Shown here: positions 1-64,000 of the stretch, one piece after another
Layout: every line of letters begins with the position of its first letter
Numbering within the stretch: position 1 is the stretch's first letter
Assembly (NCBI GenBank): GCA_964187785.1
Contig: OZ076416.1
Coordinates: 27,776,001 to 27,840,000, forward strand
DNA from: Amphiscolops sp. MND2022
Lineage: Eukaryota
Length of the DNA: 64,000 nucleotides
Direction of reading: 5' to 3'
The notes under the pieces: model-generated
Seen by the model: the letters and a program-made list of their open reading frames with translations, nothing else
Databases searched by the model: none
Told to the model about the DNA's origin: nothing
Program-made: the position numbers and the translations under genes

Positions 1-16
1 AAAATTTCAATCATCG

Positions 17-542
17 ATATCTCCACAACTACGCGTACCAGAGGAACGAACTATAGCGCGTTTGAAAGGTCTGATATTGGGCTTTCATTTTGGTCACCTG
101 AGCCCCTGTCGCCGCGCGCCCTTTCCTTCAGAATTTTAGTCTTTTTCCGGTACCGCCGCTTCGCGGCAGTTCCGCACTTCGTGCGGCCCGCTGCGCGGGG
201 GCTTGTAGTAACAACAGAATATTATAGGGGTTTGTTGCACTAGGACTTGTTGTGGAAGGGTATGTGGTTGGTTTTTTCTATTGATCAAAGACTTTTGAGA
301 AAACAGCATTTCGTCAAAATCTGAATTTTGAGAAAATATAAGTCTTTTCTTGTGCAAAAAACCCATTTTTCTCAGCTTTGGAGATATATTCCCTTTTTCT
401 AATGCTTGTGCCATTCAAACCAATCTAGGTACCAATTACTTGTTGAAAAAAACCGTGCTAGAGAAAATGGGCTACTGGCAAAAGGAATCAGAATTTGGAA
501 GAAAAGGTAGGCTGCTTTAAAGCATCACTAGGTTCATTGGGG
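17..542 (-). mobile_element. piggyBac-like MITE, inverted copy of the 7303-7768 element (outer end not resolved)
   Basis: Reverse complement of about 7303-7703. Ends ...CATTGGGG followed by TTAA at 543-546. Has an extra ~120-bp GC-rich segment (61-181) relative to the other copy. Confidence 0.7.
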
Positions 543-3500
543 TTAATTGAATTTGAATAAATTTTTGTCCGCAGTTTTGTCCGTTGTCCGCGCCCCTATG
601 TCCGTTGTCCGCTTATAATGTCCGTGTCCGCAGCGGGCAGCACCCTAGAGTATAATGTATACTCTGTTTTAGTGAAAATTCTTGCCATTATATGACGGTT
701 CACAAAACTCTGTAATCTCCTGATTTGGAAATGCTATAATTGGCAAAAGGACAAAACTCTACACGATAAGTGTAGATAAATAGAAATAAAACCGCAACTT
801 GAATCTGAGCGATGCCGATGGTAGGCGGAAAAGAGGTCGGAAACACTCGTCGGTTTTAAAGGAAAACTGGTTGAAAATTAACTTGACGATCATTAATTGG
901 GTGCAAACTCATCGAACAGTTACAGATTACCAATTGGCTGTTAGTAACCCACCAGAAAATCGCTTCTTTTAAATTTGATGGCGAAATGCTAATTATGGAT
1001 TAATTTTCTTTAATTAATGAAATTTTGTTTTACGCATGATATAGCTTTTTTTAAAGTTATATAATTGCTTGAAATGTCTCACTTGCATAGTTTAAATGTA
1101 ATAATTTACAATACTTTGGTTCGTAATATAGCTGTCTTTCGACAAGTTTTCCGCCTTGAATTTTCGATCAGTTGTTTTCGGCAAGTTATTTTCGACGAGT
1201 TGTTTTCGGTAAGTTTTCCTAGATTCGATGTTGATATAAACAGTGATAAAATTCCCGCATATTTGCAAATTGAAAAGGAATAAAGGATACACAGTTTGAT
1301 GTTTTCGAAGGAAAGACTGATTTCGAAGAAACGTTACATCATAGAAACGTGTGTCCCGACAAACCTTTAAATAAATCGAAATAAAGCTTCACAAGCAAGA
1401 AATTTTTAATGGAAACTTCAAAGCAGAATTCACTTGCCATTAGTAGCAGGTAAGTGGTGACGTTTGCATTAGTAAATCCTCCCATTTGCAGCTCTTGCAC
1501 CATCGTTGTTTGTCCAATTGGTAAAAAATTAGTTTTCTTTCGGGTCTATGATGTACTTGGAAATGCACTTTTCGTATATTGTTTTTCTGTCAGGAAGGAT
1601 GGAGTTTCAGCAAATTGCGAATGAGACATACTACTTTCAAGAATGAAACGATGGTACACAGTACTTCGGTGGTACTAATATGGTAGAAGTGAGAAAATTC
1701 CGAGCTACATGAATAATGCATTCGAGTTGAATTGATTTTTCTTCAGGTGCCTGGATTGTCAAGCCATCACAATTCTACTTCGCTTTCTTCTAATTTGCCG
1801 CCAAAATGGAAGAACAAGAGAACGGAGACGTGAAAAAATATCACAAGAGCTGAAACAACCACGAGAAGAAAGTCGTAAAGAGTTACTTCTTTATATTCGA
1901 GTAATTTAGGAACCAGAAAAGAATGCTTTGATACGAATAAGATTAAAATGACGTAATTATGACTTCGTTTCCCGAGACGAGCAATCATACACTTAGGGAA
2001 AAAGCAGTAAGGTTGCTTGATACAACAGGTTATCAAAGCAAGCTGTATTAGATTTTGACACATTTTGCTGCGAAATAATTTGAAGGTTGAATCACATTTT
2101 ATCACAAGCTTACAAAATCACGCGCACGATCACACGATACGGGGAAAATAATCTCTATTCGTCAGAGTTTGGGGGTTCATACATTGTATACAAAAATTTA
2201 AGCCATGCCCAATTAAATCAATTTTGACGCTCAATCCAGTTTTTATTTCCAGAGCAAAGTAACTGGAGACAGAATAAGAACAATCTTGAGATTTTTACGT
2301 TCTTCATTTTATTTTAGGAATAAATATAGCCATTCAGTTAAGCCCCAAACTCTCGTATGTCATTCAAAGTTGAATAAGATGCATGAAATTGCAAAAGGAA
2401 CCGATGGCATTTTACAGGAACTAATATAAAAAGTCAATGCTTCAAAACAAACAAAATGGCCGATTTTCGAATGTAAAAATGACCAATGCACCATTTTATC
2501 GAGGTAACTGTCCCAGAAAATGTTTTATTAAATTTGGCGTTCCTAGAACAACAACAAGTTGTGAACGGCCCAAGTGAGCACCGCGCTCAAGGTTCAAAAA
2601 AGCAAGGTTTTTCTCAATATGCAAAGGGACACTATTGTGGAAATTTTTATCACTCTTACAGGGCCCAAAATACCCGAATGGATACACATATGACTCGAAA
2701 ACCACTTTTTCCTAACTGGAAACAAAAAAAAACAATAGCAAAAAAAAACTTGCCACTGTAAGAGTCGTGCACTTTATTAAAGGTTGTATGACAGCCTTTC
2801 TCTTGGTTGAAAACTTTGCGGCGCCCCATTTAACGAATTCTGATTTGAGATTCTCATTTAAAAAAAATGCAAATAAACTCAATGTCTGTGCATTTTAGCC
2901 AGAGCATTTAAAGAATCGGATGCAGCATACCATTGAAAAAATGAAACCTTAAAAGCGAGTAAACTAAATGCTTTAGTACTTTTCAAACTAATACCAATAC
3001 CAGCTATTGGCTAAATTTGCAAAACCTTACTCCGAGATGCAGAAACAGTCGTAAATGCAAGCAACCAGAAATGGTTTCTGCAAAGCTGATTCTGCAAAGC
3101 TGATTCTGAAAAGTTAGCAAAGCTGTTTACAATTCGAATTGATTTGTTCAAACTAGCGAGGTTTTTCATTTCCATACCAAATGTTTTACAATCAGGTGCC
3201 TAATTCAGTCATTAGCGGTTTGGCTTGCTTGAAAGTTATCTGGATTTTTTTTAAAAAATCGACAAATATCAAGAAAAACTTAATTGACAGGAGTTAATTT
3301 CAGGATATTGAGAGCAGTCCTGACTGATGTTCAACAACTTCTGTTTTGGGTAATGATTTTTTCGATCAAGGAGAACAGTGGAACTGAGATACAGTACTGG
3401 CGGCTGAAGTATTGGAATTAAATCATCCCAATGTGTTGGCTGGTGTATTTCAGTAATGCAAATTTTCGAGGTAGTATTTAACAGTCAGGAATTGCATCCA

Positions 3501-3795
3501 AAATTTTTCAATTGTCACTGCGAAGAATCGATAAGAAGACTGATGAATAAACTTTTCCAAATCGCGAGGAGTGTCGACACGCATCTGTGAAATTGGGACA
3601 GATGCGCAAAAACAAATTTGTTTTGGATTCGAAAAATGTTAGTTCTTTTCATTTATCAGTTACTAATATTTGCGCATAAAAGACATGATTTACGATTTGC
3701 ACGATCGAAATGAAAACGAAGAAACAAAAGAAGAAAAAGATAGTGCGAAAAAGATCAAAGATGCGTACGAAATAGAGACAGTTTACGTGGGCTAA

Positions 3796-4418
3796 TTTTT
3801 AGTCGGCGCTTCATGAAGTGAAACGCGACTACTATAGTGACTTTTTTTCAATCCACACGAACTGACCAAAATAGTTCTTGAAATTTCTACGAAATTTTAT
3901 GGTGCCAAATTGAAACATTTGGCTTAGCGAACTGAACCAAAAAGGTTTTTTATGTTTTTCCGCGTAACATACAGTATCAGATTCTAAAGGGTCCCCGCTT
4001 TCAGATTTTTTCGGCATTGTGAGACTTTTTTCGAAAAAAAAATCCCCCAAAAGGCCCCCTTCAATTTTTTGATGTTTTGCGACAGAATGGATATTGAAAA
4101 ATCCCAAAGGGTCCCCATTTCAGTTTTTTCGGCATTGTGAGACTTTTTTCGGAAACTTTTTTCACCAATTTTTTTTTCACACTTCAATTTTTTGATGTTT
4201 TGCAACAATGGATGTTAAAAAATGCAAAAGGATCCCCCTTTGAGCGCGCCAGGGGCCCGCGCTAGCGGGAACCTGGCGCGCCAGCTCCGTCGTTTGGGTT
4301 TTTCGTGAGTTTGATACTCTTTTTGTTAGTTTGACGTTGAGTTTTTTTACACTTTCATGTCCTTTTGCTATTTTTGAGCCTTAGATATGGCGCCGACTTA
4401 TGCCGTTCCCGGCTTGTT
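3796..4418 (+). mobile_element. Helentron/DINE-1-like non-autonomous element (HINE-like family A)
   Basis: Starts TTTTT-AGTCGGCGC and ends GCGCCGACT plus a GCCG-TTCC-CGGC stem-loop (4402-4413) plus TTGTT. The same termini recur many times in the window. Confidence 0.7.
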
Positions 4419-4576
4419 GTTGATTAACTTGAGGGCTAACACTTAGAGAAGTTATGACACAGAGGCGAAGCGGTGCTTCGCAACACATGACGAAGACAAC
4501 GATTATTTTAATATGCGTATATATATTATTTTAATCGCATGCGTATATATTCAACAGTTCAACTTTATTCAATAAC

Positions 4577-4648
4577 GTCCTTATGGCACAGTGGTTAACA
4601 CTTATGCCGTGCAATCGGGAGGCTGCAGGTTCGAATCTCTCTGGGGTT
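4577..4648 (+). repeat. tRNA-derived (SINE-like) segment within a ~290-bp dispersed repeat (about 4461-4750)
   Basis: A-box-like TGGCACAGTGG and B-box GGTTCGAATC at tRNA spacing. The anticodon stem does not pair. A second copy lies at 48562-48632. Confidence 0.55.
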
Positions 4649-6422
4649 TTGGCTTTTCTCTAAAAGGCGCTTATTATGAAGTTGGCTATTGTGGAAAAAA
4701 AACTTTCTTAGCTGGACTGCAATGCACATTGACTTCGTCATGTGCAAAAATATGCATCAACTGACGTTTAAGCCACACTTGTGCGTGAACAGTCAATTGA
4801 TTAACTTAATGATGCATCAACAGACAAAACAGTGCATAACAAATTGTTAACCACGTTTCAACGGAAAATCGTGAAAAACTGAACCAATTCAATTGTCTAA
4901 AATGAGTTAAGCAAAATTAAAACTGCCTGAAGGGGTGTCGGACCTTTTGTGGCAAAACGGTGAAACTATCCACAAGGGAACAAAAAAGAGATCTTACCTT
5001 TGCAAAATGAAGTCACCTGCAAATTAAATGAGACAAAAAATAAATATCCTTCAACGACAATTCAATTGTGATTTCAATGACGTGGAGCGTCAAAAATAGA
5101 ACAGATTTGGATCTTTTCCAAAGGAACATTTATGAAATCTGTAGTAAAAAGAAACGAAAACAAAACGAATTAATCTTCGATAACGTCATGGATCATAAAT
5201 CCGATGAAATGATGACGATTAAAAGAAAGAGCGATTAAACGCGAAATAGTCGCGCACTGAAGAGGAATTGGAAAAACACACGGTGTAAATTAAGTTGGTA
5301 TGTTGTCGTTCTAACAAAAAATGGCTGTTTACGTAATTCTATTTCTGCTTATTTAGTCCCTTTTCGCACCAACTGGCGTCACCGCTACCATCGTTTGTAG
5401 TCAAAACAAGCTCCATCCACCACACAAGGACGAGCCAGACTTGAATGCATGTGAAGCCAGCGTTTTCCACATTTTACAAATCCTCGTTTTTACTACAGCC
5501 ACTTTCCATTCACTGACTGCGAAGTGCCAGTTTTTCATTGGCACACCGACAAAACAGACAAGTACGCACCAATTCGTTCTAGTATGATTCATTCAGGGAA
5601 AAATCAACTTTGCGTACATGTATATTTTCCTGTAATAAAGGGAAACATGCCTACCGTGATCAATGGGATTGATAGATTACGGGAAATCGAGGTACCTCTG
5701 CTGACAGATACGTTGAGGTCCCAGGTCTATTTCACTTGATATTTTAGTGTCTGCGGCTGCACTTTAAAACAAAGGCGTATATGAAAGACGTATATCTTCT
5801 GTTGGCGTAATATCGAATATCCCATTGCTTTGGAAGGTTTTCTGCTCCAAATTCTCTGGCTTATTTCTTACCATCAAGATGGGAGATAAAACTGCATCAA
5901 TTAATAGCGTGTCTGCAGCAGGGGAGACTTACCAAAATATTCAGAAGAATCCACTTGCGAACTTAACTGCAAATTATTCAACTGGTAGATGTTGAAATTT
6001 ATGTAAGACAAAAATTTCAACTGAAAAAGCATCGAGGATTTGGCAAGAATATTACAATTTGTACATCAATAGACCGTTCGAAGTTTACATAATAAACTTA
6101 AATGATGCAAAGAGGCTTCAAGCCCTAATCAAACTTAAAGGAAGTTCGGTTTCAGAATTAGCGAATTAATTTTAATGATGACACTACATTATTCTTTTTC
6201 GGAGCAAAATCTTGAAAGGATGTAAGTTTGCAACGATTTCGAATAAGGGTAGGATTTTTCATCACTACTGAGGAAGAAAATGAAAACCATGAAGAAAATC
6301 ACAATTTTGTTCCGAGATTCTTTTTTGTTCCCCCATCTACCATCAAAAAATCAAAAAATTTTACAGGAACGATTCCCAACAAAACAGAATGGGATCGTCT
6401 AACGACTGAAGCCTCGTAAAGA

Positions 6423-7112
6423 AAATAGGCCCCTCCGGGGCTCAGTACTATTTCTGCTTTAATCTTTATTTTTTTAAAACAAAAAATCATTAATAAAAGA
6501 ATCATATCTGGAATACCAATACACTCCTGTTTAATCATTACTTAGAGCACAATTAATCACTGTACAAGTTTACACCGCCTTTAATTCTTCTCGGACTAAA
6601 GAAAATATAACTAAGCGTAGACGAAGTTTCGCATTCGCATTTGAATGCAGGCGAAGCTCTCAACGAACGAATAATTAACACTCATTCGCTTCATCTCAAT
6701 GACGTCAGCATACGAATGGATAATTACCACTCGCTCGTTCTATCGCACTAGAATTGAATTGTTGTCGGCAGCTTTCCCACGCTTACACTCACTGCCGAAC
6801 AAAATATCTGAATTATTCAGTAGGACGAAATTTGACGACTGAAAAAAAAAAAGGACCAACTTTGAGGTTACAATAACATTCCTGCTAAAGCAGAAATATT
6901 AAAAAGTTGTAGATCAGCCAGGGATTCGAATTCACCAAATTCTGCTTCCCCGCCACGCACGCTAACCACTAGGCGTAATGACGGAACAAGCTAGTGGCGT
7001 TTACAAAGTGTGGTCAAAAGGTAGACCAATCAGTTTCATTCTGTCATAAGAGCGAATAAAAATACTTGCCACAGTAATAGTCGGACGCACTTCGTACAAA
7101 ATGCGCCGACTA
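6423..7112 (-). repeat. Dispersed repeat family B (GCCCC-TCC-GGGGC hairpin at one end, family-A-type terminus at the other)
   Basis: 6540-6910 aligns with about 28515-28920. A partial copy starts at about 7811. A tRNA-like A/B-box segment lies on the minus strand at about 6915-6985. GCGCCGACTAAAAA occurs at about 7096-7109. Confidence 0.5.
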
Positions 7113-7302
7113 AAAACAGCAATGCTCAAAACTATAGGTTAACCTGTATTATTTTATGAAAAGACCAGGCTTTCAACTGGGGCTTAGTAATGTTGCTTAT
7201 AGTTATAGCATTGCTTACAGAAATGTCAGTTCACTGGTCTTGAAGAGCGCCGACTAAAAGTTTGATCACCCTGCGTTTTGCACCAAAGTTCTCATGCTTT
7301 AA

Positions 7303-7768
7303 CCCCAATGAACCTAGTGATGCTTTAAAGCAGCCTACCTTTTTTCCAAATTCTGATTCCTTTTGCCAGTAGCCCATTTTCTCTAGCACAGTTTTTTTCA
7401 ACAAGTAATTGGTACCTAGATTGATTTGAATGGTACAAGCATTAGAAAAAGGGAATATATCTCCAAAGCTGAGAAAAATGGGTTTTTTGCACAAAAAAAG
7501 TTATATTTTCTCAAAATTCAGATTTTGACGAAATCCTGTTTTCTCAAAAGTCTTTGATCAATAGAAAAAACAAACCACATACCCTTCCACAACAAGTCCT
7601 GGTGGAACAAACCCCTATAATATTTTGTTGTTACTACAAGCCCCCGCGCAGCGGGCCGCACGCGCTATAGTTCGTTTCTCTGGTACGCGTAGTTGTGGAG
7701 ATATTAATTTTTTAAAATTTTTATTCAAATTTTTTGAAAATTTTAAAAAACGCCCAGGTCGATTGGGG
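7303..7768 (+). mobile_element. piggyBac-like MITE (466 bp)
   Basis: TTAA (7299-7302) | CCCCAATGAACCT ... AGGTCGATTGGGG | TTAA (7769-7772). The TIR matches at 11/13 positions. TTAA duplication and CCC/GGG ends are piggyBac hallmarks. Confidence 0.75.
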
Positions 7769-9895
7769 TTAAATGGCTGTTAAATACTCTTCAGTCAAAA
7801 TGAATTAGTAAATAGGCAATGCGGGGCTCAGTAAGATCCTGCTTCACGCTATAAATCACCATTAACTTCAAAGTTCAAAAAATGAAAACATGAAATTAAT
7901 ATACACTCCTATTAATTCCATACATAGCGCAAAATTAATCACAGTACCAGCCTACACTGTCAATGAGTTACCTCGGACTATAAGTTTGTTACGCACTCGC
8001 AGCCTCGCTGCATTGAGAATTGAATGAACTAGCTAAAGACGTGCAGCAGCGCTGCTATCAGAATTGGCGACAAAAATGGGACGATAAAAGCCTGAAAAAA
8101 AAGCATGGTCGATTTATATGACATTTCAGCTGATGCAGAAAATATCTCATAGCAATGGAGCGTTTGTTTCCAACTCCACAAAAACTGTGAGAAACAATCT
8201 GAATATAGCAAAACTTGATCGTTGGTGACGCTTTCGAATTTCATCGAATTCCTAAACAAAATTTACCTTCAAGTCTAAGTCTTCTCCAGGCTATTGAAAT
8301 GAATGCGGAAAACTATCAATCCTTCATAGCAGTGAAAGCGCGAACACAGCTATTGGCGGGCCATCAATAATTTTATTGAATGATTTTATTGATTGATTAG
8401 ATTAATAGCACGCCAAAAGATGTGCTAGTGCTTTCAAAAAGCCAACAGAAAACGAATAAACTACAATCAAACCTTTCCCAGATTATAACATTCCGGCTTC
8501 AAAGCTAAAAATAACGTAATTCTCATCATTAAACTGTGAAACAATGAAAGAAGCTGTAGTTGGTACGTAAAATAACTTCCTAGGATGTACAGTAGAAACT
8601 GCTTAATCGCAAGTCGCATAATAGCAGTTAATGTTTATTAGCAAGACGCCTATAGGAACGAACCAATCATAACGCATTAGGATTGGTTTTTTTAATAGCA
8701 AAATTTTTAATGGCAAGATTTTAAGAGTCACGAAGCGACTTGCTATTAAGCAGTTTCTACTGTACTTCGTATTGTAAAAAAAGTCAAGAACTAAAGCATC
8801 AAAGGTTTTTTCTTTTTTTTTCTGAAAAGTGTGATTTAACTTTATCGAACCAGAGATTTCATCTGGTGCCTTCGAATAGCAACAAGTCAAAAGAAACGAA
8901 TTTGGCACGGAGAATTTGAACTATTCTAGGACACAAAAATAATCCACAATTATTTGAAAACCAGCGCTTTTAACGTTCAGAGGGATTTCAACAAAAATTT
9001 CCAAAAGGTTTTACAGAGTACATGAAATGTATTTATTCATTTCCTCATGAATCTTTATAGACTTCCAATCGTCATTAATTGGTTAATGAAGGCGAGCCGC
9101 TTTTGTATAATTACACAACGTGGGGTGAAATGAACGTGGGTTGAGATGAATAAGGGGGTGAAATGGATGTGGGGTTAAATTGAACGCACACCTCTGAAAC
9201 AATTCGAAATTGAATCCTCAGACTAGTCCATTTTTTGAATTTTGCACAAGGAGTACACAGCGAATAAAATTCGCTGAGAGCAACAAAGCCTTGGACTATC
9301 AGTTTCGTTACTTGAAGGACAACAATCCTCTCCGCATATAGATACGTAAATTGAACTTTTGCATCCACTACTTTTTTGCACTTTGGAAACAATCAATTAG
9401 CGAAAAGTGAACAAGCGATCGCTTTGTGTTATTTTAGTTGCGAGAGTTAGAGGAGTAAATAGCAGATGAACAACTGGTAAGATATTCTTGTAAGTGAAAA
9501 AGATTGATTTTAGTGTTTTGATAATATTCGGGCTTACAGTACTCAGAAACAATAAAAGACATTGACAGTTCAGCCAAAACTCTTATAGACTGCTTTTAAT
9601 TTCATGAAGCGACGACTGAAAGCCAATCATGAAAAAAATAATGCAGCAGCTATTGAAAGCAATAAGATCAGCGAAGCAACTCCGCTGATAAAATTTTTCA
9701 AATAATGGATCAGGAAGAGAAGCAATCAGTACAAATTGAATACGGACTTTTCTAAAAGTTACGACTTTCAACAGTTAAGCCTTTTCTCATGGGATAGGCA
9801 AATAATTGAAATTTTACATTGCAGCTATATATATAACCAAAAGAAGCAACTGTATGCTGTAACGGTTGTAGTTACAAAGAGAATGTCGCGAAGTA

Positions 9896-10432
9896 AAACA
9901 AGCCGAGAACGGCCAAAGTCGGCGCCATATCTAAGGCTCAAAATTAAAAAGGGGGATCCTTCGGGCTTTGTGAAACTCCAGCTGGTTGCAAAAAATTTGA
10001 AAAAAATCGAAGGGGGGACCCTTTGGAGACATGAAAAAATTTCCCAAAAAAATTTTTTGAATGAGATTTTTGAACAGTGTCACAGTGCCGAAAAATGTAA
10101 AAGGGGGGACCCTCTGCGATTTTTTGACATCCATTGTGTTGCAAAATATCGAAACAAATGAAGGGGGGACCCTCTGGTGCAATCCAAAAAACTTCAAAAA
10201 AAGTGCTGAAAAAAAGTGGGGCTAAGGTGTGTTTTCGAGGTTGTGAACGTCTGTTTTGTTTTTTCTTTTCGTTTTGGACGCGCTTCTGAGGTTGGAGTTG
10301 TTGAGGTTTGAAGTTGTTGAAGTTTGAGGTTGTTGAACAAATGAACAAAAAAGTGGACCTTTCGTGTCTAAAAAAAAACTACCCACTGTAATAGTCGGGC
10401 ACATTTTCTACTAAAATGCGCCGACTAAAAAA
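9896..10432 (-). mobile_element. HINE-like family A copy
   Basis: GCCG-AGAA-CGGC stem (9902-9913) plus AGTCGGCGCCATATCTAAGGCTC at the left. ATAGTCGGG...GCGCCGACTAAAAAA at the right. Confidence 0.7.
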
Positions 10433-10624
10433 CAGGAGTACGACATTCGTTGTGAAAATTCACGGAAAACTGGAAACAGAACACTAATGTGCCGATCTAA
10501 AAATCTTTTACGAAATTTTCAAGAGCCAATTAAAAACTCACCTGGGTTTTAGACAAAACTCTTCAATCCGAAAGAGCCAAATAACTGCTCCTCGTTGTCA
10601 CAAAGTGGCGACAATGATGCTGAC

Positions 10625-10951
10625 CAGGGTTTTGACATCGCTAATTATTTCCGCTGATCGCTAATTTGAAAATCGGTTCCGCTAAAAAAATTCTCTAAAC
10701 TATTAATGTTTGACTTCAACTATCTTTCAAAACTGAATGATCGCCTAATTTAGTTTTGCAAGAAAAACAGACTGGAATTGTTTGTACTGTGTGGGTTCTA
10801 CATGGGTAAGATTTAGAAATTTCCATCCTGAAACTCCATGTAAGTTTTTGAGGAAATTTCGAATTTGGCCAATCTATCGGTTGCCGCTAATTTGAATCGC
10901 TGAAAAATTCCTGCGCGGCCGCTAATTCGCTAATTAACAGTGTCAAAACTG
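10625..10951. mobile_element. hAT-type MITE (327 bp)
   Basis: 8-bp TSD ATGCTGAC (10617-10624 and 10952-10959). Termini CAGGGTTTTGACA / TGTCAAAACTG. Internal CGCTAAT repeats. Sister copy at 50640-51000. Confidence 0.85.
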
Positions 10952-12292
10952 ATGCTGACAAAAGATTGGGTTATATAACAACTTGCTACTTTTCAGCAGC
11001 ATTCAGAAATGCAAGTGGATTCCACGGAAGTTTTACGGCTTTGTACTTGAGGATGATGGAATAGGAAAGGGACATTTAAATCCCAGTCAAATGAAACTAG
11101 AATTTTGTCTAGACAACTCGAACTTAATATTCCTTTTTCACGCACCATTAGACGTTGTAATTCATCCTCAACTTTCTTTCGAAAAACCGAATCCATGGAG
11201 CGTGTAAATGTTGGTTTAGTACGATTGTTGCAATAAGAATTCAAAATAAGTTTTTTTTCGAACCAATATTTCAAAGTTCGATTGATTCACAAATGAACTG
11301 GAAGTGGAATTTCAAGATCAAATTGAAGACGGGGTCATTTTTGAGCTAAATAGACCAAAACTGAAGTGAAACCAAATTCGTCAAACCAACAGCCCGTTAT
11401 ATCAGTAAAACCAAAGGCACAGCAGTCTCAAAAACACTTCAAATATCAGCGTTTCATTTGAAGCAGTCTTTTCTGTTTACAAGTGCCTGGATTCTGTCTA
11501 TTCGAACGTAATTCATGGCATCTTTCACAGCTTCAAATTAAGGTTTCACAATTTACTGGACAATAAAGTTGCAACCAAACTTTTGACATACATTATCTCC
11601 CAACTTTCAAAGGATAAATTTCAAAGTCTCTAAGTTTCAAAAACCAATGCGTCCTAAAATTCATCGAAATCCAGGTTTTATCCAGGGTATTCAGTTCATG
11701 GAGCAAAAACCGAAAACTCAAATGCAGTCAATTATGCAAAATAATTGAAGTCCCCAGTTTATTTATTTATAATACATGTACGGGAGATTGAATCAAGAAC
11801 TCTAGCGTCTTAACAGAGTTTCAGAAGTAGTTCAACAGAAAGCACGAGTCCAGGGACTATTCAAAGGATTAATTCAACGCTTTTTGGACACTTTTAACTC
11901 GTTCCTAAAAACAACTTTGGCAAACAATTATATTGTCTGCAGGATTCCGTGAATTTACGTCAGTGGCAAAACAAAAAAAAAGTTTTTCCGGGTGTTAAAA
12001 ACGCCCATAACCAAAAGAGTACATAACGAACACAGCCACTACCACCTCACGCGTGCGGTATGCCAATTATAGGGGGGAGGCAGTCCAGTTTGGTTTTCTT
12101 CATGAAAATAAAAAAAAACATGAAAATTAAAATGTGAGTGATACACCGAAACGCAATGCCAATTCAAAAGTTTCACTCTTAAAAATAAAACAGCACTCGC
12201 ACAATACGGTAATGAGACTCGAACTCTTCCGGTCAATCGTAACTCGAAATCAAACAGCCACGGTAAAAAGCTGCACCAAAAGTTAACGCGAC

Positions 12293-12625
12293 AACTTATA
12301 TCTCTACTTTTAAGATGAGTATTTATGGCTGGCGGCTGGATGCAGGAATGGAGAGCAGCCAAGTCTTCGGAACATGGATCACAATCCTCAGATTAGTTCT
12401 CAATCTTCTTATTTGAAAACACAACCATGCAATTCTCTAGTTATTGTCAGCACTGATGTTTTTGTATTAATAAGTGTTATTATAGTTATTTGTTTAAAGA
12501 TGCTGATCAAATAGTTAAAAGGTTAAAATTCTGTCATAGGTAAAATAGTTTTAAGGTCAAATATTTAAGAGTTCTTTCAATCAGTTCTTTTGTCCTCAAC
12601 AACGGAATGTTTCAGCTATGTTACA
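12293..12625 (-). repeat. 3' LTR (333 bp)
   Basis: Direct repeat of 26385-26717 with one substitution seen by eye (AAAATTCTG vs AAAGTTCTG). Element-strand ends are TGTAAC...ATAAGTT. Confidence 0.97.
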
Positions 12626-12634
12626 CTTCCTCTC
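12626..12634 (-). promoter_or_regulatory. Polypurine tract GAGAGGAAG
   Basis: Purine run directly 5' of the 3' LTR on the element strand. Confidence 0.8.
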
Positions 12635-13292
12635 ATCGAAAACCTTCCGGCGTCTGAAAAAGCCATCATACAGTCTGAGGAGTAGTGTAGTGATGATTAG
12701 AAGCTAAAATTGCCAAGTTGAGTAGTCTACTTCCAATAATTCCATTGAAAGAGCCCAAAGAGAAGAGTTTTGGAGAGCAACACAAGTCCCAGTTTCATGT
12801 TGTGATAAAGTTGTATATTTCATCCAGTCCAGTTGAATATTGTAGAGCCAAAGATTACTGCATTTATAGTTTACATATTACTGCAGAAGAAAATTTGTGA
12901 AAGGATTTGTTTTGATCAATCTCAATGATGAATGAATGATTGAACCGAAGGTTCGTTAAGTCAAGCAATGGTGTCGGCTTGGTCTGCTTCAAAGTCTCCG
13001 GTATCGGGAACCTTTTGGTTAATTGTAACTTGACAGTTACTCGGATGTTTTTTGATTGATGATTGAAGTTTTTGAATGGGTTGGCATTGTTTGAATGCAG
13101 TCGTCTCGTATTCAAACATTGAACTGGCCATTCTGGGGTCTAGTGGACTTTGCATGAGCACTTGATCGCAATTAGCAGATGTAGATGGTTCGTTTAGATT
13201 TCTTTTCGATTGTGAACGTGAAAGATGATATATTCGTCCAAATTTTTTGCGAAATTTATCCTCAGCATGAGAATCAGTTGTTTCCAATTTCA

Positions 13293-15461
13293 TCATGGGT
13301 TTAGCTCGCACTCTTTTTTATTTTTATCAAGTAGGGATGGGAACAATTTCGATGCCAGATTGTAGCGATGATAAATGTACATAAAGATCAAGTGCAAAGC
13401 TGTCGATACAATGAACACAGTTAATGTCAGCATGAATGAAATTCGGAACGGAACATACTGATTAAATTCTTTCGTTAAGGCTGGTTTCAAGAGTTTCATT
13501 TCTGATGCATATGGTCTGGCAATGTCGATCATATGTTTGACTTCACGATTCTTTGGTCCTTTTGCTAACTGTAGCTTTACCTCCTTCAATAACTTCACTC
13601 CTGCTTCAGCTTTCGATGTATAGAACGGCAATTCGTCCAAAGGGGGGACTTCCATAACCAATGAAGCGATAGGATTAGGCAGAGAAACTTGCAATTTTAT
13701 TGGTGGAATGTGAGCGCAACTTGATAGATCAGATCGGATTTTGATGTCAGTCATGATTTGCATTCCACATGCTAAAGTGATGAGACATATGCGGCATCCG
13801 CGAAAAGAAGAGCCCTGAACAGATGAAGACGAAACTTCACGAAGGGTAACTGCGTGAGCGGATTGAATTAACCAAATACCATAGCCTAAGTTTGTTGCTT
13901 GTTCTATGGCAGGCAGTTGTACAATTGTAGTATCACATACTGCAAGAGCTTCCGAAGCTGTACTAGAATATAAGGTAGCTAAACAAGACGAGTGTACCAT
14001 CTCTGTTGGAACAGACTCTGAACAGATTCGGTAACGAGATGAGCCGAGACAATGCTCAAACTGTTCTGCAGAGAGGACAGATGACTCCATGTGATCCTCC
14101 GACAAAGCTAAACATGGAGCTTCGATGTTCCATGTAAGAGCCGACTGGGGATCGTCTGGATACGGCATCGGAATTAATTTTGCTTCGTAGACAGTAAAAA
14201 CGGTTTGCTTAGATGCTAGCGGGACGTTGAGGGTCATCAAAAGACCTTCGTTAACCGTAATAGCATCTGCTAAGAGCTTGGAATCGAAGTAAGAGAGCAG
14301 ATCTGACATTGGGATAGCTAAAGACAGCCTATCCTCAGCCGTCGCCTGCTTCATTGCAACACTTCGTAGAATAGCCAATAACGATTCCGTTGGTACCAAA
14401 GACATAGGTAAATGACCTCTAAGTATAACCGGAATCGAATTTAAGATGTTCATGCGGAATGCAAATAAGGCCGCGCGATAGCTCTTAACGCTTGCATGTA
14501 TCATTGCTAGTAGCGAAGATAGGGTATCGAAATTGAAGTTTAGTTGTTGATTCGAAAAAAGCATTCGGTTGCAGTCGCGGAGTACATGAAAATTATGCTC
14601 AAAAACATCAAACTGTTGTTGAATAAGTACCCAGTTTTTGTTCTGCGTATCAACAAGTTCCCTTTGGATGTCGTGAAGGGCCGCCAATTCATTTTCAACC
14701 ATAAAAAATTTTTTGTCCGTAGATGTTGTAAATTCAGTTACATACTGGGTTAAAACGTCCTGGAAGTCTGATAGTTTGCGAATGTTCTCGGCATTTGCCT
14801 TCGCAGCATCTTGACAGGAACCAAAAATGCCTTGTAGTCCACAAGAGTCGGAACTACCGAGGGCCACTCCTCCTCCAAAAAGGCCGACTGCAGCAAGAGC
14901 CGCTAGTCCCACTTGGGATCCACGTCAGTGGCGAGTATTCCGCTGCTGTTGAGGAGGGGAGAGAAACATTGCTGTTTCATTACGTAGGAGGGCAACATCG
15001 AGTTCCGCAGTGTGGATTTCAGTTTCTATTTGTTGTAACATCCAGGTGACATTGAACGGCGTTGAATTTGTTGAAAAGTGACTTGAAAAATCCAAGGGAC
15101 AAAAAACAGATGGAAGTTCCCACATCGACGCGAATTTGGCCATTAAGGCCACAATATCTGGTTTAAGTGCGAAGTCATAAGTCGGAAAGGGGACTAAAAA
15201 TTCAATTTTTATAAATTTTTCCGCGAGCAAGATTTTACCGCGTTCATGGAACAGAACGCCCTTTTCTTGGATTTCGTTCGGGTTATTGGAGGCTTCTAAA
15301 TTAGAAAGCCACTCACTTCGAACTGAAGCAGGGGTGAAGAAAACCAGTAGGAACAAAACCAACATCGATCCGTTGTTCTTCGTGGGCTGTTTTCCCCTTT
15401 TTTTGTTTTTTTTTTGAAAGTTAGCGTAAAAGAGAAAATTGTCGACAGAATACTGTATCAA
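13293..15461 (-). pseudogene. env: Envelope / class I fusion glycoprotein, split by one in-frame TGA
   Basis: ORFs 14925-15461 and 13293-14912 are in the same frame. Order: signal peptide MLVLFLLVFFTPASVRS, RNTRH*RG furin-like site, fusion peptide GLAALAAVGLFGGGVALG, heptad region, Cys-rich region, C-terminal TM segment ISFMLTLTVFIVSTALHLIFMYIY. Confidence 0.88.
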
Positions 15462-15757
15462 CTAGTTCGATCGACCTCAAATGCAAGAATGGCACTTTAG
15501 GTATTTTTGGGCGGGTTTTGTGGATTTTTGAAAGATCACCAGAAATGTGATTCGATTTGTTTTCAATATCCGGTGCCCCTTTGATATTTACAAATTTCGA
15601 GATGTTAAAGTTTGTTTTGTCAAGTCATGTTTACGGTACTGGTTGTTTGACCTGTGATTGAAAACTCAGATTTTCGATTGCGGACTAGTGAAAGTGACCA
15701 TGAAATGAGCTGAATGTTTATTCAGTTGTCAAGCGTTTGTCCGAGTTTTTCAGTAAA

Positions 15758-16156
15758 ATGAAAGTGCTCGGCAGTGCCTTGATTACCATGTTATGGTTGT
15801 GGTATGCTGCATCGCAGGCGTGCGAGATGCAAGATTGGCAAGGCCATCGGATTTACTGCTGTGCCAACGGAACAGCTATTGAAAGCAAAATTGGACAAAA
15901 AGTATGGGTGGCGCAAAAGCCCAGAATTTGCAATTTGCCTGCGACGACAAAAATGTCTGAACAAACTAATCTGCCTAAAGTCATCATTTTGACTGTGATA
16001 ATTGTTGCCAGTGTCTGTGTCTGCCTGTGGAAGTGTCCGGTTCAAAAAGTCAGACGAATCATACGTTTTTGTGAAACAGAAACAGAAGACGAAAATCAAG
16101 TCAATGAAATGGAAGTCAAAGTAGTGAGAAAAATGCCGAAAAGCCAATCCTTTTAA
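15758..16156 (+). CDS. Small type-I membrane protein (132 aa), antisense inside the LTR element
   Basis: ATG at 15758. Signal peptide MKVLGSALITMLWLWYAASQA, 4-Cys ectodomain with an NGT sequon, TM segment VIILTVIIVASVCVCLW, charged tail. Confidence 0.6.
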   Translation: MKVLGSALITMLWLWYAASQACEMQDWQGHRIYCCANGTAIESKIGQKVWVAQKPRICNLPATTKMSEQTNLPKVIILTVIIVASVCVCLWKCPVQKVRRIIRFCETETEDENQVNEMEVKVVRKMPKSQSF

Positions 16157-16298
16157 GAGGCAACTCAATGAGGCGACATGATTATGAAAGTCTAAATTGC
16201 AGTTACTATTAATCGCAGGTCTTGTTTACTGCTAGGATATTGCAGTGGAAAATTGTGCCGTCGGGCAAAACAATTTGTTATTTGTTAAGAGTTTGCAG

Positions 16299-16905
16299 TT
16301 TTTAGTCGGCGCATTTTCCTTTAAGGAAAAAAGCCCGACTATTACAGTGGCTAGTTTTTTTTTCTTTTTTTTTCGTCAGACCACAGAGCTCATCGCGTAT
16401 GTACCACTTTTTACAGAAACTGCTAAGTTCACTCAGGCCAAGTTCCACCAATGCAAACTTACTGCAAAGGGTCCCCCCTTTCGTTTTTTACCTTTTTTAC
16501 GTAACCTACAAAACCGGAAGACTCCAAAGGGTCCCCCTTTCAATTTTTTTTCGGCACTGTGCGAATTTTTTTTCGAAAATTTTTAATTTTTCAAAAGAGT
16601 CCCCCCTTCGGATTTTTTGATATTTTGCAACAGAAAGTATGTTAATGAATCCCAAAGGGTCCCCCCTTTTCATTTTTCGGCACTATGCGACGTTTTCGAA
16701 GTTTTTTTCAAAAAAAATTCAAAAAAAATTTCAAAAAAAATTTCAAAAATTTTTTTGTTTCCAGTCATATCGAGCATGAAAGGCACACTTTGGGTGTCTC
16801 GAAAGTGTTTTCAAAGCTTTTCATGAATACATCCTGGGCATATTTAGAAAACTGAGCTTTTTGAGCCTTAGATATAGCGCCGACTTTAGACGTTCCCGTC
16901 TTGTT
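16299..16905 (+). mobile_element. HINE-like family A copy nested in the LTR element
   Basis: TTTTTAGTCGGCGC...CCCGACTAT at the 5' end. GCGCCGACT plus GACG-TTCC-CGTC (16889-16900) plus TTGTT at the 3' end. Confidence 0.75.
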
Positions 16906-17148
16906 ATTTCTACTTTTGAGTTTGAACAGTTCGAAAATTTAGAATTGAAAGAATTCAGTCGCCAGTATTTGTAGCTGCCAGATAATGCGTAGAATTTCCC
17001 TTCCAGCAAACTCGTACGCGGAGCAATATTCCTAAATGAACGTCACGCAGAGGTCAAATGTGAAGGCAAAGAGCAAACCAAAATTCAAGCTAAAGTGAAA
17101 GAAAACGTTTGAAAACAAAGGCGTGTAAATTAAGTTATTTCAGGAAGC

Positions 17149-18362
17149 ATGGAAAACACTCTGTATAGAGCAATCTGTGAAATGAAAAAGAACAATGAAG
17201 TAGATAAATTGGTTTGCCAAACAAAGGGTCAAAAAGATGTATGGGTGAAACGACTCAGGCGTTTCACTGTAAATGGAATGGGAGTGCTGTTCTGGAACGG
17301 TCAAAAGGTGCCAACATTAGAGGAACTGACTACCGTCCTATGGCCTCGCCATGCAAATGAGAAAAAACACATACAAGATGAAGGTTTCTTTCGGAAAGTA
17401 TTGTCCAACAAAGGATATGTGTTGCCGTCATTCATCGGGGGCCTCGAGCGGGCCGTAAAAACGTAGGTAGTGATATTTGGTGAAAACAAAGTCGTAAGAG
17501 GACAAAAACGGAGTTATCATTTTGTAGATTCTTGCACGATTGTCCAGAGTGCTTCTGGACAAGGCAAGCGGGATATCGTTGGCAGAGAGCAACGAGCGTG
17601 TCACGAAGAGAGCGACAAATTGCTTGTGAGAAATTGGGACTGACTTGGAAGAAAATGACAGACGAGCCAGAGGATGGAACAGTATTTGGATTAGGCGAAC
17701 CGCCAGTGGCATCCTGTAAAGCGATTCTAGCCCAAGGTGGTGGGAAGTGCTGGGCATCCAGCGTGTTTTATTTTCTTACTGGGAAAAAAAGTGGTAAGCG
17801 TACGTTATCTTAAAGGGGTTATCTGCAGAACTCTACTGATGTGCGAGAGATGAGATAAGTGTTGTTCCAGATAAAAAAAAGGACGGCTCTGCGTTGAAAC
17901 GAATCAGAGATACAATCGGAAATCACATGAAAACAGCCGAATTTCAAAAGTTTTGTATAGAGTGCCTGGAATATGCTCCCAATGAGTTCGAACTCAATGC
18001 TGTACTCCAATCAAATCTCGACATTAGTGAACCTTGGGTAAGACCATGTACAATAGGTAACTGAAACGATAGACGAGTAACTCAACTACATTATCGTGTT
18101 ATAGATGTTGGGGACTGCTCAAGTGCTAGGATGGGACATGTTAGTCTTCTGGAGATACTCGGAAAAAAAGGATGGATTCGCTATCCAGCCAAAACAAGGG
18201 GCCCGTCATCAAGGGCCGCATTTCTCTTTCACGTGATTCATTCCGAGAAGGAGAAAATTTCATTGTGAGCCACTAATAGATTGGCCAATCGAAAAGTTAG
18301 TTGTGACAAATTATGAACATGTAAAAGGAAAGCTGGAGTGTAATGCCGTTATCTATATGTAG
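17149..18362 (+). CDS. Four-exon antisense gene: H2C2 Zn-binding-like N-terminus plus OTU-like cysteine protease (about 334 aa)
   Basis: Exons 17149-17462, 17528-17793, 17871-18037 and 18105-18362, joined in frame by GT-AG introns of 65, 77 and 67 nt. Motifs: H-x5-H...CPEC, QGGGKCWASSVFYFLTG, MLGTAQVLGWDMLVF, FHCEPL. One TGA at 18234-18236 in exon 4. Confidence 0.65.
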
Positions 18363-18906
18363 CGACGATCTAACGTATGAAGGAAATGGGGAGTGCTATA
18401 AGCCACCCGCAAAGAAGGCAAGAAAATACTGGAACTGATCAGATCACTGACTGATTCATCATCTCATATCAAAAGTCACAAAAGACATCGAACTCAGGAA
18501 GTTTAAGCTTTTGTTCACGAAATTCTTATAATACTAGTAGGGAAGCAAGCGGATTGCTGGCAGAGGGGCTCGAGCCAAGTACAATGGTCTTTCAGCTGCG
18601 AAAACCATCAAAAGATGTAAAATTTTTCTGAAAACAATGAGATCTCGAGGCGCGCCGTACGGCGAGGAAAATTTTTTTTCTTTCACGATTCCACTAAAAA
18701 GGGTGTCACTCGAAAGAGCATGGTAAAAAAGGGGGGGACACCGAAAATCCAGGTTGGGTACGAAAATTTAACAGTGAAAAAAGTTCTCTTGAAAAGGGCG
18801 ATTTTCATGTTTGTTGTGTTTTTGGTAATACGTTAACTGAAAGAAGAGTAAAGAGCGACGTCTAGTGAGTGAAAAGCGATTGCATGACCCCAAGAACGAT
18901 CGGTCA

Positions 18907-19323
18907 TTAACGTGGGGGCTGAATGATTGTAATAGTAATCTGAGACTTTGAGAAAGTACGATATAAAAGGGAAAAAACAGTTGGCCAATGTAATCGCTCA
19001 AGACCGCTTCCGAGTCGCGGGATGCTAAGTGCTCGAATTTTATGGCGCTCTAAATGCTGACGAAGGGCCATCAAACTCAATTGAAGTGTTTCGTAGTTAG
19101 GTTGATGAAAAAATCGTTTTTTGGTCACTAAATTATAGATATAACGTTGATGAAGTCTGTCAAAATAAGAGACCAGTGATCCCGGCGGTAAACGTTTTTG
19201 AGTGTTAAAACGAAGCTGGCGAAGCGCAGGGTGGCGGTAAGCGATGGCAGATGCTAGACCGCGTTTCATATGAAAGTCAGCGGAAACACAGTGAGCTATA
19301 GACTCTGTAGAGTCTAGGATATT
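18907..19323 (-). CDS. TARG1/OARD1-like macrodomain (frameshifted C-terminal end of pol)
   Basis: NILDSTESIAHCVSADFHMKRGLA...YIYNLVTKKRFFHQPNYETLQLSL...LSIPRLGSGLERLHWPTV follows the OARD1-family pattern (SLAHCIS.D..MG.GIA...YIYYLITK.R...P.Y..L..SL...SMPRIGCGLDRL.W). Confidence 0.85.
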   Translation of the reverse strand, partial: NILDSTESIAHCVSADFHMKRGLASAIAYRHPALRQLRFNTQKRLPPGSLVSYFDRLHQRYIYNLVTKKRFFHQPNYETLQLSLMALRQHLERHKIRALSIPRLGSGLERLHWPTVFSLLYRTFSKSQITITIIQPPR

Positions 19324-20346
19324 CGAAAGAAAAGCAAAAGTTCGGATGACTGTCAGAGGAAATAGAGTTTAAAACATTAGATGAGGACAGTCTTTTCTTC
19401 AAATTACGGAAATTATAGCGTGCTTTTACTTCCTTTTGGTGCTGAAGATACTCCTGAGGAGATTGCGGTGTCAGCTGTTGCGTGGTAGTTGGGTGGACCC
19501 GTGGACTTGCATCAGAAGGAGGTCGAGTTCGTTGACAAGAGTCGAGCAAGAGTGTGCGCTTATCTGCCTTCAGGAAGCTTGTACCTGGAACCTGAGTCAG
19601 CGCTGTTCTAGGTGACGGTTGTCCATATGATTTAGGTCCACGTCCAATAAAGACTGGTACTGTTTCACGATTCTCATCGAAATTCAAAGTGCAATTAGTG
19701 CGAGATGAGGTAGTCGGAAGTTTCGGACGGACTGTACGTGATTCTTGCTCGGCCAAGGTGGGTGTAGATGCACCTGCGTAGCGTGCCTGGTCGGCATCTG
19801 AAGTCGTTCGTGGAGTGACGGAGAATCTGTGGATTCATCGTCAAGATATGGCACAAGCGCTGGTTGTTGTTCTTCGTCCTGGGCTGGCAGTGCGGGAATT
19901 GCTGGAGCTGCTGCTGTAGCTGGTAGGGGTGGAACTGCTGGCCCTGGAGCTGGTCCCATCGGGATAACAGCTGGTGCAATAGGAAAACTAAGCGAAACCG
20001 TAACCGGTGGAGGCTTTTCTTCGTTGTGAGCCACCCTAGTTTCCTCTGAGGGAGGTAACAGAAGAGTTGGAATGCTTTCATCGAAAATAGCTGGTTCTCC
20101 ACGGAATCGCCCAAGCATAGGATCGCGTTTAAATTTCTCCTGGTCAATTTGCGGTAAGTCGTCAACTTGATATTGCGGTACAACCGGTCGGAGACGGATT
20201 CGATGTACACATTGAGTATAATTTGTACCGACCTTGCGGATGATGTAATTTGAATTGGTTAAAACTTGCTCGACGCGATACAATGGTAGCCAGATAGGAA
20301 GGAACTTACTCGAAAAATCGGACTGCGTCATTAGTTTTGGATTCAA
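19277..20346 (-). pseudogene. pol C-terminal extension (integrase tail plus Pro/Ala-rich linker) in two frameshifted pieces
   Basis: 19684-20346 continues the integrase C-terminus (LYRVEQVLTNSNYIIRKVGT...VHRIRLRP). 19277-19756 continues the linker towards the macrodomain. Confidence 0.7.
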
Positions 20347-23300
20347 AAGAAGACAAAACGAGAATTGTTTTAGAGGTTGCGCTTCGTAATCTTAAGGTAG
20401 CTTTGTAATCATAATATGCGCGGTATCTATTATACATTTCAGTCAATTTACTTTTTGCTGCAGAAAATTTCTGTAGCATGGCATCCTGCAATGCAAGCAC
20501 ATATTCTGTAGTCGGTTGCGCACGTGCAAGCGAACTGTTATTAAACCTGAGATCTAAAGGTTTCAGAGGCTCTCGACAATGAAACAAGGTGGTCGGGCTC
20601 GTTCCGATTGCAAAATGATAAGTATTATGAATGAAAGCTGCAAGTTGTACATACTTGTACCAGTCGTTCCACTGCTGAGTGGTGTTTAGTTTCAAGATTC
20701 GTTTAAGGGCGCTATGCGAGCGCTCCACAACACCGACAGTTTGCGGGTGCTTTAGACTGGCATGTTCTAATTTTATTTCCAAAAGTTTAGTCAATTCGTG
20801 CATCAATTCACTCACAAAAGTAGTACCCAAGTCGGATAAAATTGTTTTTGGAAGATAACTATGACGGAAAAATATCGACGCAAGTTCTCGTGCAACGGTT
20901 TCTGACCTCCCATTAGTAAGTGGGACTGCAAAAAGATATTTTGTAAAAACATCAATACCCGTAAGAACATAACGGTAGAGCAGAGACTGTAACGGACCGA
21001 CAAGGTCAATTTGTAACATTTCGCCCGGGTAAGATTTCAACAAGGAGACCGGTTGTAACGGAGTTTTCAGATTTTTGCTTGGTACACGTTTCAGTTGCAA
21101 ACATTGTAGACAGTTTTGGATAGTTGACGTTAAGTATTCTGTAAAATTCGGAAAATAAAAGCGTTTTCTAAATTCTTCAACCGTTTTATTGATTCCCATA
21201 TGGCCTGCTGTCGGCGAGTTATGCAAGCGGTAAATTACTTCGCGCCATAGGGATTTAGGGACACAGAACTGTTTGTGTTGCACTTTTCCTTGATCGTCAT
21301 AAAAAAGGCGATAAAGAACTTTGTCCTGAATGATTAGGCGTGGAAACTGTTTACGATATTTTCGCAAAGCTATCGGTAAATTTGGCGACATGTCCGGCGA
21401 GCCTCGGTCTTTCCATTGCATTACTTCACGAATGATCTCGTCTTGATTTTGTACTAGAGCGAGGTCTATTGGCTCTGACCGGTTGGGCAAATCATCAAGA
21501 ATGTCGCTGAATTCTTCTGACGAGACTAAGTTTATTTGATTTATTTGACAGAAAGAGTAAAAGCCAGTGATGTCAAGAGACGGGGTAGTCTGCGCTTCGG
21601 TTGTTTTCTGTAAAAACTGTTCGTAGAGACCAAATTCTTTCAATTGTGAAATTAGGCGTTCGTCAGCCTGATCGTCAACAGATTCCGGAAAAGGTGATCT
21701 ATCCGAAATATTTGATAAAGCGACATCAGGAGATTTCGCTTCGGTTGCTATTTCAATATCTTTAATAGGTATACGATCAGTTAATTTGAGAGACAGGGTT
21801 AGAGTAGGGTCTGTTTGCATTCGTGATAAAAAATCTGCGGCCGAATACGCTTCACCAGGAATATGAGCAAGGAGAATGTTGAAAGACAAAACTCTATCCA
21901 AACAGTTCCATAACGATGGATGAATACTTTTAGATTGGAAAAATTGCGTGAGACTACGGTTATCGGTTAAGACTAGCACAGGTTTAGTTGCGCCCCATAT
22001 AAAATGTGCAAAATGGTCTAAGGCGAAATAGAGAGCAAGAAATTCTTTATAGTAAACCGAAAATTTCAATTGCGTCGGACCAAACAACCGAGATCCAAAG
22101 GAGACCGGCGCGTATACTTTTTTCTCTTTTCCTTGTTGATCTAACAAGTAGTCCTCAATCATGAGGACAAAGCCTGTGCCATGGTAACTAGCGTCACAAA
22201 GGAGTACGTATTGGAGACCAGGTTTTGCCAATCGCAAAGTAGAGTTGGTAGCATTTCGTAAATCGGTTTTCAATAAATCTAGTGCTTCGCTATGTTCTTT
22301 AGTGGTTTTAAATTCTACATCTTTTCGCAAAAGTTTGTAAAATGGTAGCAATTTTTGGCCCAAGTTGGGCATGAACGAACGAAAAAATTGGACAAATCCA
22401 ATCAATCTTTTCACTTGTTTAACAGTTTCTGGCATTCTGATTTTTTCGAGAAATTTGTTTATTTTGTCAGCTTCTGGTGAGATTCCTTTAGGTGTTATGG
22501 TGCTTCCCAAATAATCAATCTTGGTCGTCCCAAATTCACATTTATGAGCAGACAATTTTAATCCTGATGCACGCAGGCAATCAAAAATTTTTGTTAAAGC
22601 AGGAGTCATCTCATCAAAATTGTTTACTCCCATGGCAATGTCGTCCATGAATTGAGTACAAACATTGGCAGCAAGACATTTATCTAAGTAGTGTTTAACG
22701 AACGAACTAAATCCGGTGACGGATTTGTTCAGGCCTTGGGCTAAACAATTATAAGCAAATGTACGCGAAGCGAAATTAAATGCCAGCAACTGTACCGAAA
22801 GGTCATCTGCCATTTGAACGCAATGGTATGCTTGCGAACAATCAAGTTTACAAAATAACTTCTTTCCCGCAAAATGGTTTGTCGCATCTGTCATATTTGA
22901 AATGAGGAAATTGCTATTTAAGTAATCATGGCGTAGGAGGTGATTGACTCTTCTGAGATCGATAAGTATGCGAAGCTTGCCATATGGTTTGCGATGTACA
23001 AATATCGGACTAGAATATTTGGAGTGTGACAACGTAGTTATGATGTTAAAATATTGTAATAACGCCAATTCAACTAAAATTTCATCACGCAAATGAATCG
23101 GTGCTGGTGGACCTTGAACGTATACCGGAAGTTGATGAGCAGGCGTTAATTTGATCTTCAATTCTGTGTTATACCCAACATCAAAGCGATGTTTTGCAAA
23201 CACGTCATGATATTCAACAAGAAAGTCCTCCAATTTTGATTTTTCATCAGCGCTCAAAACACATGTATCCCACGTAAATTTTTTCAAACATTCTTGTCTA

Positions 23301-24415
23301 TCGTGTGGATTGCTTTTTGGGTTTATTTTTTCACAACGTTGAAGTTGCAATATTTGGTCGTAAATTTCACGTTGCAACGGTGACAAATTTGAAAGATCTG
23401 TACATGTTTCGGGAGTCGGAAACCAAAGTTTTGAGTAATCTGGTGGCGGCCGACCATTGTCAGTGTCAAATTTCTGAAAGTGGATATCTTGAATGAGCTG
23501 ATTAAGTTCATTTTCAAAATCGTCGGGTCTTCTAATTTTTGCGAGTGCCAATAATTGTGGATCTATTTCAAGGAGATACTCAGCCTGTGACTCGCTCAAA
23601 ATTTCGAAATGTGCAATTTGTTTTTTGCTATTTAGCGTAATCTGGGAATCGGACAAATTGATCGCTGATATGTATATTTTATTGTCATTATCCATCTTGC
23701 TCAGAGACGAAGTTAATGCAACATTGGCTTTGTCCTCCAGATTCTTGTTTGGAATTACTAATCCTGTGCAATTGGCGAACTGGTCAGTATATTCATCCAA
23801 ATAGCATTCAAGGAGGACTTGTTGCTGCGGTCCAATATTGACTTTTTTGCTCAATAGGATAGGTATATTTTTCATTTTTTTCACAAATTGTCGTTTTTTT
23901 CCAGCGTCCGGTTTCATTTCATTGAGTTGAACCGTAAAGTCGGGCAGTTTCAGTAAGTTGTTTTTGGGGTCTATCGTGATATTCTGTTTTTTAAAGGAAG
24001 AGTTTCCCAAAATTACACTATTCATTTTTGGTAGCACGAGAAAACTGTCCGTAAAGGAATGAATTCCAATACAGAATGTGAGATTCACCTGATTGTCAAC
24101 TGACACTCGTTGTCCTGAAGCCATGCGGACAGACGTATAATTTGGAGTTTCATTTTTAATTAAGTCGGGATGACTCAAACGTAATTCGTCGTATAAATTT
24201 TGAGGCAATGCATTAGCGCAGGCGCCTGTATCAATGAGGGCTCTCCGACGAATGTTCGGAGAAAATTTCAATTTAACGTAGGAAAGATTTTCACCTTCAA
24301 GAGGCAAAACAGCGCATATATCTGGCTTTTTTAATTCTATGTTACATGTGTGTGGCTCATTGGACTGGTTTTCATGTAGAGAAATAGACGGTGGAATCTT
24401 GTGCTGCGTTTTTAG
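20306..24415 (-). CDS. pol: Pol polyprotein (aspartic protease, RT, RNase H, integrase)
   Basis: ALIDTGA (PR), LDCSQAY and QFMDD (RT), LCDASYHG/TDNRSL (RNase H), H..H..C..C, QIDLVGP, SDLG and ER..S (integrase). The frame is open from the frameshift site at 24415. Confidence 0.95.
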   Translation of the reverse strand, partial: LKTQHKIPPSISLHENQSNEPHTCNIELKKPDICAVLPLEGENLSYVKLKFSPNIRRRALIDTGACANALPQNLYDELRLSHPDLIKNETPNYTSVRMASGQRVSVDNQVNLTFCIGIHSFTDSFLVLPKMNSVILGNSSFKKQNITIDPKNNLLKLPDFTVQLNEMKPDAGKKRQFVKKMKNIPILLSKKVNIGPQQQVLLECYLDEYTDQFANCTGLVIPNKNLEDKANVALTSSLSKMDNDNKIYISAINLSDSQITLNSKKQIAHFEILSESQAEYLLEIDPQLLALAKIRRPDDFENELNQLIQDIHFQKFDTDNGRPPPDYSKLWFPTPETCTDLSNLSPLQREIYDQILQLQRCEKINPKSNPHDRQECLKKFTWDTCVLSADEKSKLEDFLVEYHDVFAKHRFDVGYNTELKIKLTPAHQLPVYVQGPPAPIHLRDEILVELALLQYFNIITTLSHSKYSSPIFVHRKPYGKLRILIDLRRVNHLLRHDYLNSNFLISNMTDATNHFAGKKLFCKLDCSQAYHCVQMADDLSVQLLAFNFASRTFAYNCLAQGLNKSVTGFSSFVKHYLDKCLAANVCTQFMDDIAMGVNNFDEMTPALTKIFDCLRASGLKLSAHKCEFGTTKIDYLGSTITPKGISPEADKINKFLEKIRMPETVKQVKRLIGFVQFFRSFMPNLGQKLLPFYKLLRKDVEFKTTKEHSEALDLLKTDLRNATNSTLRLAKPGLQYVLLCDASYHGTGFVLMIEDYLLDQQGKEKKVYAPVSFGSRLFGPTQLKFSVYYKEFLALYFALDHFAHFIWGATKPVLVLTDNRSLTQFFQSKSIHPSLWNCLDRVLSFNILLAHIPGEAYSAADFLSRMQTDPTLTLSLKLTDRIPIKDIEIATEAKSPDVALSNISDRSPFPESVDDQADERLISQLKEFGLYEQFLQKTTEAQTTPSLDITGFYSFCQINQINLVSSEEFSDILDDLPNRSEPIDLALVQNQDEIIREVMQWKDRGSPDMSPNLPIALRKYRKQFPRLIIQDKVLYRLFYDDQGKVQHKQFCVPKSLWREVIYRLHNSPTAGHMGINKTVEEFRKRFYFPNFTEYLTSTIQNCLQCLQLKRVPSKNLKTPLQPVSLLKSYPGEMLQIDLVGPLQSLLYRYVLTGIDVFTKYLFAVPLTNGRSETVARELASIFFRHSYLPKTILSDLGTTFVSELMHELTKLLEIKLEHASLKHPQTVGVVERSHSALKRILKLNTTQQWNDWYKYVQLAAFIHNTYHFAIGTSPTTLFHCREPLKPLDLRFNNSSLARAQPTTEYVLALQDAMLQKFSAAKSKLTEMYNRYRAYYDYKATLRLRSATSKTILVLSSFESKTNDAVRFFE

Positions 24416-25725
24416 TTTTTTTGATTTTGATTGAACGGCATTTGGGCTCCTCGTTGTGGCGGGTTACCTTGCGCAGTACAATCTTTTGCTAGATGATTCG
24501 GATATCCGCAATTATAGCAAGTATGTGTTGATTGTTGTGTATAAGGCATGTAATGCGGATCCGGAGTAAAAACTTCAAATGTAGTTTGCGATGAACCTTG
24601 ATTGGAATTCCCTTGTTGAAAGTTTTCCTGATTATGATTTGACCATTGTTGCTGACTATTTTGATTCTGATTAAAATTTGAATTTTGGTAATTTTGATTT
24701 GACTGATTGTAATTTCTGCCGTAATTGTTCTGCCAAGGTCGTCCTCGAACTTGGTAACCTCGACCTCGGTTTCCACGGTTATTGCCGCGATACCGACCAC
24801 GGTAATTTCCTCGATTTCCGCGATAGCCTTGGCCACGATAGTTTTGAGAGCCGCGTTGCGAATTGTTTTGGTTTTGCTGATTTTGTAACTGAGTGGTAAA
24901 ATTCGTAGCTTGCTCTTCTAGTTTTTTGGACATTTCGTTCAGTCGATTGTCCATAGTTTCTTGACTATGGCTCAATTTTGTAAGAGCTGTAACTAAAGTA
25001 TCAGATACTGAAGGGCGCACTTCACTGAAAGCATCCATAACCGAATCTTCAACTTCACAAAGGTTATAGATCGAAAGTTGTTTCCGAGCAAATATACACA
25101 AATCTTCAACCGTTGTATTTTCCGGTTGTTCCAAAAGTTTCGCTCGAAGCCAGCCCGGCATATTTTTTATAAATTGTCTCCGAATCTGAGTGGAGCGCGC
25201 TTGTTGCGCTGAATGAATTATTTCGGCTCTTCTGGCGGTTTCAGAATCAAATCGTGTTTGTTCGACTGCTGCGTCCGGCGCGGCACCGTCAATTGGTGCT
25301 ACTGCGGGTGGATTTGGGTCGGGATAAGCTTTAAGTGCTTTCGTTTGTAACGTGACTAAAAAATTCTCTGGATTGTCTGTTTTGGGATCGAATTTTAAGT
25401 TTTCCAATTTAAGAACATGCAATTCCTGAAGTCTTGGATTACAAAAGTGATCACGAAGAGCTGTCAAAGAGAGGTCTAAGTCCGCACGTGTTGCTACCGG
25501 TAGTGTTTGAAAATAGCGGAGCGCAGCGTCTCTAAGATGAAGTTGTAAAAAGTTGGCTTGCTGCGCTTGCGGTACCGCAGCTACTGCTAAGATACTTCGT
25601 AACAAATGTTCGAATTCACGAAAATTTTCCTTTTCTAAACCCGAGTAGGGTGTTAGCGAGAGTTGAGGTAAAGCAGCCATGATTTGAAAAGTTAAGTGTA
25701 AAATAAAGAGTGACGAATAAGACAA
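24412..25725 (-). CDS. gag: Gag with C-terminal CCHC zinc knuckle
   Basis: 437-aa ORF upstream of pol, with an RG/N/Q-rich nucleocapsid region and CYNCGYPNHLAKDC. Confidence 0.92.
   Translation of the reverse strand: MSYSSLFILHLTFQIMAALPQLSLTPYSGLEKENFREFEHLLRSILAVAAVPQAQQANFLQLHLRDAALRYFQTLPVATRADLDLSLTALRDHFCNPRLQELHVLKLENLKFDPKTDNPENFLVTLQTKALKAYPDPNPPAVAPIDGAAPDAAVEQTRFDSETARRAEIIHSAQQARSTQIRRQFIKNMPGWLRAKLLEQPENTTVEDLCIFARKQLSIYNLCEVEDSVMDAFSEVRPSVSDTLVTALTKLSHSQETMDNRLNEMSKKLEEQATNFTTQLQNQQNQNNSQRGSQNYRGQGYRGNRGNYRGRYRGNNRGNRGRGYQVRGRPWQNNYGRNYNQSNQNYQNSNFNQNQNSQQQWSNHNQENFQQGNSNQGSSQTTFEVFTPDPHYMPYTQQSTHTCYNCGYPNHLAKDCTAQGNPPQRGAQMPFNQNQKN
24415..24421 (-). promoter_or_regulatory. -1 ribosomal frameshift slippery site A_AAA_AAC (gag-pol)
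   Basis: Heptamer is in the correct phase immediately before the gag TAA. The -1 frame is stop-free and continuous with pol. Confidence 0.8.
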
Positions 25726-26373
25726 ACTAAGATTGTAGTGAAGAAAAAATTGAAAAATTGTCGATCAAAGTATGTAAAATGCAGTCGAACACTGATGTGT
25801 AGTTTGTACTTCGAAAACTGAACAACGAATATGATACTTTCAAGGCGAAACAAGAAAGATTTGAGATCAAATTTAAAAGGTTTTTGCAACAACTACAATT
25901 TGCAGTGAAAAAAGGAAATTTGCCTTTGGAAAAAAGTAAAAAGTTTGCAGAAATTCACAGTTGAGTTTCTGAAAGAGTAACAGCTGTGAGACACAGTTCA
26001 GTTGAAAATGAAAACAGTTGAAACACTCATGAAATTCGAAATTTACACTATATCACTTTACTGCTTCAGAATTGAATCAAACTCACCGACTGTATTCGTA
26101 CTGGCACTTTGAAGTCATCATGAAATTGAATACAGATATAGGAGCATCAAAATTCGCCCAAGTGGAGAAAGTCACCAAAACTCATCTTTGATTTCTGTAG
26201 TTTCCAGTTTCTGCCGTGCCGTGTTTGTTTCAGTTATTACAGCCTCGTGGATCTGGTGCTGGTCGTGGATGATGTGGCTGGAACACCGCGGGTGGTTGGT
26301 CGGGTGTCTCGTGTGAGCTTTTCAACACAAAAAGGAGAGTTCTTCTCTGTATTGCATAATGAGGATTGTTTTG

Positions 26374-26385
26374 CTCCTGTCACCA
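26374..26385 (-). promoter_or_regulatory. Primer-binding site TGGTGACAGGAG (tRNA-Leu-like)
   Basis: Begins on the last base of the 5' LTR. Differs at one base from the complement of the vertebrate tRNA-Leu(CAG) 3' end (TGGTGTCAGGAG). Confidence 0.7.
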
Positions 26386-26717
26386 ACTTATATCTCTACT
26401 TTTAAGATGAGTATTTATGGCTGGCGGCTGGATGCAGGAATGGAGAGCAGCCAAGTCTTCGGAACATGGATCACAATCCTCAGATTAGTTCTCAATCTTC
26501 TTATTTGAAAACACAACCATGCAATTCTCTAGTTATTGTCAGCACTGATGTTTTTGTATTAATAAGTGTTATTATAGTTATTTGTTTAAAGATGCTGATC
26601 AAATAGTTAAAAGGTTAAAGTTCTGTCATAGGTAAAATAGTTTTAAGGTCAAATATTTAAGAGTTCTTTCAATCAGTTCTTTTGTCCTCAACAACGGAAT
26701 GTTTCAGCTATGTTACA
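26385..26717 (-). repeat. 5' LTR (333 bp)
   Basis: Direct repeat of 12293-12625, followed by the TSD CGAC. Confidence 0.97.
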
Positions 26718-26959
26718 CGACATTTTCGACATTGGGTTAAAACTCCTATTTACTGACGATTATTTCACACAGATCCGAAACCATGTTTTTGTCCGAGGAT
26801 AACCATCCATTCAGACTTCTCTACGTCAAATTCGTCAGTGTAAAAAAAGCTGGTACAGTCGACCTCGATATAACGAACCATTGATACAACGTAACTCTCG
26901 TTAAAACGCAATTTGATTTCTAAACCAATAGAAATCAAGTACACATTCAAGTACAGAAC

Positions 26960-28442
26960 AAGACGAGAACGTCTAAAGTCGGCGCTATATCTAAGGCTCA
27001 AAAAGCGCAAAACATTTTTTTTGCGAAAAACTGGAAATTTTTCTCTTTCGGAAAATGTCACACAGTGCCAAAAAATGTAAAAGAGCGGACCCTTTTTGAT
27101 TTATAAACATGCATTCCGTTGCAAAATAACAAAAAAACTCAAAGGGGGGACTTTTTAGTTCCGTCGGGTTTTGTAGGTTAGCTTTGGGGGGACCCTTTGC
27201 ACTAAGTTTGCCTTGGCCCCTTGGCCAGACTTGGCGCCTTAGGTGGTTTCAGGATTGTTTCTAAAAAGGGGATCGATCAGTGTGAGGATTGTAGTCTGAA
27301 GAAAAAACAAGCCGGGAACGGCCCAAGTCGGCGCCATATCTAAGGCTCAAAAACAGCAAAAGGACTTCAAAGTATTCTCTTCTACGGTACCGGAAAAACC
27401 CAAAAGTTGAACCGAATTGGCGCACCAGAGGGGACACTTTTTTCATCCATTCTGTAGCAAATCATCAAAAAAACTGGGGGCACTTTTGGTGAAAAAAAAT
27501 TTTTGAAAAAAAGTCTCACAATGCCGAAAAAACTGAAAAGGGGACCCTTTGGTATTTTTCAACATCCGTTCTGTCGGAAAACTCCAAAAAAATGAAGGGG
27601 GACCCTTTGGGGAATTTTTTTTTCGAAAAAAGTCTCACAGAGCCGAAAATACTCTAAGGGAGTACCCTTTGGTCCCTTTGAGTTTCTTAGATGATGTAAA
27701 AATAATACTTCGCAAGCTTCTAAAATATTTTAAATTTGCGAATTCTTAAGTAAGAAGTGTAAGATTTTAAGATTGTAAGAATTGTAAGAAAAGTGAACCG
27801 ATCAGTGTGAGGATTGTAGTCTGAAGAAGCAAGACGAGAACGTCTAAAGTCGGCGCCATATCTAAGGCTCAAAAAGCGCAAAACATTTTTTTTGGAAAAA
27901 AAACTTGTAATTTTTGGAAAAAAATTCTTTCAAAAAAGTCGCATAGTACCGAAAAATGTAGACGGGGGGACCCTTTGGGATTGATTAACATACATTCAGT
28001 TGCAAAATATGAGAAAACTCGAAGGGGGGACCCTTTTGAGACATTAAAAAATTTTTCGAAAAAAAAGTCTCACAGAGCCGAAAATACTGTAAGGAGGGCG
28101 TACCCTTTGGTCCATTTGAGTTTCTTAGATGATGTAAAAATACTACTTCGCAAGCTTTTGCGCCAGTATTTTAAATTTGTAAGTAAGAATTGTAAGATTT
28201 CAAGATTGTAAGAATTGTAAGAAAAGTGGACCTTTCAGTGTGACGATTGTAGTCTGAAGAAAAAAAGAAAAAAAAGGTCACTGCTACAGTCGGGCATTTT
28301 TCCTTAAAAGGATAAAGCGCCGACTAAAAAAAGGTCACTGCTATAGTCGGGCATTTTTCCTTGAAAGGATAAAGCGCCGACTAAAAAGGTCACTGCTATA
28401 GTCGGGCATTTTTCCTTAAAAAGGTAAAGCGCCGATTAAAAA
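26960..28442 (-). mobile_element. Cluster of nested/tandem HINE-like family A copies
   Basis: Three 3'-end modules (about 26962, 27309 and 27832) and three tandem 5'-end units (28276-28442). Confidence 0.7.
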
Positions 28443-30361
28443 CAGGCCCCTGCGGGGCACAATTTCTGCATTTAGGCTGTCATCTTCAATAATAGAAGCA
28501 TATCTTAATCATTTATATAGCGCACAATTAATCACTACCAGCTTACACCGCCTTTAATTCTTCTCTAAAAAGAAAATATAACTACTCAGCGTAGACGAAG
28601 TTTCGCATTCACATGTGAATACAGGCGAAGCTCTCGGCGAACGAATAATTAACACTCGTTCGCTTCATCTCAATAACTCGGCGTACGAAAGCATAATTAC
28701 GAACATTCGCTCGCTTCATCTCAATGAATTCGGCGTACGAATGCATAATTACCACTCCCTCGCTCGCTCTAGTTTGAGAAATTTAAATCTCACGCTTATA
28801 CTCACTGCCGAACAAAATGTCTGAATTTTTCAGTATCACGACGAGAATTGTACTGAACAAAAAAAGGAAATCTTGAGGTTTCAATAATATTCCTTCTATC
28901 GCAGAAATAATTAAAAGTATTCGAAACAGCGTAAACTCCTTTTAACGTAAACAATGAGATACTCCCTAAGAGGTGCGGTAAACCTAGGTCCGACTGTAAT
29001 TGGTTTCCGCTCATATTTGAGAATCAATGACCGATTAAACGGAACAAACAATATCATCGTTTCCCGTCCTCGGAAAAGCGCAACAATCGCATTTTAATTT
29101 TTTGCTGCATGTGAAGTTTCGAGTGCTTTAACAAGCGGGAATTTTCCGCTCTGAACTACTTCAACTATTACCTACCTGTAGGGCGCGAGCGAAGCTGGCT
29201 AATAAAATTTTTGTTTCGGTGGTGTTTCATTCAAAGAAAACAGTTCAAAAGTAGGACAGAAAATGCATCCAGAAGGCAAAAAAGTCCAAAAAGAACAGCT
29301 GAAACACGTTGGTTCATTCGACGCGATTCCTTGATTGGAAAATTGGGAACGTTTTTCCAAAATAGTATGCTTAGCAGCTAAACAACCTGAAGTTGAACGA
29401 TGCGGATTTTCTTACCCATAAATATTCTGCGCAAAATGGTCGAAATTTGACTATTTTGACACTTTTGCTGTTTTTTGGAAATTTCGAAGCTTTTTATATA
29501 TCAAAATACTGATTTCTCTTCTAAAAAGTTTGCTAATTGGTACCTACTTTGTGTTCGAACTGAGTGTAATGTACTACTCATCAACACGTGCAAGAAGTAG
29601 ACAAAAACTGCACAGAAAATATCAAAAATTGGAAAAACAATTGCTACTTTGTGGGCATTTCGAGGCCTTTATATCTGATGAAACTCGGATTTTTCTTTAA
29701 AGTGAGCTAAGTAGGTTACTTATGTTGTCTTTAAAGTCTGTGCATAGTGAAAGCGACCAAAACATTCAGAAATCGGTCACAAGTTTTCCGGGAATTGAGG
29801 CAAATTAGATGTTCAGATACACCAATTGAATAAGATATGATCTACACTTCATATTCAACACGCAATATTGGTAAAAAAACCTTACTTGTTTCATAAATTT
29901 GCATAATTTCATAATTATGTGATATATCTTATATAAGATATGTAATCATAATTTCATAAATCCAATTTACTTTTTGACATGGATGAACTGTTTGATCTAC
30001 GAATCCGTAGTTTCTGACTTTCGTTCTGAGCACCTGAACAATTGGAATGCGCTCTCTTCACTTTCGAGTTGGTTCATTCGAAGACGTCGAAATAATATAA
30101 ATAGATATTGCGTCATGACGTACACGCATTTGATTCGCTCATATAGGCAAATCATATTTACGCATATCATATGCCGCATATGCTTGTTGTTTTTTGGACG
30201 GAATGCCACGAAATAAACTCAGAGGTGCTGCTTTTGTCAAAACCCTGAAAGGTTCGGGAAAGGTATGGGATTTCTTGGAGGAAGAAAACTTGATTGTTTG
30301 CAAGTTATGTCCCCAGCGTTTCGACTACTCTGCAGACAATGTTACTTTTCATATTAAAGAA

Positions 30362-30630
30362 GACGTGAACGTCCAAAGTCCACGCTATATCCAAGGCTCA
30401 AAAAGCGCAAAGTTTTTAAACCTGTAAAAGGGGGACCCTTCGGGTTTTTTGAAAATCCAGTTTGTTGCAAAATATCAAATATATTGAAGGGGGCCGAATA
30501 AAGACTGTACTGACGAGTACACGTGAACGAGTGAAGTCTGTAAAAAGTGGTACATACACGATGAGGTCTGACAAAAAAAGGAAAAAAACTAATAGTCGGA
30601 CTCTTTTCACTAGAAAAGCGCCGACTAAAA
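30362..30630 (-). mobile_element. HINE-like family A copy inserted in the hAT Zn-finger coding region
   Basis: GACG-TGAA-CGTC stem at the left and GCGCCGACTAAAA at the right. The flanks rejoin as about FHIK(K)HVLSEKH. Confidence 0.65.
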
Positions 30631-31400
30631 CATGTTCTGAGCGAGAAGCACAAGCGTAATTTTGCTTCGAACGCCAGTAGACAACAAAAACTGGCTTTTG
30701 GGGCAGAAAAAGGAAGGAACCTCTTTTATACAGACTTACTACAAGCATTCATCGCAGCAAATATCCCGCTAAAAAAACTTGAGAACGAGGTGTTTTCATC
30801 GTTCCTCGAAGTGTACACCGGGACAAAACTACCAGATGAATCCACTCTACGGAAAAACTACCTGGGCGAGGAAAGTTCCGCTGCTTTACAATCAATTACT
30901 ACAAAACTCAAAGATAAATGTTTCTACGTACAAATTGATGAGTGCACCGACAGCTGCGGCCGTTTTATTATTGCTATTCTAATCGGCAGTCTTGAAGAGG
31001 GTTCAGTTACAGTTCCTTATCTCGTGGAAATTGTGGAATGCCAAGTTACGAACCATTCAACAATTATTCAAGTTATCATGGACATACAGTACAGAGTTTT
31101 TGGCAGCGTTCACCATGAAAAGTTTACCTTATTGTTGAGCGATGGAGCTAGTTATATGATGAAGGCAGGAAAAATTCGAGAAAAATTCCCTAAAATGTTA
31201 CATGTTACCTGCTCAGCACACTGTATTCAACGCCTGACGGAATTCATTAAATCGAAATTTGAACGCCAAGATAAATTTATAAAACGCACTAAAGCGTCTT
31301 TTAACAACACAAGGCGACTACGGCTTTTTAAAGAAAGAACTGGACTAACGAGACCACCTCAACCAGTGGAGTCAAGGTGGGGTACTTGGCAGGGGGCATG

Positions 31401-31724
31401 TTTTTAGTCTTTTATGCTTCCAAAAGTAGAGGGGAGACCAAAGGGTCCCCCCTTTGCGGTTTTTTTCGGCACTATGCGACATTTTTTCAGAAAATTTTTG
31501 AATTCTATCAAATACCCCTTGAATTTTTTGAAGTTTTCAATTTGTAAAAAACGTTTAATAAGCCTAAAGGGTATCTATTTGGGTTTTTCGGCAATATGCG
31601 ACTTTTTTTCACCAAATACTATTTTTGACACAAAAAAACTTCCAAGTTTTTCCAATTGGTGGTCCTTGAATATTTTTGACCTTTTTGGTCATATGAAGCC
31701 GACTTGGGCCGTTCCCGGCTTGTT
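31401..31724 (+). mobile_element. HINE-like family A copy inserted in the hAT transposase
   Basis: TTTTTAGTC at the start and GCCGACTTGGGCCGTTCCCGGCTTGTT at the end. Confidence 0.65.
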
Positions 31725-31984
31725 ATATTTCTGAAAACTTTCATATTATCGCGCAATTCAACAACTCTGAATCCGAAGATGAAGACTGTCGATTTGAGGA
31801 TTTTGATTGAACTCTGCAATTTTCAGACACTCAAGGAAGAATTCGATTTTGTAACATCCACTTTCCTTGTTGCTCATCAGACAAAAAAGCAGTTGCAAGC
31901 GCGAGTAAATGTTCTCCAGACATTCGGCATATTGCAAGTTTTGATTGAAGAAGTTAATTTCGAGCCTTTTTCTGGTAAACTTAA

Positions 31985-32383
31985 CCCTTTTCTACATATT
32001 GTAGCGTCAACGCAACAAACCACGGAATTAGTTTTAGAAAACTATTCATTCACTCTACAGCTATAAATAGCACACTATATTGAAGCTGAGATCGTTTTCT
32101 ATTGGCTGATATAAATTTTCTTCAAAATCCGAGCCGCCTAGCGGCCAGTAGAACAAGCTTTATATGTCAAGAAAAGTTCAAATTTGACGCGTAATGTATT
32201 AAATTTTCTATAGAAACGTCTCTTTACATGTTTAAGTATAGGAAAAAGAAGGTCCGTTTTCTTGAAATGGGTTGGCTGAAAAAAATCTGATTTTTTGTTT
32301 CATTGAACTTTGAGTGAAATGAACAGGTTTGGGTATTTTGAAACTTATATAGGCCTCTCAGAAAAAAGTCATGCAGAAGAAGG
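31985..32383. mobile_element. piggyBac-like MITE in the hAT transposase
   Basis: TTAA | CCCTTTTCTACAT ... ATGCAGAAGAAGG | TTAA. Removing it restores the frame (SGKLKTFFDINPDF). Confidence 0.75.
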
Positions 32384-34070
32384 TTAAAACTTTTTTTGAT
32401 ATAAACCCAGATTTTGCAATCTTACAACATTTTGAAGGGCTTCTGAAAAACAGAGTAACAGAAGCAGATTACATGAAAGCTGTCAAGTACAGAAATGCCC
32501 CTTGGTATCATGCGAAATTGAACGATTATTCTCCGTTATGAATGCTACGCTAACCAACAGACGCCAATCGTTGACTGTTGAAAACTTGAAGCACATTTTG
32601 GTTCTTAATTGGTACCTGAATCATTGTTATTGAATTTTTGTTAACGCAACTTTTTTCCAGAAAGGCGCAACTTTTAGCGCAATTTTTGCCTTCTCTAAAC
32701 GCAACAAAATCCGCCCTCTGGATCCAACTTTTGAATTTATTCTTTAAACGTTCAGTTGTATCCATTGATTTTTATTCAATCTTATCTTGATTATACTCAT
32801 TTTATTCGAATTCGCCTAACTTTGATAGAGATACAACAGATTTGTTCATACCCGCTCCTATAACATTTAGATGTTATTCACGAGCCAAAATTAATTCATC
32901 TCAAAGATGTTCGCTTTCTTTGATTATGGCAATTAAACGAACTCCTGATACTTCGAAATTTGTCAAAAACTAAGTCAACATCTACCAAATTTAGATGCAC
33001 CTTTGAGCACAATTTTTATGACTTTCAATTTACACTTCCAATGAGTTCGATTGGAGGATTGAGAGAAAACGAACCGATTTGCTGCAACTATACGTGTTCT
33101 AAAGAGATCGTAACTATAATCAGAAAAACTAACTGGAAGACGGCTAATTTTTTCTATCGAGTGCTCGATCATGAAAAACAATGAAAAAGAATCATCTAGG
33201 CAATGCAGCACCCTCACAAGTAAAACTGTAAAATTATAATGAACTGAACGGATGGTTCAAAGACAACAGGTCTTTTGACGCCTGATAGGAAAGAAAAATT
33301 ATCATTCCCGTTCTAGACGAAGAAAAAGCGGATCAAGTGAACAAATTGGGAAAGTGTGTGTCTACGTTACAGATAAGCTTGATATTGCACGAATAATATT
33401 CATGCAAATAAGCCTCATCAGTGAAACGTTAAATTGGAGCTTATCAGTCTGGGTCTGAGATTGAATTACACGCCTCCCAATATTCCCCAAAAATTTAACG
33501 AAATATGTAGATGTAAAAATTTGAATAAAAAACATCGAGAGATAAAAGCGAATGTAACATGCAGTAAGTAAGTTACATTATCAAAAATATGCAAAGAAAA
33601 CAACTTCCTTTGATGTTCTTGGATGATTTGAATGCTTGATTAAAGAATCAATGGAACTTCGAATTTTATAATTCAGAAGAAACTAAAAAAGCAGTAATTA
33701 CTTACTTATAGTATTAGATTCGAATGTAACTTTCAACTAACGTTCAGTTTTTCTTTCCAATTTCCGAATTGTTGCCTATTCAAGTTACACTGAAAAAAAA
33801 TACTTTCGTGGTTTCTCGAAAATGGTTTCGTGAACAAAGTACAAACAAATACATAGAATAATATTTCAGCCAACAATATAATAAATATATCTTCTGTAAT
33901 CAGTTTTGTCCCCAAATGGTTCAGAATCAGCTTAGAAACTTTTCAGCCAAAATAGTTTCCAGAAAAATAGTTTCAGCCAAAAAGTCAAATGAGCTCAAAC
34001 TTTTCCTCGTTTCAGTTGAAGATGATAATTCCACGAATGTGAACGAGAGACAAGATGATGACGTCATTTA

Positions 34071-35238
34071 TCAAGGCGTTTCCAGCTCCTGGTCAACATT
34101 TTTTGCCTGTTCGTGCTTGCAGTGACTCAACTTGGCATCACACTTGGGACAGAAATGAACGGGATAGTGGCACCTGCAGTGTCGTACAATTCAATTTAAA
34201 AAAAATTCTAACAGACATCTCCCAGACTTTTAAGATCGAATTTTTGCTCATCGAAACTGATGAATATATAATGTATTGAAACTCAGAGCCAAATTTCGTC
34301 CCAGGAAGTTTCATTTCAATTAAGGACCAGATTTCCAATGAATTAGGTCGCTTGTAGGAGAAATAAATAAATAAAACGTAGTATCCGAATAAGCACCGAC
34401 TGAAATTTGCGCTAATCTGATTGTCGGAAATTTCGATTAATTTCAGTCCGCGCCTTTGATAACAAAAAGTGCCGACAGTGGCAAGTTTTTTTTCAGCGCA
34501 ACGTGAATAACAAGCGCAACGAATTTTTGGTAAAACCTAATTCACTGCTTATAACTAACCCTAAACATGTTTGGTCAACTTCTTTTGCAAAGCCGTTTTT
34601 CCATTTTTAGAAAATACTAAACAGAGTAATGTCTTACAATCTTTGCACTAAAATTTGTGGAAACTCTACATAACCTTATCTACGCATGTCCCTCTTTCTA
34701 CCAAAAACCTGACAAAACGACGCTGACCGACATCTACCACACCTTCTTTCAAAAGAAGTACAATGAGACAAACACGTGTACATGGAGACTCCTATGCAGA
34801 TGTGGAAACTGCAACATTTTTGAAAAACTACGACCAAATTAAAACTCGGACTATCCAAGGGGGAAACCTCCTAGGGCTACGCCCTGAAGTCTATTCTACT
34901 ACTACTACTACTACTACTACTAACCAATGCTTCAATTGTACAACACTGAGCACGCACCTGAGTGCTATGAGTGGGATTAGGCAAAACGGCCAAAGGAACA
35001 GCACGAACAGAACCATGAATGCTACCCACGCCTTCCTCTTGCGTTTCAGAATGACCACAGTGACTACACGCGACCCACATTGGCGGCAGTAGGTGTCACA
35101 GGGGGTGAGCCTGCCCTCGGGGATGGAGCTCAGGTCAACTGACGGGTACAGACCCGGTTCGCTGTGACCTCCATGGGTACTGGTCTGATCACACTCGTAA
35201 GCAACAGCACCAGGATATTCGAAAGATTCGCCACTAGG
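34071..35238 (-). CDS. LITAF-domain protein, last two coding exons (34958-35238 and 34071-34173)
   Basis: Spliced reading PCDTYCRQCGSRVVTVV...AWVAFMVLFVLFLWPFCLIPLIALR|CHYPVHFCPKCDAKL gives the CxxC - hydrophobic segment - HxCPxC LITAF pattern. GT-AG intron with matching phase 2. Confidence 0.85.
34897..34922. repeat. (ACT)n microsatellite in the LITAF-like intron
   Basis: About 8 tandem ACT/CTA units. Confidence 0.85.
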
Positions 35239-35296
35239 CTGCAACAAACAATACTTTCAATACTTTGTTTATGCGGAAATATGCATTGCCGTCTAA

Positions 35297-35489
35297 TTTT
35301 TAGTCGGCGCTTCATGAAGTGAAACGCGACTATACTAATGGCTTTTCAATCCAACTGACCCATTCTATTTTTTGATGTTTTGCGACAAAAATGTTGAAAA
35401 ATCCCAAAGGGTCCCCTTTTAGCGCGTGAGGGGCCCGCCAATTTGGTCAAACATTTTGGTTTTTCTGGTACTGTAAAAGAATACTTGAC
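35297..35489 (+). mobile_element. 5' part of a HINE-like copy split by the Polinton (3' part at about 47500-47551)
   Basis: TTTTTAGTCGGCGC start. The right flank of the Polinton continues ...GCTATTTTTGAGCCTTAGATATGGCG, as in intact copies. Confidence 0.7.
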
Positions 35490-35714
35490 AGTAGTATACG
35501 TTGGTAGGGGTATTCGCACACTTTCGTTTCTCCCTACAGTTTAACATGGAGTTTTTGCAATTTTCTGCAAAAGGTAACCATATAAGGTAACAATTCTCAG
35601 CTAGGGCCACCTCTAAGTTGTGCGGGAGCGGGTAGAATCATTTAGATTAACAATTTGAACTGTATTCGCAATCTGATGATGTCTTTTTACACTCTTAAAA
35701 CTTATAACTGAACA

Positions 35715-35803
35715 GGCAGTGTAGCTCTAGTGCTTAAACCCGCTGCAGCGGGCTCGATGGTACCGTGATCGAGCCGCACCCTAAGCACTAATCCTGCACT
35801 ACC
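35715..35803. other. Branched (Y/T-shaped) GC-rich hairpin inside the left end of the Polinton
   Basis: Stem TAGTGCTTA/TAAGCACTA encloses the palindrome CCCGCTGCAGCGGG and the hairpin GGCTCGAT/ATCGAGCC. Confidence 0.7.
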
Positions 35804-36108
35804 ATTTTGATGGAAATCAACAATAAAATTGACCCTGAAAATTAAACACGCAGAGGTTAAAATACCAGATTTATTTTGACACTTCGCCACGCTAATCAAT
35901 AAATTTTTCCAGTCAAATCAGTTGTGCGTACCAAAAATATCGTGAGAAAGTTGCAATCAAGCCGGTGATTAATCTTTTCCAATTCAGACGCTAATATGAC
36001 TTTTTGATTTTTTCCCACCAAAAAGATGACATATCACAAGTCGATTGAAAATAAAAACCGAGTCCAGAAGTTGCATTTCATTTCAACTGAAAACTTTGTC
36101 AGTACATC

Positions 36109-38053
36109 ATGACTTCCACTACAAAAGAATTTTCCACTGAACGTATGAGATACCTTCTATACGAGACAAACAAAGTCTTCACACAAAAAACCTGGGACTC
36201 TTCTGATCAAGACGACAGTGTGACAGAACCCATACCCAAAAAAGAATACAATCCATTGAGAAACACAACCCATTTGGTCGAAAGTCTCAAAAAATTCCTC
36301 GAATGGGTTATAGATTACTCCAACTTGGAATTTTGCGTGGCTCTGCATGCGAAGGAAGACGACGCAAACGAAATGGATATTTGCCAGAGTTATGGAAGAC
36401 TGCACTATCACGTGATACTCTATAGTGTGAAATTTCCCAAAACCATGGATAAAATTATCAAAAAGAACTTTACCACTGCCCTCGAGGAAACCATGAACTC
36501 GCAGAACAACTACAGAATTGAAATGTTCAGCACAAAGAGTTCATCTTTTCGAAGAGAATTTTTGAGAAACACAAAAACTTTGGTGACACATGGGCCATCT
36601 ATTCAACAGCACTTGAAGGGATTGAATCATACAAGCAGCCGCAATCACGTTGACTGTATCTGGGACAAATGTCAAAAAACTGGGCGGTATGAAGCAAGCC
36701 GCGACACAATCATCGATCGAACCCAAAAATTCTAGACAACGTTGAAGAGTTGGAAAAATCCGCCAGTCAGTTCAAACATGTGATACCCGATATCGTCAAC
36801 TTCCTCACCCAAAACAGCTATGCAGGGTGGCCACTTCAAAATTTCAAATTTGGGGGCAGATGCAAATCTATCTGAAATGTTACAAAATTAACGGAAATCA
36901 TGGTTAATAAATATCATTATGCCGTGGCATGTTGAAAGTACTTGAAAACAACAGGTTAGAGGAATGATATCTTCGCTCACCGCGCATAGTATTGCAATTA
37001 TCAGTCATAACGTAAGCAATCTGCTCGTAGTTAAGCTTAAACTCAGCAAGTACGGTACAGAAGGCATCAAAAACAGCACTGGAACCGACAAATTCGACAT
37101 CTGATAGCTTCTTTACGGAGTCATTCAAAAACTCATCAACCGAAAATTTTGCTTCCAATTCAATTGTTCTGAGATAAGAATTCTTTCTCAATTCCCCATC
37201 AAAGTGAACGATCCAGAATTCGAGGCGGCATTTCTTATGGTAGCTCGATTCATCCATATGAATACCCACACGGTCACAGGAAGTGATTTTATCGGTGACT
37301 TGGTCTCTTACAAATGGGGCTATCGCTCTCGTTATGATGTATCCCGTTTTCGTTTTCCCACAATTAATCGCAGCAAAGGAGCTATCTGGGAACATCACCT
37401 TGTAAAGTGACCGATTGCGACTAAAGCATTCGCTGGATCTAAAGCTTGCGTCATCCACGATGATCTTCAAGCAATGATAAATAGTTGCACGCAGCACGCC
37501 GGTCTCCTTACTGCAACTCGTATAAAGCGCCGCGGCAATGTTTGGAGTACGGCTCGAGGTTGATGGCATGTTCTTCTTGTGCATCGCCGATTGTTCATGT
37601 TGTTTCAATGCAAATAATCCTCGTGCAATTTTGACCACTGTATTGCAATATTTGCAGCGCACTGAATGGTCAAGTCCCGGAATGCGCAGTCCCCAAGCAA
37701 ACTTCTCGCTTAAGTTGTTCGTAAACTTGCAATCTCCACCCATCACTACCTGAAAACATTAAAAAATTAAGCGATACATTTATTTGGGGGTTAAAATTAT
37801 GCTGGGGGCAATTTGGGGGCATTTGGGGGTGCCCCCAAATTTGGGGGCAAAGTGGCCACCCTGCAGCTATGGATCCTTCACCAACTCCCAACACAGTTCG
37901 GTTTTAAAAGTATCACTCGACCTGACCGACGCTCAATGTTGCTGCCACGACTGCTGCTTTCCCGAAAAACAAACTCCGGAGAGCAGAAACTATCAATTCA
38001 TTGACGAAGGAACTGTCCTGTTTGAACAATCATTTGATGGTATATTCAGCTAG
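36109..38053 (+). pseudogene. HUH-motif (Rep-like) ORF of about 298 aa, broken by a 1-nt frameshift (A5 at 36725-36729) and the hAT insertion
   Basis: CVALHAKED...GRLHYHVILY motif. After removing 36823-37871 the frame runs on to a Cys-rich tail (CCCHDCC) and stops at 38053. Confidence 0.5.
36823..37863 (-). mobile_element. Internally deleted hAT transposon (1,041 bp) nested in the Polinton
   Basis: 14-bp TIR CAGGGTGGCCACTT, 8-bp TSD CAGCTATG (36815-36822 and 37864-37871), TTTGGGGGC subterminal repeats. ORF 36904-37746 has a BED-like finger (CKYC...H....H) and MDES/TDNC catalytic motifs and is 3'-truncated. Confidence 0.92.
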
Positions 38054-38071
38054 ATTTCAGTTGCTAAAAAT

Positions 38072-38506
38072 TTGCTTTCAATCATGTTGTTTCCTGAGTA
38101 TCTTGATATACAACAAGTAATAAAAAAGTTTGATGAACTAGTAATTATTTTCCCACAAAATAAGGTCAGCAAAAATGCTTTTCTCGCAGTGTGTCAGGTT
38201 ATTGACCCAACACGGGACCTGGCAGCAATAAATGTAGAATGTGAGTACGGAGGCTTGATAGGGCCAGGCAACAGTTTCCTACATCCTTTGCTTCAGAAAT
38301 TTAAACTTTTCCGTGTTCACGCGGCCTTTCATGATGCATTTGGTTTCATGAAAGAAAAGTATAATTTGGGATCAGGATATGTTTACACATTGGGTGAGGA
38401 ACCATCATTCAAAAACAGCTGCCTGTTGGGTCATTTCACCGGCTTGTTTCTTTGGATGTATCTAAAACTGACACAATCACAGATTTATTCCGAGTTGCCA
38501 TTTTGA
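38072..38506 (+). CDS. Parvovirus/adintovirus-type phospholipase A2-like protein
   Basis: YGGLIGPGN (Ca-loop-like) followed by HAAFHDAFG (catalytic HD). Confidence 0.7.
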   Translation: MLSIMLFPEYLDIQQVIKKFDELVIIFPQNKVSKNAFLAVCQVIDPTRDLAAINVECEYGGLIGPGNSFLHPLLQKFKLFRVHAAFHDAFGFMKEKYNLGSGYVYTLGEEPSFKNSCLLGHFTGLFLWMYLKLTQSQIYSELPF

Positions 38507-38522
38507 CTAGTAAGCATTCCAA

Positions 38523-38810
38523 ATGTCAGCTGCTAGCTCCAAGCTACCAAACACATCACTGCAGCTTTCATTGAATTCGAAAGTTTTCATACAATATAAT
38601 CATCAGAATCATTTTTGCATTTACCTCGAAAAGATTGATTCTGGTGTCTGTCCGCTAAACAATTACAGGTTGAGACACCTAGTTCCACTCACTTTGGAAG
38701 AACTTCTCCAACTATCGGAAGCATCGAAAATTCTTTGTTCAACCCTAGAATACAACTATAATCTTTCTAAAAAGCGAGAATACCCAGATGCCAAACCATC
38801 TCGCAAATGA
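38523..38810 (+). CDS. Polinton hypothetical protein (95 aa)
   Basis: ATG-initiated, co-oriented and tightly packed between recognisable Polinton genes. Confidence 0.45.
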   Translation: MSAASSKLPNTSLQLSLNSKVFIQYNHQNHFCIYLEKIDSGVCPLNNYRLRHLVPLTLEELLQLSEASKILCSTLEYNYNLSKKREYPDAKPSRK

Positions 38811-39099
38811 AAAAGCTAAGGATCAACCAGACACACCAATATCTGTTACTGGAGGCAGTCTGATTTTTGACAACGACGAAAACGAGAGACCTCCGTGGAA
38901 ACTTCAATGCTGTTGTATTAGAAAAGAATGTGAGCGATCGCTCCTAGTCTTATTACTGCATTATTTTATCGTCTTTTTGGTTGTGGCAGCAAGTATAGGG
39001 TTCTTATTCCTCAAGCAGAGCGAAAACAAGGGCAGCATAGGAGTGGTTGCCATCATATCAGCGTGCTTAGGCTATATAATTCCGTCACCGAGACAATGA
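38788..39099 (+). CDS. Small two-TM protein of the kind found upstream of Polinton ATPases
   Basis: CERSLLVLLLHYFIVFLVV...ISACLGYIIPSP. Its stop overlaps the ATPase ATG (ATGA at 39096-39099). Confidence 0.65.
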   Translation: MPNHLANEKAKDQPDTPISVTGGSLIFDNDENERPPWKLQCCCIRKECERSLLVLLLHYFIVFLVVAASIGFLFLKQSENKGSIGVVAIISACLGYIIPSPRQ

Positions 39100-39791
39100 A
39101 CAAAATAATCAGCACAGATCCCCACTGTTTTCTCATGGTAGTTGGACCCAGTGGCTCGGGAAAAACTTACTTAGTCTCGCAGCTTCTGAAACAGCATCAC
39201 CAAATTTTCAAACCGAACTTCCAACAATTTCTGTACTTTTATAATCATTTTCAACCCATTTATCAAGAACTGCAAGTGTTACTGGGACCAAAAACTTTTC
39301 ATCTTTGTCAAGGTGTTGACTGGTCTCTACTGGACAAGGCATCGGCGTCAAACCAACACACTCTCGTCATTTTCGACGATGTCTATCAAGAAGTAGCTGC
39401 CGCGAAAGAGTTTTTGAACCTCGTGATTTCCGGCCGACATCAGAAACTACATCTGCTGGTCCTGAAGCACAATTTGTACCAGCAGTCAACAAACTCCAAA
39501 ACGATTGATCTGAATGTTACACAATTGTTGTTGCTGAGGAACCCACGAGACACTAATCAAATTGACTACTTGGGACGACAACTTGGTTGCCGAGAACTTT
39601 TACTCAATTCGTATAAAAGAGCAACGCAAGATGAGTTTGGTCATTTGCTCATCGATCTGGATCCCCGGCTGAATGAAAACTTGCGTTTTTCTTCAAACAT
39701 AGTTTCTAAACCAGCCATTTATTACTGTAACACTTCAAACTCGACAGCAATAAACATTGATGATTCCTTCACAACATCTTTATACAATTGA
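39096..39791 (+). CDS. A32/FtsK-like genome packaging ATPase
   Basis: Walker A GPSGSGKT, Walker B VIFDD, and GRHQKLHLLVLKHNLY motif. Confidence 0.92.
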   Translation: MNKIISTDPHCFLMVVGPSGSGKTYLVSQLLKQHHQIFKPNFQQFLYFYNHFQPIYQELQVLLGPKTFHLCQGVDWSLLDKASASNQHTLVIFDDVYQEVAAAKEFLNLVISGRHQKLHLLVLKHNLYQQSTNSKTIDLNVTQLLLLRNPRDTNQIDYLGRQLGCRELLLNSYKRATQDEFGHLLIDLDPRLNENLRFSSNIVSKPAIYYCNTSNSTAINIDDSFTTSLYN

Positions 39792-40080
39792 GTTGTTCTC
39801 ATCTTTCAAACCAATACTAAAAAGACATTTCATCTTACATTGTAGTGACGATATAATAAAACTTTTCTGCAATTGCCTTTTCAACATCAAGGAAGGAGCG
39901 ATAGAGCTCAAAAATGTGAAACCTAATACTCTCAAGAAAAATAAACTGCTCATTCAACAGCTCTGTTCACCTAAGATCAGGTTGGCTGTGAAGAGAACTA
40001 CTGGCGTCCAAGCAAGGACAAAGTCTTTTACGCTTGCTAAAAACTTCAATATTAAGATATCTGAAACTACAGTGCTATGA
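39757..40080 (+). CDS. Conserved small basic Polinton ORF (C-terminal part probably frameshifted)
   Basis: LHCSDDIIKLFCNCLFNIKEGAIEL...LKKNK resembles the C-x-C..N..G ORF seen after the ATPase in Polintons. Confidence 0.5.
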   Translation: MMIPSQHLYTIELFSSFKPILKRHFILHCSDDIIKLFCNCLFNIKEGAIELKNVKPNTLKKNKLLIQQLCSPKIRLAVKRTTGVQARTKSFTLAKNFNIKISETTVL

Positions 40081-40733
40081 GCAAGCCAACAAAGCGGTTT
40101 GTACTTGTGCCAGCTGATGTGTACTTCAACCAAGGAGAGGAGAAGGCCATTAACGGCGGCTTAATTGCTCAACCATCAGTAGCAACATCTGAATCGAAAA
40201 GGGCCAAGTTTTCCGAACAAGACCTGAAAGAAGAACTTATCAAGGAAGAAACACATTGCGAATCACCTTTGGAGGTGACCACAAAAGCGAGTCAACTCGA
40301 TGTTCTAGATCGACTTGCGCCGTCGAATCGTAAAGAAGCAATCGATCAGAATAAATTGTGGAACATAAATAACAAAATACAAACAATCATTAGTAAATTG
40401 ATCGAGCTCGGCTTTAGCAGCAGCAAGTTGGAAAGATCACGAATTATATTACAATCATTTTTCAAAAATTCGCGACTGTCTCTTAACGAATTGCTGGAAA
40501 TACAACTGGACGGCAGTCCAACACAGGTAAACCTCCTAGCATTTCTGAGTGACCTTCAAGTTGCCAACAAAAAACTGGGTGAAGCATCACTGAATGTGCT
40601 GCGTATACTTAAAATCACAACTAAACACATCATAGCAAATGTCAAGGCAAAAGAGGTGGTGTCGTCAGCGGGACAAAACGATTCGACATCGAGTTCACTT
40701 TCTTCTTCGACCTTGTGGGTCGAGCGCTTCTGA
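40077..40733 (+). CDS. Polinton hypothetical protein (218 aa)
   Basis: ATG overlaps the previous stop. Starts KRFVLVP. Lies between the ATPase block and the integrase. Confidence 0.55.
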   Translation: MSKPTKRFVLVPADVYFNQGEEKAINGGLIAQPSVATSESKRAKFSEQDLKEELIKEETHCESPLEVTTKASQLDVLDRLAPSNRKEAIDQNKLWNINNKIQTIISKLIELGFSSSKLERSRIILQSFFKNSRLSLNELLEIQLDGSPTQVNLLAFLSDLQVANKKLGEASLNVLRILKITTKHIIANVKAKEVVSSAGQNDSTSSSLSSSTLWVERF

Positions 40734-41915
40734 TGACGGCCAATTAGCAGCAGAACTCATCAATCAACTCTTGATTCGAGCAGAAATTGAATTAAATCCC
40801 GGACCTCTCAAATGTAATTGCTGTAAAAAGCTTTTGGGCAAAGTACGAAAAAGGCACCAACTGTTTGGTGTCACGTTTGCGGATGGGTACACTTCAAGTG
40901 CAGTGGCTTAAACACACCATTGGATTATCAAAAGACTACCAATTTTCGGTGCCCGTGGTGTGCCACCAATACTAGATTCGCAAACGAAAGTTCAGACCCG
41001 GCACTTTTAACATTGCACAAACTCTACACTTCAACAAGCAGTCACGCCGCTTTCGGCTCGAGCGAGGTTTTGAGGAAGGCAGCAGCAACAAAAGGAATCA
41101 AGAGAAAACAAGTTGACAAATTCCTTTCACAGAGCGAAACGTACACCAAGTTCCGCGCTGGTATACACAAGTTCACCCGGCTTAAAGTGCAATCTTACCG
41201 AATCAATGAAATTTGGTCTGGTGACTTGGCAGATGTGCATCAATTAGCAAAAAACGACGGCAAGAAATTCCTCTTGGTTTTTGTGGATTGTTTGAGCCGA
41301 TTCCTCCGCGTGGAAGCAATTGAAACCAAGTCAGCGACGCAAACAAGGACTGCACTACAGCGTTTGATACGGAAGCAAAAACCAGAAAAGATTTGGGTGG
41401 ACAAAGGAAAAGAATTTAAGGGCGAATTTGCCAAGCTATGTGCAGAGAAAAACATTACAGTATATAGCACCCACAGTGAGATGAAATCATGTTTGGCCGA
41501 GCGCTACATTCGAACTCTCAAGTCAATTTTATTTAAATATTTGCATGAGAACAACACCAGTCGATACATTGATCAACTCCAAAACTTTGTTAACCTCATC
41601 AATTCTCGACCTAACAGGAATACAAAGATTGCTCCGAAAAAAGTGACAAAGAAAGATGTACCGTACCTCGTTTCGTTATCAGCCAATGCCAACCCTGTGA
41701 AAAAACCACGGTATAAGATTGGTGATACAGTAAGGATTCGATTGAAAATCCCCACTTTCAACAAGGGCTATAAAATTCAGTTTACAGAAGAAATATTTGA
41801 AATTGTAGCCAATCCGACACTGAACCCCCCGACGTACACAATAAAAGACAAGGACGGCCAAGTCATCGAAGGAAAATTCTACGAGGAAGAATTAGTTTTA
41901 TTTCGTTACAGTTGA
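40733..41915 (+). CDS. Retroviral-type (rve) Polinton integrase with a probable N-terminal 2A-like peptide and PHD finger
   Basis: WSGDLAD, VDCLSRF, WVDKGKEF and LAERYIRTLK (DDE core), then the GDTVRI...GY...FTEEIF...TY.I.D..G....GKFYEEEL tail. Upstream EIELNPGP and C4HC3-like residues join via one A in the run at 40825-40829. Confidence 0.88.
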
Positions 41916-41944
41916 GTAGGTAGCTAGATGACCTTGTGCCTGCA

Positions 41945-42787
41945 ATGGAACAAACTTTTACAATCAATTTAATTCCCAATGCTTCCATGCAAGTGTTTCC
42001 TGCAAACACTATGGCTTGATTCACAACATTATTACCCCATAGAATTGAACTAGCTGGAGACTGGGAAGTTGCCATTCTAGAGGCATCTTGGCCGGCCAAA
42101 GTTAAAAACATTACAAGCGCCGCATTAACGTTGAGTTGCTTCGACAAAAAGTCAGAGACAAACAAGACCGAAACATAATGGAACGATACCAGACAGCTAT
42201 TATCCAAACGTCGACATTCTGATGACTAAACTGATACAATCAGTGTATCAAAGAAACGACACAAACTTCCCAGTTAGTTGGAAAGTTGATCCAGTCAGCG
42301 GGAAAATTGAAGTTTTTTTCCACAGTCAAGAGTTGGAAGATCAATTTTGGCTCCTGTTCAAGTCAACCGATTTGTCAAACACACTCGGAATCACCGATAC
42401 GATTTGTTGCACAATTCAAAGCCAACTTGAAAAAGGTTACGCCGTGCAAGGCACTTACCCGGTCGATCTACAGGGTGGTCGGCACACAATGTTTTTATAC
42501 TGCGATTTGATTCAAAACGAAATCTTGGGTGACGCTCAAACAGCTCTTTTGAGGGCCATACCGTTGAACCAAAGAGATGCTGTTTCCAATGCAACATGCT
42601 ACAGAAACTTTCACAAATTGCAGTGGAAAAACCTACAAGGTCAAATTTTCAATCAATAACGATAAGACTGTGCGATGAAAGCGGCCAGCTGATGCCTTTC
42701 GTCAGTATTGGACGAACCAATCTCACGCTAGCTTTCCGTCGCCGCAGCGGCCACTCGTCTTCATTCAACTCAAATCAACAATTCTGA
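41945..42787 (+). pseudogene. Minor capsid (penton) protein with nonsense and frameshift lesions
   Basis: MEQTFTINLIPNASMQVFPANTMA*FTTLLPHRIELAGDWEVAILE..., FLYCDLIQNEILGD...LLRAIP, and ITIRLCDESGQLMPF. Confidence 0.8.
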
Positions 42788-42820
42788 ACAGTTGCTAACT
42801 AAAAGACCAGAACACAATCC

Positions 42821-43264
42821 ATGGATGCTTACTATGCTTCGCAGAGGACATTCCACGGACCAGCAAGGCAATTCGGTTCCTGTGCAGGTCTGGGAGCCTT
42901 TCAAGTTCGCGTGGGACGGACTGCCATGCCGCTTTTGAAAAAATACGTCGCCCCAATAGTCAAACAAGTAGGCAAAAATGTGCTGGAAGCCGCTCTACCC
43001 GAAGTGGCCAGTCTCATTTCAGGCAAAAAGAAGACGAAGAGGGCGATCAAGGATGGCGTCAAGCGGGTGATAGCAAAAACTATTGAGCCGAGTGCCGCGG
43101 CGTGCGGCACGGCGGTCGGCGGCGGCGCAGCCAGAAAACGAAAGCATGCTGAGTTGTTGAAAGCTCCATCAACAAAAACAATCATTTCGAACAAAAAGAC
43201 TCCCAAGAGAAGTCGGGCAGACATTTTGACCAAAGTGAGATTTGCCAATTCTTCCAACAGTTGA
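42821..43264 (+). CDS. Basic core-protein-like ORF (adenovirus pVII/pX-like)
   Basis: YYASQ...RQFG..GLG..R.AMPLLK..V...GK pattern, with a Lys/Arg-rich C-terminus. Confidence 0.6.
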   Translation: MDAYYASQRTFHGPARQFGSCAGLGAFQVRVGRTAMPLLKKYVAPIVKQVGKNVLEAALPEVASLISGKKKTKRAIKDGVKRVIAKTIEPSAAACGTAVGGGAARKRKHAELLKAPSTKTIISNKKTPKRSRADILTKVRFANSSNS

Positions 43265-44847
43265 AGGGAATGAGTGCCAGCACAACCAATTCAATACAAT
43301 TTCATAGCCGAGCAAGCGATGTAGCTCAACAAGTAACACACAGTGCACTAGACTTTTTTGAAAAGCCTCCAGTCTTGATCAATTACGAAGGGTCCCACGA
43401 CCAAGAAGTTTTTCCACAAGTGGGGTGTCGAGGACCACAACTGGATATTGTAGTTACCTCCGACAATAGAAACCTGGTTGATTTGAACAAAATAGTCTTG
43501 GACATCGACTGTGCCATCTATAAAGCCGATGGGAAAACGCCTGCCGAAGAAGTTCTTCCTGTATGTTTTGCAAACAACACGCTACATAGTTTGTTCTCTC
43601 ACGCCGAGGTTTATATTGACGGCATATTGGTTTCATCGAGCAACAATACATACCACCACGCAGCATTCATCGAGACGGAAATGACGACCGACCTTGATGC
43701 GAAAGCAACTTGGGCTCGATGTCAAGGCTACGAGTACCAGGCAGACAAAACATCAGAGGAAGAGTTAGCCAAGTGGAAAAATGAAAAATACGAGCAGGCA
43801 AAAATCTCGAAAAACAAATTACGACTGGTTGGAGCGCCCCATATTGACTTTTTCGAATGTGAAAAAATTCTTTTGCCAGGAATAACACTTCACATACGCC
43901 TCCACAGATCAAGCAACGGCTTTGTACTAACATCTCTGGACAGCAGCAGCAGTGATGAAAAATTTGTTGCAATTATTGAAAGGGCATCACTGTTCGTCAC
44001 CAAAATGGTCGTGAAGGACTCTGTGCGAATGTCCATAGAAAAGGCATTGGTAAGTGGTCCTGCCCATTATCCCTACATTGAGACATTAAAAAGTTTCATC
44101 ATTCAAGCAGGACAAAACAGTTTCGTGAAAGAAAATATTTTTGGAACGGAACCAGTCAGACGTCTCACTTTGTGCATGATAACAAACGAACAATTCCGAG
44201 GAACTAGGAACGCTGATGCCTTCCATTGTAAACCGTTTGGCTTGCAGAGACTAGAAATTACTCGTGGAAATGGGGTCCCAGTTCCAGGTAGTCCGCTGGA
44301 CATGAGGAATGGAAAAATGCGAGCCTTTTACAACACAATATGTTCACTTGGTTTTGCTGCGGGTAAAGGAGGAAACGGAATCGCTCGCAAAAATTTTGAC
44401 GTTTTGGTAAAAAAAAGCAAAAATCATTTCGTTTTGGTATTCGATCTGACCTCTAGCAGAGAAGCCTCCAAAAGTCTCACCTTATTTCCTGAACTAACAG
44501 GAGGTAGTCTCACGTTGAAGTTAACTTTTGAGCAACAATTGGAACAAACAATTGAGCTCTTCCTCATTGCGGAAAAATTTAGTCAAATTTTCATTACATC
44601 CGAAAGAACAGTTCTCAAAAACACGGTATTGAAGCTGTATCAAGTCACACTAATGGACACTTGGGCTCTACAAAAACTGGCACTCAAATGTAATCATTTG
44701 ATAGAAACATTTTGGGGAGTTTGGAGTGCAGACAACTTTCCTCTGATGAACGAGGACGACGCATCACCGTCATTTCAAATTGTCAACACTGAAGCTAGCA
44801 ACAAACCCGGAAAGCACTGGGTTCTACTATGCAAAAGAACTAAATAA
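43261..44847 (+). CDS. Major capsid protein (double jelly-roll type), read in frame into the protease N-terminus
   Basis: LDFFEKPP..., NNTLHSLFSHAEVYIDG..VS.SNNTY...FIET motifs typical of Polinton capsid proteins. Confidence 0.85.
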   Translation: MKGMSASTTNSIQFHSRASDVAQQVTHSALDFFEKPPVLINYEGSHDQEVFPQVGCRGPQLDIVVTSDNRNLVDLNKIVLDIDCAIYKADGKTPAEEVLPVCFANNTLHSLFSHAEVYIDGILVSSSNNTYHHAAFIETEMTTDLDAKATWARCQGYEYQADKTSEEELAKWKNEKYEQAKISKNKLRLVGAPHIDFFECEKILLPGITLHIRLHRSSNGFVLTSLDSSSSDEKFVAIIERASLFVTKMVVKDSVRMSIEKALVSGPAHYPYIETLKSFIIQAGQNSFVKENIFGTEPVRRLTLCMITNEQFRGTRNADAFHCKPFGLQRLEITRGNGVPVPGSPLDMRNGKMRAFYNTICSLGFAAGKGGNGIARKNFDVLVKKSKNHFVLVFDLTSSREASKSLTLFPELTGGSLTLKLTFEQQLEQTIELFLIAEKFSQIFITSERTVLKNTVLKLYQVTLMDTWALQKLALKCNHLIETFWGVWSADNFPLMNEDDASPSFQIVNTEASNKPGKHWVLLCKRTK

Positions 44848-45109
44848 GGTATAGGTGCTATCATATTTTGGGATAGCTTGGGAAAAAGGCCGAGAAAATA
44901 CAAGGTATTGTTCGAACGATTGAATGAAATTTATAAAAAAAATTGTTGTATTCAACCATCCTCTTCAGAGCAACTATTCAAATTGCTGTGGTTTGTATTG
45001 TATACTTGCTGCACATTACTTACGATTATCGGAAAATAACAAAGCAGCTGCACAAATGCTCCCAAAGAAGATGGTTGATGAGTGTTCATTAAGTCGTTTT
45101 ATAAATTAA
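44653..45109 (+). pseudogene. Adenain-like cysteine protease
   Basis: IVNTE...PGKHWV (His), FWDSLG (Asp), LQSNYSNCCGLYC (Gln/Cys). TAA at 44845-44847 and a frameshift in the A8 run at 44935-44942. Confidence 0.85.
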
Positions 45110-46197
45110 GAGTTGATGTTAGAGAAGTAGGTTATTCAAATGCATGTCTATCATTCAGTAGCTAAACTTGAAAAGATTCTCAGTTGTGTTAATTATATAA
45201 CAAGAAGAATACTTGAGTTCACCAAAGTTGAACGAAAGGCGAGTTATCAAGGTTCATCGACAAATAAAGACAACTGAGAAGAAAATTTGAAGTCCAACTT
45301 TAATTGGCATTGCATAATTAATTACTTCTAGGCAGACTCGTAAATGACCAGATTCTCAGTTATGTTTATTCGATAGAGAAAAGATCGTTTAGGTTCATTA
45401 TTGAAGTTGAGCTGATGTCAGCTTATCAGGGTTCATTAGCTTATTTGGACAATGTGTGAAACAGTTTTGACATTATCGAAATGAACTCGGAAAAACTTCG
45501 GGCCCTTTGAAAAACAAAGGTGTCGAAAAATTTGAAAAGTGACAAAAGATGAGATAAAAGTCGGCTGGAAAGGAGTATAAAAGGTGCACACTTGGAATAT
45601 ATCTTCATTGAAGTTCCTGTGGAAAAACGCTCAATATTGGTTTTTAAAACTCTGCATCGTTGAAATTTCCAAATCATCAACCATGAACAACTTCTTTTCA
45701 ATATTGATTCATGAATCAAGAGAGGTCACGGTCCGGGAAACACGAAAACCCAGACAAGAGAGCAGCATCGAAATAAAGGTCCCCAAGAAGCGAGTGGACG
45801 AATTTGGCGAAGCTGGCGGGTGATCGGCACCGAGGCTTCCTTCCCTGAGAAGGCCTTCACGAAACTGATGAGAATCAATTGGACAATAATTTTCTTCGGG
45901 ATGCTGGGCAACGGTGAATTGCCTCAGGAGATGCTGGTACCGACCCCCGCCGACGAGGACGCAGGGCTCCGTATGGAATCCCGTTTCACGTCAACAATTT
46001 TCTCTGAAGTCGGTAAGCATGAACATTATAAATAGGATTACTGTTGGTCAAAGAGAGAGGGACTCAGGCAAATTAGTCTTGAATCGAGCTTGAAAGATCA
46101 CTAACATATTCAGTGCAACCCTTTTCTTTGGCGCTTGTGCCTCACAAGACGATGAATTTATCAAGATGCGTGATGACTTAGGTTGTATTGAAGTGAT

Positions 46198-46683
46198 TTG
46201 TTTCAATTCGATAACACTGTTCTCATTTCATGTTTAGGAGAGAAGACAGCATTCAGGGCGTCAGTGAACATATACAACTTGAACATACATACAAAGAAGA
46301 GTGTGTATGTTACAATGAAGGCCTTCCGTTGGGAGCCCGAATGGTCACAATTCAATCGAGTTGGGCAAGTGATTACGCTGCATCATTGTGAGATGATGCG
46401 GCTGATTACGGAATATAACACCTATCTGGATAGAATTGTCGCTCCTTCTGGTAAGCCAACGGAAGAGAGCACTTGCGAGGAGGAAGACCGACCCTTGTCA
46501 CTACTGAAAGCTGGGACGTCAAAGCGCACTGAAAAGACAGGATCTTCCTCCTCACAAGTGCAAAAGAAAATACCAAAAAAAACGGCCCTTGCGGAAGGGA
46601 CTTCAACAACGCCCGCAGTTGATGCCCCGAAGGAGACCACTAGCGAAGAAATCACTATCGAAGATAGTGAGGATGAAAACTAA
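46198..46683 (+). CDS. Polinton hypothetical protein with acidic/low-complexity tail
   Basis: 161-codon open frame in the element orientation. No ATG start is evident. Confidence 0.4.
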   Translation: MFQFDNTVLISCLGEKTAFRASVNIYNLNIHTKKSVYVTMKAFRWEPEWSQFNRVGQVITLHHCEMMRLITEYNTYLDRIVAPSGKPTEESTCEEEDRPLSLLKAGTSKRTEKTGSSSSQVQKKIPKKTALAEGTSTTPAVDAPKETTSEEITIEDSEDEN

Positions 46684-47884
46684 TTGTATAGTTACAAGTG
46701 ATTCGTATTATTTTATTCAGTACCTGATTGTATATTGTTATATTACCTCAAAGTTTTTCTGCTAGTTAGCAAATGAGACATCAAGTTCGAAAAATACATC
46801 AACTATTTCGAGTAAAAACAGTGAAAAAAAAGTCATCATGAGAGCGGGTTTTCAAAGTGACTGCGATCAGAATCGATCCGCGTTTAAAATACATTTCAAA
46901 TTTTCAAATTGATCTAAAGATGAAAATTGAAGTACGGAAATGTGCGAAAGTAGAAATTCATTTTTATTCCAAAATTGATTTGAGCAAAACCCCTTGCTCC
47001 AATGCTTACTAAACGCGCCGTGCCGGCGCGCTGTTCCTTGCGGCCCAATATTACGACTTACATGAATTCCATCGTGGTCTACACCACTAGGCCACAGGCG
47101 CACTGATTTAGAATGAAATTGAAAGACTGTAATTAGCTGCGAGAACAATTAATAAAAGCGATGAAAGCAGTATTAGGAATGAGAAACATCAAATAGAATT
47201 AAATTGAGAATACAGCTATTCGGTGTGGTGGCCGTTCAAACTTCGATGACATTGAATAACTCTACGGTTGAATTGAAACACCATTGCAATTCAATCATTC
47301 CAAAGCACATAGCATTGAATAAAATCAAACATTGGAAAGAATGATTAGCAGTAACACTTACATCGATAGTTCGAGTTTGTATAAATCGAATAAGTTCAAT
47401 GTTAAACAGAAATTTGCGAAAAATGCAGAATTTTGTGGAAAAACAATAGGGAGAAACGAAAGTGTGCGAATACCCCTACCAACGTATACTACTCTTGACA
47501 CTTTGAAATCCTTTTGCTATTTTTGAGCCTTAGATATGGCGTCGACTTGTTACCCATCTGGTAAGAGCTGTCAAATTATTAAAGTTCAAAAACTCCTGAA
47601 ACTACTCAATTGTGGCAAAAAGGAAGAAAGCTTACAAAACGCCAAGGCGTGTTAATTCTTTGCATAAACATTTGACGAAAGTATCAGAAGCGAGCGAAAG
47701 TCTCAGATTTTGATCTGAAGTACAAATGCAATTTTTGTTTCGAAATCGAATGAAAACTGTTTTTTCACCCAGCCTGTCGTACTGTATCTTGAAACACACA
47801 TGTCTCAAGAAAAAATGTCAAGAGCTTCCTTTGTCTTGACTGACTAAAAACTCTATCTTTAAGGATTAAAGCCACCAGCTAGTC

Positions 47885-48460
47885 AAACAAGCCGGGACCG
47901 GCCCAAGTCGGAGCCATATCTAAGGCTCAAAAAAAGCAAAAAGACTTCTAAGTGTCAAAGTATTCTCTTGTACAGCACCCAAAATTTTTTTTTGGAAAAT
48001 GTCTCACAAAGCCGAAAAACAATTGACAGGGGGACCCTTTGGGATTTTTCAACATCCATTCTGGCGCAAAACTCCAAACAAATTGGAGGACCCTTTGAGA
48101 ATTTTTTTCCCGGAAAAAGTCGCAATGCCGAAAAAAACTGAAAAGGGGGACCCTTTGGTCTCGTCTGGTATTGTATGTTACACGGTAAACATATTTGGTT
48201 CAGTTCCCTGGGCCAACATGGGCAATTTAAAATTTTGTAGAACTGTTGGTAGAACTATTCTGGTCACTTCAGGTGTATCAAATAACAAGCCGGGAACGGC
48301 CCAAGTCGGCGCCATATCTAAGGCTCAAAAAGACTCGAAAACGAAAACCACTTTTTCTACAACTGGAGACAACAAAAGCTCTCAAAAAACTAACAAGCCG
48401 GGATCGGCCCAAGTCGGCGCCATATCTAAGGCTCAAAAATAGCAAAAGGACTTCAAAGTG
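47885..48460 (-). mobile_element. HINE-like family A cluster with three 3'-end modules
   Basis: CAAGCCGGGAxCGGCCCAAGTCGG(A/C)GCCATATCTAAGGCTC at about 47887, 48286 and 48394. Confidence 0.65.
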
Positions 48461-48561
48461 TCAAGTACAGTACCCGCATGAGGAAAAAATTGAAACACAG
48501 AGGCGATATATTATTTTAATCGCATGCGTATATATTCAACAGTTCAACTTTGTTCAATAAC

Positions 48562-48632
48562 GTCCCTATGGCACAGTGGTCAACACTTATGCCGTGCAAT
48601 CGGGAGGCTGCAGGTTCGAATCTCTCTGGGGT
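48562..48632 (+). repeat. tRNA-derived (SINE-like) segment, copy 2
   Basis: Near-identical to 4577-4648, including about 170 bp of shared flank. Confidence 0.55.
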
Positions 48633-49826
48633 TTTGGCTTTTTTCTAAAAGGCGCTCATTATGAAGTTGACTATACTGGAAAAAAACTTACTTAGCTGGA
48701 CTGCAATGCACATTGACTTCGTCATGTGCAAAAAATCCCATTTTTTTCGAAGTTTTTTTTCAAAATTTTTTTGGTCTCCGATAAGTCGCATAGTGCCGAA
48801 AAATGTAAAAGAGACCTCAAAAAGCCCAATTAAGTTCTATCTCAAGTGCCAGTAGAAGTAGTGTGGCATTTAGTGTTAGTTCAAGTCAGCTTATAAAGCT
48901 TATAAAATCTGTCAGTTCGTTGGTCTTAAAAAAAGAAGTCACTACTATAGTCTGCGTTTTTCTACGAAAAGCGCCGACTAAAAATTGAGAAAAAAATTTC
49001 CGATTTTTTTTCGATTTTTTTGAAGTTTCCGGTAAGTCGCATAGTACCGAAAAATGTAAAAGGGGGGACTTTGGGATTTTTTGAACATCCATTCTGTGGC
49101 AAAATATCAAAAATTGATGGGAGGAACAATAAGAAAAATTTCGGAAAAAAATCAGTCTCACAGTGCCGAAAAAAGGAGGAAAGTCTCATAGTGTCGAAAA
49201 AAGTGGAGCCTACTGCTTTGGAATGGCTTTTTATCTCATGTTAGAGGCTTTGGATGCGTTGAAAATGAAGTACTAAGTACATATGGTAAAAGTTGGTAAA
49301 TGTGCATTACTGCACAAAAAGTGGACGTTTCGCGTTGAACTGACGAAAAAAAACTAGCCACTGTAAGAGTCGGGATTTTCTTCGAAAACGCCGACTAAAA
49401 AAACACTGACGAAAAGCCATGACTATTGTCGGCTCTTTTCAAGAAAAGCGCCGACAAAAAAATGTTTTGTTGCAACTGAACTACAAGTTTTTGGCTGTTT
49501 GGTCTCATGACCACTGGTTTCTCCGCAACTTTGTAAAACGAGTACCCAAAAATTTTGGCCATTTCAAATTTTCTGCTATTGAAACTGACATAATTCTCAA
49601 CTTTTCCAGAGGTTAGTTCTACGGAATACAACTCACCGAAGTCGGCTCATTGCAACAACAGCGAATTTTCAAAAAAAAAAACATTTTCGCAAACAATGGT
49701 TTTGACACTGCCCACGGATATGGTATCGACTAGCATCATTAAGAGATGAAAAGTTCATGTTTAAAAGACAGTTGGTGTAAAGTTTTGGTTATCAGAACAT
49801 GCGCTGATAATAAATCAGAAACGTAC

Positions 49827-50034
49827 CACTGAATTGTGATATTCGTCGTGACGTGGGGAAAACTTATGCTCATAGTTTTCATGGCCTAATTGAGCACTGG
49901 AGCTTGTATCGGCAGACCTAGGCCTCTTGTCTACGGGAGTAGTGGGTTTGCTGGGTACAACATAGCCGCGGTAGCCCCCATTGTTGTACAAATCTGTCAC
50001 AGGACCTGATAAACGTCGCCTAGCATTCGTGCTT
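49827..50034 (-). CDS. Candidate upstream exon of the LITAF-like gene
   Basis: TTTCAG acceptor, GTACGT donor and an open frame. Its phase-0 end matches the phase-0 start of the 34958-35238 exon. Confidence 0.4.
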
Positions 50035-50639
50035 CTGAAACACACTGATACAATGATGAAACTTCAGAATGAAAATTGTGAGTAGGTTCAAAGGGTACTC
50101 CGGTGCTCCAATAGTATTTGCTTGACAAATACTTTGATCGTGAGTTAGAGTTGAAGCCTAAGTGAACAACGTCGAGCTAAACAACCTTGAAGCAGCAATA
50201 AACGATGCAGTATAGAAGATCAAGGTCAAAGATGGACCAATTCCTGAATCCTATCTTCACACCTGAGTATTATCTTCAGCATCTGAGTTGAACAGAAAGA
50301 ATTGGAGCCACTTAGAACATCAGTTTCGAGGTAATTTTTGAGACAAAGTCAGTTACATACATACCAGATACGTCTATGTTACCTATATTATGCTAGAGCA
50401 GATAGGGTCTGCTGCTGAGTTGAACAGAGACCGCTATGATAGTACATTGGACTCCTTTAACACGTGCATAAAAAGCCACCGCATGTTTTAATTCATAACT
50501 GCTCGCACAGGAGTTTTATAATGGGATTTTTTTTCGGCCGAAAAAGTGTTTCCTGTTTATTTTAACGTTAAATTTTCATCTTAAATCTAAAACAGAATAT
50601 TCAAATACTTGAAATACACTACAAGAAAATCATTCAGAA

Positions 50640-51000
50640 CAGGGTTTTGACATCGCTAATTTCTTCCGCTAATCGGTAAACCGCTAATCTGAAAATCGCT
50701 ATTTCGCTGAAAAGCTTTTTCTGCAAACTATTAAATGTTTAGCTGCAACTATGTTTCAAATTAACTTATTCGGTTTTCGGAAGAGAAAAGACTAGAATTT
50801 TTTATACTGTGCGTGTTTTACAAGGGTAAGAGTTGGAATTTTTCCGAAATTCATTTTGAAACACCGTTTATACACAGAAGAAATTTTGAATTTGGAGGGT
50901 CTGTTAGTTACCGCTAATTTGAATCGCTAATGAAATCGCTGAAAAATTCCTGCGCGGCCGCTAATTCGCTAAATCGCTGATTCGCGGTGTCAAAACTCTG
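50640..51000. mobile_element. hAT-type MITE (361 bp)
   Basis: TIR CAGGGTTTTGACA / TGTCAAAACTCTG, 8-bp TSD ATTCAGAA (50632-50639 and 51001-51008). Homologous to 10625-10951. Confidence 0.88.
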
Positions 51001-52941
51001 ATTCAGAATCATGCTTCTTATTATTTATCTGTTTGTTGGTACAAATGAGTACTTCAAACTCGACAAATGAAAAATGACGAAGAATGAAGATCGACAATTT
51101 TTTCGCGCGTAGAACCAATTTTGTAATCAATTGTTTCCGACCCGTCAATCTCCAGGTGGCAAAAAAGCAGAAATTATCAACAGATATCTCGGATATCAGC
51201 AAAAATTAGGCATTTCTACCATTAAGCAAAACGAAATCGAAGACCCTGAAGAAAAACAATAACCCAATATATTCATAATAGTATTTTTGAGATCTTTGAT
51301 TCTGTTTTGTTTGAGTTCATCATTGAAACAAAACAAAAAAATCCAAAATCATCGAAGTGCAAGCTACAAATACGTTTCATCGAATAAGACAGAAACTGGG
51401 TTACAAAAATGGCATTTCGAGCCATTGCAAATATTTTGCTTTCATGATTTCTTCAAAAACAAAAATTCTTATGCGCGTCATAAGCGTTTTATAAATGTAA
51501 AGCATGATAACCCTGATTCCATAAGAGCAGACAGGGAAGATAAGGTAAGAATGGTAAGAAAACATAGACCAAAAAGGTAGACTAGACACCTACTGATTTT
51601 GCCGCTGTTCGTTGTGATGTTGAGCTGTTGCTAACGCTGCTATCATTTAGAAGCAGCTTTTAGAATTTCCCAGTATGTTCTCTCACTGATGCCACATGAC
51701 AGCAAATATTAAGCACCAACTAAATTGCTGAAAAAGTTTCAGACTAATCAGCAGTTTCATCAAGAGTCTCACGCCCCGCCCCTAGTAATGTCAGAGCGCT
51801 AAAATTGGTGCCCCGACTCAAACAAAGACGTTACTTTTGTTGTAGTCATTTTATAGTCAAACTGAGAGATATAATTTTGAAACCAAGTAAAGTTCTTTAA
51901 ATTTCACACTTTCCTAGCGTTATTGTACAGCTAGCCGGTGAAAGCCCGCTATTGAATAAACGAATTGATTTCTTTGACTTTTATACCTGGCAAATACCTT
52001 GTTTAAGCTTAACAAAGAGAAGTGAACTCTTTTCTATTTTCCGCAACGACCAAATCTTTGAACAGACTTTTTGAAAAACTTCAAATTGACGATGTTAATT
52101 ATGAAATCTTTTAAAATTTTTCGCAAGCTAGACAAGTATAAAAATTCGAAGAGGTAGGTCCTTTATACCAGATAACGTACCCAGCATCGAGTACGAGATA
52201 CTCGGTTACGAATGTACTGCGTATACTATTCTACAAGTAATTATTAGATTACAAAAAAGATGTCACTCAGAAGCACCTTTCTTTTTTGGAATATGCCCCT
52301 GAGGGGAAATTAATGGTCCGATACGAACTGGCGACGGTTCATGAACTCTACTTGTAGGAGCTTTTCAAATTCATCGTAGACTATTTGCTCGGCCTTATGC
52401 CACAACTTTTTCAGAGGCTATGACACAGGAAACGAGCAGCTAGTGTGTGTGGTTCACGGCTTAGATATGTACTAATGCTTGTGGGACACAACTGCGTTTT
52501 TTTAAACAAAAAACAATTTGAGGATTGTTTAAATGATTTTAAATGTTTTCGTATTTATGTTTTTTGTTGTGCTAGAAACTTTTACAATAAGGAAGACCTC
52601 TTTCAAGTGGCCTTTCTCAGAAATCGGGTACTTTGATGTTTCGAAATAAGGAAAGAAGTTTTCGAAAATTGGCAATGTGAATTCAACAAAATTATCTCAC
52701 AAAAGTGTCCCTCAGTATAGTTATAACCAAATACTCTGCTTCAACTTTGAGCGGGGTGGCGACTTGGACAGTTTACGGCTTATTATGTCGTTAACAAATA
52801 CGGAGATTTACACAAAGAAAAGCGTGATTTTCTCAAGATGCTCGCGTTATTTGTTTCTTATTGACAAAAAGAAAAGCGATCAATTATTTACCAAATCAAG
52901 CCTAATTGTTGTGATAAACTTATTAAATAGTTTCAGAGACG

Positions 52942-53811
52942 ATGACGATGCAAGCTAGTGATTTGACGAACGAGACTGAAGTCAATCTACCCTGTGAGCC
53001 ACCGCAATTGAGATACCAGGATCAAACTCCTCTCGGCAAACAAGATTCAAAAAGAATGAGAAGCGAATTGAGCCCAATATCAGAGTTGAGCAACTTGGAT
53101 AATATTGAGAAACTTGTTGAGGCCGGAGTCGAAAAGAGTCTACAAAAGCATTTCTCCCAATTATCTGACCAATTGATTAACCAAATGAGGATACTCTTGG
53201 ACGAGGCTGTCAAGTCAATCAAAACTGAGTTGCGAAGTGAGATGATATCTATGGAGAAGAGATTAGAACTGAAAATGAAGTCAGAGGCAGAGTTGCTGGA
53301 AAGTTATAATCGACGAGAGAACATCCGCATCATTGGTGTGCCGGAAGAATTCAAGAAAAATAAAGATGGAAAATTTATTGGTGAAGATTCTGAGAAAACC
53401 CTAGAAAAAGTTATTGGCATAGCTAACGAAGCTGACACGAATGTTTTGCCCTCTGACATTTCCATCACTCATCGACTACCAGGTCGCAATGGGAAACCCA
53501 GGCCTATAATAGTCCGATTTTCAAGACGTGTAGCACGATTGGAGATGTTGAGGAAGAAAAAAAGCCTGAGAGACAAGGAGCACACAAACGGAGTTAGCAT
53601 ATTTGAGGATCTCACCCAACCAAGAGTACAATTTTTTAACCTAATGAAGCAAGACAATAGAATACAATCCGTGTGGACTCGCGAAGGTGCTATTTATTTT
53701 GTTTGGAAAGGCAATGAATATGTTCATAAAGTTCATGGTTTGTATGAAGGTGGTGATCTGTTGAACTATTCTTTTGATGCTGTTGAAAATTGTTTTCGGC
53801 GAAAGGAGTAG
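52942..53811 (+). CDS. LINE ORF1p (coiled coil plus L1/transposase_22-like RRM)
   Basis: RRENIRIIGVPE...HRLPGR..KPRPIIVRF...IFEDLT. Confidence 0.85.
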   Translation: MTMQASDLTNETEVNLPCEPPQLRYQDQTPLGKQDSKRMRSELSPISELSNLDNIEKLVEAGVEKSLQKHFSQLSDQLINQMRILLDEAVKSIKTELRSEMISMEKRLELKMKSEAELLESYNRRENIRIIGVPEEFKKNKDGKFIGEDSEKTLEKVIGIANEADTNVLPSDISITHRLPGRNGKPRPIIVRFSRRVARLEMLRKKKSLRDKEHTNGVSIFEDLTQPRVQFFNLMKQDNRIQSVWTREGAIYFVWKGNEYVHKVHGLYEGGDLLNYSFDAVENCFRRKE

Positions 53812-53870
53812 CAATTACGTCGTAAATGTTTAAGAACCGGTTCCTCGAAGAAACATGGAACAGAAACTAA

Positions 53871-56734
53871 AATGAAACCAATTGGCAAAAACGACGCTTG
53901 GGTACTGCACCTGAACATTCGTTCACTATCAAATCACTTCAATGAACTAGTTTCGCTTATACATGAGTATACAGTCACGCCAATTGCAATTTGTTTGTCA
54001 GAACTCCAAGGCTATCTTGGTTCAAACTCCAAGGCTATCAAAAACCATTGAGTGTCGCAAAAGTAAACAAAGCTAGTGGAGTAGTTGTTTATATCGATGA
54101 ACGCTTCTCTTACAAAGAACTCGACATTGAAACAACAATTGAAAATATTACCATCCGGCATTATCTGGCAAGCGGAGTGAAAAAATTCTCCTTTGTTGTT
54201 TGTATAATTCTCCTTCCCTGAATAAGGACAACTCCCTGAACGATATCGATACAATTCTGACTGAACTGAACAATCATACTGAAAAAGCAATAATCCTTGG
54301 AGATATGAATTTTGACCTTCTGAAGAACACGTCATCAAATTTGAAATATACAGATGTCTTGATGAGCAATGAGTATGTTCAATTGGTTAAAAAACCAACT
54401 AGAGAAATTCAAGAATGTGTTTCGCTAATCGATCATGTAGTTGTGAAAAACTTTGATTCAAACTTTTTTGAGAGTGATGTATTAAAAACAGGTATCACTG
54501 ACCATCATGCGATTTTTGCAAAGTTTCCTATCACCGTACCCAATCAAAAGCCGCTCCTGAGGAGAGATTTTAGTTTCATCAAGAAAGAAAATCTAAGAGC
54601 TTCGTTCATTTCGGATTTGAAAAATTTCGATAATTTCATAGTGACTTCGGATCTGAATGCAGGAATGGAGAAGTTCATTTCAATCATCAATGAGAGTATG
54701 GATAGCTTTATCAAGCTCAGGTGCATAAAACGAAAACGTTTGAAACCTCCCTGGTACGACAATCATCTGAAAAATCAAATATCTAAGCGAAACAGGTTTT
54801 ATAAACGTTATCAGAGCAACCGTACAAGTGCAAATTTCGATGCCTTCAAAAAATGTCGAAAGAAAGTTAAATATCTTTTGTCAAACAAAAAACAACAATA
54901 TTATAATCAGTTATTTTCCAGTTCCCTCGAAGATAAGCAGTCGTTTTTTCGCAACTTGAATAATGTATTAGGCAGAAGATATAAGAAGTCACGGATTTCC
55001 TGTCTCGTCATTAAGGGAGAAGAAATAACAGACGACCAGAGAGTTGCGAATAGTTTCAATCAGCATTTCCTTACTGTCGGTCAACAAGCTCTCACCAATA
55101 TCAATTCAGAAAAATCTTCCAACTTTCACCGGATCGAAAGGACCCCTTTCTCGTGTTACTTGAATCCAACTAATGTTGTCGAAATCAGCACAATCCTTGA
55201 AAACCTTAAGGATAATAAATCAACCGGCGTAGATGGCATACCCTCTGAAGTCTTGAAAGCCAGTAGCATTGTGATAAGCCCTCCTTTAGTAAAATTGATT
55301 AATCTTTCTATGCAACAGGGGAAATTTCCTGATTGTCTTAAAATAGCAAAAGTCATACCATTATTCAAATCAGGGGATCCTTGTGATTTGAACAATTATC
55401 GGCCAATTTCAATTCTTACTGTTATCTCAAAAGTTTTCGAGCGTGTTGTTCACAATCGAATTTACAGGTTTTTAGAAAAGTTCGACCTACTCTGTGAGTC
55501 TCAATTCGGATACCGCTGTAAAAGATCAACAGTTAATGCAATTGCGAGCATAACGGAAATGCTTAGAGAAAAAAGTTCCAAATCCGGAACCAAATGTGTA
55601 TTCCTAGATCTAAGTAAAGCATTCGACACTATTGACCATGAAATTCTGTTATCGAAAATGGATCGACTGGGAATGCGTGGTAATGTTCTGAATTGGTTTA
55701 GATCTTACCTATCAGACAGAAAACAGTTCGTTGTAGTCAATGAAGCAGAATCAGCAATCAAGATTTTGAATAAAGGTGTTCCTCAAGGTTCAATAGTGGG
55801 CCCCCCAGTCCTATTTATCATATACATGAATGATTTGAGTGAGTTTTGTATTCAATCAAAGCCAACGTTTTTTGCAGACGACACCACTCTATTGGTTACT
55901 TCATCGAATAAAGATCTTCTGAATAAAATCATGGCGAAGGAATTGAAAGTAGTGAACAATTGGTTAGCAACCAATAAGCTATGCCTGAACGTGGGCAAAA
56001 CAAAATGCGTATCATTCAAAGTCAAATCACCCCAGAATCTTTTTCTCGATGAAATGAAAATTCAAGAATGTAAAACTATGAAATATCTAGGCGTTCACAT
56101 CGATAATGAACTGAAATTCTTGGATCACATCGATTCTCTCAAGAAAAAGTTATCTAAAGCTGTTGGCATTGCGTCGCAATTGCGATATTTTGTATCTCGT
56201 GATGTTCTGCTCAAATATTACAACTTCTATGTGAAACCAATTTTGCAATACGGTATCCTTGTATATGGTTGTACGTACATTACACATCTCAAGAAAATTG
56301 CATTGATGCAAAGAAAGCTTTTACGATTAATTTTCTTCAAGCGAAAAACCATGAGTATAGAATCAAAAATGATAAACGCGCATATCCTTAGCGTGCCTCA
56401 ACTTTATGTCTATGAACTCATCAAATTCGCTTTCAGAAGTGTTAGAAAAGAGGTATCGAGTGATCATCTGAACAATCTCTACACAAGAGCAAACAGCAAT
56501 CGTTCTAAAGGCAATAAAAAAACTCTTTTTCAATTACCTCTTCATTCTAACAACTGGGAAAAGCATTCATTACGCTACCGAGGTACAAAGATACTGAATT
56601 TTTTTATAGATGAAGGACTGTACCCGAACGATTTATTAGAACTGACTGATTGGTCTCTTAACGATAAAATTCACAGCTTGAAAGGTTTTTTATTACTAAT
56701 TCCTGATGATACATTGTTTTCGATCATTCAATAG
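53871..56734 (+). pseudogene. LINE ORF2p (APE endonuclease plus reverse transcriptase), frameshifted in the APE region
   Basis: HLNIRSL/ICLSE and GDMNFD/IDH/TDH (APE), NYRPIS, FLDLSKAFD, GVPQGS, FADDT and KYLG (RT). 54200-56734 is continuously open. Confidence 0.9.
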
Positions 56735-57194
56735 CTGTTTCTAACTCCCTGTAACTTTCTGTAAGACTTGACCACCTCTCGTCGAAGGGATCAAGCTGGA
56801 AGTTACGTGGAGGGGAGTTAGAAAAATTCCGTGTGTGGTTGGCTTCCCGGTGCTGGTCACTGGACCCTCGACGCATTCGATACTGAAGATTGCGATGTTA
56901 CCGAGCCCCAGTGCGGAACCCGAGAAGTGGTAGAAGCAAGCGAACGAAGAAGTACCCTTGAATTTTTCTTTCTATTAATCTGTGAATTAAAGTTTTTTCT
57001 TTACCGTTTTTCACAAGCAGTAGGCTATTAAAAGTTTTCCAAGTTGACTCTTTTCCTAAAGGATCCGACATTTTTGACACTGAATGTGTTGTTTCGGATC
57101 CTCTTTGACCTTGCTACTCCTTTTGCTAACTGATAACAACTGTCAAAGAAACATTAATAATAATAAATTGATCCACAGTCTTTATCGGATGAAA

Positions 57195-57690
57195 CAAGAC
57201 GGAAACGTCTAAAATGGGCGCCATATCTAAGGCTCAAAAAGCGCAAAGCTTTTAAAATTGTAAAAGGGAAAACCTAATACTAGACAAAAAATGAAAATTT
57301 TGAACAGTCTCATAGTGCCGACAAAATGTATAAGGGGGACCCTTTTTGATTTTTCAACATCCATTCAGTTGCAAAACAAAATTGAAGAGGAACCCTTTGG
57401 AGACATCAAAAATTTTCGAGAAAAAAGTTTCACAAAGTCGAGAAAGGGGCGGGTAAAGTCTCATAGTGACGAAAAAAATAGAAAAGAGGGAACCTCTTCT
57501 GCTTTGGAATGGTTTTGTATTTCATGTAAGAGGCTTTGGATGCGTTCAAAATGAAGTACCAAGTACATATGGTAAAAGTTCATAATGCACAAAAAGTGGC
57601 ACATACAGAGTGAGCTCTTTGGTCTGTCGAAAAAAACAAGCCACTGTAGTAGTCGGTAATTCTCACGAGAAAAGCACCCACTAACAAAAT
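57195..57690 (-). mobile_element. HINE-like family A copy (degenerate)
   Basis: CAAGACGGAAACGTC...GCGCCATATCTAAGGCTC at the left, GTAGTCGG...GCACCCACTAACAAAA at the right. Confidence 0.55.
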
Positions 57691-60600
57691 CGTCATATTA
57701 TTTTACGCAATTGTAACTTTTTAAACTTCGTGTTTGACCTCTGGAAATGATGACTAGTTCTCATCAGTTGTATTATGATTAGTTTTGTTCTGTATGGGGG
57801 ATGGTAGGCGAATTTCAAATCTCTCCAACACCCTGTATAACGACATTGCTTTCGCCCCTGATGCAATTATTCCCACGGTTAGTGTTCCTTTGAACTCTTA
57901 TCTATGGTCCTCATGATCACTGTGGGCTCTTGTGTTAGAAATATAGCAAATCAGGTGTGCGGAAGCCGCAAGATCTTAGTGGTATTCAATGGACACGAGT
58001 TCCGATTTTTCCAGGGTTTTCGATTTATTTTCCTCCCTTTCTCGTGTTTAACATTGTTCCAGGTTGCTTTCGTATACTACCAACTGGGGAGAAGATAACG
58101 TTACACCACGCCAATATAAGCGGACTCGTGCTCTATTGAAAACTATATCAAAGAAATTTTTTGAATTCACGAGAAAATGCTCACTTGAGTTTGTTCCTCT
58201 TCACCTACTCGACTGTTTGCTGCAATTTGGGAATTATGAAAAGGATTTTTAAAGAAATCTTTGTCACGACTCAAATTCAATTAGATTCTTTTGAGGCTTC
58301 CATTAAACGGACTTTTGCCTCTGGAAGTCTTCTGCCGAATTTATTTATTGTAACTTGTTCGTTGCTTTGTTTGATTCATCAACAGAATTATTGTTATTCT
58401 TAATATAAACATTTCCTGACGGCTTAGGGTGCAATTTTTATTCGAAAGCAGGGTTTTTCTTTTAAACAACAGAGCATATACTACAAGATATGAGATATTT
58501 GTTTGAAATGGAGAGGCTTGCGCATTTTCGTAAAATATGGAAATTTATCCGGGAAAATTTTAAAAATTGTATTGTAAAAAAAGACTCATTGAATTGTATT
58601 AGGAAATTTTTTGTATTTGCAGATATTTTCGAACCCCAGGGCCAATTTTTCCATCAGAGGAAGATTTTACAACTCCAATCGACTTTGCTTGAAAAAGACG
58701 CCCGATGCGCACCGCGGTAATCGGCGCATTCAATTATTTTAGTAACAACGAATCGCAGCCTGTAAAACACAGGCTCAATAATTAGAAAAGTTCAAAGATT
58801 GAAAATTTCAACTTTTTGTCTTATTTAAAATTCAGATGTCTTTATGCTATGGAGTTACCATATGACATGGTAATTTTGTTGAACGCTGTGAATGTTCATG
58901 CGGACAAAAACAAAAAAATACGAAAACTGCGTGAAAGGTTAGAAATTCAAGTGAAACCATTTCATTAATACGGCATCAACTGAATTTTAGGCAAACGATA
59001 AAACTTTTCTTTATATTCCTTTTAAGGATAAGAATTAACGATGCAGACAAAAATTTTTTCACACTAATTTTCATGTGACTCAACAACAATAGATAAAATT
59101 GCTTGCTCCAAAAGAAAAAAAGCAGCTGTGTTCATAATGTCTTCTCAAGATACACGACAATCATTTAGTTGATATTCCCCGAAAAACGTCGAAATCGTGA
59201 TTCGCAGTCATTACAGTTGCAGTTTTGTTTTATCAATGTTTTCAATTCAATTTCACCGATTGAAATCGTTTTACCGTCTAATCGCAACAAAACAATCAAC
59301 GCTGGTCTCGGACAATTTTGTTTGATGGAATAGAGAGCTAAACTTTTTCAACTGCACTTTCACATATGAAATATCGAAACGATGTCGCTGATAAAACACA
59401 TTGAAAGATCAACATTCAAGGTTCCGAAAATCATAATTCAATTGCAAAAAAACGACCACTAAGTTTTTTTTCCAAAGTGGGGATTATTATAACTCAAAGT
59501 TATAATTTAGCGAAAACCACTTTTTACCCAAGTTTGTTTATTCTTGTCCAAAAATGTCAGGTTTCGCGGAGCTTTCCAGAAAAGTTGAAACTAACTTGCT
59601 GGCCATAATCGGGGACATAAATTAAAATCGCTCAATCAATTTATATTTCGCTCAACAAATGCAATTTATAAAGTAACACAACCAACAATGAAATTACTCA
59701 GTATTGGGAATTAGATGGGCTACAGATTTGATCGTCAATGAAAAGTATAACTCACTCTTGAAAACGGTTCAAAGATTGACTCACTTTCATCAATGATGAT
59801 CAGTTGGCAATTTCAAATAGTCTCAAAGCCACTCAAACAAATAATGAAGAGCAAGAACACCTGAGGTACCTCAGAACAGTGGGTTTAGTGAGTAATTTGT
59901 TCAGGCATCAAGGGTTGTGCTTGGGCTCCATGTAGTGAAATAATCATCTAATTTTCCAATGAAAAAGCTCGGTTATAATCTATCTCAAAAATTTTTTCGG
60001 ATCACTTCGTTGTCGTCAAAACTCAGACAATGCACCCAATTCCGGATCTTATCACAGGGCTTTACTCTCAATTGAAACAAAATGGTGAGACAAAACCGTG
60101 CTAGCACATCGCAGCACATGCTTTAGAGATAAACTTCAAGTGAAGGAAATGGTAGCTACTCTTTAACTGGTATCAACTGAATATTCTGACACATGGACGA
60201 TGCCACAAAGCGATAGAAGCGCCGTGAGCTCTAAAGAAATTTGACTCACGTCAATAAAAAATGAAAAAAAAAACATTTTGGAATTTCGCAAACTCTCACA
60301 TTTCAACAAATAATGTAAGAAAAAACTGGAAAAATCCGCCCTAGAATTAAAAACAAGTGACTTACAGAAATCTATACAGCAGAAGCATCCTTCAATGATC
60401 AAGAAAACTTTTATTCTAACTCAGAATTGCTTTAAGGACCTTGTTATAAAGGGCGTTTCTTAGTACAAAGTTATTTTGAAAATTGATGTTCCATGGAAGT
60501 AAAGTACAGTATTTAGAAAATTATGTACATTTGTACAGAGGCATATAAAAATGAATATTTATAACTACTACAGCAAAGCATTTACAGGTCAACCGAAGAA

Positions 60601-60992
60601 CGTTTCCAGCGCAGGGATACCTCAACTGTGAGACACCTTAGGCTTAGTATACTTTGTGTAACCACGAATATCATACATTGGGTTGATATTGGGAAGACAA
60701 ACGTCAAAGAACTCGTTAATTGAAACCCTTCGGGAAACTATGTAGCAGTACTTAAGTGCCCATTATAATTTGAAATTTATTCGTTCTTCGGTCTTGAAAA
60801 AGGAACGGAATTTACAGAATTAGCAGAGTAACAGAACATTTCAAATGAAGCTGAAAATTCAGAAAATAAGTCTTTTCTAATTTCAGTGATTTGCATTGGG
60901 TGGCGGTGACTCAAATTCGAATTTCTTCTAAACTATGAATTGCATAATTGACAATATACATTGAAGAGAACAGTCACTTTCGCCAAAGGTCC

Positions 60993-63973
60993 TTATCGTC
61001 TCCCAAAAGTAGGTCTATATCCAGTACGAGAGGGTGATGAGTAACTTCCACTAGAGCCCAACGATTGGTCATCCTTCAACTCTTCCTTGTCATCGTTTCC
61101 CGCTGAAACTGCAGATGACAATAAAATTTGTTCTACTTTGTTGTCAACATGTCTCGAAGGAGGCGGTGAAAAGCCAGCGTCAGATTCCTGGTCGAAGTCA
61201 TCCGAATAAGATCGTTGCACAGGAGGCATAACTTTCTTTACATTAATCGTTTCTCCACCTGAATCATGCTTCGACATGTCATCTAAAGACTTGCTTGCAG
61301 GAGAAACATTTGCACCATTCATGCCTTCTCTTTCATCATCAGAACTTTGGCTCTGACGGCTGCTTGTCTCTAATTCACGGCGGTTAAAAACTCCATTGGT
61401 AACTTGGGCAAAATTAGCTTCTATTTTGTCCATCGTAGTTTCTGTCCTGTCCTCTTCTCTCAGTAATGGAGATTTTGTTTCGTCGCCAACGTTCTGCTCC
61501 TCGGAGTCTATTCTTCCCAATCGTTCGTCAATGTCTTCAAGTTTGACGTCAACCGTTTGATCAAAAGATTGATTCATGTAAACCGGCGAGCTGATAAGCT
61601 TCTCAAAACTGTCATCCATGAGATCCACATTTTGCGAAGGCACTTCCACTTGAATGACGGTACGTTCTTGGCCAGATAAAACGTCACTACTTTTTGGCAC
61701 ATTTCCGTCTTCAACATCCTTAGCTTTTGCGGACTTATGTGATTTAGTTATTGTGGCGTTTTTCTTTCTCTGCTTCACGTCACTACTTGCAGCTACATGT
61801 GATGATTTATGCTTGCAAGAACCATGGGATTTTTGACTCTTTTTGCAGAACCGGCTTTCTGTTCTATCTTTACTGTGTCTATCAGCTCTAGAGCTAGCTC
61901 GGCCATCGTGGTCTAAGGACTTATCTAAGTAAGCGTTACTAAGAGGTAGACTTTCGAACAAAGATGGATTTGAATTGCGTAATCTGGCCAAGTAAGAGCT
62001 GGTTAGCCCATACTCCAACTTGGATTTACTTCGCCTTCCAGGAGTTGGGACATTAGATGTTCGAATCCAACTAGTCTGGGCAGGCACCCTATCAGAGATC
62101 CTCAATTCACAGAGTCGCCTATGTGAGTGTTTAGAGCCCACGCCCGATTGATGAAGCATACCTGATCTGGGTCGGTCTGTCATCACCGATAAACCAGTAT
62201 TGGCATGAGTATCATGACTATATCTGCTCATGGTTGTCGTCTTTTCATGGTCTTTTTTGACCTTAGTAGGCGATGTTTGAGTCACTTTTTCCTCACACCC
62301 GTTCTTCATTCCCAACCGATCTCTGGGTTTTTGCAATTTGATTAATTCAATTTCTTTCATCAGAGCCTCTAGGATTGGGAAACTATCAAAATTTTTATTC
62401 AACGAAGTAAATTCATTCTGGGTCACTTCATGATCACTCGCATCCGTCTCATTCAATTTCTTTTCCAGATCATCAATCGCAATACTAGCGTCTTGAATTG
62501 TTTGTTGATTAGCAAGAGGTCTTGTGCGACAGTAAAACAAATCTGGAGGATTTTTGCGACTTAAAGACTCATTCTGACTCTTCCCATCATCTTCGGCCTG
62601 TACATTTGACTCTGTCAAGACCAATCTCGGCTGCTCATCGAGAACAATTCTTTCCACTTTGACAGACTGGCGGTCAGTTTGACATGGAACAGAGACCGAT
62701 ATCTTCTCTTGCAAAGCACTGCCAGTTCTAGTCTCTACTTTGGTTTCAATTCCTTTCTCGGATGTTGTTTTTTCGTCACCTAACTTAGACCCTGATTCTA
62801 ACACTTCTTGTTTTTCGGTTTTGACACTAGTCGTCGGAGGGATGTGAGGCAGCGCGAGGTTGCCGAGACAGTAAATTCTGTAAGACACAGAAGCAGAACC
62901 TATGGATAAACCCATTAAATCATAGACGTTAAACTCGCCCTTTTCTCCGTTCACGAACGGTTTCCGCAGCCTAGTCACTTGCATCTCTTCTCGCATTGCA
63001 CTGCCAATACGCAAAAGAGGAATTGTGATAGTGCCGAGGTAGCGCGGCTCATTGGAAGTATTCTCCAGCACTACCAAGTAGAGAGGCAATCTGCAACAAG
63101 ATGGACCATTACAAAACAAGCAGGGAACGGCATAAGTCGACATCCCGCTTAAGACTCAAAAAGCGCAAAATACTAGAAACCATCAAAGCATAGATTTGAC
63201 AAAAATCAGTGCCATGGAATCAGTGACAGAAAATCAAAGGGCGGATTCTTTAAGCCTGAAACGGCTTTTCAACTCAAAACAGTTGGAAAACCAAAGCCAG
63301 AAAAACAAATGTTTGTAATCCTAGTCAACCCAACCACCCTTCAAATATCCAAAATAACAAAGAACCCACGACCTGATATCTGGTGTTTTGTGGCATTAGT
63401 ACACTGAACCAAAATGCCGCGCATACTTGATTCTTTTACGGTGGAAACAAATCTATCAATCGGCATGTATTGAAAGATAGTCAAAACTAGAATCGTTTTT
63501 TTTTTACAAAAAGCGCCGACTAAAAACAGTTGATTCACCACAACTCAAAATAAATACCTGAAAACATCAATTGCATCATCTTAAATAAAACTAATCTGCC
63601 GATTTTTGACGTGAAATATGCACGTTTGCTTTATTTAAAGCTTATGATTTTTAAACAATTTAATTATTTCAAAACCAACTGATTCGCACTTAAGTAAAAC
63701 ATAATCGATGTTGATACCCTGGTAAGTCCAATATAAGAAACACACAAAATGAAGAGCATTGAAGTACCTGTCAAGATGATTGAGGAAAGCCTCCACTTGG
63801 TATCTGAACATGCAGGATTTTCCACCACAGAATACCCGGTCATCTTTTCGAGTGTCGTTTTCTATCGTCTGTGGAGGGAAATGGAGAAACTTCAGCAGAT
63901 ATTTGACATTGCTGGCGGCTGAGAGAGAACTGGAATGAACGAAAACCTCAATAGAGAATACAGCCTCATACAT
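60993..63973 (-). CDS. MAP10: Microtubule-associated protein 10 (KIAA1383)-like, exons 63768-63973 and 60993-63090 (767 aa if no further splicing)
   Basis: FSIEVFV...KFLHFP...FCGGKSCMFR...LPLYLVVL...YLG...YRIYCLG...LPH matches the MAP10 N-terminal pattern (FSLELLV..FRLLDFP..FGRGKSCLFRL..LAYRL.DLG). GT-AG intron 63091-63767 in matching phase 2. Long low-complexity C-terminus. Confidence 0.72.
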
Positions 63974-64000
63974 GGGTCTGAAATTAATATTGGTTAAAGT

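Follow-up and report, generated by a model that had tools for sequence, protein, structure and literature searches.

The window analyzed here, a stretch of 64,000 nucleotides from Amphiscolops sp. MND2022 (contig OZ076416.1, positions 27,776,001 to 27,840,000), carries on its minus strand, at positions 12294-26717, a Ty3/gypsy element with gag, pol and env, one of many young copies. Its 5′ LTR (26386..26717) and 3′ LTR (12294..12625), both on the minus strand, are 332 nt each, have TGT...AGT ends on the element strand and differ by 1 substitution, and the 5-nt target site duplication (TSD) CGACA is present on the left (12289..12293) as well as on the right (26718..26722); the first-pass annotation was thus right in describing an env-bearing Gypsy element between near-identical LTRs with a clean TSD. 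A polypurine-tract-like stretch (12626..12637, minus strand), whose function is suggested by its sequence, adjoins the 3′ LTR, and a primer-binding-site (PBS)-like stretch starting with TGG (26368..26385, minus strand) had 38 exact matches in the genome against 0 for the reversed control. Also on the minus strand lie gag with a CCHC knuckle (zf-CCHC; 24412..25680) and pol (20306..24463), the latter encoding protease (weak match), a dUTPase-like domain (weak, below cut-off), RT, RNase H and integrase. RT, RNase H, H2C2 and rve all scored above their Pfam cut-offs, and the element has the LTRs, TSD, PBS and PR-RT-RH-IN order of a Ty3/gypsy LTR retrotransposon. The Pol tail past the integrase core (19277..20391, minus strand) comprises a GPY/F region and a low-complexity linker. 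The env gene (13293..15365, minus strand) encodes a class I fusion glycoprotein with a signal peptide, a fusion-peptide-like segment and a C-terminal transmembrane (TM) segment. Its relatives P0072 and P0114 (48-50% identity) pass the Baculo_F cut-off, which only 1 of 18 aligned env relatives passes, and comparison with PDB linked env weakly to the fusion segments of HA2 and F0; by homology, env is of the F type, and it sits as a third ORF in the manner of errantiviruses. As assembled, the copy in the window is defective, with a stop at 14925-14927 in env, frameshifts in the pol tail and, in exon 4 of the antisense OTU gene described below, two frameshifts and a premature stop ahead of the His motif. 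These lesions may be mutations or homopolymer assembly errors.

A TARG1/OARD1-type macrodomain (18907..19338, minus strand), which matches human TARG1/OARD1 (PDB 4j5q) with an E of 5e-23, forms the C-terminal Pol domain in sister copies. The earlier statement that pol ends in a macrodomain is borne out by 4 of 17 sister copies, where the domain is in frame with RT, and does not hold for the window copy, where frameshifts split the two. Two residues that we take to be catalytic, the TK-motif Lys and the GLDRL Asp, are kept in most sister copies, and in the window copy Glu stands in place of this Asp. TARG1-type macrodomains are common in the genome, also at other pol positions, and the domain is absent from 6/6 distant-clade loci that retain both antisense genes; it is therefore no obligatory part of the single counter-defence kit in which the first-pass annotation had placed it. 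We regard it as a separate, optional Pol extension with predicted ADP-ribose removal activity. The likeness to coronavirus nsp3 drawn at the same time is an analogy only; the PDB sequence matches are to TARG1, and the protease is an OTU encoded on the opposite strand.

Between pol and env the element holds a block with two genes antisense to it. The presence of two such genes was as first described, and the size of about 3.4 kb then given to the block was not, because some 600 nt of it (16304..16900) are a nested host repeat, so that the native block measures about 2.8 kb. This repeat is HINE/Helentron-like, with sub-terminal inverted repeats and a 3′ hairpin within a T-run (features used for typing as given in the available part of PMC4067079), was found at that spot in 0 of 37 other loci and is foreign to the element family. 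Antisense gene 1 (15758..16156, plus strand) encodes a type I membrane-like protein of 132 aa, which starts with MK and a hydrophobic run resembling a signal peptide, continues into a Cys-rich ectodomain of about 45-50 aa and a TM segment at about aa 69-95, and has a tail ending in S-x-hydrophobic. An acceptor-like site lies 4 nt ahead of its ATG; in 16 loci neither a conserved splice donor within 600 nt upstream nor a consistent poly(A) signal was noticed, and in the ESM Atlas all leads for this protein stayed under 0.9. The gene, which agrees with the earlier call of a small membrane protein, is kept in 15/17 sister copies, and its product, a predicted membrane protein, is fast-evolving.

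Antisense gene 2 became visible only when all frames were read, and consists of four coding exons on the plus strand, from 17149 to about 18300. Exon 1 (17149..17462), with an acceptor-like site 5 nt ahead of its ATG, encodes an integrase-like extension at the N-terminus as well as the two His residues of an HHCC zinc finger; exon 2 (17528..17793) the CxxC half of the finger, a linker and the OTU catalytic Cys loop (GGGKCW); exon 3 (17871..18037) the OTU helical region; and exon 4 (18105..18299), frameshifted here, the OTU strands and the His motif (FHCEPL at 18258). A stop-free frame at 18101-18265 (GHVSLL) was considered for exon 4 and rejected, sister copies conserving another frame. Splice signals were read at motif-defined positions: the intron-1 acceptor AG is present in 31/31, the exon-4 acceptor is conserved in 28/28, and GT was found at donor 1 in 28 of the 29 located and at donor 2 in 26/26, donor 3 being left out of these counts since its search pattern itself required GT. 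Judging from these signals, gene 2 is likely spliced, with GT-AG introns conserved across copies. No junction-spanning protein was present among 293 database proteins. The products measure about 315 aa, and in them CxxC and the Cys loop are only about 60 aa apart; the HHCC residues, the catalytic Cys and the Glu are invariant in all 18 products compared, at identities down to 31%, and the OTU His is kept in 17 of them. A change of this His to Gln was noticed in 2 copies, and the canonical OTU loop GDGNC is replaced by GGGKC or VGGEC.

No single exon of gene 2 scores alone with the Pfam OTU profile, the accessory-protein profile had no match among PDB sequences, and the natural exon 3-intron-exon 4 frame gave no usable match in the ESM Atlas and a partial AlphaFold model with a pLDDT of 37. 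Assignment to OTU (PF02338) comes through homologues: in a search of 1.84 billion proteins, where 19 of 145 matches were tested, 10/10 distant matches pass the OTU cut-off, and the gene 2 products have the Cys...His-x-Glu residues. The OTU-like protease proposed at first reading is upheld by this profile link and by the retained Cys, His and Glu, and we describe the product as a divergent OTU domain behind an integrase-like N-terminal zinc finger, a predicted deubiquitinase. Apart from a BEL/Pao gene (see below), the closest distant relatives of the protease are transposon proteins joining an integrase core to OTU (Ginger1-like) or a Pif1 helicase to OTU (Helitron-like).

To what extent the block belongs to the family was seen from other copies. 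Exon 2 of gene 2 is present in 14/17 sister copies and has 151 matches in the genome. In 20/20 sampled related loci, with RT identity as low as 54%, the block is present with integrase on the opposite strand at equal spacing, and env was matched in 19 of the 20; it is thus common to the family and no capture by one copy. Three of 17 sister copies are without part or all of the block and still have intact LTR pairs, which means that it is dispensable in cis. For gene 2, dN/dS is 0.11-0.18 in 5 informative pairs of 153 (146 pairs were saturated); the selection analysis suggested at first reading found the genes of the block to be under purifying selection. The integrase and accessory trees agree in their deep splits. 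Of 15 pairs compared, 12 combine an integrase pS of 0-0.07 with a cassette pS of 0.74-0.91; deeply diverged cassette alleles ride near-identical element backbones, and template switching between co-packaged RNAs would put old alleles onto new backbones. The family is recently mobile and env-carrying, its pol-env interval holds a long-resident conserved antisense cassette, and the two-gene pair is conserved yet swappable.

Furthermore, an intronless homologue of gene 2 lies antisense after pol in 16/16 sampled BEL/Pao loci of the same genome, in elements in which no env was seen. The BEL/Pao protein scores 37.9 bits against the accessory profile (the best of 1000 shuffles reached 5.6) and itself reaches the Pfam threshold for OTU, which 6 further proteins of BEL type do not reach. 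The model of a BEL homologue, the only protein for which the fold was obtained (pLDDT 85.5, with OTU relatives present in the alignment), matches OTUs at Z 12-13 and the integrase N-termini of Ty3 (Z 7.6) and foamy virus (Z 7.2). As modelled, the homologue would fold as an integrase N-terminus followed by OTU, like a Ginger1 transposase minus its catalytic core, and gene 2 would descend from an integrase-OTU protein of the Ginger1 type through loss of the DDE core. No Ginger1-like donor was found in the genome among the 94 of 16,929 candidates scored, which makes a weak test, and in length and motifs the other OTUs seen there resemble those of Helitrons or of hosts. Since a related protease is antisense in BEL/Pao too, it would be a shared accessory gene in the style of complex retroviruses.

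Accessory genes targeting host ubiquitin pathways mark complex retroviruses and many RNA viruses. The explanation we favour, and on which our opinion is evenly balanced, is that the antisense cassette, likely spliced, encodes a predicted OTU deubiquitinase tethered by a zinc finger, together with a small predicted membrane protein, and that the two would help the element evade ubiquitin-dependent removal or silencing. As the introns are antisense to the genomic RNA, they would not be lost at reverse transcription, and the integrase-like N-terminus would direct the protease to chromatin or other nucleic acid targets, or to the integration complex of the element itself. Purifying selection shows that the gene is of benefit, not that the benefit is counter-defence. 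With a good deal more doubt, we suggest a broader reading: a Ginger1-derived integrase-finger-OTU would be a portable antisense accessory gene of two LTR superfamilies. In the env-bearing Gypsy lineage it would make up, with the gene for the membrane protein, a unit of two genes expressed by leader splicing or trans-splicing. Alleles of this unit would move from genome to genome as modules for host range or counter-defence, and the whole would amount to an accessory system like that of complex retroviruses, with an independent origin in an invertebrate.

The absence of env from the BEL/Pao carriers and the integrase-core and Pif1-helicase companions of the nearest distant OTUs would suit a transposition helper, which removes ubiquitin or SUMO marks and thereby stabilises integrase or guides DNA repair where the element inserts, as has been proposed for the OTU/Ulp1 domains of Ginger1 and Helitron in the part of PMC2836005 available. 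We hold this role to be rather unlikely, though a serious competitor, because deep cassette alleles on near-identical backbones, and the partnering with a fast-evolving membrane protein, suit a host-facing role better than housekeeping. The altered Cys loop, the His-to-Gln change in 2 copies and the want of a direct Pfam or PDB match have led us to consider also a real protein that is no working deubiquitinase, namely a regulator binding nucleic acid or integrase in the manner of HBZ, which is spliced from the 3′ LTR, or of the Retand antisense products, or an enzyme with another substrate; with Cys, His and the next Glu kept in OTU motif order and spacing across 31% identity, its probability appears low.

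Nested insertions typically have introns and lie antisense to their carrier, the block is lost from some copies, and the region does gather nested repeats, all of which would fit a passenger without benefit to the retroelement, such as an ancient nested Ginger-derived fragment or a piece of a host gene. This has been largely refuted by the dN/dS of 0.11-0.18, the conserved splice sites, the co-divergence with integrase, the fixed position in 20/20 sampled loci and the second home in BEL/Pao, and very little weight is left to it. Antisense transcription and small membrane proteins are able to restrict retroelements, and the cassette might be tolerated as a host benefit or as self-limitation of the element, for example through an antisense transcript or because the membrane protein blocks superinfection; we consider this just as improbable, as selection acts on many dispersed recent insertions and not on one fixed locus. 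Under the favoured deubiquitinase reading, a polymorphic multi-copy gene in Gypsy and BEL/Pao offers a handle on why transposons carry OTU/Ulp1 proteases and ties the DNA-transposon gene pool to that of retroelements. Scans for ORFs overlook such genes, as introns on the antisense strand conceal them.

In the literature searched, which did not extend to the majority of subscription papers and Repbase reports, we found no animal LTR retrotransposon described with an OTU or a spliced antisense gene; supplements may list some. The accessible parts of PMC6338049, PMC9040795 and bioRxiv 10.1101/2021.11.30.470311 make no mention of LTR elements with a macro or OTU domain. With the errantiviruses of Chary and Hayashi (PMC13524379, as far as available) the element shares the LTR-gag-pol-env-LTR order, an env of F type by homology and multiple near-identical copies, and it adds the antisense two-gene block of about 2.8 kb and the macrodomain; a keyword search of the available main text and supplements of that work did not return macro (as a domain), OTU, antisense or accessory. 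The macrodomain itself differs from TARG1/OARD1 (PDB 4j5q) in its fusion to the end of Pol, and is no coronavirus Mac1-type domain. The sORF2/FAST-like proteins of the MDG1 group, in the portion of PMC11952523 at hand, are likewise short, divergent, single-TM Gypsy proteins with basic residues after the TM; the gene 1 protein, on the other hand, has a signal-peptide-like start, no N-myristoylation motif and a Cys-rich ectodomain longer than their ~30 aa, and is encoded antisense and alongside env. Among the LTR elements of bdelloid rotifers (PMC5408684, available text), too, lineages that are not related share one extra-ORF type, and small TM ORFs as well as a paramyxovirus-like env occur, but their ORF3s are of GDSL, DEDDy or TM types, and the words OTU, macro and intron are absent from that text. 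Ginger1 DNA transposons, according to the part of PMC2836005 available, have a YPYY-like motif (of which the BEL homologue has a clear version), an H2C2 finger, a C-terminal OTU and 1-4 GT-AG introns. Gene 2 products have the finger (H2C2 weak, E 0.017, in P0313), the C-terminal OTU and GT-AG introns, and lack the DDE core and GPY/F between finger and OTU; unlike Ginger1, gene 2 is carried antisense inside LTR elements and is no stand-alone transposon. Plant Retand/Grande Gypsy elements, which have no env, are similar in that antisense ORFs follow pol throughout the family, one of whose domains, TRP28, bears a transposase-derived name (PMC11963269, whose available text does not contain the words intron, protease or Ulp1). 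The HTLV-1 HBZ-type genes, named in the same portion of that source, resemble the cassette in being antisense accessory genes of an env-bearing LTR element.

The element lies on the minus strand of the window at 12294-26717, between 332-nt LTRs that are one base apart, with the 5-nt duplication CGACA at both flanks. Its gag carries a CCHC knuckle and its pol carries RT, RNase H, H2C2 and rve domains, all above the Pfam cut-offs; between protease and RT there is also a weak dUTPase match (~23610-23855, minus strand, pol residues 204-285; E 0.0019, below cut-off). The env product has 185 relatives in the database, and since two of these pass the Baculovirus F cut-off we infer that env encodes an F-type class I fusion protein. 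The pol-env interval holds two genes on the plus strand, antisense to the element: a membrane-like ORF of 132 aa and the predicted protease gene, which has four exons. A nested host repeat whose ends are HINE-like takes up about 600 nt of this interval (16304-16900), and none was found at the corresponding spot in 37 other loci compared. This repeat is abundant, non-coding and present at many window sites, with sub-terminal inverted repeats, a 3' hairpin and a T-run target, and is HINE/Helentron-like. The window copy is defective at three places, namely env, the pol tail and exon 4 of the protease gene. The kinds of element present point to an animal host. Outside the element, long inverted repeats (~93%) at 1-546 and 7299-7720, ~7 kb apart, possibly represent a DNA transposon.

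From an LTR search of the same genome (G000; best 40 of 134 candidates scored, 95-100% identity) we took 17 sister loci with LTR pairs. Perfect 5-nt target site duplications were seen at 15 of 16 parsed junction pairs, the window element counted in. Paired LTRs differed by 0-6 substitutions (14 in one three-LTR locus), and this low divergence indicates that the family was mobile recently. The first-pass annotation had assigned the antisense block to the inserted unit and named a copy-specific capture as the finding that would refute its reading. No such capture was indicated: protease exon 2 was present in 14/17 sisters, and integrase lay on the opposite strand at equal spacing in all 20 loci sampled over the exon-2 identity range. 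The small gene was found in 15/17 sisters; among the 17, two copies had internal deletions and one lacked the block. Env matched in 19 of the 20 sampled loci (just a short piece in one of these), and RT identity to the window ran from 99% down to 54%. Scoring 150 of 272 candidates gave at least 151 exon-2 matches genome-wide, 33-100% identical, and the small protein had at least 98. Part of the element forms a tandem array at G000:C9:6870940-6882647, with seven primer-binding-site motifs at ~1,943-nt spacing. Internal tandem duplications or nesting in L025, L033-L035, L013-L014 and L031-L032 (protease plus macro segment, env, part of pol, three-LTR locus) may be genuine or assembly artefacts.

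Splice sites of the protease gene were examined at positions set by protein motifs. AG was found at the intron-1 acceptor in 31/31 anchors, GT at donor 1 in 28 of 29 located and at donor 2 in 26/26, and YAG at the exon-4 acceptor in 28/28, with introns of 61-137 nt; splicing is predicted from sequence. For both antisense genes, an acceptor-like site was often found no more than 15 nt from the ATG (16/25 and 18/23 starts, from non-independent copies, against 14% of background ATGs), and no conserved donor was found within 600 nt upstream of the small gene in 16 loci. The 3' LTR may supply their leader, or trans-splicing may add it; PMC3315495 describes SL1 trans-splicing of a Cer1 message.

Singly, the exons gave no direct score against Pfam. 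An OTU-family search of the genome gave nine matches, four of which were an intronless ORF of a 7-kb BEL/Pao family (LTRs of 311 nt), where it lies antisense directly after pol. This ORF had 107 genomic matches, and its placement was repeated in 12/12 additional sampled loci (C3:92.749 Mb, C1:86.42 Mb, C6:50.34 Mb, C5:12.73 Mb and L073-L084 carry it). A profile of the Gypsy product matched the BEL/Pao ORF over nearly its full length at 37.9 bits (best of 1000 shuffles 5.6), and profile-profile E-values for the two halves were 7e-5 and 3e-3. Among 1.84 billion proteins there were 145 hits, of which 19 were tested: all ten distant hits, helicase+OTU and integrase-core+OTU proteins among them, exceeded the OTU cut-off, and the other nine were family fragments with no match. 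The AlphaFold model of a BEL homologue (pLDDT 85.5, OTU relatives present in its alignment) matched OTU structures at Z 12-13 and rmsd 2.8-4.2 over 121-138 residues; its residues 1-106 matched Ty3 and foamy-virus integration-complex chains at Z 7.6 and 7.2, middling values taken alone. By homology, the antisense product probably works like an OTU protease. In several BEL/Pao families, the stretch from pol to the 3' LTR contains such an ORF in antisense, free of introns and encoding an integrase finger plus OTU. Further OTU-bearing frames (L059, L085, L088, L089, L093), some above 2,200 aa, have a Helitron-like look.

Longer alleles of the small protein (window 16142-16156 and sisters) end in S-x-hydrophobic, Ser being invariant in 8/8 aligned, which we take to resemble a class I PDZ-binding motif; shorter alleles of more distant loci are without this ending. 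No relative was identified beyond its own lineage, and the hallmarks of sORF2/FAST proteins (PMC11952523) are missing from it.

Integrase and accessory trees of the 17 loci agree at deep splits, which indicates long residence of the accessory gene. In the young family the opposite is seen: synonymous-site divergence is 0-7% between integrase cores and, in 12/15 pairs, 74-91% between accessory exons, one highly diverged exon pair sitting beside identical integrase cores; the fall in DNA identity between copies is confined to the block. The simplest reading is that recombination put old cassette alleles onto new backbones.

The macrodomain matches human TARG1/OARD1 (E 5e-23) and shares a frame with RT in 4/17 sisters. 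The TK Lys is retained, as is the GLD Asp in most copies; both presumably have catalytic roles in TARG1-type macrodomains. Median dN/dS was 0.23 (75 of 171 pairs, non-independent). The first-pass annotation had joined this domain with the antisense genes in one kit, of which it is not an obligatory member because the domain is missing from 6/6 distant-clade loci although both antisense genes are kept there, and because macrodomain-like domains are common in the genome (1000 candidates, best 150 scored). Sequence comparison thus makes it an optional Pol extension and no dedicated partner of the cassette. In another Gypsy-like family (G000:C2:11381397-11383157, L095, and relatives), a 1617-aa frame includes a TARG1-like macrodomain that precedes the integrase core.

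What the cassette does can be weighed against its conservation. The dN/dS check proposed with the first-pass annotation came out in favour of both accessory ORFs: 0.11-0.18 for the protease in five informative pairs of 153 (146 saturated, one identical, one nearly identical), and 0.22, 0.35 and 0.36 for the small protein, plus 0.88 in a pair with a frameshifted tail (4/136 pairs informative). That the cassette is a mere passenger seems very unlikely to us. In 18 copies in which every exon could be read, the predicted products (~280-335 aa) fall to 31% identity and share 43 invariant columns. Among these are an HHCC finger, the GG[KEH]C[WF] cysteine and the F-x-C-E-P motif, and His is kept in 17/18; a non-catalytic regulator is an improbable reading of this product. 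An OTU protein that helps transposition without any host conflict is a possible but rather doubtful alternative. The leading reading, with chances that we consider about evenly balanced, is that the cassette benefits the element: a tethered deubiquitinase would keep element proteins or chromatin from being removed or silenced through ubiquitin, and the membrane protein would work beside Env, on the cell surface or along the secretory route.

Gypsy elements that bear env were already known (PMC13524379), as were plant Retand elements with antisense ORFs (PMC11963269), extra ORFs common to several rotifer LTR lineages (PMC5408684) and OTUs in transposons (PMC2836005, PMC4067079). No animal LTR element with a macrodomain, an OTU or a spliced antisense gene was found described in the literature searched, most subscription papers and Repbase reports being outside its coverage. 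A Ginger1-like donor was not found in the genome, in a weak test (94 of 16,929 candidates scored). Ginger1, as set out in PMC2836005, comprises YPYY, H2C2, DDE, GPY/F and OTU with 1-4 introns. The modelled BEL homologue shows this domain layout but lacks the DDE core and GPY/F. The antisense protease is not a Ginger1 transposase; we infer that it descends from Ginger1.

What the first reader, a model, noticed from the sequence alone, without database searches (positions are those of the whole stretch)
17149..18362. Intron-containing antisense OTU-like gene inside an LTR retroelement
Seen: three short GT-AG introns (65, 77, 67 nt) join four exons in frame. The product has H-x5-H...CPEC (like an integrase Zn-binding domain), then QGGGKCWASSVFYFLTG, a helix ending LKRIRDTIGNHM, MLGTAQVLGWDMLVF and FHCEPL. 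Exon 4 has one TGA (18234-18236) with HCEPL in the same frame beyond it. Two compensating 1-nt indels in the G4 (18198-18201) and A4 (18254-18257) runs would give an unbroken ORF reading ...AAFLFHVIHSEKEKFHCEPL. Established: OTU proteases have GDGNC...H-Y/F-E/D motifs. Antisense introns survive retrotransposition because they are not spliced from the genomic RNA. Inference: this is an element-encoded deubiquitinase with its own promoter. The DGNC loop is atypical (GGKC).
Basis: partly seen in the sequence, partly recalled or inferred. Interest (0 to 1): 0.85.

Follow-up and report, generated by a model that had tools for sequence, protein, structure and literature searches.

The report
Antisense spliced OTU protease gene in retroelement
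A 14.4-kb virus-like LTR retroelement carries, on the strand opposite its own genes, a conserved four-exon gene for a protein joining an integrase-like zinc-finger domain to an OTU-type (ubiquitin-removing) cysteine protease domain; the copy in this window is broken, but intact copies under purifying selection exist elsewhere.

Summary
The gene model is real. Three GT-AG introns at the stated coordinates are kept in all 10 aligned copies. Exons are more conserved than introns, and dN/dS is about 0.07. The host element (12293-26717, minus strand) has near-identical LTRs, a 4-bp target duplication, gag, pol and an env-like ORF3.

No exon piece hits Pfam OTU. A chained exon 2-4 profile, however, found proteins in a 1.84-billion-protein library at E down to 7e-10. 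All 20 contiguous hits tested carry Pfam OTU above threshold at the matched region, several inside Ginger1-like (H2C2+rve+OTU) or Helitron-like proteins. Local hhalign against these domains gives 99.5% probability (E 3e-22). The catalytic Cys, His and Glu are conserved, but the Cys loop is G-G-x-C, never D-G-N-C. The N-terminal HHCC domain is probably integrase-derived (weaker evidence).

A promoter and enzyme activity remain untested.

Also found: a second antisense gene for a small membrane protein, a TARG1-like macrodomain at the pol C-terminus, and an antisense cassette far more diverged than the element backbone.

The parts
12293..12625 (-). 3' LTR of the element (333 bp). TSD CGAC at 12289-12292. 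Purine-rich tract just inside at about 12626-12637.
   Evidence: Direct repeat pair with 1 mismatch in 333 bp; flank inspection.
26385..26717 (-). 5' LTR. TSD CGAC at 26718-26721. tRNA-primer-binding-like TGGTGACAGGAGCA at about 26372-26385.
   Evidence: The PBS assignment is an inference from sequence.
24412..25725 (-). gag ORF (437 aa) with a CCHC zinc knuckle.
   Evidence: Pfam zf-CCHC, E 2.4e-5.
20306..24307 (-). pol ORF (1333 aa): RT, RNase H, Integrase_H2C2, rve, in Ty3/gypsy order. Weak dUTPase-like hit at aa 152-233.
   Evidence: Pfam.
18907..20346 (-). Broken C-terminal continuation of pol, in three ORF pieces. The last piece (18907-19269) is a TARG1/OARD1-like macrodomain.
   Evidence: Intact copies have a 1628-aa pol. 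Frame breaks lie near 19326 and 19806-19815. Profile A12 against PDB TARG1 gives E 6e-28.
17149..17462 (+). Antisense gene, exon 1 (aa 1-104 plus 2 nt): N-terminal helices, a beta-hairpin, and H68 and H74 of the HHCC motif.
   Evidence: In the AF2 model of a relative, the exon-1 part has pLDDT 75-93.
17463..17527 (+). Intron 1 (65 nt, GT..AG).
17528..17793 (+). Exon 2: C110-x2-C113 (17541-17552), the linker with the C-x-K-L-G-L motif shared with transposon OTUs, and the Cys loop GGGKC with the putative catalytic Cys179 (17748-17750).
17794..17870 (+). Intron 2 (77 nt, GT..AG).
17871..18037 (+). Exon 3: helical part of the OTU-like domain.
18038..18104 (+). Intron 3 (67 nt, GT..AG).
18105..18362 (+). 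Exon 4: beta-sheet part of the OTU-like domain, with the His-x-Glu motif (His 18261-18263, Glu 18267-18269). In this copy the family frame is lost within about 18164-18175 and regained within about 18250-18257. A TGA at 18234-18236 lies in the out-of-frame read.
17135..17143 (+). Polypyrimidine-AG (3' splice-site-like) motif 5 nt upstream of the ATG, present in all copies.
15758..16156 (+). Second antisense gene: 132-aa protein with a hydrophobic N-terminal segment (signal-peptide-like by inspection; scored as such in two relatives), a small Cys-rich part with an NGT site, a transmembrane segment and a tail ending RSQSF/KSQSF. It is also preceded by a TTTTTCAG acceptor-like motif (15746-15753).
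   Evidence: Conserved ORF of 132-137 aa in L001, L006-L008 and L011. No Pfam hit.
13293..15461 (-). ORF3, env-like class I fusion glycoprotein, in two pieces split by an in-frame stop at 14925-14927.
   Evidence: The intact 780-aa version in L012 has a hydrophobic N-terminal stretch read as a signal peptide, a furin-like site followed by a hydrophobic fusion-peptide-like segment, and a C-terminal TM. No Pfam hit.
15770..18740 (.). Hypervariable antisense cassette (both antisense genes plus spacers). It is 65-70% identical between copies whose flanks are 90-97% identical.

Best explanation
SHOWN. Window 12293-26717 (minus strand) is a full-length, recently inserted, env-bearing Ty3/gypsy-type LTR retroelement of an animal genome. 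Between pol and env, on the opposite strand, it carries a conserved four-exon gene. Intact copies of this gene encode a 314-336-aa protein. The C-terminal 190 residues (a pre-OTU linker plus the protease domain proper) are homologous to OTU-family cysteine protease domains. The closest relatives are the OTU domains fused to Ginger1-type (integrase-like) transposases and to Helitron helicases. Cys, His and Glu sit at the catalytic positions, within a non-canonical G-G-x-C loop. The N-terminal 115 residues carry a conserved H-x5-H-x35-C-x2-C motif that is collinear with the integrase N-terminal zinc-binding domain.

INFERRED.
(1) The introns survive retrotransposition because they are antisense in the genomic RNA and so cannot be spliced from it.
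(2) The gene derives from a Ginger1-like transposase that kept its N-terminal domain and OTU domain but lost the DDE core.
(3) The protein is a deubiquitinase or ubiquitin-like-protein protease. Its integrase-like N-terminal domain brings it to the element's integrase/pre-integration complex or to DNA. There it removes ubiquitin-type marks, protecting element proteins from degradation or restriction, or steering repair at the integration site.
(4) It may act alongside the TARG1-like ADP-ribose hydrolase domain fused to Pol.

The window's own copy has lost the frame in exon 4, so it cannot make the His-bearing part. If the function matters, intact sister copies would have to supply it in trans.
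For: Element anatomy.

Gene reality: splice sites are kept in 10/10 copies, exons are more conserved than introns, and exon lengths are fixed while intron lengths vary. Spliced ORFs are intact in L001, L006 and L009-L012. dN/dS is 0.065-0.07. The position and orientation are the same in all 13 loci that carry it.

OTU homology:
- Profile A8 found 203 proteins at E<=1e-3 among 1.84 billion.
- 20 of 20 contiguous remote hits tested carry Pfam OTU PF02338 above the gathering score at the matched region.
- hhalign of the spliced family against these domains gives 99.0% (E 3.5e-18) and, with 140 family rows, 99.5% (E 3e-22). The second alignment covers the Cys loop and the His motif.
- The AF2 model of an exon3-exon4 read-through ORF has pLDDT 81.6, and the top 50 Foldseek PDB hits are all OTU domains.

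Residue conservation: catalytic Cys 62/70, His 22/23, Glu/Asp 23/23.

HHCC domain: H 21/21 and 20/21, C 37/40 and 41/42. hhalign against the element's own integrase H2C2 gives P 6e-4, score 29.4, against 10-18 in 21 controls. hhalign against the Ginger1-like protein P0226 gives 76% probability, E 2.2e-5, starting from residue 7.

Ginger1 transposases with H2C2+DDE+OTU are described in PMC2836005.

Macrodomain on Pol.
Against: - No exon piece or read-through ORF reaches any Pfam OTU or Integrase_H2C2 score. PDB sequence searches found no OTU.
- The full spliced protein could not be given to Pfam, AF2 or Foldseek, so Cys-His juxtaposition was not modelled.
- Foldseek E-values are weak (best 0.036, TM 0.35-0.46). 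The AF2 alignment contained true OTU proteins, so the model is not independent of the sequence evidence.
- The positions of the canonical Asp and Asn of the D-G-N-C loop are Gly (56/72, never Asp) and Glu/Lys. The protein could therefore be a weak or altered enzyme.
- No transcript evidence: no spliced product was found among assemblies in the protein collection.
- Many copies are broken (window, L002, L005, L007, L008, L013).
- The N-terminal assignment rests on moderate scores and one Ginger1-like sequence.
Confidence: 0.75

Rival explanations
1. The protein has an OTU fold but is not a protease. It would act as a ubiquitin-binding or scaffolding pseudo-enzyme. Alternatively, its integrase-like N-terminal domain would work as a dominant-negative partner of the element's integrase, giving copy-number control.
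For: The Cys loop lacks the near-universal Asp and Asn (G-G-x-C). An isolated integrase N-terminal domain without a DDE core could poison integrase multimers (inference from the known role of the domain in intasome assembly).
Against: Cys, His and Glu are kept at 89-100% across deeply diverged lineages under dN/dS of about 0.07. That is unexpected if catalysis were dispensable. A few members keep G-N-C or G-Q-C.
Confidence: 0.15
2. It is a nested fragment of a Ginger1-like DNA transposon that landed in one ancestral retroelement and is carried passively, without function for the element.
For: The closest relatives of both domains are Ginger1-type proteins. The DDE core is missing, as in a deleted transposon.
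Against: The reading frame, the three splice sites and the catalytic residues have stayed under purifying selection. This holds through divergence that saturates synonymous sites and across element lineages with 50-97% pol identity. The gene occupies the same slot in all copies. The cassette is exchanged among backbones rather than decaying uniformly.
Confidence: 0.05
3. The antisense transcription unit matters as RNA, and the coding capacity is incidental. The RNA would pair with genomic RNA to feed small-RNA silencing or to regulate env and pol expression.
For: Antisense transcripts of LTR elements with suggested regulatory roles are discussed for plants and Drosophila (PMC7264820).
Against: Protein-level constraint is clear: low dN/dS, fixed exon lengths, conserved motifs, and introns freer than exons.
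Confidence: 0.04
4. Chance ORFs or a mis-assembly artefact: there is no gene.
For: This copy has a stop and frame changes. The breaks lie at or near homopolymer runs, which long-read assemblies mis-call.
Against: All the comparative evidence above. The nearest copy from another assembly (L013, 8 mismatches in 1386 nt) is also broken in the same A-run, by a different length, and has a separate nonsense change. At least part of the damage is therefore real.
Confidence: 0.01

Closest known systems
Ginger1 DNA-transposon transposases (H2C2 zinc finger + DDE integrase core + GPY/F + C-terminal OTU; Bao, Kapitonov and Jurka 2010, PMC2836005)
   Same: The same two end domains occur in the same order (integrase-type N-terminal zinc-binding region, then OTU). 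The family profile hits such proteins directly: P0226 has H2C2+rve+OTU, P0288 and P0294 have rve+OTU, P0205 and P0290 have SH3_Tf2-1+OTU. The N-terminal similarity to P0226 starts at residue 7. These genes may also contain introns.
   Different: There is no DDE (rve) core and no GPY/F/SH3 domain. The gene is not flanked by inverted repeats and sits as an antisense passenger inside an LTR retroelement. The Cys loop is G-G-x-C instead of D-G-N-C.
OTU domains of animal Helitron/Helentron Rep-helicase proteins
   Same: Same OTU subfamily, with the shared pre-OTU C-x-x-L-G-L linker motif and the W-x-R-Y-P strand. Hits include P0237 (Pif1-type helicase + 3 OTU) and a Lingula anatina cluster that also holds a 2450-aa helicase protein.
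   Different: In those proteins OTU is fused to the replication protein of a DNA transposon, not encoded as a separate gene in a retroelement.
Viral OTU deubiquitinases (nairovirus L-protein vOTU; arterivirus PLP2)
   Same: A mobile or viral genome encodes an OTU protease. Nairovirus vOTU structures are the top Foldseek matches of the partial model. From my own knowledge, they strip ubiquitin and ISG15 to blunt innate immunity. That role is the model for the function proposed here.
   Different: Those are RNA-virus polyprotein domains with a canonical D-G-N-C loop. Similarity is at fold level only (7-17% identity).
Antisense additional ORFs between pol and the 3' LTR of plant Ty3/gypsy elements (Grande gene23, RIRE2, Retand; PMC7264820)
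   Same: Same slot and orientation in the element, and conserved across copies.
   Different: The plant aORFs have no recognisable domains or known function. Here the product has two identifiable domains, the gene has three conserved introns, the host is an animal, and a second antisense gene accompanies it.
Antisense accessory genes of complex retroviruses (HTLV-1 HBZ; own knowledge)
   Same: A spliced, antisense-encoded accessory protein of a retrovirus-like genome.
   Different: HBZ is a bZIP regulator transcribed from the 3' LTR. It shares no homology and has no enzymatic domain.

Membership tests
OTU cysteine proteases (Pfam PF02338) | Match to the Pfam OTU model at or above its gathering score | tested here: inconclusive
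   Exon pieces and natural read-through ORFs gave no hit even at E<=10. The complete spliced protein has no reference and could not be scanned.
OTU cysteine proteases (Pfam PF02338) | Significant profile-level homology to proteins that are bona fide OTU members | tested here: met
   The A8 profile hits have E down to 7e-10 in 1.84 billion proteins. 20/20 contiguous hits tested are Pfam-OTU positive at the matched region. hhalign gives 99.0-99.5%.
OTU cysteine proteases (Pfam PF02338) | Catalytic Cys at the start of the first helix, and a His followed two residues later by Asp/Asn/Glu near the C-terminus | tested here: met
   These align with GDGNC and H-F-E/D/N of the OTU hits. Cys 62/70, His 22/23, Glu/Asp 23/23. 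In the window copy the His motif is cut off from the Cys by the frame change.
OTU cysteine proteases (Pfam PF02338) | Canonical D-G-N-C Cys loop | tested here: not met
   The Asp position is Gly in 56/72 rows and never Asp. The Asn position is mostly Glu or Lys, with Asn in 2/70.
OTU cysteine proteases (Pfam PF02338) | OTU fold with Cys and His juxtaposed | tested here: inconclusive
   Only a partial model was possible (exon 3 + in-frame intron 3 + exon 4 of L006; pLDDT 81.6). The top 50 PDB matches are all OTU, but E>=0.036 and TM is 0.35-0.46. The Cys loop is not in the model, and the MSA included OTU proteins.
OTU cysteine proteases (Pfam PF02338) | Isopeptidase activity on ubiquitin or ubiquitin-like modifiers | not testable with these tools
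   Needs a biochemical assay.
Integrase N-terminal zinc-binding domain (HHCC; Pfam PF17921) | Match to the Pfam Integrase_H2C2 model | tested here: not met
   No hit for exon 1 or for the read-through ORFs P0121 and P0124.
Integrase N-terminal zinc-binding domain (HHCC; Pfam PF17921) | Conserved H-x(3-7)-H-x(23-32)-C-x2-C | tested here: inconclusive
   All four ligands are conserved and H-x5-H and C-x2-C fit. The H-to-C spacer is 35 residues, slightly beyond the usual range (own knowledge of the motif).
Integrase N-terminal zinc-binding domain (HHCC; Pfam PF17921) | Profile or fold similarity to integrase N-terminal domains | tested here: inconclusive
   hhalign against the element's own H2C2 gives P 6e-4, above 21 controls. 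Against Ginger1-like P0226 it gives 76%, E 2.2e-5. The best local Foldseek matches are the PFV and Ty3 integrase N-terminal parts, but E>=0.037.
Ginger1 DNA transposon | DDE (rve) catalytic core in the protein; terminal inverted repeats | tested here: not met
   Only about 60 residues lie between C-x2-C and the OTU Cys loop, and there is no rve hit. The gene lies inside an LTR element. Inverted repeats around the gene were not searched for.
Ty3/gypsy-type LTR retroelement with env (host element) | LTR pair with target duplication; gag with CCHC; pol ordered RT-RNaseH-integrase; env-like third ORF | tested here: met
   The env-like features of ORF3 rest on sequence inspection only.

The most novel reading that the evidence does not exclude
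This is a lineage of invertebrate endogenous retroviruses with a kit of accessory functions. The kit holds an antisense, intron-bearing cassette (an HHCC-OTU deubiquitinase plus a small membrane protein) and a TARG1-type ADP-ribose hydrolase fused to Pol. It would parallel the protease/DUB-plus-macrodomain pairing of some RNA viruses (own knowledge). The cassette is swapped between element backbones by recombination. It is kept as several anciently diverged types, as expected if it is engaged in an arms race with host ubiquitin- and ADP-ribose-based defence or repair signalling.
Probability: 0.3. Interest if true: 0.85.

Novelty: new variant of a known kind. Interest (0 to 1): 0.72.

Why it matters
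OTU proteases are known in DNA transposons (Ginger1, Helitrons) and in RNA viruses. Antisense extra ORFs are known in plant LTR elements, but none of those has a recognisable function. Here an animal retrovirus-like element carries an antisense, spliced gene with two identifiable domains. That makes the function of an antisense retroelement gene directly testable, using ubiquitin probes and integrase binding.

It also suggests how a DNA-transposon gene was recycled by a retroelement. Together with the Pol-fused macrodomain, it points to retroelements manipulating ubiquitin and ADP-ribose signalling. I found no report of either domain in LTR retroelements in the searched library.

Tried and rejected
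- Pfam on single exons and on natural read-through ORFs found nothing.
- PDB sequence searches with exon 4, exon 3-4 and exon 2-4 profiles gave only chance hits.
- A first attempt to chain all four exons in one alignment failed, because MAFFT stacked unrelated pieces. It worked after dropping exon 1 and trimming the exon-3 tails.
- Short exon-2 heads for the N-terminal alignment also mis-stacked.
- The word-based protein search with an exon 1-2 profile found only ORF fragments from ENA assemblies. It found no annotated or transcript-derived full-length protein.
- Host identification failed. A CLIC-like host exon gave only unnamed hits, and Rfam found nothing in the window.
- I considered RNA editing of a sense/antisense duplex as the cause of the cassette's divergence. 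I rejected it because the A/G over C/T excess is the same in the cassette (157:87) and in the backbone (134:79), and because dN/dS is low.
- No AATAAA lies within 600 nt downstream of the stop in most copies.
- The bacterial promoter scanner was not used, as it does not apply here.
Full report
**The element.** A pair of 333-bp direct repeats (12293-12625 and 26385-26717) differs at one base. The pair is flanked by the 4-bp duplication CGAC. On the minus strand between them lie:
- a gag ORF with a CCHC knuckle (24412-25725);
- a 1333-aa pol ORF with RT, RNase H, Integrase_H2C2 and rve in Ty3/gypsy order (20306-24307);
- a third, env-like ORF further down.

In an intact relative (L012, 780 aa) this third ORF has four features: a hydrophobic N-terminal stretch that I read as a signal peptide, a furin-like site followed at once by a hydrophobic fusion-peptide-like segment, 13 cysteines, and a C-terminal transmembrane segment. 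This is the layout of a class I fusion glycoprotein. That assignment is an inference from sequence features, since there is no Pfam hit. The element is therefore retrovirus-like. Neighbouring host ORFs in related loci carry animal-type domains (Tetraspanin, HTH_animal, CLIC-like). The species could not be identified.

**The observation.** The four exons, the three GT-AG introns of 65, 77 and 67 nt, the motifs and the TGA are all as described.

**Comparative evidence that the gene is real.** Pol relatives came from the protein search. I fetched thirteen related loci from two ENA assemblies, ERZ25074608 and ERZ25071366.
- Twelve of the thirteen carry the gene. It is always between pol and ORF3 and always antisense to them. 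L004 lacks it.
- In a 10-copy DNA alignment, all 30 introns keep GT and AG.
- Exon lengths are 314, 266-269 and 167 nt. Exceptions are L002, which differs by a multiple of three, and L007/L008, which are one base short in exon 3. Intron lengths range from 62 to 99 nt.
- Mean pairwise identity is 57-64% in exons and 36-41% in introns.
- Spliced ORFs are intact in L001 (336 aa), L006 (318 aa) and L009-L012 (314 aa).
- dN/dS is 0.065 (window vs L006) and 0.07 (L009 vs L012). In the other pairs synonymous sites are saturated.

**State of the window copy.** Against the intact copies, the window leaves the family frame within about 18164-18175 and returns to it within about 18250-18257. The conserved GWIRYPA...AAFLFHVIHSE stretch is thus out of frame, and the TGA at 18234 belongs to the wrong-frame read.

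The nearest copy, L013, has 8 mismatches in 1386 aligned bases. It is broken in the same A-run by a different length, and it also has a nonsense change in exon 3. L002 and L005 have in-frame stops. Homopolymer runs are thus recurrent break points. Whether some of these breaks are assembly errors needs raw reads.

The window's pol C-terminal part (breaks near 19326 and 19806-19815) and its ORF3 (stop at 14925-14927) are also interrupted.

**What the protein is: the C-terminal half.** Single exons gave no Pfam or PDB hits. A spliced protein cannot be passed to the tools by reference, so I looked for natural ORFs in which an intron happens to be in frame and stop-free.
- P0151, P0130 and P0137 span exon 2, intron 2 and exon 3.
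- L006:8822-9256 spans exon 3, intron 3 and exon 4.

With these as scaffolds, MAFFT chained exon pieces from eight loci (the window, L001-L003, L005, L006, L008 and L009) into one alignment of exons 2-4 (A8).

This profile, searched against 1.84 billion representative proteins, gave 203 hits at E<=1e-3. Besides exon-sized fragments of the same family, dozens of hits are contiguous proteins that cover the profile from the pre-Cys linker to the last strand in a single stretch.
- I scanned 20 of them, and all 20 carry Pfam OTU above the gathering score at that place.
- Their architectures are telling: Integrase_H2C2+rve+OTU (P0226), rve+OTU (P0288, P0294), SH3_Tf2-1+OTU (P0205, P0290), H2C2+OTU (P0283, Nucella lapillus) and Pif1-helicase+3xOTU (P0237).
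- Named members come from Lingula anatina, Mytilus edulis, Nucella lapillus and Engraulis encrasicolus.
- These are the Ginger1-type and Helitron-type OTUs described by Bao et al. (PMC2836005).

Locally, hhalign of the unaltered spliced products of the intact copies against the OTU regions of these hits gave 99.0% (E 3.5e-18). With 140 family rows it gave 99.5% (E 3e-22) over columns 125-309. In that alignment GGGKC aligns with GDGNC, W-I-R-Y-P with W-L-R-Y-P, and F-H-C-E-P-L with H-F-E/D/N-x-V.

Across cluster representatives the Cys is kept in 62/70, the His in 22/23 and the acid in 23/23. The canonical Asp position is Gly (56/72, never Asp), and the Asn position is mostly Glu or Lys.

An AF2 model of the L006 exon3-intron3-exon4 ORF has pLDDT 81.6 and pTM 0.75. 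It shows helices followed by a four-stranded sheet. All top 50 PDB matches are OTU domains: nairovirus vOTUs, OTUD1/3/5, OTULIN, Cezanne and bacterial OTUs. Their E-values are weak (0.036 or more) and TM is 0.35-0.46. The model lacks the Cys loop and contains 21 intron-coded residues. Its alignment included true OTUs, so it corroborates the sequence result rather than testing it independently.

**The N-terminal half.** H68, H74, C110 and C113 are conserved in 21/21, 20/21, 37/40 and 41/42 rows.
- hhalign against an alignment of 105 integrase H2C2 regions (the window's own pol plus 104 pol relatives) aligns all four ligands, with P 6e-4 and score 29.4. A reversed control and 20 column-shuffled controls score 10-18.
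- Against the Ginger1-like protein P0226 the match is better (76%, E 2.2e-5). It begins at residue 7 and takes in the region upstream of the zinc ligands. This rests on one sequence.
- AF2 of a read-through relative (P0121) folds the exon-1 part confidently (pLDDT 75-93) and the rest poorly.
- The best local Foldseek matches are the N-terminal parts of PFV and Ty3 integrases, but none is significant.

I conclude that the domain is probably integrase-derived, and that the gene is most simply a Ginger1-like transposase gene that lost its DDE core. This is an inference.

**How it probably works.** The logic that antisense introns escape splicing of the genomic RNA is established knowledge (own knowledge). 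It fits the conservation of the introns through many rounds of retrotransposition.

Function is inferred from homology. I propose a cysteine isopeptidase for ubiquitin or a ubiquitin-like modifier, tethered by an integrase-type N-terminal domain. Its likely targets are element proteins or host factors around the pre-integration complex, or ubiquitin signals at the integration site. This follows the proposal made for Ginger1 OTU/Ulp1 domains (PMC2836005).

The atypical Cys loop leaves room for altered specificity or for a pseudo-enzyme.

No promoter is shown. Instead every copy has a pyrimidine-rich (C/T)AG motif 4-8 nt before the ATG. The second antisense gene has the same motif. This suggests a shared upstream leader exon or trans-splicing.

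1. A second conserved antisense gene lies at 15758-16156. It encodes a 132-137-aa protein with a hydrophobic N-terminal segment (signal-peptide-like; it scored in L001 and L006 but not in the window copy), a small Cys-rich segment with an NGT site, a transmembrane helix and a conserved C-terminal tail.
2. The last 130 residues or so of intact Pol are a TARG1/OARD1-like macrodomain. Its profile hits PDB 2l8r, 4j5q and 4j5r at E 6e-28. Pfam Macro scores only 15-17 bits. In the window this domain is the detached ORF 18907-19269.
3. The segment holding the two antisense genes (about 15770-18740) is only 65-70% identical between copies whose LTRs, ORF3, pol and gag are 90-97% identical.
   - Pol dS between the window and L008, L006, L001 and L009 is 0.09-0.29. 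For the same pairs, the antisense gene has dN of 0.10-0.31 and saturated dS.
   - The relationships are incongruent. The window's pol is closest to L008, while its antisense gene is closest to L006, L007 and L013.
   - The simplest reading is recombination that shuffles anciently diverged cassette types among backbones. A region-specific mutation bias was not seen.

**Literature.** In the searchable library I found OTU domains reported for Ginger1 and Helitrons. I also found antisense extra ORFs of unknown function in plant Ty3/gypsy elements. I found no report of an OTU or a macrodomain in an LTR retroelement. Absence from this library is not proof of novelty.

**Verdict.** The details of the damage and the 'own promoter' claim are not supported. 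I file the protein as an OTU-superfamily homologue with a non-canonical Cys loop. It is not a Ginger1 transposase, because it has no DDE core. Enzyme activity remains unproven.

Noticed in passing
window 15758-16156 (+): A second conserved antisense gene in the same element. It encodes a 132-aa protein with a hydrophobic N-terminal segment (signal-peptide-like by inspection; scored as such only in the L001 and L006 copies), a small Cys-rich part with an NGT site, a TM helix and a conserved ...SQSF end. It is present in L001, L006-L008 and L011. No Pfam hit.
   Followed up: partly
window 18907-19269 (-); intact in L012:9398-9880 (-): The C-terminus of Pol is a TARG1/OARD1-like macrodomain (PDB 2l8r, 4j5q, E 6e-28). 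In the window it is detached from pol by frame breaks near 19326 and 19806-19815. I found no literature on macrodomains in LTR retroelements.
   Followed up: partly
window about 15770-18740: The antisense cassette is 65-70% identical between copies whose backbone is 90-97% identical. Cassette and pol relationships are incongruent, which suggests recombination between deeply diverged cassette types.
   Followed up: partly
window 17135-17143 and 15746-15753 (+): A pyrimidine-rich ...CAG acceptor-like motif lies 4-8 nt upstream of the ATG of both antisense genes and is conserved in all copies. This hints at a shared leader exon or trans-splicing.
   Followed up: no
window 13293-15461 (-): The env-like ORF3 is split by an in-frame stop at 14925-14927, at the position of the furin-like site of intact copies. 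The intact 780-aa form has class I fusion-protein features.
   Followed up: partly
window 23600-23850 (-), pol aa 152-233: Weak dUTPase-like match in the N-terminal part of pol (E 0.0018, 18.5 bits, below the cutoff of 22). One remote pol relative (P0087) has a precomputed dUTPase domain.
   Followed up: no
window about 16300-16740, also 26957-27006, 9899-10203, 27053-28064, 30359-30493, 31441-31504: A short dispersed repeat family (GGGGGGACCC-containing units). One member is nested in the element upstream of the OTU gene, and many lie in the flanks and in other loci.
   Followed up: no
window 39063-41915 (+): An A32-like packaging ATPase ORF (39063-39791) lies next to an rve integrase ORF (40920-41915). 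This pairing is typical of Polinton/Maverick elements.
   Followed up: no
window 54200-56734 (+), 30790-31407 (+): Another reverse-transcriptase ORF (RVT_1, E 7e-37) and a DUF659 ORF, so the window is rich in mobile elements.
   Followed up: no
L001:6736-14617: Two overlapping pol ORFs in tandem (1095 and 1538 aa). The window's pol region aligns twice to this stretch (window 21082-26717 and 18907-23565, the second overlapping the first), indicating a partial internal duplication in that copy.
   Followed up: no
exon 3 A-run (window 17873-17881) and exon 4 A-run (18165-18171): Homopolymer A-runs are recurrent frame-break points among copies: L007 and L008 in exon 3, the window and L013 in exon 4. 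These may be mutation hot spots or long-read assembly errors.
   Followed up: partly

Follow-up and report, generated by a model that had tools for sequence, protein, structure and literature searches.

A TARG1-class macrodomain at the C-terminus of Pol in a gypsy-type LTR element with an env-like gene

The window, by which we mean the entire 64-kb stretch of DNA analyzed, contains on its minus strand an LTR element of the gypsy type, 14.4 kb long, which includes an env-like gene as well as the macrodomain described here. The 5' LTR (26386..26717, minus strand) is followed by a primer-binding-site-like (PBS-like) stretch starting with TGG, the 3' LTR (12294..12625, minus strand) is preceded by a polypurine tract (PPT), and a 5-bp target-site duplication lies outside. 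The two LTRs differ by one mismatch in 335 aligned bases. The gag gene with its CCHC zinc knuckle (24412..25680, minus strand) was identified from its ORF and by domain search. Its end is overlapped in the -1 frame by the pol ORF (20306..24463, minus strand), and a slippery A-rich heptamer is located ahead of the gag stop. The pol ORF encodes an aspartic protease, a weak dUTPase-like domain, reverse transcriptase (RT), RNase H, and integrase. Features of Ty3/gypsy elements (Metaviridae), that is LTRs, target-site duplication, PBS, PPT, and the domain order PR-RT-RH-IN, are all present; no tRNA gene matching the PBS was found in the 64-kb window. The dUTPase-like domain lies between protease and RT (~23600-23860, minus strand; Pfam E 0.0019 in the window and 0.00023 in P0015) and is seemingly devoid of the usual catalytic motifs.

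The 3' part of pol consists of four segments, all on the minus strand. The integrase (20080..21535) includes an H2C2 zinc finger, an rve core, and a C-terminal part, and is interrupted by a break near 20385-20399. A poorly conserved linker of ~250 aa, rich in Pro, Ser, Thr, and Ala, follows (19376..20080) and is broken near 19816. A putative cleavage site of the element protease (19355..19375) stands just ahead of the macrodomain. The TARG1/OARD1-class macrodomain itself (18907..19339), delineated by phmmer, tblastn, AlphaFold2, and Foldseek, is the C-terminal domain of Pol. Its motifs are carried by a stop-to-stop frame of 153 residues (18907-19368), with the exception of the first strand of the domain (19328-19339), which sits in the neighboring frame because of a break near 19327.

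The env-like gene (13293..15365, minus strand) encodes a signal peptide, a basic cleavage-like site, a hydrophobic fusion-peptide-like stretch, and a C-terminal transmembrane segment, and is interrupted by one in-frame stop near 14925. A Pfam search with this ORF gave no match, and its look-alikes in the Atlas are F-type fusion proteins (0.91-0.94), a weak assignment with a recognition value under the threshold of the tool. Between the macrodomain and env, the plus strand carries a broken set of antisense ORFs with a CxxC pair (17149-18440), whose Cys/His pattern we take to be reminiscent of a papain- or OTU-like protease; its pieces at 17149-18265 yielded nothing usable from Pfam, NCBIfam, or Atlas. 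Just upstream of env, an intact-looking antisense ORF of 132 aa (15758-16156, plus strand) begins like a signal peptide, contains Cys residues and a single transmembrane segment, and has no Pfam match. At ~16300-16910, between the two LTRs with their single base difference, the element harbors a nested repeat that is present in many copies in the host genome. Other mobile elements in the window are a Polinton/Maverick-like cluster at ~36000-47000 (integrase 40827-41915, A32-type packaging ATPase 38934-39791, and several ORFs without a match), a LINE-type element with an L1-like ORF1 piece and an endonuclease-RT (52927-56734, plus strand), and a fragment of a hAT-type DUF659 transposase (30565-31407, plus strand). 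Judging by these types of elements, the host is probably an animal.

Parts of gag, pol, macrodomain, and env are also present on contigs of a single public run from a marine metagenome. Compared with the window, these contigs show 31 differences in 450 over the macrodomain (18937-19384), and third codon positions account for eight of the nine differences listed in env (13830-13996). A metagenome scan with a full Pol returned no relatives among 41 candidates, and a second one returned a single relative among 275, a 1.5-kb contig ending short of the macrodomain. No relatives were found among 27 viral contigs.

The preliminary description joined the macrodomain to the integrase through a Pro/Ala-rich linker, with frameshifts at about 20385, 19790, and 19330. 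When unbroken natural sister proteins are aligned to the assembled sequence by tblastn, the breaks fall at ~20385-20399, 19816, and 19327. Thus, the first and last positions agree with the earlier ones, whereas the middle one had been placed ~25 bases off. The fusion itself holds in natural copies. A search among longer proteins gave 15 matches, five of them with integrase Pfam domains. Among the cluster members listed (up to 15 per cluster, selected without regard to the macrodomain) there are 30 integrase-bearing proteins: 17 run unbroken from the integrase via the ~250-aa linker into a complete macrodomain, six reach a truncated macrodomain, and seven, including the Pol of the window, stop earlier. 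These copies show, in one ORF, the macrodomain fused in frame at the C-terminus of Pol. In the window, the insertion is young but broken, and the domain cannot be produced from this copy. We also considered a stand-alone gene of 120 aa and rejected it: the HCVSAD motif is encoded at 19276-19293, and the first Met of the macrodomain frame (19269) comes after it, within the fold. The macrodomain, therefore, has no start of its own, and the 120-aa ORF is a shortened reading.

The earlier assignment to a TARG1/DarG-like group can be narrowed. In a phmmer search against PDB, human TARG1/C6orf130 is matched at E 5e-23 (residues 20-148) and DarG at E 6e-6. The AlphaFold2 model of the macrodomain, built from a 54-sequence alignment, has a pLDDT of 94.9, and its first eight Foldseek matches are all TARG1 chains (best rank E 1.7e-13 and TM 0.86; TM range 0.82-0.88), followed by DarG at E 4e-10. 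Hence both sequence comparison and the predicted structure confirm the TARG1 class, with TARG1 closer than DarG, which is only the second-best match. DarG antitoxin identity was rejected: the score for the NCBIfam DarG equivalog is 42 bits (cut-off 250), neither a DarT partner nor the DarG C-terminal domain is present, and the context is a retroelement Pol. The Pfam search proposed in the preliminary description gave a Macro match below threshold (E 0.0096; 16.3 bits under a cut-off of 22), so that taken alone it would nearly have missed the domain; the assignment came from phmmer and Foldseek.

In TARG1, as described in PMC6397177 and 10.64898/2026.03.31.715305, Lys84 is the nucleophile and Asp125 resolves the intermediate. 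The enzyme strips ADP-ribose from thymidine in DNA (PMC8501950) and clears it from RNA bases, binding RNA via a basic surface (10.64898/2026.03.31.715305); the counterpart of Lys84 in DarG is Lys80 (PMC5179494). By alignment, the equivalent Lys in the window is found in the NLVTK motif (19120..19134, minus strand), and a Glu occupies the position of the catalytic Asp125 in the phosphate-binding GxG loop (18997..19020, minus strand). We compared the clade of this element, 51 rows that include the window copy, near-copies, and decayed copies, with 117 other TARG1-like matches. The Lys, correctly recognized in NLVTKKR by the preliminary description, is retained in 49 of the 51 clade rows, the window copy among them. 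The Asp125 column contains 43 Asp, four gaps, two Ile, one His, and one Glu. In the GSGLE variant of GCGLD noticed earlier, the Glu falls on a catalytic position and is private to the broken window copy, the only one of the 51 rows to have it. The published TARG1 pattern TKx(30,35)Px[IL]GxGxD (pattern and residue numbering from PMC6397177) is found in 36 of 51 clade rows versus 99 of 117 other matches, and the window copy fails it by having Glu for Asp. Retention of the Lys/Asp catalytic pair in the element family is shown by these aligned columns.

Other properties of the domain have changed. The median net charge is +11 in the 51 clade rows versus +4 in the 117 other TARG1-like matches, and basic surfaces serve nucleic-acid substrates in both TARG1 and DarG, as reported in 10.64898/2026.03.31.715305 and PMC5179494. 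The adenosine-binding columns (TARG1 G19-F22 and I44) are mostly S, N, I, L, and L in the clade, which is conservative but not identical, and loop 1 also deviates in one subfamily; because of these departures from TARG1 the pocket may be weakened. Such changes, together with the strong positive charge, would suit a mainly non-catalytic helper that binds nucleic acids or processes metabolites, for example ADP-ribose adducts on cDNA ends during post-integration gap repair. The binding of RNA by TARG1 through its basic surface (10.64898/2026.03.31.715305) and the fusion of the same domain, in other proteins, to repair enzymes of the DNA ligase III and PNK types point in this direction too. However, the Lys/Asp dyad and the GxG loop are present even in the most divergent subfamilies, and TARG1-like folds in RNA viruses and phages fit conflict better than repair. 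We regard the helper role as doubtful.

Comparison of subfamilies places the macrodomain between the linker and the core enzymes: it is better kept than the former and less well than protease or RT. In subfamilies with 75% identical RT, macrodomain identity is 33-43% versus 14-27% for the linker. One pair of subfamilies with 91% identity in RT has 61% in protease, 49% in macrodomain, and 29% in linker; in a pair with 75% in RT, these values are 44, 36, and 19%, respectively. A neutral, functionless passenger captured from a host TARG1 mRNA could be expected from the divergence being faster than that of the core enzymes, and from the 13 of 30 listed copies that are truncated inside or before the macrodomain. 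Nevertheless, the domain remains in frame and in the same place across subfamilies whose linkers share under 30% identity, and its catalytic columns are conserved, which makes a passenger very improbable.

The junction ahead of the macrodomain bears on whether the domain acts free or attached to the integrase. A hydrophobic tetrapeptide is located 25-28 residues ahead of the HCVSxD motif in 11 of the 14 proteins listed out of 18, with one other match in all linkers. Its pattern, which was written after inspection, resembles the protease N-terminus and RNase H-integrase junctions of the same family. A junction matrix, trained only on windows of six other Pol junctions that are themselves putative sites, ranked the window at -28/-29 first in six of ten linkers. 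In the other four, the -34 window came first in one, the site was third in one, just outside the scanned range in one, and absent in one. Pol of Ty3 is known to be processed by the element protease (PMC5371799). Taken together, these sequence patterns give moderate support to a macrodomain that would be cut free by the element protease.

The same domain is found in many other retroelement Pols, and this led us to reject a one-off capture unique to the element in the window. A profile search among proteins of 404-2000 residues gave 196 matches; among the 120 listed, 55 are accompanied by RT, RNase H, or integrase, and the catalytic pattern is present in 40 of these 55 Pol-fused matches. In total, 92 of 336 proteins, near-copies included, combine the macrodomain with Pol domains. 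The macrodomain stands before RT in six of them, after RNase H in 39 (30 with integrase following), and after integrase in 46, while one is an RT-only fragment. Harmonia axyridis, Athalia rosae, and Uroleucon formosanum are among the named carriers, as are three fish proteins that share 65-68% identity with a retrovirus-type Pol in which the macrodomain comes after integrase. Multi-copy LTR families on long ENA contigs (P0281, P0310, P0318, and P0284-P0299; clusters of 80-415 members) have the domain at other positions in Pol. Some eukaryotic and environmental proteins (P0243-P0283, P0099, P0119, and P0248) are fusions of TARG1-like domains with DNA ligase III-type, PNK3P, NADAR, TatD, and XPG-type domains, and a structure search found TARG1-like folds in phages and in RNA viruses of insects.

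Mapping the position of the macrodomain onto a quick RT-RNase H tree (42 rows) requires six changes; the sister RT lineages P0118 and P0276 differ in this position, and the family of the window forms a separate long branch, to be read with a long-branch warning. A quick tree of the macrodomain itself (51 rows) requires four changes of the Pol-fused label versus 17.2 for shuffles, and in it the ERV-type domains of fish are nested within those of insect gypsy elements. The position changes and the nesting of fish domains indicate that the module is passed between elements and shifts its place within Pol; the Pol-fused macrodomains may still share a single origin. A review (PMC4977317, citing Basta et al. 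2009) mentions occasional macro domain proteins in the epsilon-like ERVs of fish. No account of a TARG1-class domain in gypsy Pol turned up in our literature searches; subscription journals, supplements, or repeat databases could hold one. The locus represents, in broken form, an accessory module that is recurrent and apparently little described.

The preliminary description offered two roles for the fusion, protection of element cDNA or proteins from ADP-ribosylation and targeting of integration to ADP-ribosylated chromatin. For the second role, the macrodomain would stay on the integrase as a reader and tether integration to ADP-ribosylated chromatin or DNA-repair sites, similarly to the chromodomains of chromoviruses, whose targeting is described for MAGGY (10.1101/2021.11.30.470311). 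In the family of the window and in fish ERV-type Pols, a long flexible linker connects the domain to the C-terminus of integrase, which agrees with this role. On the other hand, other Pols have the domain ahead of RT (six proteins) or between RNase H and integrase, its position differs between the sister RT lineages, a protease-site-like motif separates it from the integrase, and the retained catalytic residues suit an eraser more than a reader. Given the three positions in Pol and the motif, integration targeting is disfavored, and we consider it unlikely.

Protection is the role that we prefer, on the basis of the TARG1 fold and the Lys/Asp pair kept in the family. Judging from sequence and models, the macrodomain is somewhat more probably than otherwise a long-retained accessory enzyme of an env-bearing gypsy-type family, a packaged and probably protease-released ADP-ribose hydrolase that protects the element. 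The macrodomain would be made as the last domain of Gag-Pol, as natural sister proteins show, and as such would be packaged into the particle with RT and integrase, as established for such elements. The element protease would then probably free it. Its motif and fold suggest a TARG1-like action, in which the Lys nucleophile and the Asp would take ADP-ribose off element RNA, cDNA, or proteins and so may counter ADP-ribosylation by the host. The three Pol positions seen elsewhere are what one would expect if the enzyme is released and can therefore be encoded anywhere in Pol. Against this preferred reading, the macrodomain diverges faster than the protease (49 versus 61% and 36 versus 44%).

A broader scenario is that gypsy lineages and fish retroviruses have exchanged among themselves a catalytically active TARG1-type module, which would be a widespread, position-independent counter-defense of LTR retroelements and would mark an undescribed host defense that ADP-ribosylates retroelement RNA or cDNA. 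We put this forward tentatively, as a possibility short of an even chance. Macrodomains are known counter-defenses of RNA viruses and phages. Those of the TARG1 class remove ADP-ribose from bases of DNA and RNA, and their occurrence in many retroelement Pols suggests that animal retrotransposons, too, are restricted by ADP-ribosylation. The macrodomain is a small, easily expressed handle for asking this question. Since the locus is one broken case of a recurrent feature, its own novelty is lower and the general question is worth more.

Among known systems, human TARG1/OARD1/C6orf130 (PDB 4J5Q, 4J5R, 4J5S, and 2L8R) shares the fold (TM 0.86-0.88; 34-35% identity), the HCxSxD, TK, and PxxGxGxD motifs, and the basic surface. 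The element domain differs in being fused to Pol, in being more basic, and in its adenine loop (SNIL instead of GDLF in TARG1); a Glu at the Asp125 position distinguishes the window copy alone. The macrodomain of the DarG antitoxin (PDB 5M31, 5M3E, and 5M3I) has the same fold (TM 0.86-0.89), the catalytic Lys, and an Asn in the adenine loop (N8 in DarG, according to PMC5179494), but shares only 21-24% identity, and the element is devoid of a DarT partner and of the DarG C-terminal domain. Viral macrodomains of the MacroD type (coronavirus; alphavirus nsP3) are likewise virus-encoded erasers in a replicase polyprotein that counter host PARPs (PMC6397177), but belong to another class with another mechanism and match the structure less well (TM 0.64-0.74). 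Fish epsilon-like ERVs are also retroelements with a captured macrodomain, and retrovirus-type Pols with fish relatives have it after integrase, as here; their RT is of the Retroviridae type, in contrast to the divergent gypsy-type RT of the element in the window, and their macrodomains are compared here by mention in PMC4977317 only. Finally, env-bearing Metaviridae (errantivirus-like gypsy) have in common with the element the LTRs, gag, the -1 overlap with pol, the order PR-RT-RH-IN, and a third ORF resembling F-type fusion proteins, the env assignment being weak; the element in the window differs by an RT on a long branch apart from the sampled insect elements and by its dUTPase-like and macro accessory domains.

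Follow-up and report, generated by a model that had tools for sequence, protein, structure and literature searches.

A capsid-encoding Polinton copy lacking a protein-primed DNA polymerase in Amphiscolops sp. MND2022

Introduction

The Mavericks, or Polintons, of animals (Polintoviricetes; PMC8097293) have (AGT)2//(ACT)2 ends, a 6-bp target-site duplication (TSD) and an RVE integrase, and (AGT)2 is their commonest end motif. In vertebrates, their terminal inverted repeats (TIRs) measure 46-1,447 bp and intact copies 12.7-24.6 kb, and the protein-primed DNA polymerase (pPolB) and the ATPase belong to one module. Maverick genes follow the order ATPase-PM-PZ and integrase-minor capsid-PW-capsid-protease, and in Xenopus tropicalis they are co-oriented (PMC8097293). 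The element described here, found in a window of 64,000 nucleotides (the whole stretch analysed, from contig OZ076416.1), resembles animal Mavericks in its ends, TSD, integrase, gene order and co-orientation, and its 47-bp TIRs are near the low end of the vertebrate range. Unlike animal Mavericks, it lacks pPolB, ahead of its ATPase lie an ORF with a predicted HUH fold (ORF1), a PLA2-like ORF and small ORFs, and at 10.96 kb it is smaller than the intact vertebrate copies.

As in Alpha-class adintoviruses (PMC8502044; 10.1101/2024.03.25.586562), a PLA2-like gene accompanies the hexon, penton, adenain and FtsK-type ATPase genes and the rve integrase; PLA2X is a marker of Alpha-class virion modules (PMC8502044). 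That class, however, is defined by OTU-PolB and an integrase with a C-terminal chromodomain; neither was found in the element, whose integrase has an N-terminal PHD-like finger instead. Loss of pPolB with retention of the Polinton virion module and integrase is described for Group 2 Maverick-Polintons (10.64898/2026.06.19.733378), MELD viruses (PMC8502044) and Tlr1. Phospholipases are common in the Group 2 elements and MELD viruses, as here, and replicases have been swapped, with SF1/SF3 helicases often fused to polymerase or PrimPol, whereas the element encodes no helicase or primase but only a stand-alone HUH-fold protein.

Bidnaviruses (PMC4061559) are likewise chimeras of parvovirus and Polinton parts, but they form a mirror image: they lost the parvovirus endonuclease and gained the Polinton pPolB, while the element is a Polinton without pPolB and with a parvovirus-like endonuclease fold. 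Mriyaviruses and Zora/VC218 PLVs (10.64898/2026.06.19.733378) also combine a double-jelly-roll capsid with an HUH gene and, in some, an RVE integrase; their capsid module is NCLDV-like, they come from protists or aquatic samples, and their HUH protein is read as an active rolling-circle initiator, in contrast to the animal Maverick-type module of the element. Adomaviruses, especially Adomavirus tegillarca5526 (10.1101/2024.03.25.586562), are circular, lack an integrase and carry a superfamily-3 helicase in Rep, whereas the element integrates, is linear between its TIRs and has no helicase.

Results

Ends and insertion site

The element is a Polinton (Maverick) that spans 35490-47493 (12,004 bp) and is delimited and interrupted as follows:

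35484-35489, no strand: left TSD CTTGAC, from the sequence and the empty-site paralogue
35490-35536, + strand: left TIR, 47 bp, beginning with (AGT)2, from the sequence
36823-37863, - strand: nested hAT-like element, 1,041 bp, 12-bp TIRs, 8-bp TSD CAGCTATG
47447-47493, - strand: right TIR, 47 bp, from the sequence
47494-47499, no strand: right TSD CTTGAC, from the sequence

The perfect TIRs and intact TSD claimed by the initial annotation were confirmed. The TIRs match at 47/47 bases, with outer ends 5'-AGTAGT...ACTACT-3', and weak similarity continues beyond this core to about 80 bp. CTTGAC stands on both sides (probability of that hexamer by chance about 2e-4). A host repeat surrounds the element, and its second copy, at 47895-48010 (- strand), joins left-flank to right-flank sequence with a single target hexamer, longer by one base; this copy is the empty-site paralogue of the insertion site. 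The TSD alone does not prove that the element inserted in its present form.

The nested insert, which we take to be a hAT element from its TIR/TSD pattern, holds a truncated 279-aa ORF (36904-37743) and has no Pfam match. Subtracting it and one TSD leaves 10,955 bp, in agreement with the size given earlier. The description of the Polinton as complete stands as far as both ends are present, but the copy itself is broken: it carries about ten lesions and is defective.

Gene content

35715-35803, no strand: branched sub-terminal hairpin (z -2.6, -2.4, -3.0), candidate origin or promoter element
36109-38053, + strand: ORF1, predicted HUH fold (parvovirus NS1/Rep- and RepB-like origin-binding domain) and helical region
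38084-38506, + strand: PLA2-like ORF, 140 aa, intact; GxxIGPGN...HD motif by eye, no Pfam match
38523-38810, + strand: 95-aa ORF
38788-39099, + strand: 103-aa ORF, two hydrophobic segments, 27 cluster members
39096-39791, + strand: A32-like packaging ATPase, 231 aa, intact (Pfam Pox_A32, E 9.9e-7, 28.9 bits against a cut-off of 22.8)
39760-40080, + strand: 106-aa ORF, called PM from its position alone; singleton cluster, with the tail of this copy probably shifted out of frame
40077-40733, + strand: 218-aa ORF, PZ by position, intact, 25 members; weakly resembles the ORF preceding the integrase in L001
40639-41915, + strand: RVE (DDE) integrase (Pfam rve, E 2e-12), frameshift near 40830-40860
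41945-42787, + strand: predicted minor capsid protein, PX position, 281 aa in sisters; stop at 42017, frameshifts near 42150 and 42630
42821-43264, + strand: basic 147-aa ORF, PW (core protein) position
43270-44632, + strand: double-jelly-roll major capsid protein, 448 aa in sisters
44653-45109, + strand: adenain-like cysteine protease, His and Gln/Cys motifs by eye (Pfam ElaD-SseL-like_C, E 0.005, under the cut-off); stop at 44845, frameshift near 44930
45140-46035, + strand: short ORFs (45140-45277, 45683-45823, 45820-46035)
46225-46683, + strand: terminal conserved gene, 122-163 aa, in two subfamilies

Every element gene lies on the + strand, as noted earlier, and the order is that of Mavericks: ATPase-(PM)-(PZ)-integrase-minor capsid-(PW)-double-jelly-roll capsid-protease. 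Seven of the eight conserved Maverick positions are occupied, in order; the missing one is pPolB, whose usual slot holds ORF1. From ORF1 through the protease, assigned genes are spaced by -32 to +33 bp. Wider gaps occur only between the left TIR and ORF1 (572 bp), between the protease and the terminal gene (1,115 bp, partly occupied by broken small ORFs) and between the terminal gene and the right TIR (763 bp). The short ORFs at 45140-46035 may represent one broken ORF of ~110 aa or 5' exons of the terminal gene; exact look-ups found none of the three, and a weak codon model reads 45250-45670 as non-coding.

The integrase retains its D, D and E residues, is 48% identical to that of L001 and shares 95 nt with the ORF before it, an overlap also seen in L001; its N-terminus resembles a PHD finger (Pfam PHD, E 0.09), and no chromodomain was detected in it. 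The major capsid model (pLDDT 82) superimposes on the PBCV-1 capsid with Z 26.4 (rmsd 3.0, 349 residues aligned). Its nearest named relative is an acoel protein, and a Cotesia bracovirus protein was the top match in a fold search of a viral library. In this copy eight extra codons are inserted within the capsid gene near 44385-44440, and its frame continues into the protease because the stop is absent.

Absence of pPolB

Polymerase families were matched by none of 24 ORF pieces in a Pfam scan and by none of 55 six-frame fragments of at least 30 aa from unassigned zones (57 in all, two of them counted among the ORF pieces); of 86 more fragments within assigned genes, the main frames were scanned. 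A PHROGs comparison of 23 element proteins gave no polymerase, and eight family-B polymerase motif patterns had no match in the six frames of the element, the scans being blind to short remnants of N-terminal (terminal-protein/OTU) or C-terminal pPolB parts. Both earlier observations, that no gap could hold pPolB (the largest without an assigned gene is 1.1 kb) and that no PolB motif remnants are left, were thus borne out, and the copy analysed is a capsid-encoding Polinton without pPolB.

This absence pertains to one copy. As the main alternative to a family-wide lack, it is conceivable, if less likely, that the family ordinarily encodes pPolB, that the gene was lost by a clean internal deletion in this copy or in its immediate template, and that ORF1 is an accessory protein, like densovirus NS2, coexisting with pPolB in the sisters. 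pPolB is kept in most animal Mavericks (PMC11131425; PMC8097293), vertebrate copies are degraded in 96% (PMC8097293), and about ten lesions mark the present one. The 572-bp and 763-bp gaps and about 570 bp within 45110-45680, where the non-coding zone lies, could hold a clean deletion junction. Nevertheless, a gene of more than 3 kb would have left neither a remnant nor a truncated neighbour, and the overlaps are tight across the usual pPolB slot.

Sister copies

The genes of the element belong to clusters of 25-56 sequences (41 for ORF1, 42 for PLA2, 41 for the ATPase, 35 for the minor capsid, 56 for the capsid and 31 for the terminal gene). Among the 15 members listed per cluster, mean identity is 95-98% per gene, and the modal length is shared by 13 for ORF1, 13 for PLA2, 9 for the ATPase, 10 for the capsid and 11 for the terminal gene. 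The copy is a dead member of a Polinton (Maverick) family that is young and present in many copies, probably in an acoel-type invertebrate.

Proteins that read through from ORF1 into PLA2 (P0010, P0097, P0101, P0287), from core into capsid (P0205, P0236) and from capsid into protease (P0192), from sister and distant copies, have the same junctions as here and no gene between, contrary to the expectation of a deletion private to this copy. Moreover, the contig-length labels (handles) of an ORF1 subfamily recur only in the capsid subfamily that corresponds to it (A 8/17, B 6/21, C 2/15, D 1/9), with no pair crossing subfamilies A and B, where pairing means matching length labels, not sequence, among 15 listed members per cluster. 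The farthest pair, P0144 and P0197 (21% identity in ORF1, 47% in capsid; P0197 sits on a long branch and is uncertainly placed), has a common handle of 8,341 bp. As ORF1 to capsid spans 7.5 kb here, this leaves no room for pPolB between them, which also speaks against the deletion. ORF1 is therefore old in the lineage, tracking the capsid gene through four subfamilies.

RVE-type DNA transposons need, in principle, only an integrase, TIRs and a 6-bp TSD. All of these are present and no replication enzyme was found in the 24 ORF pieces and 55 fragments, so the integrase might move the element while host gap repair adds copies, with the virion genes as passengers and no extrachromosomal replication. 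We consider this very improbable, since most listed sisters retain capsid, ATPase, PLA2 and ORF1 at full length, and these genes are conserved through subfamilies down to 47% capsid identity. Such conservation points to selection on a virion stage, which needs amplified genomes.

ORF1

Intact sisters have an ORF1 of 297 aa; in this copy a frameshift near 36727 and the nested insert both disrupt it. In a Foldseek search with its model (middling, pLDDT 63), all four matches at E<=1e-3 were parvovirus non-structural proteins, and ambidensovirus NS2 was among the top matches, in line with an accessory role beside pPolB. An adomavirus helicase-like protein followed at E 6e-3, and the PDB yielded no match at E<=1e-3. 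Structural comparison with the PDB gave no match at Z 8, the best being TiaS (Z 7.6), an unrelated ferredoxin-like fold; SV40 T antigen scored Z 6.1, and alignments were longest with the AAV Rep and B19 NS1 nuclease domains (128-133 residues). The recognition value from the Atlas was 1740, which counts as weak. In hhalign, the three histidines line up with those of pMV158-family RepB, with an ambiguous register at motif III. Judging from these models, the HUH fold is real at the level of the fold.

H80, C92, H99 and H101 are conserved, the Cys in 37/37 sequences, and the C-terminus carries a His/Cys3 zinc-like motif. The motif-III helix has no conserved Tyr (fewer than 3/12 representatives in any column 143-156); a Tyr occupies the helix slot in 1/39 aligned sequences and immediately precedes the helix in 4/12 representatives. 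The helix lies about 52 residues past the HUH motif, and in densovirus NS1 YuxK lies 51 residues past it (PMC12297876). No helicase was found in the 24 ORF pieces by Pfam, and ORF1 has no fused helicase, because its 52 homologue matches are all <=325 aa; a separate search gave one longer protein, a PLA2 read-through of 416 aa. Most likely, ORF1 is a nuclease-dead DNA-binding protein for origin or end recognition or transcription control; C92 could complete the former metal site as a structural His-Cys-His-His zinc site. Without the catalytic Tyr it would be a poor replacement for pPolB, which again fits an ordinary, pPolB-encoding family.

In polyomavirus T antigen, papillomavirus E1 and adomavirus Reps, the corresponding domains are nuclease-dead origin binders. 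By analogy, ORF1 might bind the sub-terminal hairpin and recruit the host replisome, making the element helper-independent. The Tyr-less HUH fold, the matches to SV40 T antigen and the adomavirus protein, and the retention of ORF1 through the capsid subfamilies are compatible with that, as are adomaviruses, in which Reps of this kind accompany virion genes like those of adintoviruses (10.1101/2024.03.25.586562). We nonetheless regard it as improbable: polyoma-, papilloma- and adomaviruses all have a superfamily-3 helicase, which the element does not encode, and the hairpin is unexceptional (z<=-2.5 also in 7/530 other windows). A linear TIR-bounded genome without pPolB, moreover, faces an end-replication problem.

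It is highly doubtful that ORF1 is an active nickase with a displaced Tyr, driving rolling-hairpin or rolling-circle replication from 35715-35803. The intact His triad aligned with RepB, the long alignments with parvovirus nucleases and a branched hairpin close to the left end agree with it, but there is no common Tyr column, the invariant Cys could occupy the metal site, a helicase is absent, and the hairpin is internal rather than terminal.

Discussion

The element integrates in the Polinton manner, with TIRs, a 6-bp TSD and an RVE integrase, and has a full virion set in Maverick order: double-jelly-roll capsid, minor capsid, A32 ATPase, protease and PLA2-like protein. Its DNA is probably copied by borrowed machinery. 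The initial annotation had proposed that an HUH module with a hairpin replaced pPolB. ORF1 does sit in the pPolB slot, appears to have the HUH fold and is old in the lineage, but a self-sufficient rolling-hairpin replicon is unlikely because there is no conserved catalytic Tyr, no helicase and no exceptional or terminal hairpin. The other proposal, a helper-dependent derivative, is consistent with a capsid-encoding element without pPolB, though no helper pPolB lies within the 64-kb window.

We suggest that the element would be excised or released, and that its DNA would then be copied by a polymerase not its own. The likeliest source is an autonomous Polinton in the same genome, whose pPolB would prime at the AGTAGT ends that the element retains; polymerases of the host come second, and these ends may instead be kept for the integrase alone. 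The element's own ATPase would package the DNA into its own capsid, and its own integrase would re-insert it. The reading we favour, with evenly poised confidence, is that of a Polinton family in which the lack of pPolB is a family trait, and which integrates by itself but borrows its DNA synthesis, most likely from a helper pPolB.

Ends, insertion site and surroundings of the element

The ends and insertion scar of the element are those of Polintons/Mavericks, with AG...CT terminal inverted repeats (TIRs) and a 6-bp target-site duplication (TSD):

35490-47493, genes on the + strand: the element; perfect 47-bp TIRs starting with AGTAGT, ends (AGT)2//(ACT)2
Both sides of the element: TSD, CTTGAC, 6 bp
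36823-37863: nested insert, 1,041 bp, 12-bp TIRs, 8-bp TSD

The insertion target was a host repeat, a second copy of which lies uninterrupted 400 bp downstream and contains a single target word. This empty-site paralogue identifies the TSD as a genuine scar of insertion, which adds support to the initial annotation's claim that the 47-bp TIRs and the 6-bp TSD are intact. The size proposed there for the element without the nested insert, about 10.95 kb, was also correct (10,955 bp). The host repeat is abundant: its segments at 35295-35489, 47494-47550 and 47886-49112 represent the insertion target and the source of the empty-site paralogue, and it occurs at about ten other sites in the window (e.g., 4067-4399, 27012-27883 and 57219-57378). 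Other features of the window were as follows:

13293-25764, - strand: Gypsy-type LTR retroelement with gag, pol with a weak dUTPase match, and a macro-domain-like ORF; its long env-like ORF pair (13293-15461) has no Pfam match
30565-31407, + strand: transposase fragment, DUF659 (hAT-type)
52927-56734, + strand: LINE with an L1-type RNA-binding ORF1 and an endonuclease/reverse transcriptase ORF2
60993-63155, - strand: open frame of 720 codons, host-gene-like, no Pfam match

Virion and integration genes

The element encodes the integrase and packaging ATPase expected of a Polinton, identified by a direct match to Pfam rve (E 2e-12) and a match to Pox_A32 over the cut-off, respectively. Its capsid protein, modelled from the intact sister P0147, has the double jelly roll of Polinton major capsid proteins (pLDDT 82), and aligns with the PBCV-1 capsid (Z 26.4, rmsd 3.0, 349 residues aligned) and with that of mavirus (Z 20.6); the top match in the viral fold library was a Cotesia bracovirus protein. 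This identity came from the fold search, as sequence searches against the PDB returned nothing. A candidate gene for the minor capsid protein, which in Polintons is a single jelly roll, has the expected position and size and a homologue in a 3.8-kb Polinton fragment, L001, with no Pfam match. The putative adenain-like protease gene is broken; its motifs were recognized by eye and its related-protease Pfam match was below threshold. The PLA2-like ORF contains, by eye, a PLA2-like motif, with no Pfam match; PLA2X is a mark of Alpha-class virion modules (PMC8502044).

Upstream of the ATPase lie ORF1, the PLA2-like ORF and two small ORFs, and from the ATPase onwards the order is ATPase, two small ORFs, integrase, minor capsid, basic ORF, capsid and protease. 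The same order is described for Mavericks, with pPolB in the ATPase module (PMC8097293). The Maverick gene labels PM, PZ and PW (core protein) were assigned in the element by position alone. Stops, frameshifts and insertions interrupt ORF1, the integrase, minor capsid, capsid and protease genes, and the zone 45683-46035. Clearly, this copy is dead.

No Chromo match (E<=0.5) was found for the C-terminal chromodomain typical of Alpha-class integrases, the integrase frame ending at 41915; instead, the N-terminus is PHD-like. The PHD-like finger (40711-40960, +; Pfam E 0.09) is absent from the L001 integrase. It is preceded, at the start of the integrase, by an NPGP motif, which we take to be 2A-like. 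Such a module is known from invertebrate LINE proteins. As the C-terminal chromodomain was not detected, one chromatin reader may have been swapped for another.

At the right end of the element (45683-46683, +), a single splice-donor-like GTAAG occurs at 46013, and conservation begins abruptly near 46225, which suggests possible splicing between the terminal gene and ORF pieces upstream of it. Maverick genes are reported to be intronless, and thus a spliced terminal gene would be unusual. A PC4-like ssDNA-binding role for the terminal gene and a 95-aa ORF, proposed from inspection by eye, found no support (Atlas below 0.9, no PDB or Pfam match). The profile match between these two was discarded as circular, since the 95-aa ORF was itself a row of the alignment. 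Exact look-ups of four small ORFs in 44924-46035 and one integrase fragment found none of the five, and Rfam gave no matches. No reliance was placed on a codon-usage scan, in which held-out genes reached only 0-5.

The element has no pPolB

All genes of the element are co-oriented, as the initial annotation had stated, lie on the + strand and are tightly packed: the spacing from ORF1 to the protease gene ranges from -32 to +33 bp. The only bigger gaps are of 572, 1,115 and 763 bp, so the earlier statement that no gap could hold pPolB is valid. Neither 24 ORF pieces and 55 six-frame fragments of unassigned zones searched against Pfam polymerase families, nor 23 element proteins searched against those of PHROGs, gave a match, and eight family-B motif patterns matched nowhere in the element. 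These searches agree with the reported lack of PolB motif remnants, though short, non-catalytic end remnants of pPolB would escape them. An OTU-bearing PolB, typical of Alpha-class adintoviruses, was likewise not found in the element. Strictly, therefore, on pPolB the element fails Polinton membership, yet its build and integration are Polinton-like. In this copy, an apparently full virion gene set and Polinton-type integration occur with no polymerase, primase or helicase.

ORF1 has an HUH fold and no conserved catalytic tyrosine

The slot of pPolB is occupied by ORF1 (36109-38053, +), which in intact sisters is a stand-alone protein of 297 aa (17 matches of 44 candidates). When the whole representative library was searched with a profile, it yielded 52 relatives, the longest of 325 aa, with identities down to about 20%. 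The ORF1 model (pLDDT 63 overall, >80 across much of 50-170) has the topology of the Rep fold, in which the central strand carries the HxH motif. All four viral-library fold matches at E<=1e-3 were parvovirus non-structural proteins, three of NS1 type and one ambidensovirus NS2. The longest PDB fold alignments were with AAV Rep and B19 NS1 (128-133 residues, Z 6.0-7.1; for the AAV2 OBD, Z 7.1, rmsd 4.9, 128 aligned); RepB, circovirus Rep and SV40 T antigen were also among the matches. The highest score was that of an unrelated ferredoxin-like fold (Z 7.6), with no match at Z 8, and Foldseek against the PDB gave none at E<=1e-3. Atlas pointed to Rep_OBD for ORF1 (0.92, a weak recognition, the family being called on 37% of members). 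In profile comparisons with five RepB-family proteins, H80, H99 and H101 of ORF1 aligned with H39, H55 and H57 at a probability of 49-77%, and the score of 34.9 was reached by none of 60 column shuffles (10.8+-1.9). These histidines, which form the HUH metal motif and the third histidine of RepB, are conserved in representatives (10/10, 11/11 and 10/11, respectively). Each of these lines is modest alone, but together they point to an HUH fold. Pfam, PHROGs and PDB sequence searches gave ORF1 no name, and tblastn of its homologues against plasmids found nothing. A reverse-gyrase match (E 0.008) was rejected because of its different fold and lack of motif logic.

The catalytic tyrosine of motif III has no counterpart in ORF1: no column of helix 143-156, which follows strand 4, has Tyr in more than two of the 12 representatives. 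At position 151, Phe occurs in 9/12 of them, and Tyr in 1 of 39 sequences. The helix spacing matches the 51 residues from HuH to YuxK of densovirus NS1 (PMC12297876). In 4 of 12 representatives a Tyr directly precedes the helix, and the register of motif III relative to the invariant Y100 of the RepB family is ambiguous in the profile alignment. We consider it very improbable that ORF1 is an active nickase with a displaced tyrosine. No superfamily-3 helicase was found either, the only P-loop in the element being that of the A32 ATPase. As the motif-III tyrosine has no counterpart and the element no helicase, ORF1 is most plausibly a DNA-binding, non-cutting protein, and it fails membership of the active HUH initiators. 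An invariant Cys lies between the histidines (37/37) and suggests that they form a saturated zinc site with it (His3Cys); a second zinc site may be formed by the His/Cys3 motif close to the C-terminus.

A branched hairpin (35715-35803; 226 bp in from the end) is more stable than its shuffles (z -2.4 to -3.0), but z<=-2.5 was also reached in 7 of 530 other element windows, on a scan grid not exactly centred on the hairpin. It is no evidence of rolling-hairpin replication. A second GC-rich foldable patch (46980-47110, z -2.1), about 390 bp in from the right end, roughly mirrors it. Thus, of the replication module of HUH ORF and hairpin that had been offered as a replacement of pPolB, the HUH-fold ORF1 in the pPolB slot stands, whereas the lack of a Tyr column and of a helicase, and the unexceptional hairpin, speak against such a module.

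The family and its relatives

Each gene of the element has 25-56 member sequences clustered at 90% identity, all of them ENA records. Of the 15 members listed for each cluster, most have full length and share 95-98% identity, which indicates a recent expansion of the family. A search with the capsid yielded 156 matches; among the 120 listed, the one organism named was the acoel Convolutriloba macropyga, whose F54H12.2-like protein (49% identity) falls within the same supported clade of a tree with no named adintovirus or PLV outgroup. This makes an acoel-type invertebrate the probable host. At least ten further capsid clusters of 20-60 members each were among the matches listed. In one published acoel genome, 4.5% is accounted for by Mavericks (PMC6451197), and therefore many families are expected.

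Natural read-through proteins from both close and distant copies join ORF1 directly to the PLA2-like gene, and others join core to capsid and capsid to protease. When ORF1 and capsid records were linked by the identical size of their source sequences, ORF1 subfamilies paired only with the matching capsid subfamily (8/17, 6/21, 2/15 and 1/9), with no A-B cross pairs. The most distant pair, P0144/P0197, forms a long branch that falls outside the clade of 38 sequences in which the acoel capsid is placed. Both of its records have a source length of 8,341 bp, the equivalent span in the element being 7.5 kb, which leaves no room for pPolB between ORF1 and capsid if the layout is as in the element. 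Clearly, ORF1 is old in the lineage. The absence of pPolB from these relatives does not follow, because it could sit beyond the protease gene or before ORF1.

Full-length ORF1 homologues (P0005, P0120, P0125 and P0288) also occur, several per cluster, on sequences of 1,134-2,790 bp, which could be transcript assemblies and hence indicate expression. A scan of bacterial and archaeal genomes for loci with a capsid relative and flanking sequence yielded one locus from seven candidates, of 3.8 kb and so too short to show pPolB. This locus, L001 (1-3819), is in a Rubrivirga sp. bacterial MAG, with the order PZ-like, integrase, minor capsid (PX) and capsid, and is probably eukaryotic-virus contamination of the bin.

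Discussion

Summed over the four readings that imply it, the family as a whole probably lacks pPolB, and it would borrow its DNA synthesis. The reading we favour, at about even chances, is that the lender is a helper pPolB, which would copy the element DNA by priming at the retained AGTAGT ends. In protein-primed replicons, priming is marked by short terminal repeats, and linear ends are otherwise hard to copy, which is why we favour a helper. None was found within the 64-kb window. Copying by host polymerases would need no helper, but leaves the linear ends to be explained, and we think it unlikely. Plain cut-and-paste movement would fit the integrase, the TIRs and the TSD; it seems scarcely credible.

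The main rival, possible but not probable, is that pPolB was cleanly lost in this copy only. The copy is indeed dead, and sisters could carry pPolB outside the ORF1-protease block; between ORF1 and capsid, the distant pair with its 8,341-bp source length would have no room for it, given the layout of the element. Some insect Mavericks reportedly carry a densovirus 'NS-2'-like gene, which would favour ORF1 being such an accessory gene. The available parts of PMC5803895, PMC8502044, PMC4061559 and 10.1101/045088 did not confirm this. If clean loss is correct, the remaining novelty is modest: a family of HUH-fold accessory genes in the Polintons of invertebrates.

Returning to a polymerase-free family, we tentatively suggest that an old invertebrate (acoel-type) polintovirus clade gave up pPolB and carries instead a parvovirus-derived, nuclease-dead Rep origin-binding protein. 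It would be an integrating, capsid-forming linear DNA virus without its own polymerase, primase or helicase that still amplifies to dozens of copies per subfamily. Such a clade would be the mirror image of bidnaviruses, which are the reverse chimera (PMC4061559), and a linear counterpart of adomaviruses, of which one with adintovirus-like virion genes and RepE1 has been described (10.1101/2024.03.25.586562).

Polintons take their name from two genes, pPolB being one of them, and the described animal lineages that lose it take on a helicase or a primase-polymerase. In group 2 Maverick-Polintons, it is often exchanged for helicase or PrimPol fusions (10.64898/2026.06.19.733378); MELD viruses with Alpha-like virion genes have SF1 helicases (PMC8502044); Tlr1 keeps the integrase and has a helicase (PMC11161782); and meldviruses without PolB and integrase are described (10.1101/2024.03.25.586562). 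The accessible portions of PMC10748475, PMC11131425, PMC11296320, PMC4028283, PMC5803895 and 10.1101/045088 describe no animal Polinton that has an HUH-fold gene but lacks a replicase, and our literature search, with most subscription papers outside its scope, found no prior pPolB-less, HUH-bearing animal Polinton. Such cases may be contained in the HUH frequencies per group of 10.64898/2026.06.19.733378 (figure 2 and supplements) and in the supplementary genome maps of 10.1101/2024.03.25.586562.

Elements of this kind would escape screens that demand pPolB, and their HUH-fold protein would add an example of gene exchange with parvoviruses on the Polinton side. If our reading is true, the question of Polinton replication becomes testable by comparing polymerase-positive and polymerase-negative families within one genome. 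A family that had retained all virion genes and its integrase, lacked a replication enzyme and nevertheless expanded would also mean that a Polinton can persist as a satellite of another one, or by relying on host polymerases.

Follow-up and report, generated by a model that had tools for sequence, protein, structure and literature searches.

Gene content of the locus

The window, by which we mean the whole 64,000-nucleotide stretch of DNA that was analysed, contains an element spanning positions 35490–47493, whose terminal inverted repeats (TIRs) begin with AGTAGT and which is bordered by the target site duplication (TSD) CTTGAC, at 35484–35489 and again at 47494–47499. The left TIR (35490–35542, plus strand) and the right TIR (47441–47493, minus strand) match perfectly over 47 bp and at 96% over 53 bp. 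Reading along the plus strand, the HUH-fold gene described below is followed by an ORF at 38054–38506 with an IGPG...HAxFHDA signature, which we take to be a PLA2 motif (no Pfam match), a packaging ATPase at 38934–39791 (Pox_A32, E 1.6e-6, above the cut-off), a retroviral-type integrase at 40827–41915 (rve, E 2e-12), a probable minor capsid gene at 41924–42784, in three pieces in this copy, a probable major capsid gene at 43153–44631, and an adenain-type protease at 44635–45106, in two pieces, whose sister copy matches Peptidase_C5 under the cut-off (E 0.0017). Neither capsid gene has a database match, Pfam included, and both identities are assumed from position. The AGT-starting TIRs, 6-bp TSD, rve integrase, A32-like ATPase and cysteine protease are those of a Polinton/Maverick. 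Such TIRs, TSD, integrase, ATPase and protease, together with pPolB and a PLA2-like gene, are also described for alpha-class adintoviruses/animal Polintons (PMC8502044), and the PLA2-like ORF fits the PLA2X class of the same study; the gene set suggests an animal host. The text of that study that was searched names no HUH gene for alpha-class adintoviruses; the HUH-fold gene may correspond to an 'Adintoc' class, among those that it leaves without annotation.

In the window copy the HUH-fold gene stands in three pieces: its frame breaks near codon 206, and a 1,041-bp element is nested in it. The 5′ piece (36109–36735, plus strand; ATG at 36109, stop at 36735; 208 aa) contains the entire HUH domain, namely a strand at residues 13–20, H80, C92, H99-Y-H101, a tyrosine-less helix at 144–151 and G162 (codons for H80, H99 and H101 at 36346, 36403 and 36409). 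As the initial annotation had it, the string ALHAKED-x11-GRLHYHVILY lies in this first ORF after the left TIR, which is also the sole match to H-x-x-[DE]-x(8-20)-H-U-H among the 62 window frames of at least 100 aa (12,823 residues). The middle piece (36726–36822, plus strand) is in another frame and is interrupted by the nested element. The 3′ piece (37865–38053, plus strand) carries a second metal motif, H245 plus C260-x-C262-x-x-C265; the CCCHDCC tail reported earlier does exist, but on this separate piece, past the frame break and the insertion. Unbroken natural copies encode 297 aa, against a length of about 298 aa first proposed, and a whole 303-codon frame with both motifs was present at 15 of the 20 loci taken from the genome. 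The 297-aa protein of one natural copy (P0001) was the query or subject of all later tests. The absence of a downstream YxxK/YxxH motif and of an SF3 helicase was likewise borne out: the window protein has no Tyr at residues 136–193, while the natural protein ends at 297 aa without a P-loop family match and with no Pfam family above the cut-off, so that no SF3 helicase is fused to it. The search for homologous proteins covered lengths of 163–520 aa.

The nested element (36823–37863, minus strand; TIR CAGGGTGGCCACTT) is flanked by the 8-bp TSD CAGCTATG at 36815–36822 and 37864–37871, and we take it to be hAT-like from this 8-bp duplication and its short CAG-starting TIR. It holds a transposase remnant (36904–37758) with no Pfam match, and its 8-bp target sequence is present also at window positions 12613 and 26705.

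Predicted fold of the first-gene product

An HUH fold for the product of the first gene is supported by two structural models, a feature search and a weak profile match. The predicted structure comprises a five-stranded Rep-type sheet with a motif I strand, an HUH strand and a helix at the place of motif III, so that the HUH/ferredoxin-like fold on which the initial annotation had made its reading depend is present in both models. A language-model feature search (Atlas feature matches) gave further support, and hhalign returned a weak, in-register profile match at 13–15%; the Pfam profile of pMV158-type Rep_OBD (PF01719) gave no match above the cut-off. The protein could instead be a ferredoxin-like zinc protein that does not descend from HUH proteins and whose HxH strand came to resemble motif II by convergence. 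This we regard as very improbable, since the two models, at 16% identity, both place HUH proteins at the top of the fold ranking, 17 of the 18 best matches in one fold search are HUH proteins, and the strand order and histidine positions of the models agree with theirs.

For one model, densoviral and IHHNV NS2 proteins appeared at ranks 5 and 26 of the BFVD search (E 6.4e-4 and 4.2e-3), hinting that NS2 might also carry a Rep-like fold; one literature search returned nothing on such a fold in NS2.

Metal residues and the missing tyrosine

Conservation was assessed in an alignment of the 25 most diverse family members (A6) and in a larger one with 43–46 rows per position (A4). H80, C92, H99, H101, G162 and G238 are invariant in A6 (n = 25), H245 is kept in 23 of 25 members and C260, C262 and C265 in 24 of 24; in A4, H80, H99 and H101 are found in 41, 43 and 44 of 44–45 rows. 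The metal histidines remain unchanged across relatives at 16–24% identity, and the His pair, whose loss in homologues would have spoken against the initial reading, is conserved in 25 of 25 A6 members. In relatives, H, S and Q all occur as the middle residue of the HUH motif. Invariant Cys92 sits in the loop that leads from H80 to the HxH strand, close to the site where plasmid Reps keep an Asp. From these patterns, His80, His99, His101 and Cys92 likely form one closed zinc site, and His245 with Cys260, Cys262 and Cys265 probably a second.

Motif III of HUH proteins is YxxK (PMC6668415, PMC11253617). Its tyrosine could fall at residue 146 (FLKTE against YLTHE, alignment A7) or at 149–151 (ends of the structural alignments), and a conserved Tyr was found at neither slot: position 146 has one in 0 of 25 A6 members and 1 of 46 rows, positions 148–152 in 0 of 25 and 0 of 46. 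The domain had been proposed to be either active or inactivated; because the motif-III helix has no conserved Tyr, the second option is favoured and the first is not.

The kept histidines bear on another reading, a tyrosine-free metal-dependent nuclease in which the His triad would hold a catalytic metal, Cys92 would be a removable cap or ligand and water the nucleophile; such an enzyme would cleave the element's DNA in single-stranded form by hydrolysis, for instance to release a copy from the chromosome. We consider it unlikely. It gains from the retention of the metal histidines at 16–24% identity, given that known retired HUH domains lost theirs, and from E150, present in 38 of 43 A4 rows, which can be set beside a Glu that binds the metal in the structure of a geminivirus Rep, four residues beyond the Tyr (10.1101/2020.09.01.278671). 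However, E150 is not retained in more distant clades, three His plus Cys would presumably fill a tetrahedral site, and the element is already equipped with an integrase and with an endonuclease VII insert in its pPolB. A more specific version, on which we would place slightly less weight, is a new HUH branch that exchanged covalent Tyr chemistry for a Cys-gated metal site and became a hydrolytic end-processing nuclease, trimming or freeing a single-stranded copy for pPolB and encoded by the first gene in all elements of the clade. If true, this nuclease might account for the missing step that leads from an integrated Polinton to a replicating virus.

The polymerase in the element family

The element was first described as lacking pPolB, which holds for the window copy, where tblastn found no remnant of the gene in the window, and fails for its family (family 1). 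On either side of the nested transposon, three sister copies can be aligned with the window element, and the two measured in full (15.5 kb) have 4,500 and 4,503 extra bases at window position 45108/45109; the window copy is thus devoid of pPolB because of a deletion of 4,500–4,503 bp relative to these two. The extra segment at this junction holds the pPolB gene of the sister copies, in opposite orientation, as a 1,277-aa ORF with DVTSLY, KLLSNACFGK and YKDTDS motifs that matches DNA_pol_B_2 (E 6.6e-5). In the family-1 polymerase (L024:4344–8174) there are also C2H2 zinc fingers at the N-terminus, along with an endonuclease VII insert. A pPolB probe of the genome gave at least 42 matches (40 of 85 candidates scored), and pPolB lies no more than 20 kb downstream of 28 of the 32 near-full matches of the HUH-fold gene, corresponding to 24 distinct pPolB loci; the four near-full matches without a nearby pPolB include the window copy.

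The initial annotation had pointed to a chimaera between a Polinton and a single-stranded DNA replicon; on this reading an active or origin-binding Rep would replace pPolB and give a rolling-circle Polinton. The pPolB-less window copy is in keeping with it, as is one locus with four head-to-tail 2.19-kb left-end segments that include the gene. Against it, pPolB was removed by simple deletion and persists near most copies of the gene, the catalytic Tyr is absent, and the tandem unit (element positions 482–2668) excludes the hairpin. Gene and polymerase occur together in the family-1 sisters and in six of six elements of five other lineages, so the chimaera is extremely improbable in general and, given the deletion, the coexistence with pPolB and the lack of a catalytic Tyr, refuted for family 1; the apparent replacement of pPolB by Rep is an artefact that stems from a single decayed copy. 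Nor does the element resemble a Mriyavirus-type rolling-circle system, with no polymerase, an active HUH protein and a helicase gene, as pPolB is present and the Tyr absent.

The imperfect hairpin at 35715–35803 (plus strand) folds moderately well (z −2.6). Its matches are limited to family-1 copies, with 0 of 8 tested loci of other lineages, and on this sequence evidence it is therefore not a clade-wide origin.

Spread of the gene and selection

A genome search with the HUH-fold gene found 82 matches. Of these, 32 are close to full length with ≥93% identity, and in 25 of the 32 a frame of 303 or 326 codons runs without a stop. Paralogues in other families of the same genome share 22–27% identity, and one divergent query returned 138 genome matches. 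Five other lineages, represented by six elements, were examined for gene order: an AGTAGT-type start lies about 600 bp upstream of the HUH-like gene in 6/6, and the order HUH-like, PLA2-like, ATPase, integrase, capsid-like genes, protease and opposite-strand pPolB recurs in 6/6. The HUH-like gene is the fixed first gene of one Polinton clade with at least six lineages in this genome. Between-lineage dN/dS values of 0.08–0.16, obtained where dS was estimable (synonymous sites being saturated in the remaining pairs), show purifying selection on the gene at the sequence level; within lineages, the values were 0.20, 0.56 and 1.10 for three pairs of nearly identical copies, which differ at few sites. 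Outside the genome, searches retrieved 20, 33 and 15 proteins, and 125 reached E≤0.001 when a profile was used, with relatives extending to clades at 16–20% identity, none informatively named.

This position also suits a retired HUH domain that would serve as an early transcription regulator or host-protein binder, and not as a replication factor: in each of the six lineages the gene comes first, some 600 bp in from the left end, and its product has two probable zinc sites. The known retired uses of the fold are, however, in origin binding, and we doubt the regulatory reading about as much as the nuclease.

Many near-identical copies occur across at least six Polinton lineages of the genome, and the elements have therefore spread recently. 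Tandem left-end segments were also seen, one of 2.19 kb in four head-to-tail copies at G000:C7:65.44–65.45 Mb (L030, L031), with the HUH-like and PLA2-like genes inside the unit (element positions 482–2668) and the hairpin outside it, and others of 1.5 kb at C4:35.00 Mb (L036).

Proposed role and comparison with known systems

To our knowledge, how replication of integrated Polintons starts is not established. A standard gene of at least six lineages that have their own polymerase is likely to be a repurposed DNA-binding helper and not a polymerase replacement, and a Rep fold with likely zinc binding and no conserved Tyr most likely belongs to a helper that does not cut. We thus propose, with about an even chance of being right, that the Tyr-less HUH-fold product is a non-cutting DNA-binding helper of protein-primed replication. 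The protein would bind zinc through three histidines and the invariant cysteine and, lacking tyrosine chemistry, would not start rolling-circle replication. Its sheet surface would still contact DNA, at the element ends or on displaced single strands, and the bound protein might recruit or assist pPolB. By analogy, we infer that this shift parallels the enzyme-to-binder switch of polyomavirus and papillomavirus origin-binding domains, retired HUH domains that bind origins (PMC6668415).

With Rep-class HUH endonucleases (AAV Rep, parvoviral NS1, circovirus/nanovirus Rep, pMV158 RepB) the Polinton protein shares a predicted five-stranded sheet that includes the HxH strand, an LHxxD-type His upstream of it and a predicted helix at the motif-III place; unlike them, it has no conserved Tyr/YxxK and no helicase, and it adds an invariant Cys before HxH and a C-terminal H-CxCxxC region. 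In SV40 large T and papillomavirus E1 the origin-binding domain has none of the three motifs and is joined to an SF3 helicase (PMC6668415), whereas the Polinton protein is stand-alone and keeps its metal histidines. Published HUH genes of Mriyaviruses and of some Polinton-like viruses are described as initiators that are active or presumed to be so, and Mriyaviruses and the Zora-group PLV are, like the present family, mid-size eukaryotic dsDNA viruses with an HUH gene and a packaging ATPase (PMC11253617; 10.64898/2026.06.19.733378). Mriyaviruses, however, are described as having no DNA polymerase and as keeping motif III, with an HUH protein predicted to be active (PMC11253617), whereas the Polinton family has pPolB and lost motif III. 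Bidnaviridae also reflect gene exchange between parvoviruses and Polintons, in the reverse direction, with a virus of parvoviral descent acquiring pPolB and losing the HUH domain (PMC4061559); PLA2X is a further known case of such exchange (PMC8502044). In the openly accessible literature passages searched, we came across no HUH-fold gene reported from animal Polintons that encode pPolB, and no HUH site capped by a cysteine.

The analysis assigns a predicted fold and testable residues to a conserved Polinton gene hitherto without annotation, and makes its product a concrete candidate for the start of Polinton replication that can be assayed in isolation. It also points to a further route for a rolling-circle Rep domain into a dsDNA virus, beside a protein-primed polymerase and with its Tyr lost, along which the Rep metal site was retained and apparently closed by a cysteine.

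Other elements in the window

An LTR retrotransposon with identical 300-bp terminal repeats occupies 12292–26683 and includes gag (24412–25764), pol with a dUTPase (20306–24463), a weak Macro-like ORF (18907–19368, E 0.0096) and a 543-aa ORF (13293–14924). An L1-like ORF1/ORF2 element lies at 52927–56734 and a 720-aa ORF at 60993–63155 on the minus strand. A dispersed AT-rich repeat family, of about ten copies with a common core of 50–75 bp, extends over 9890–63182.
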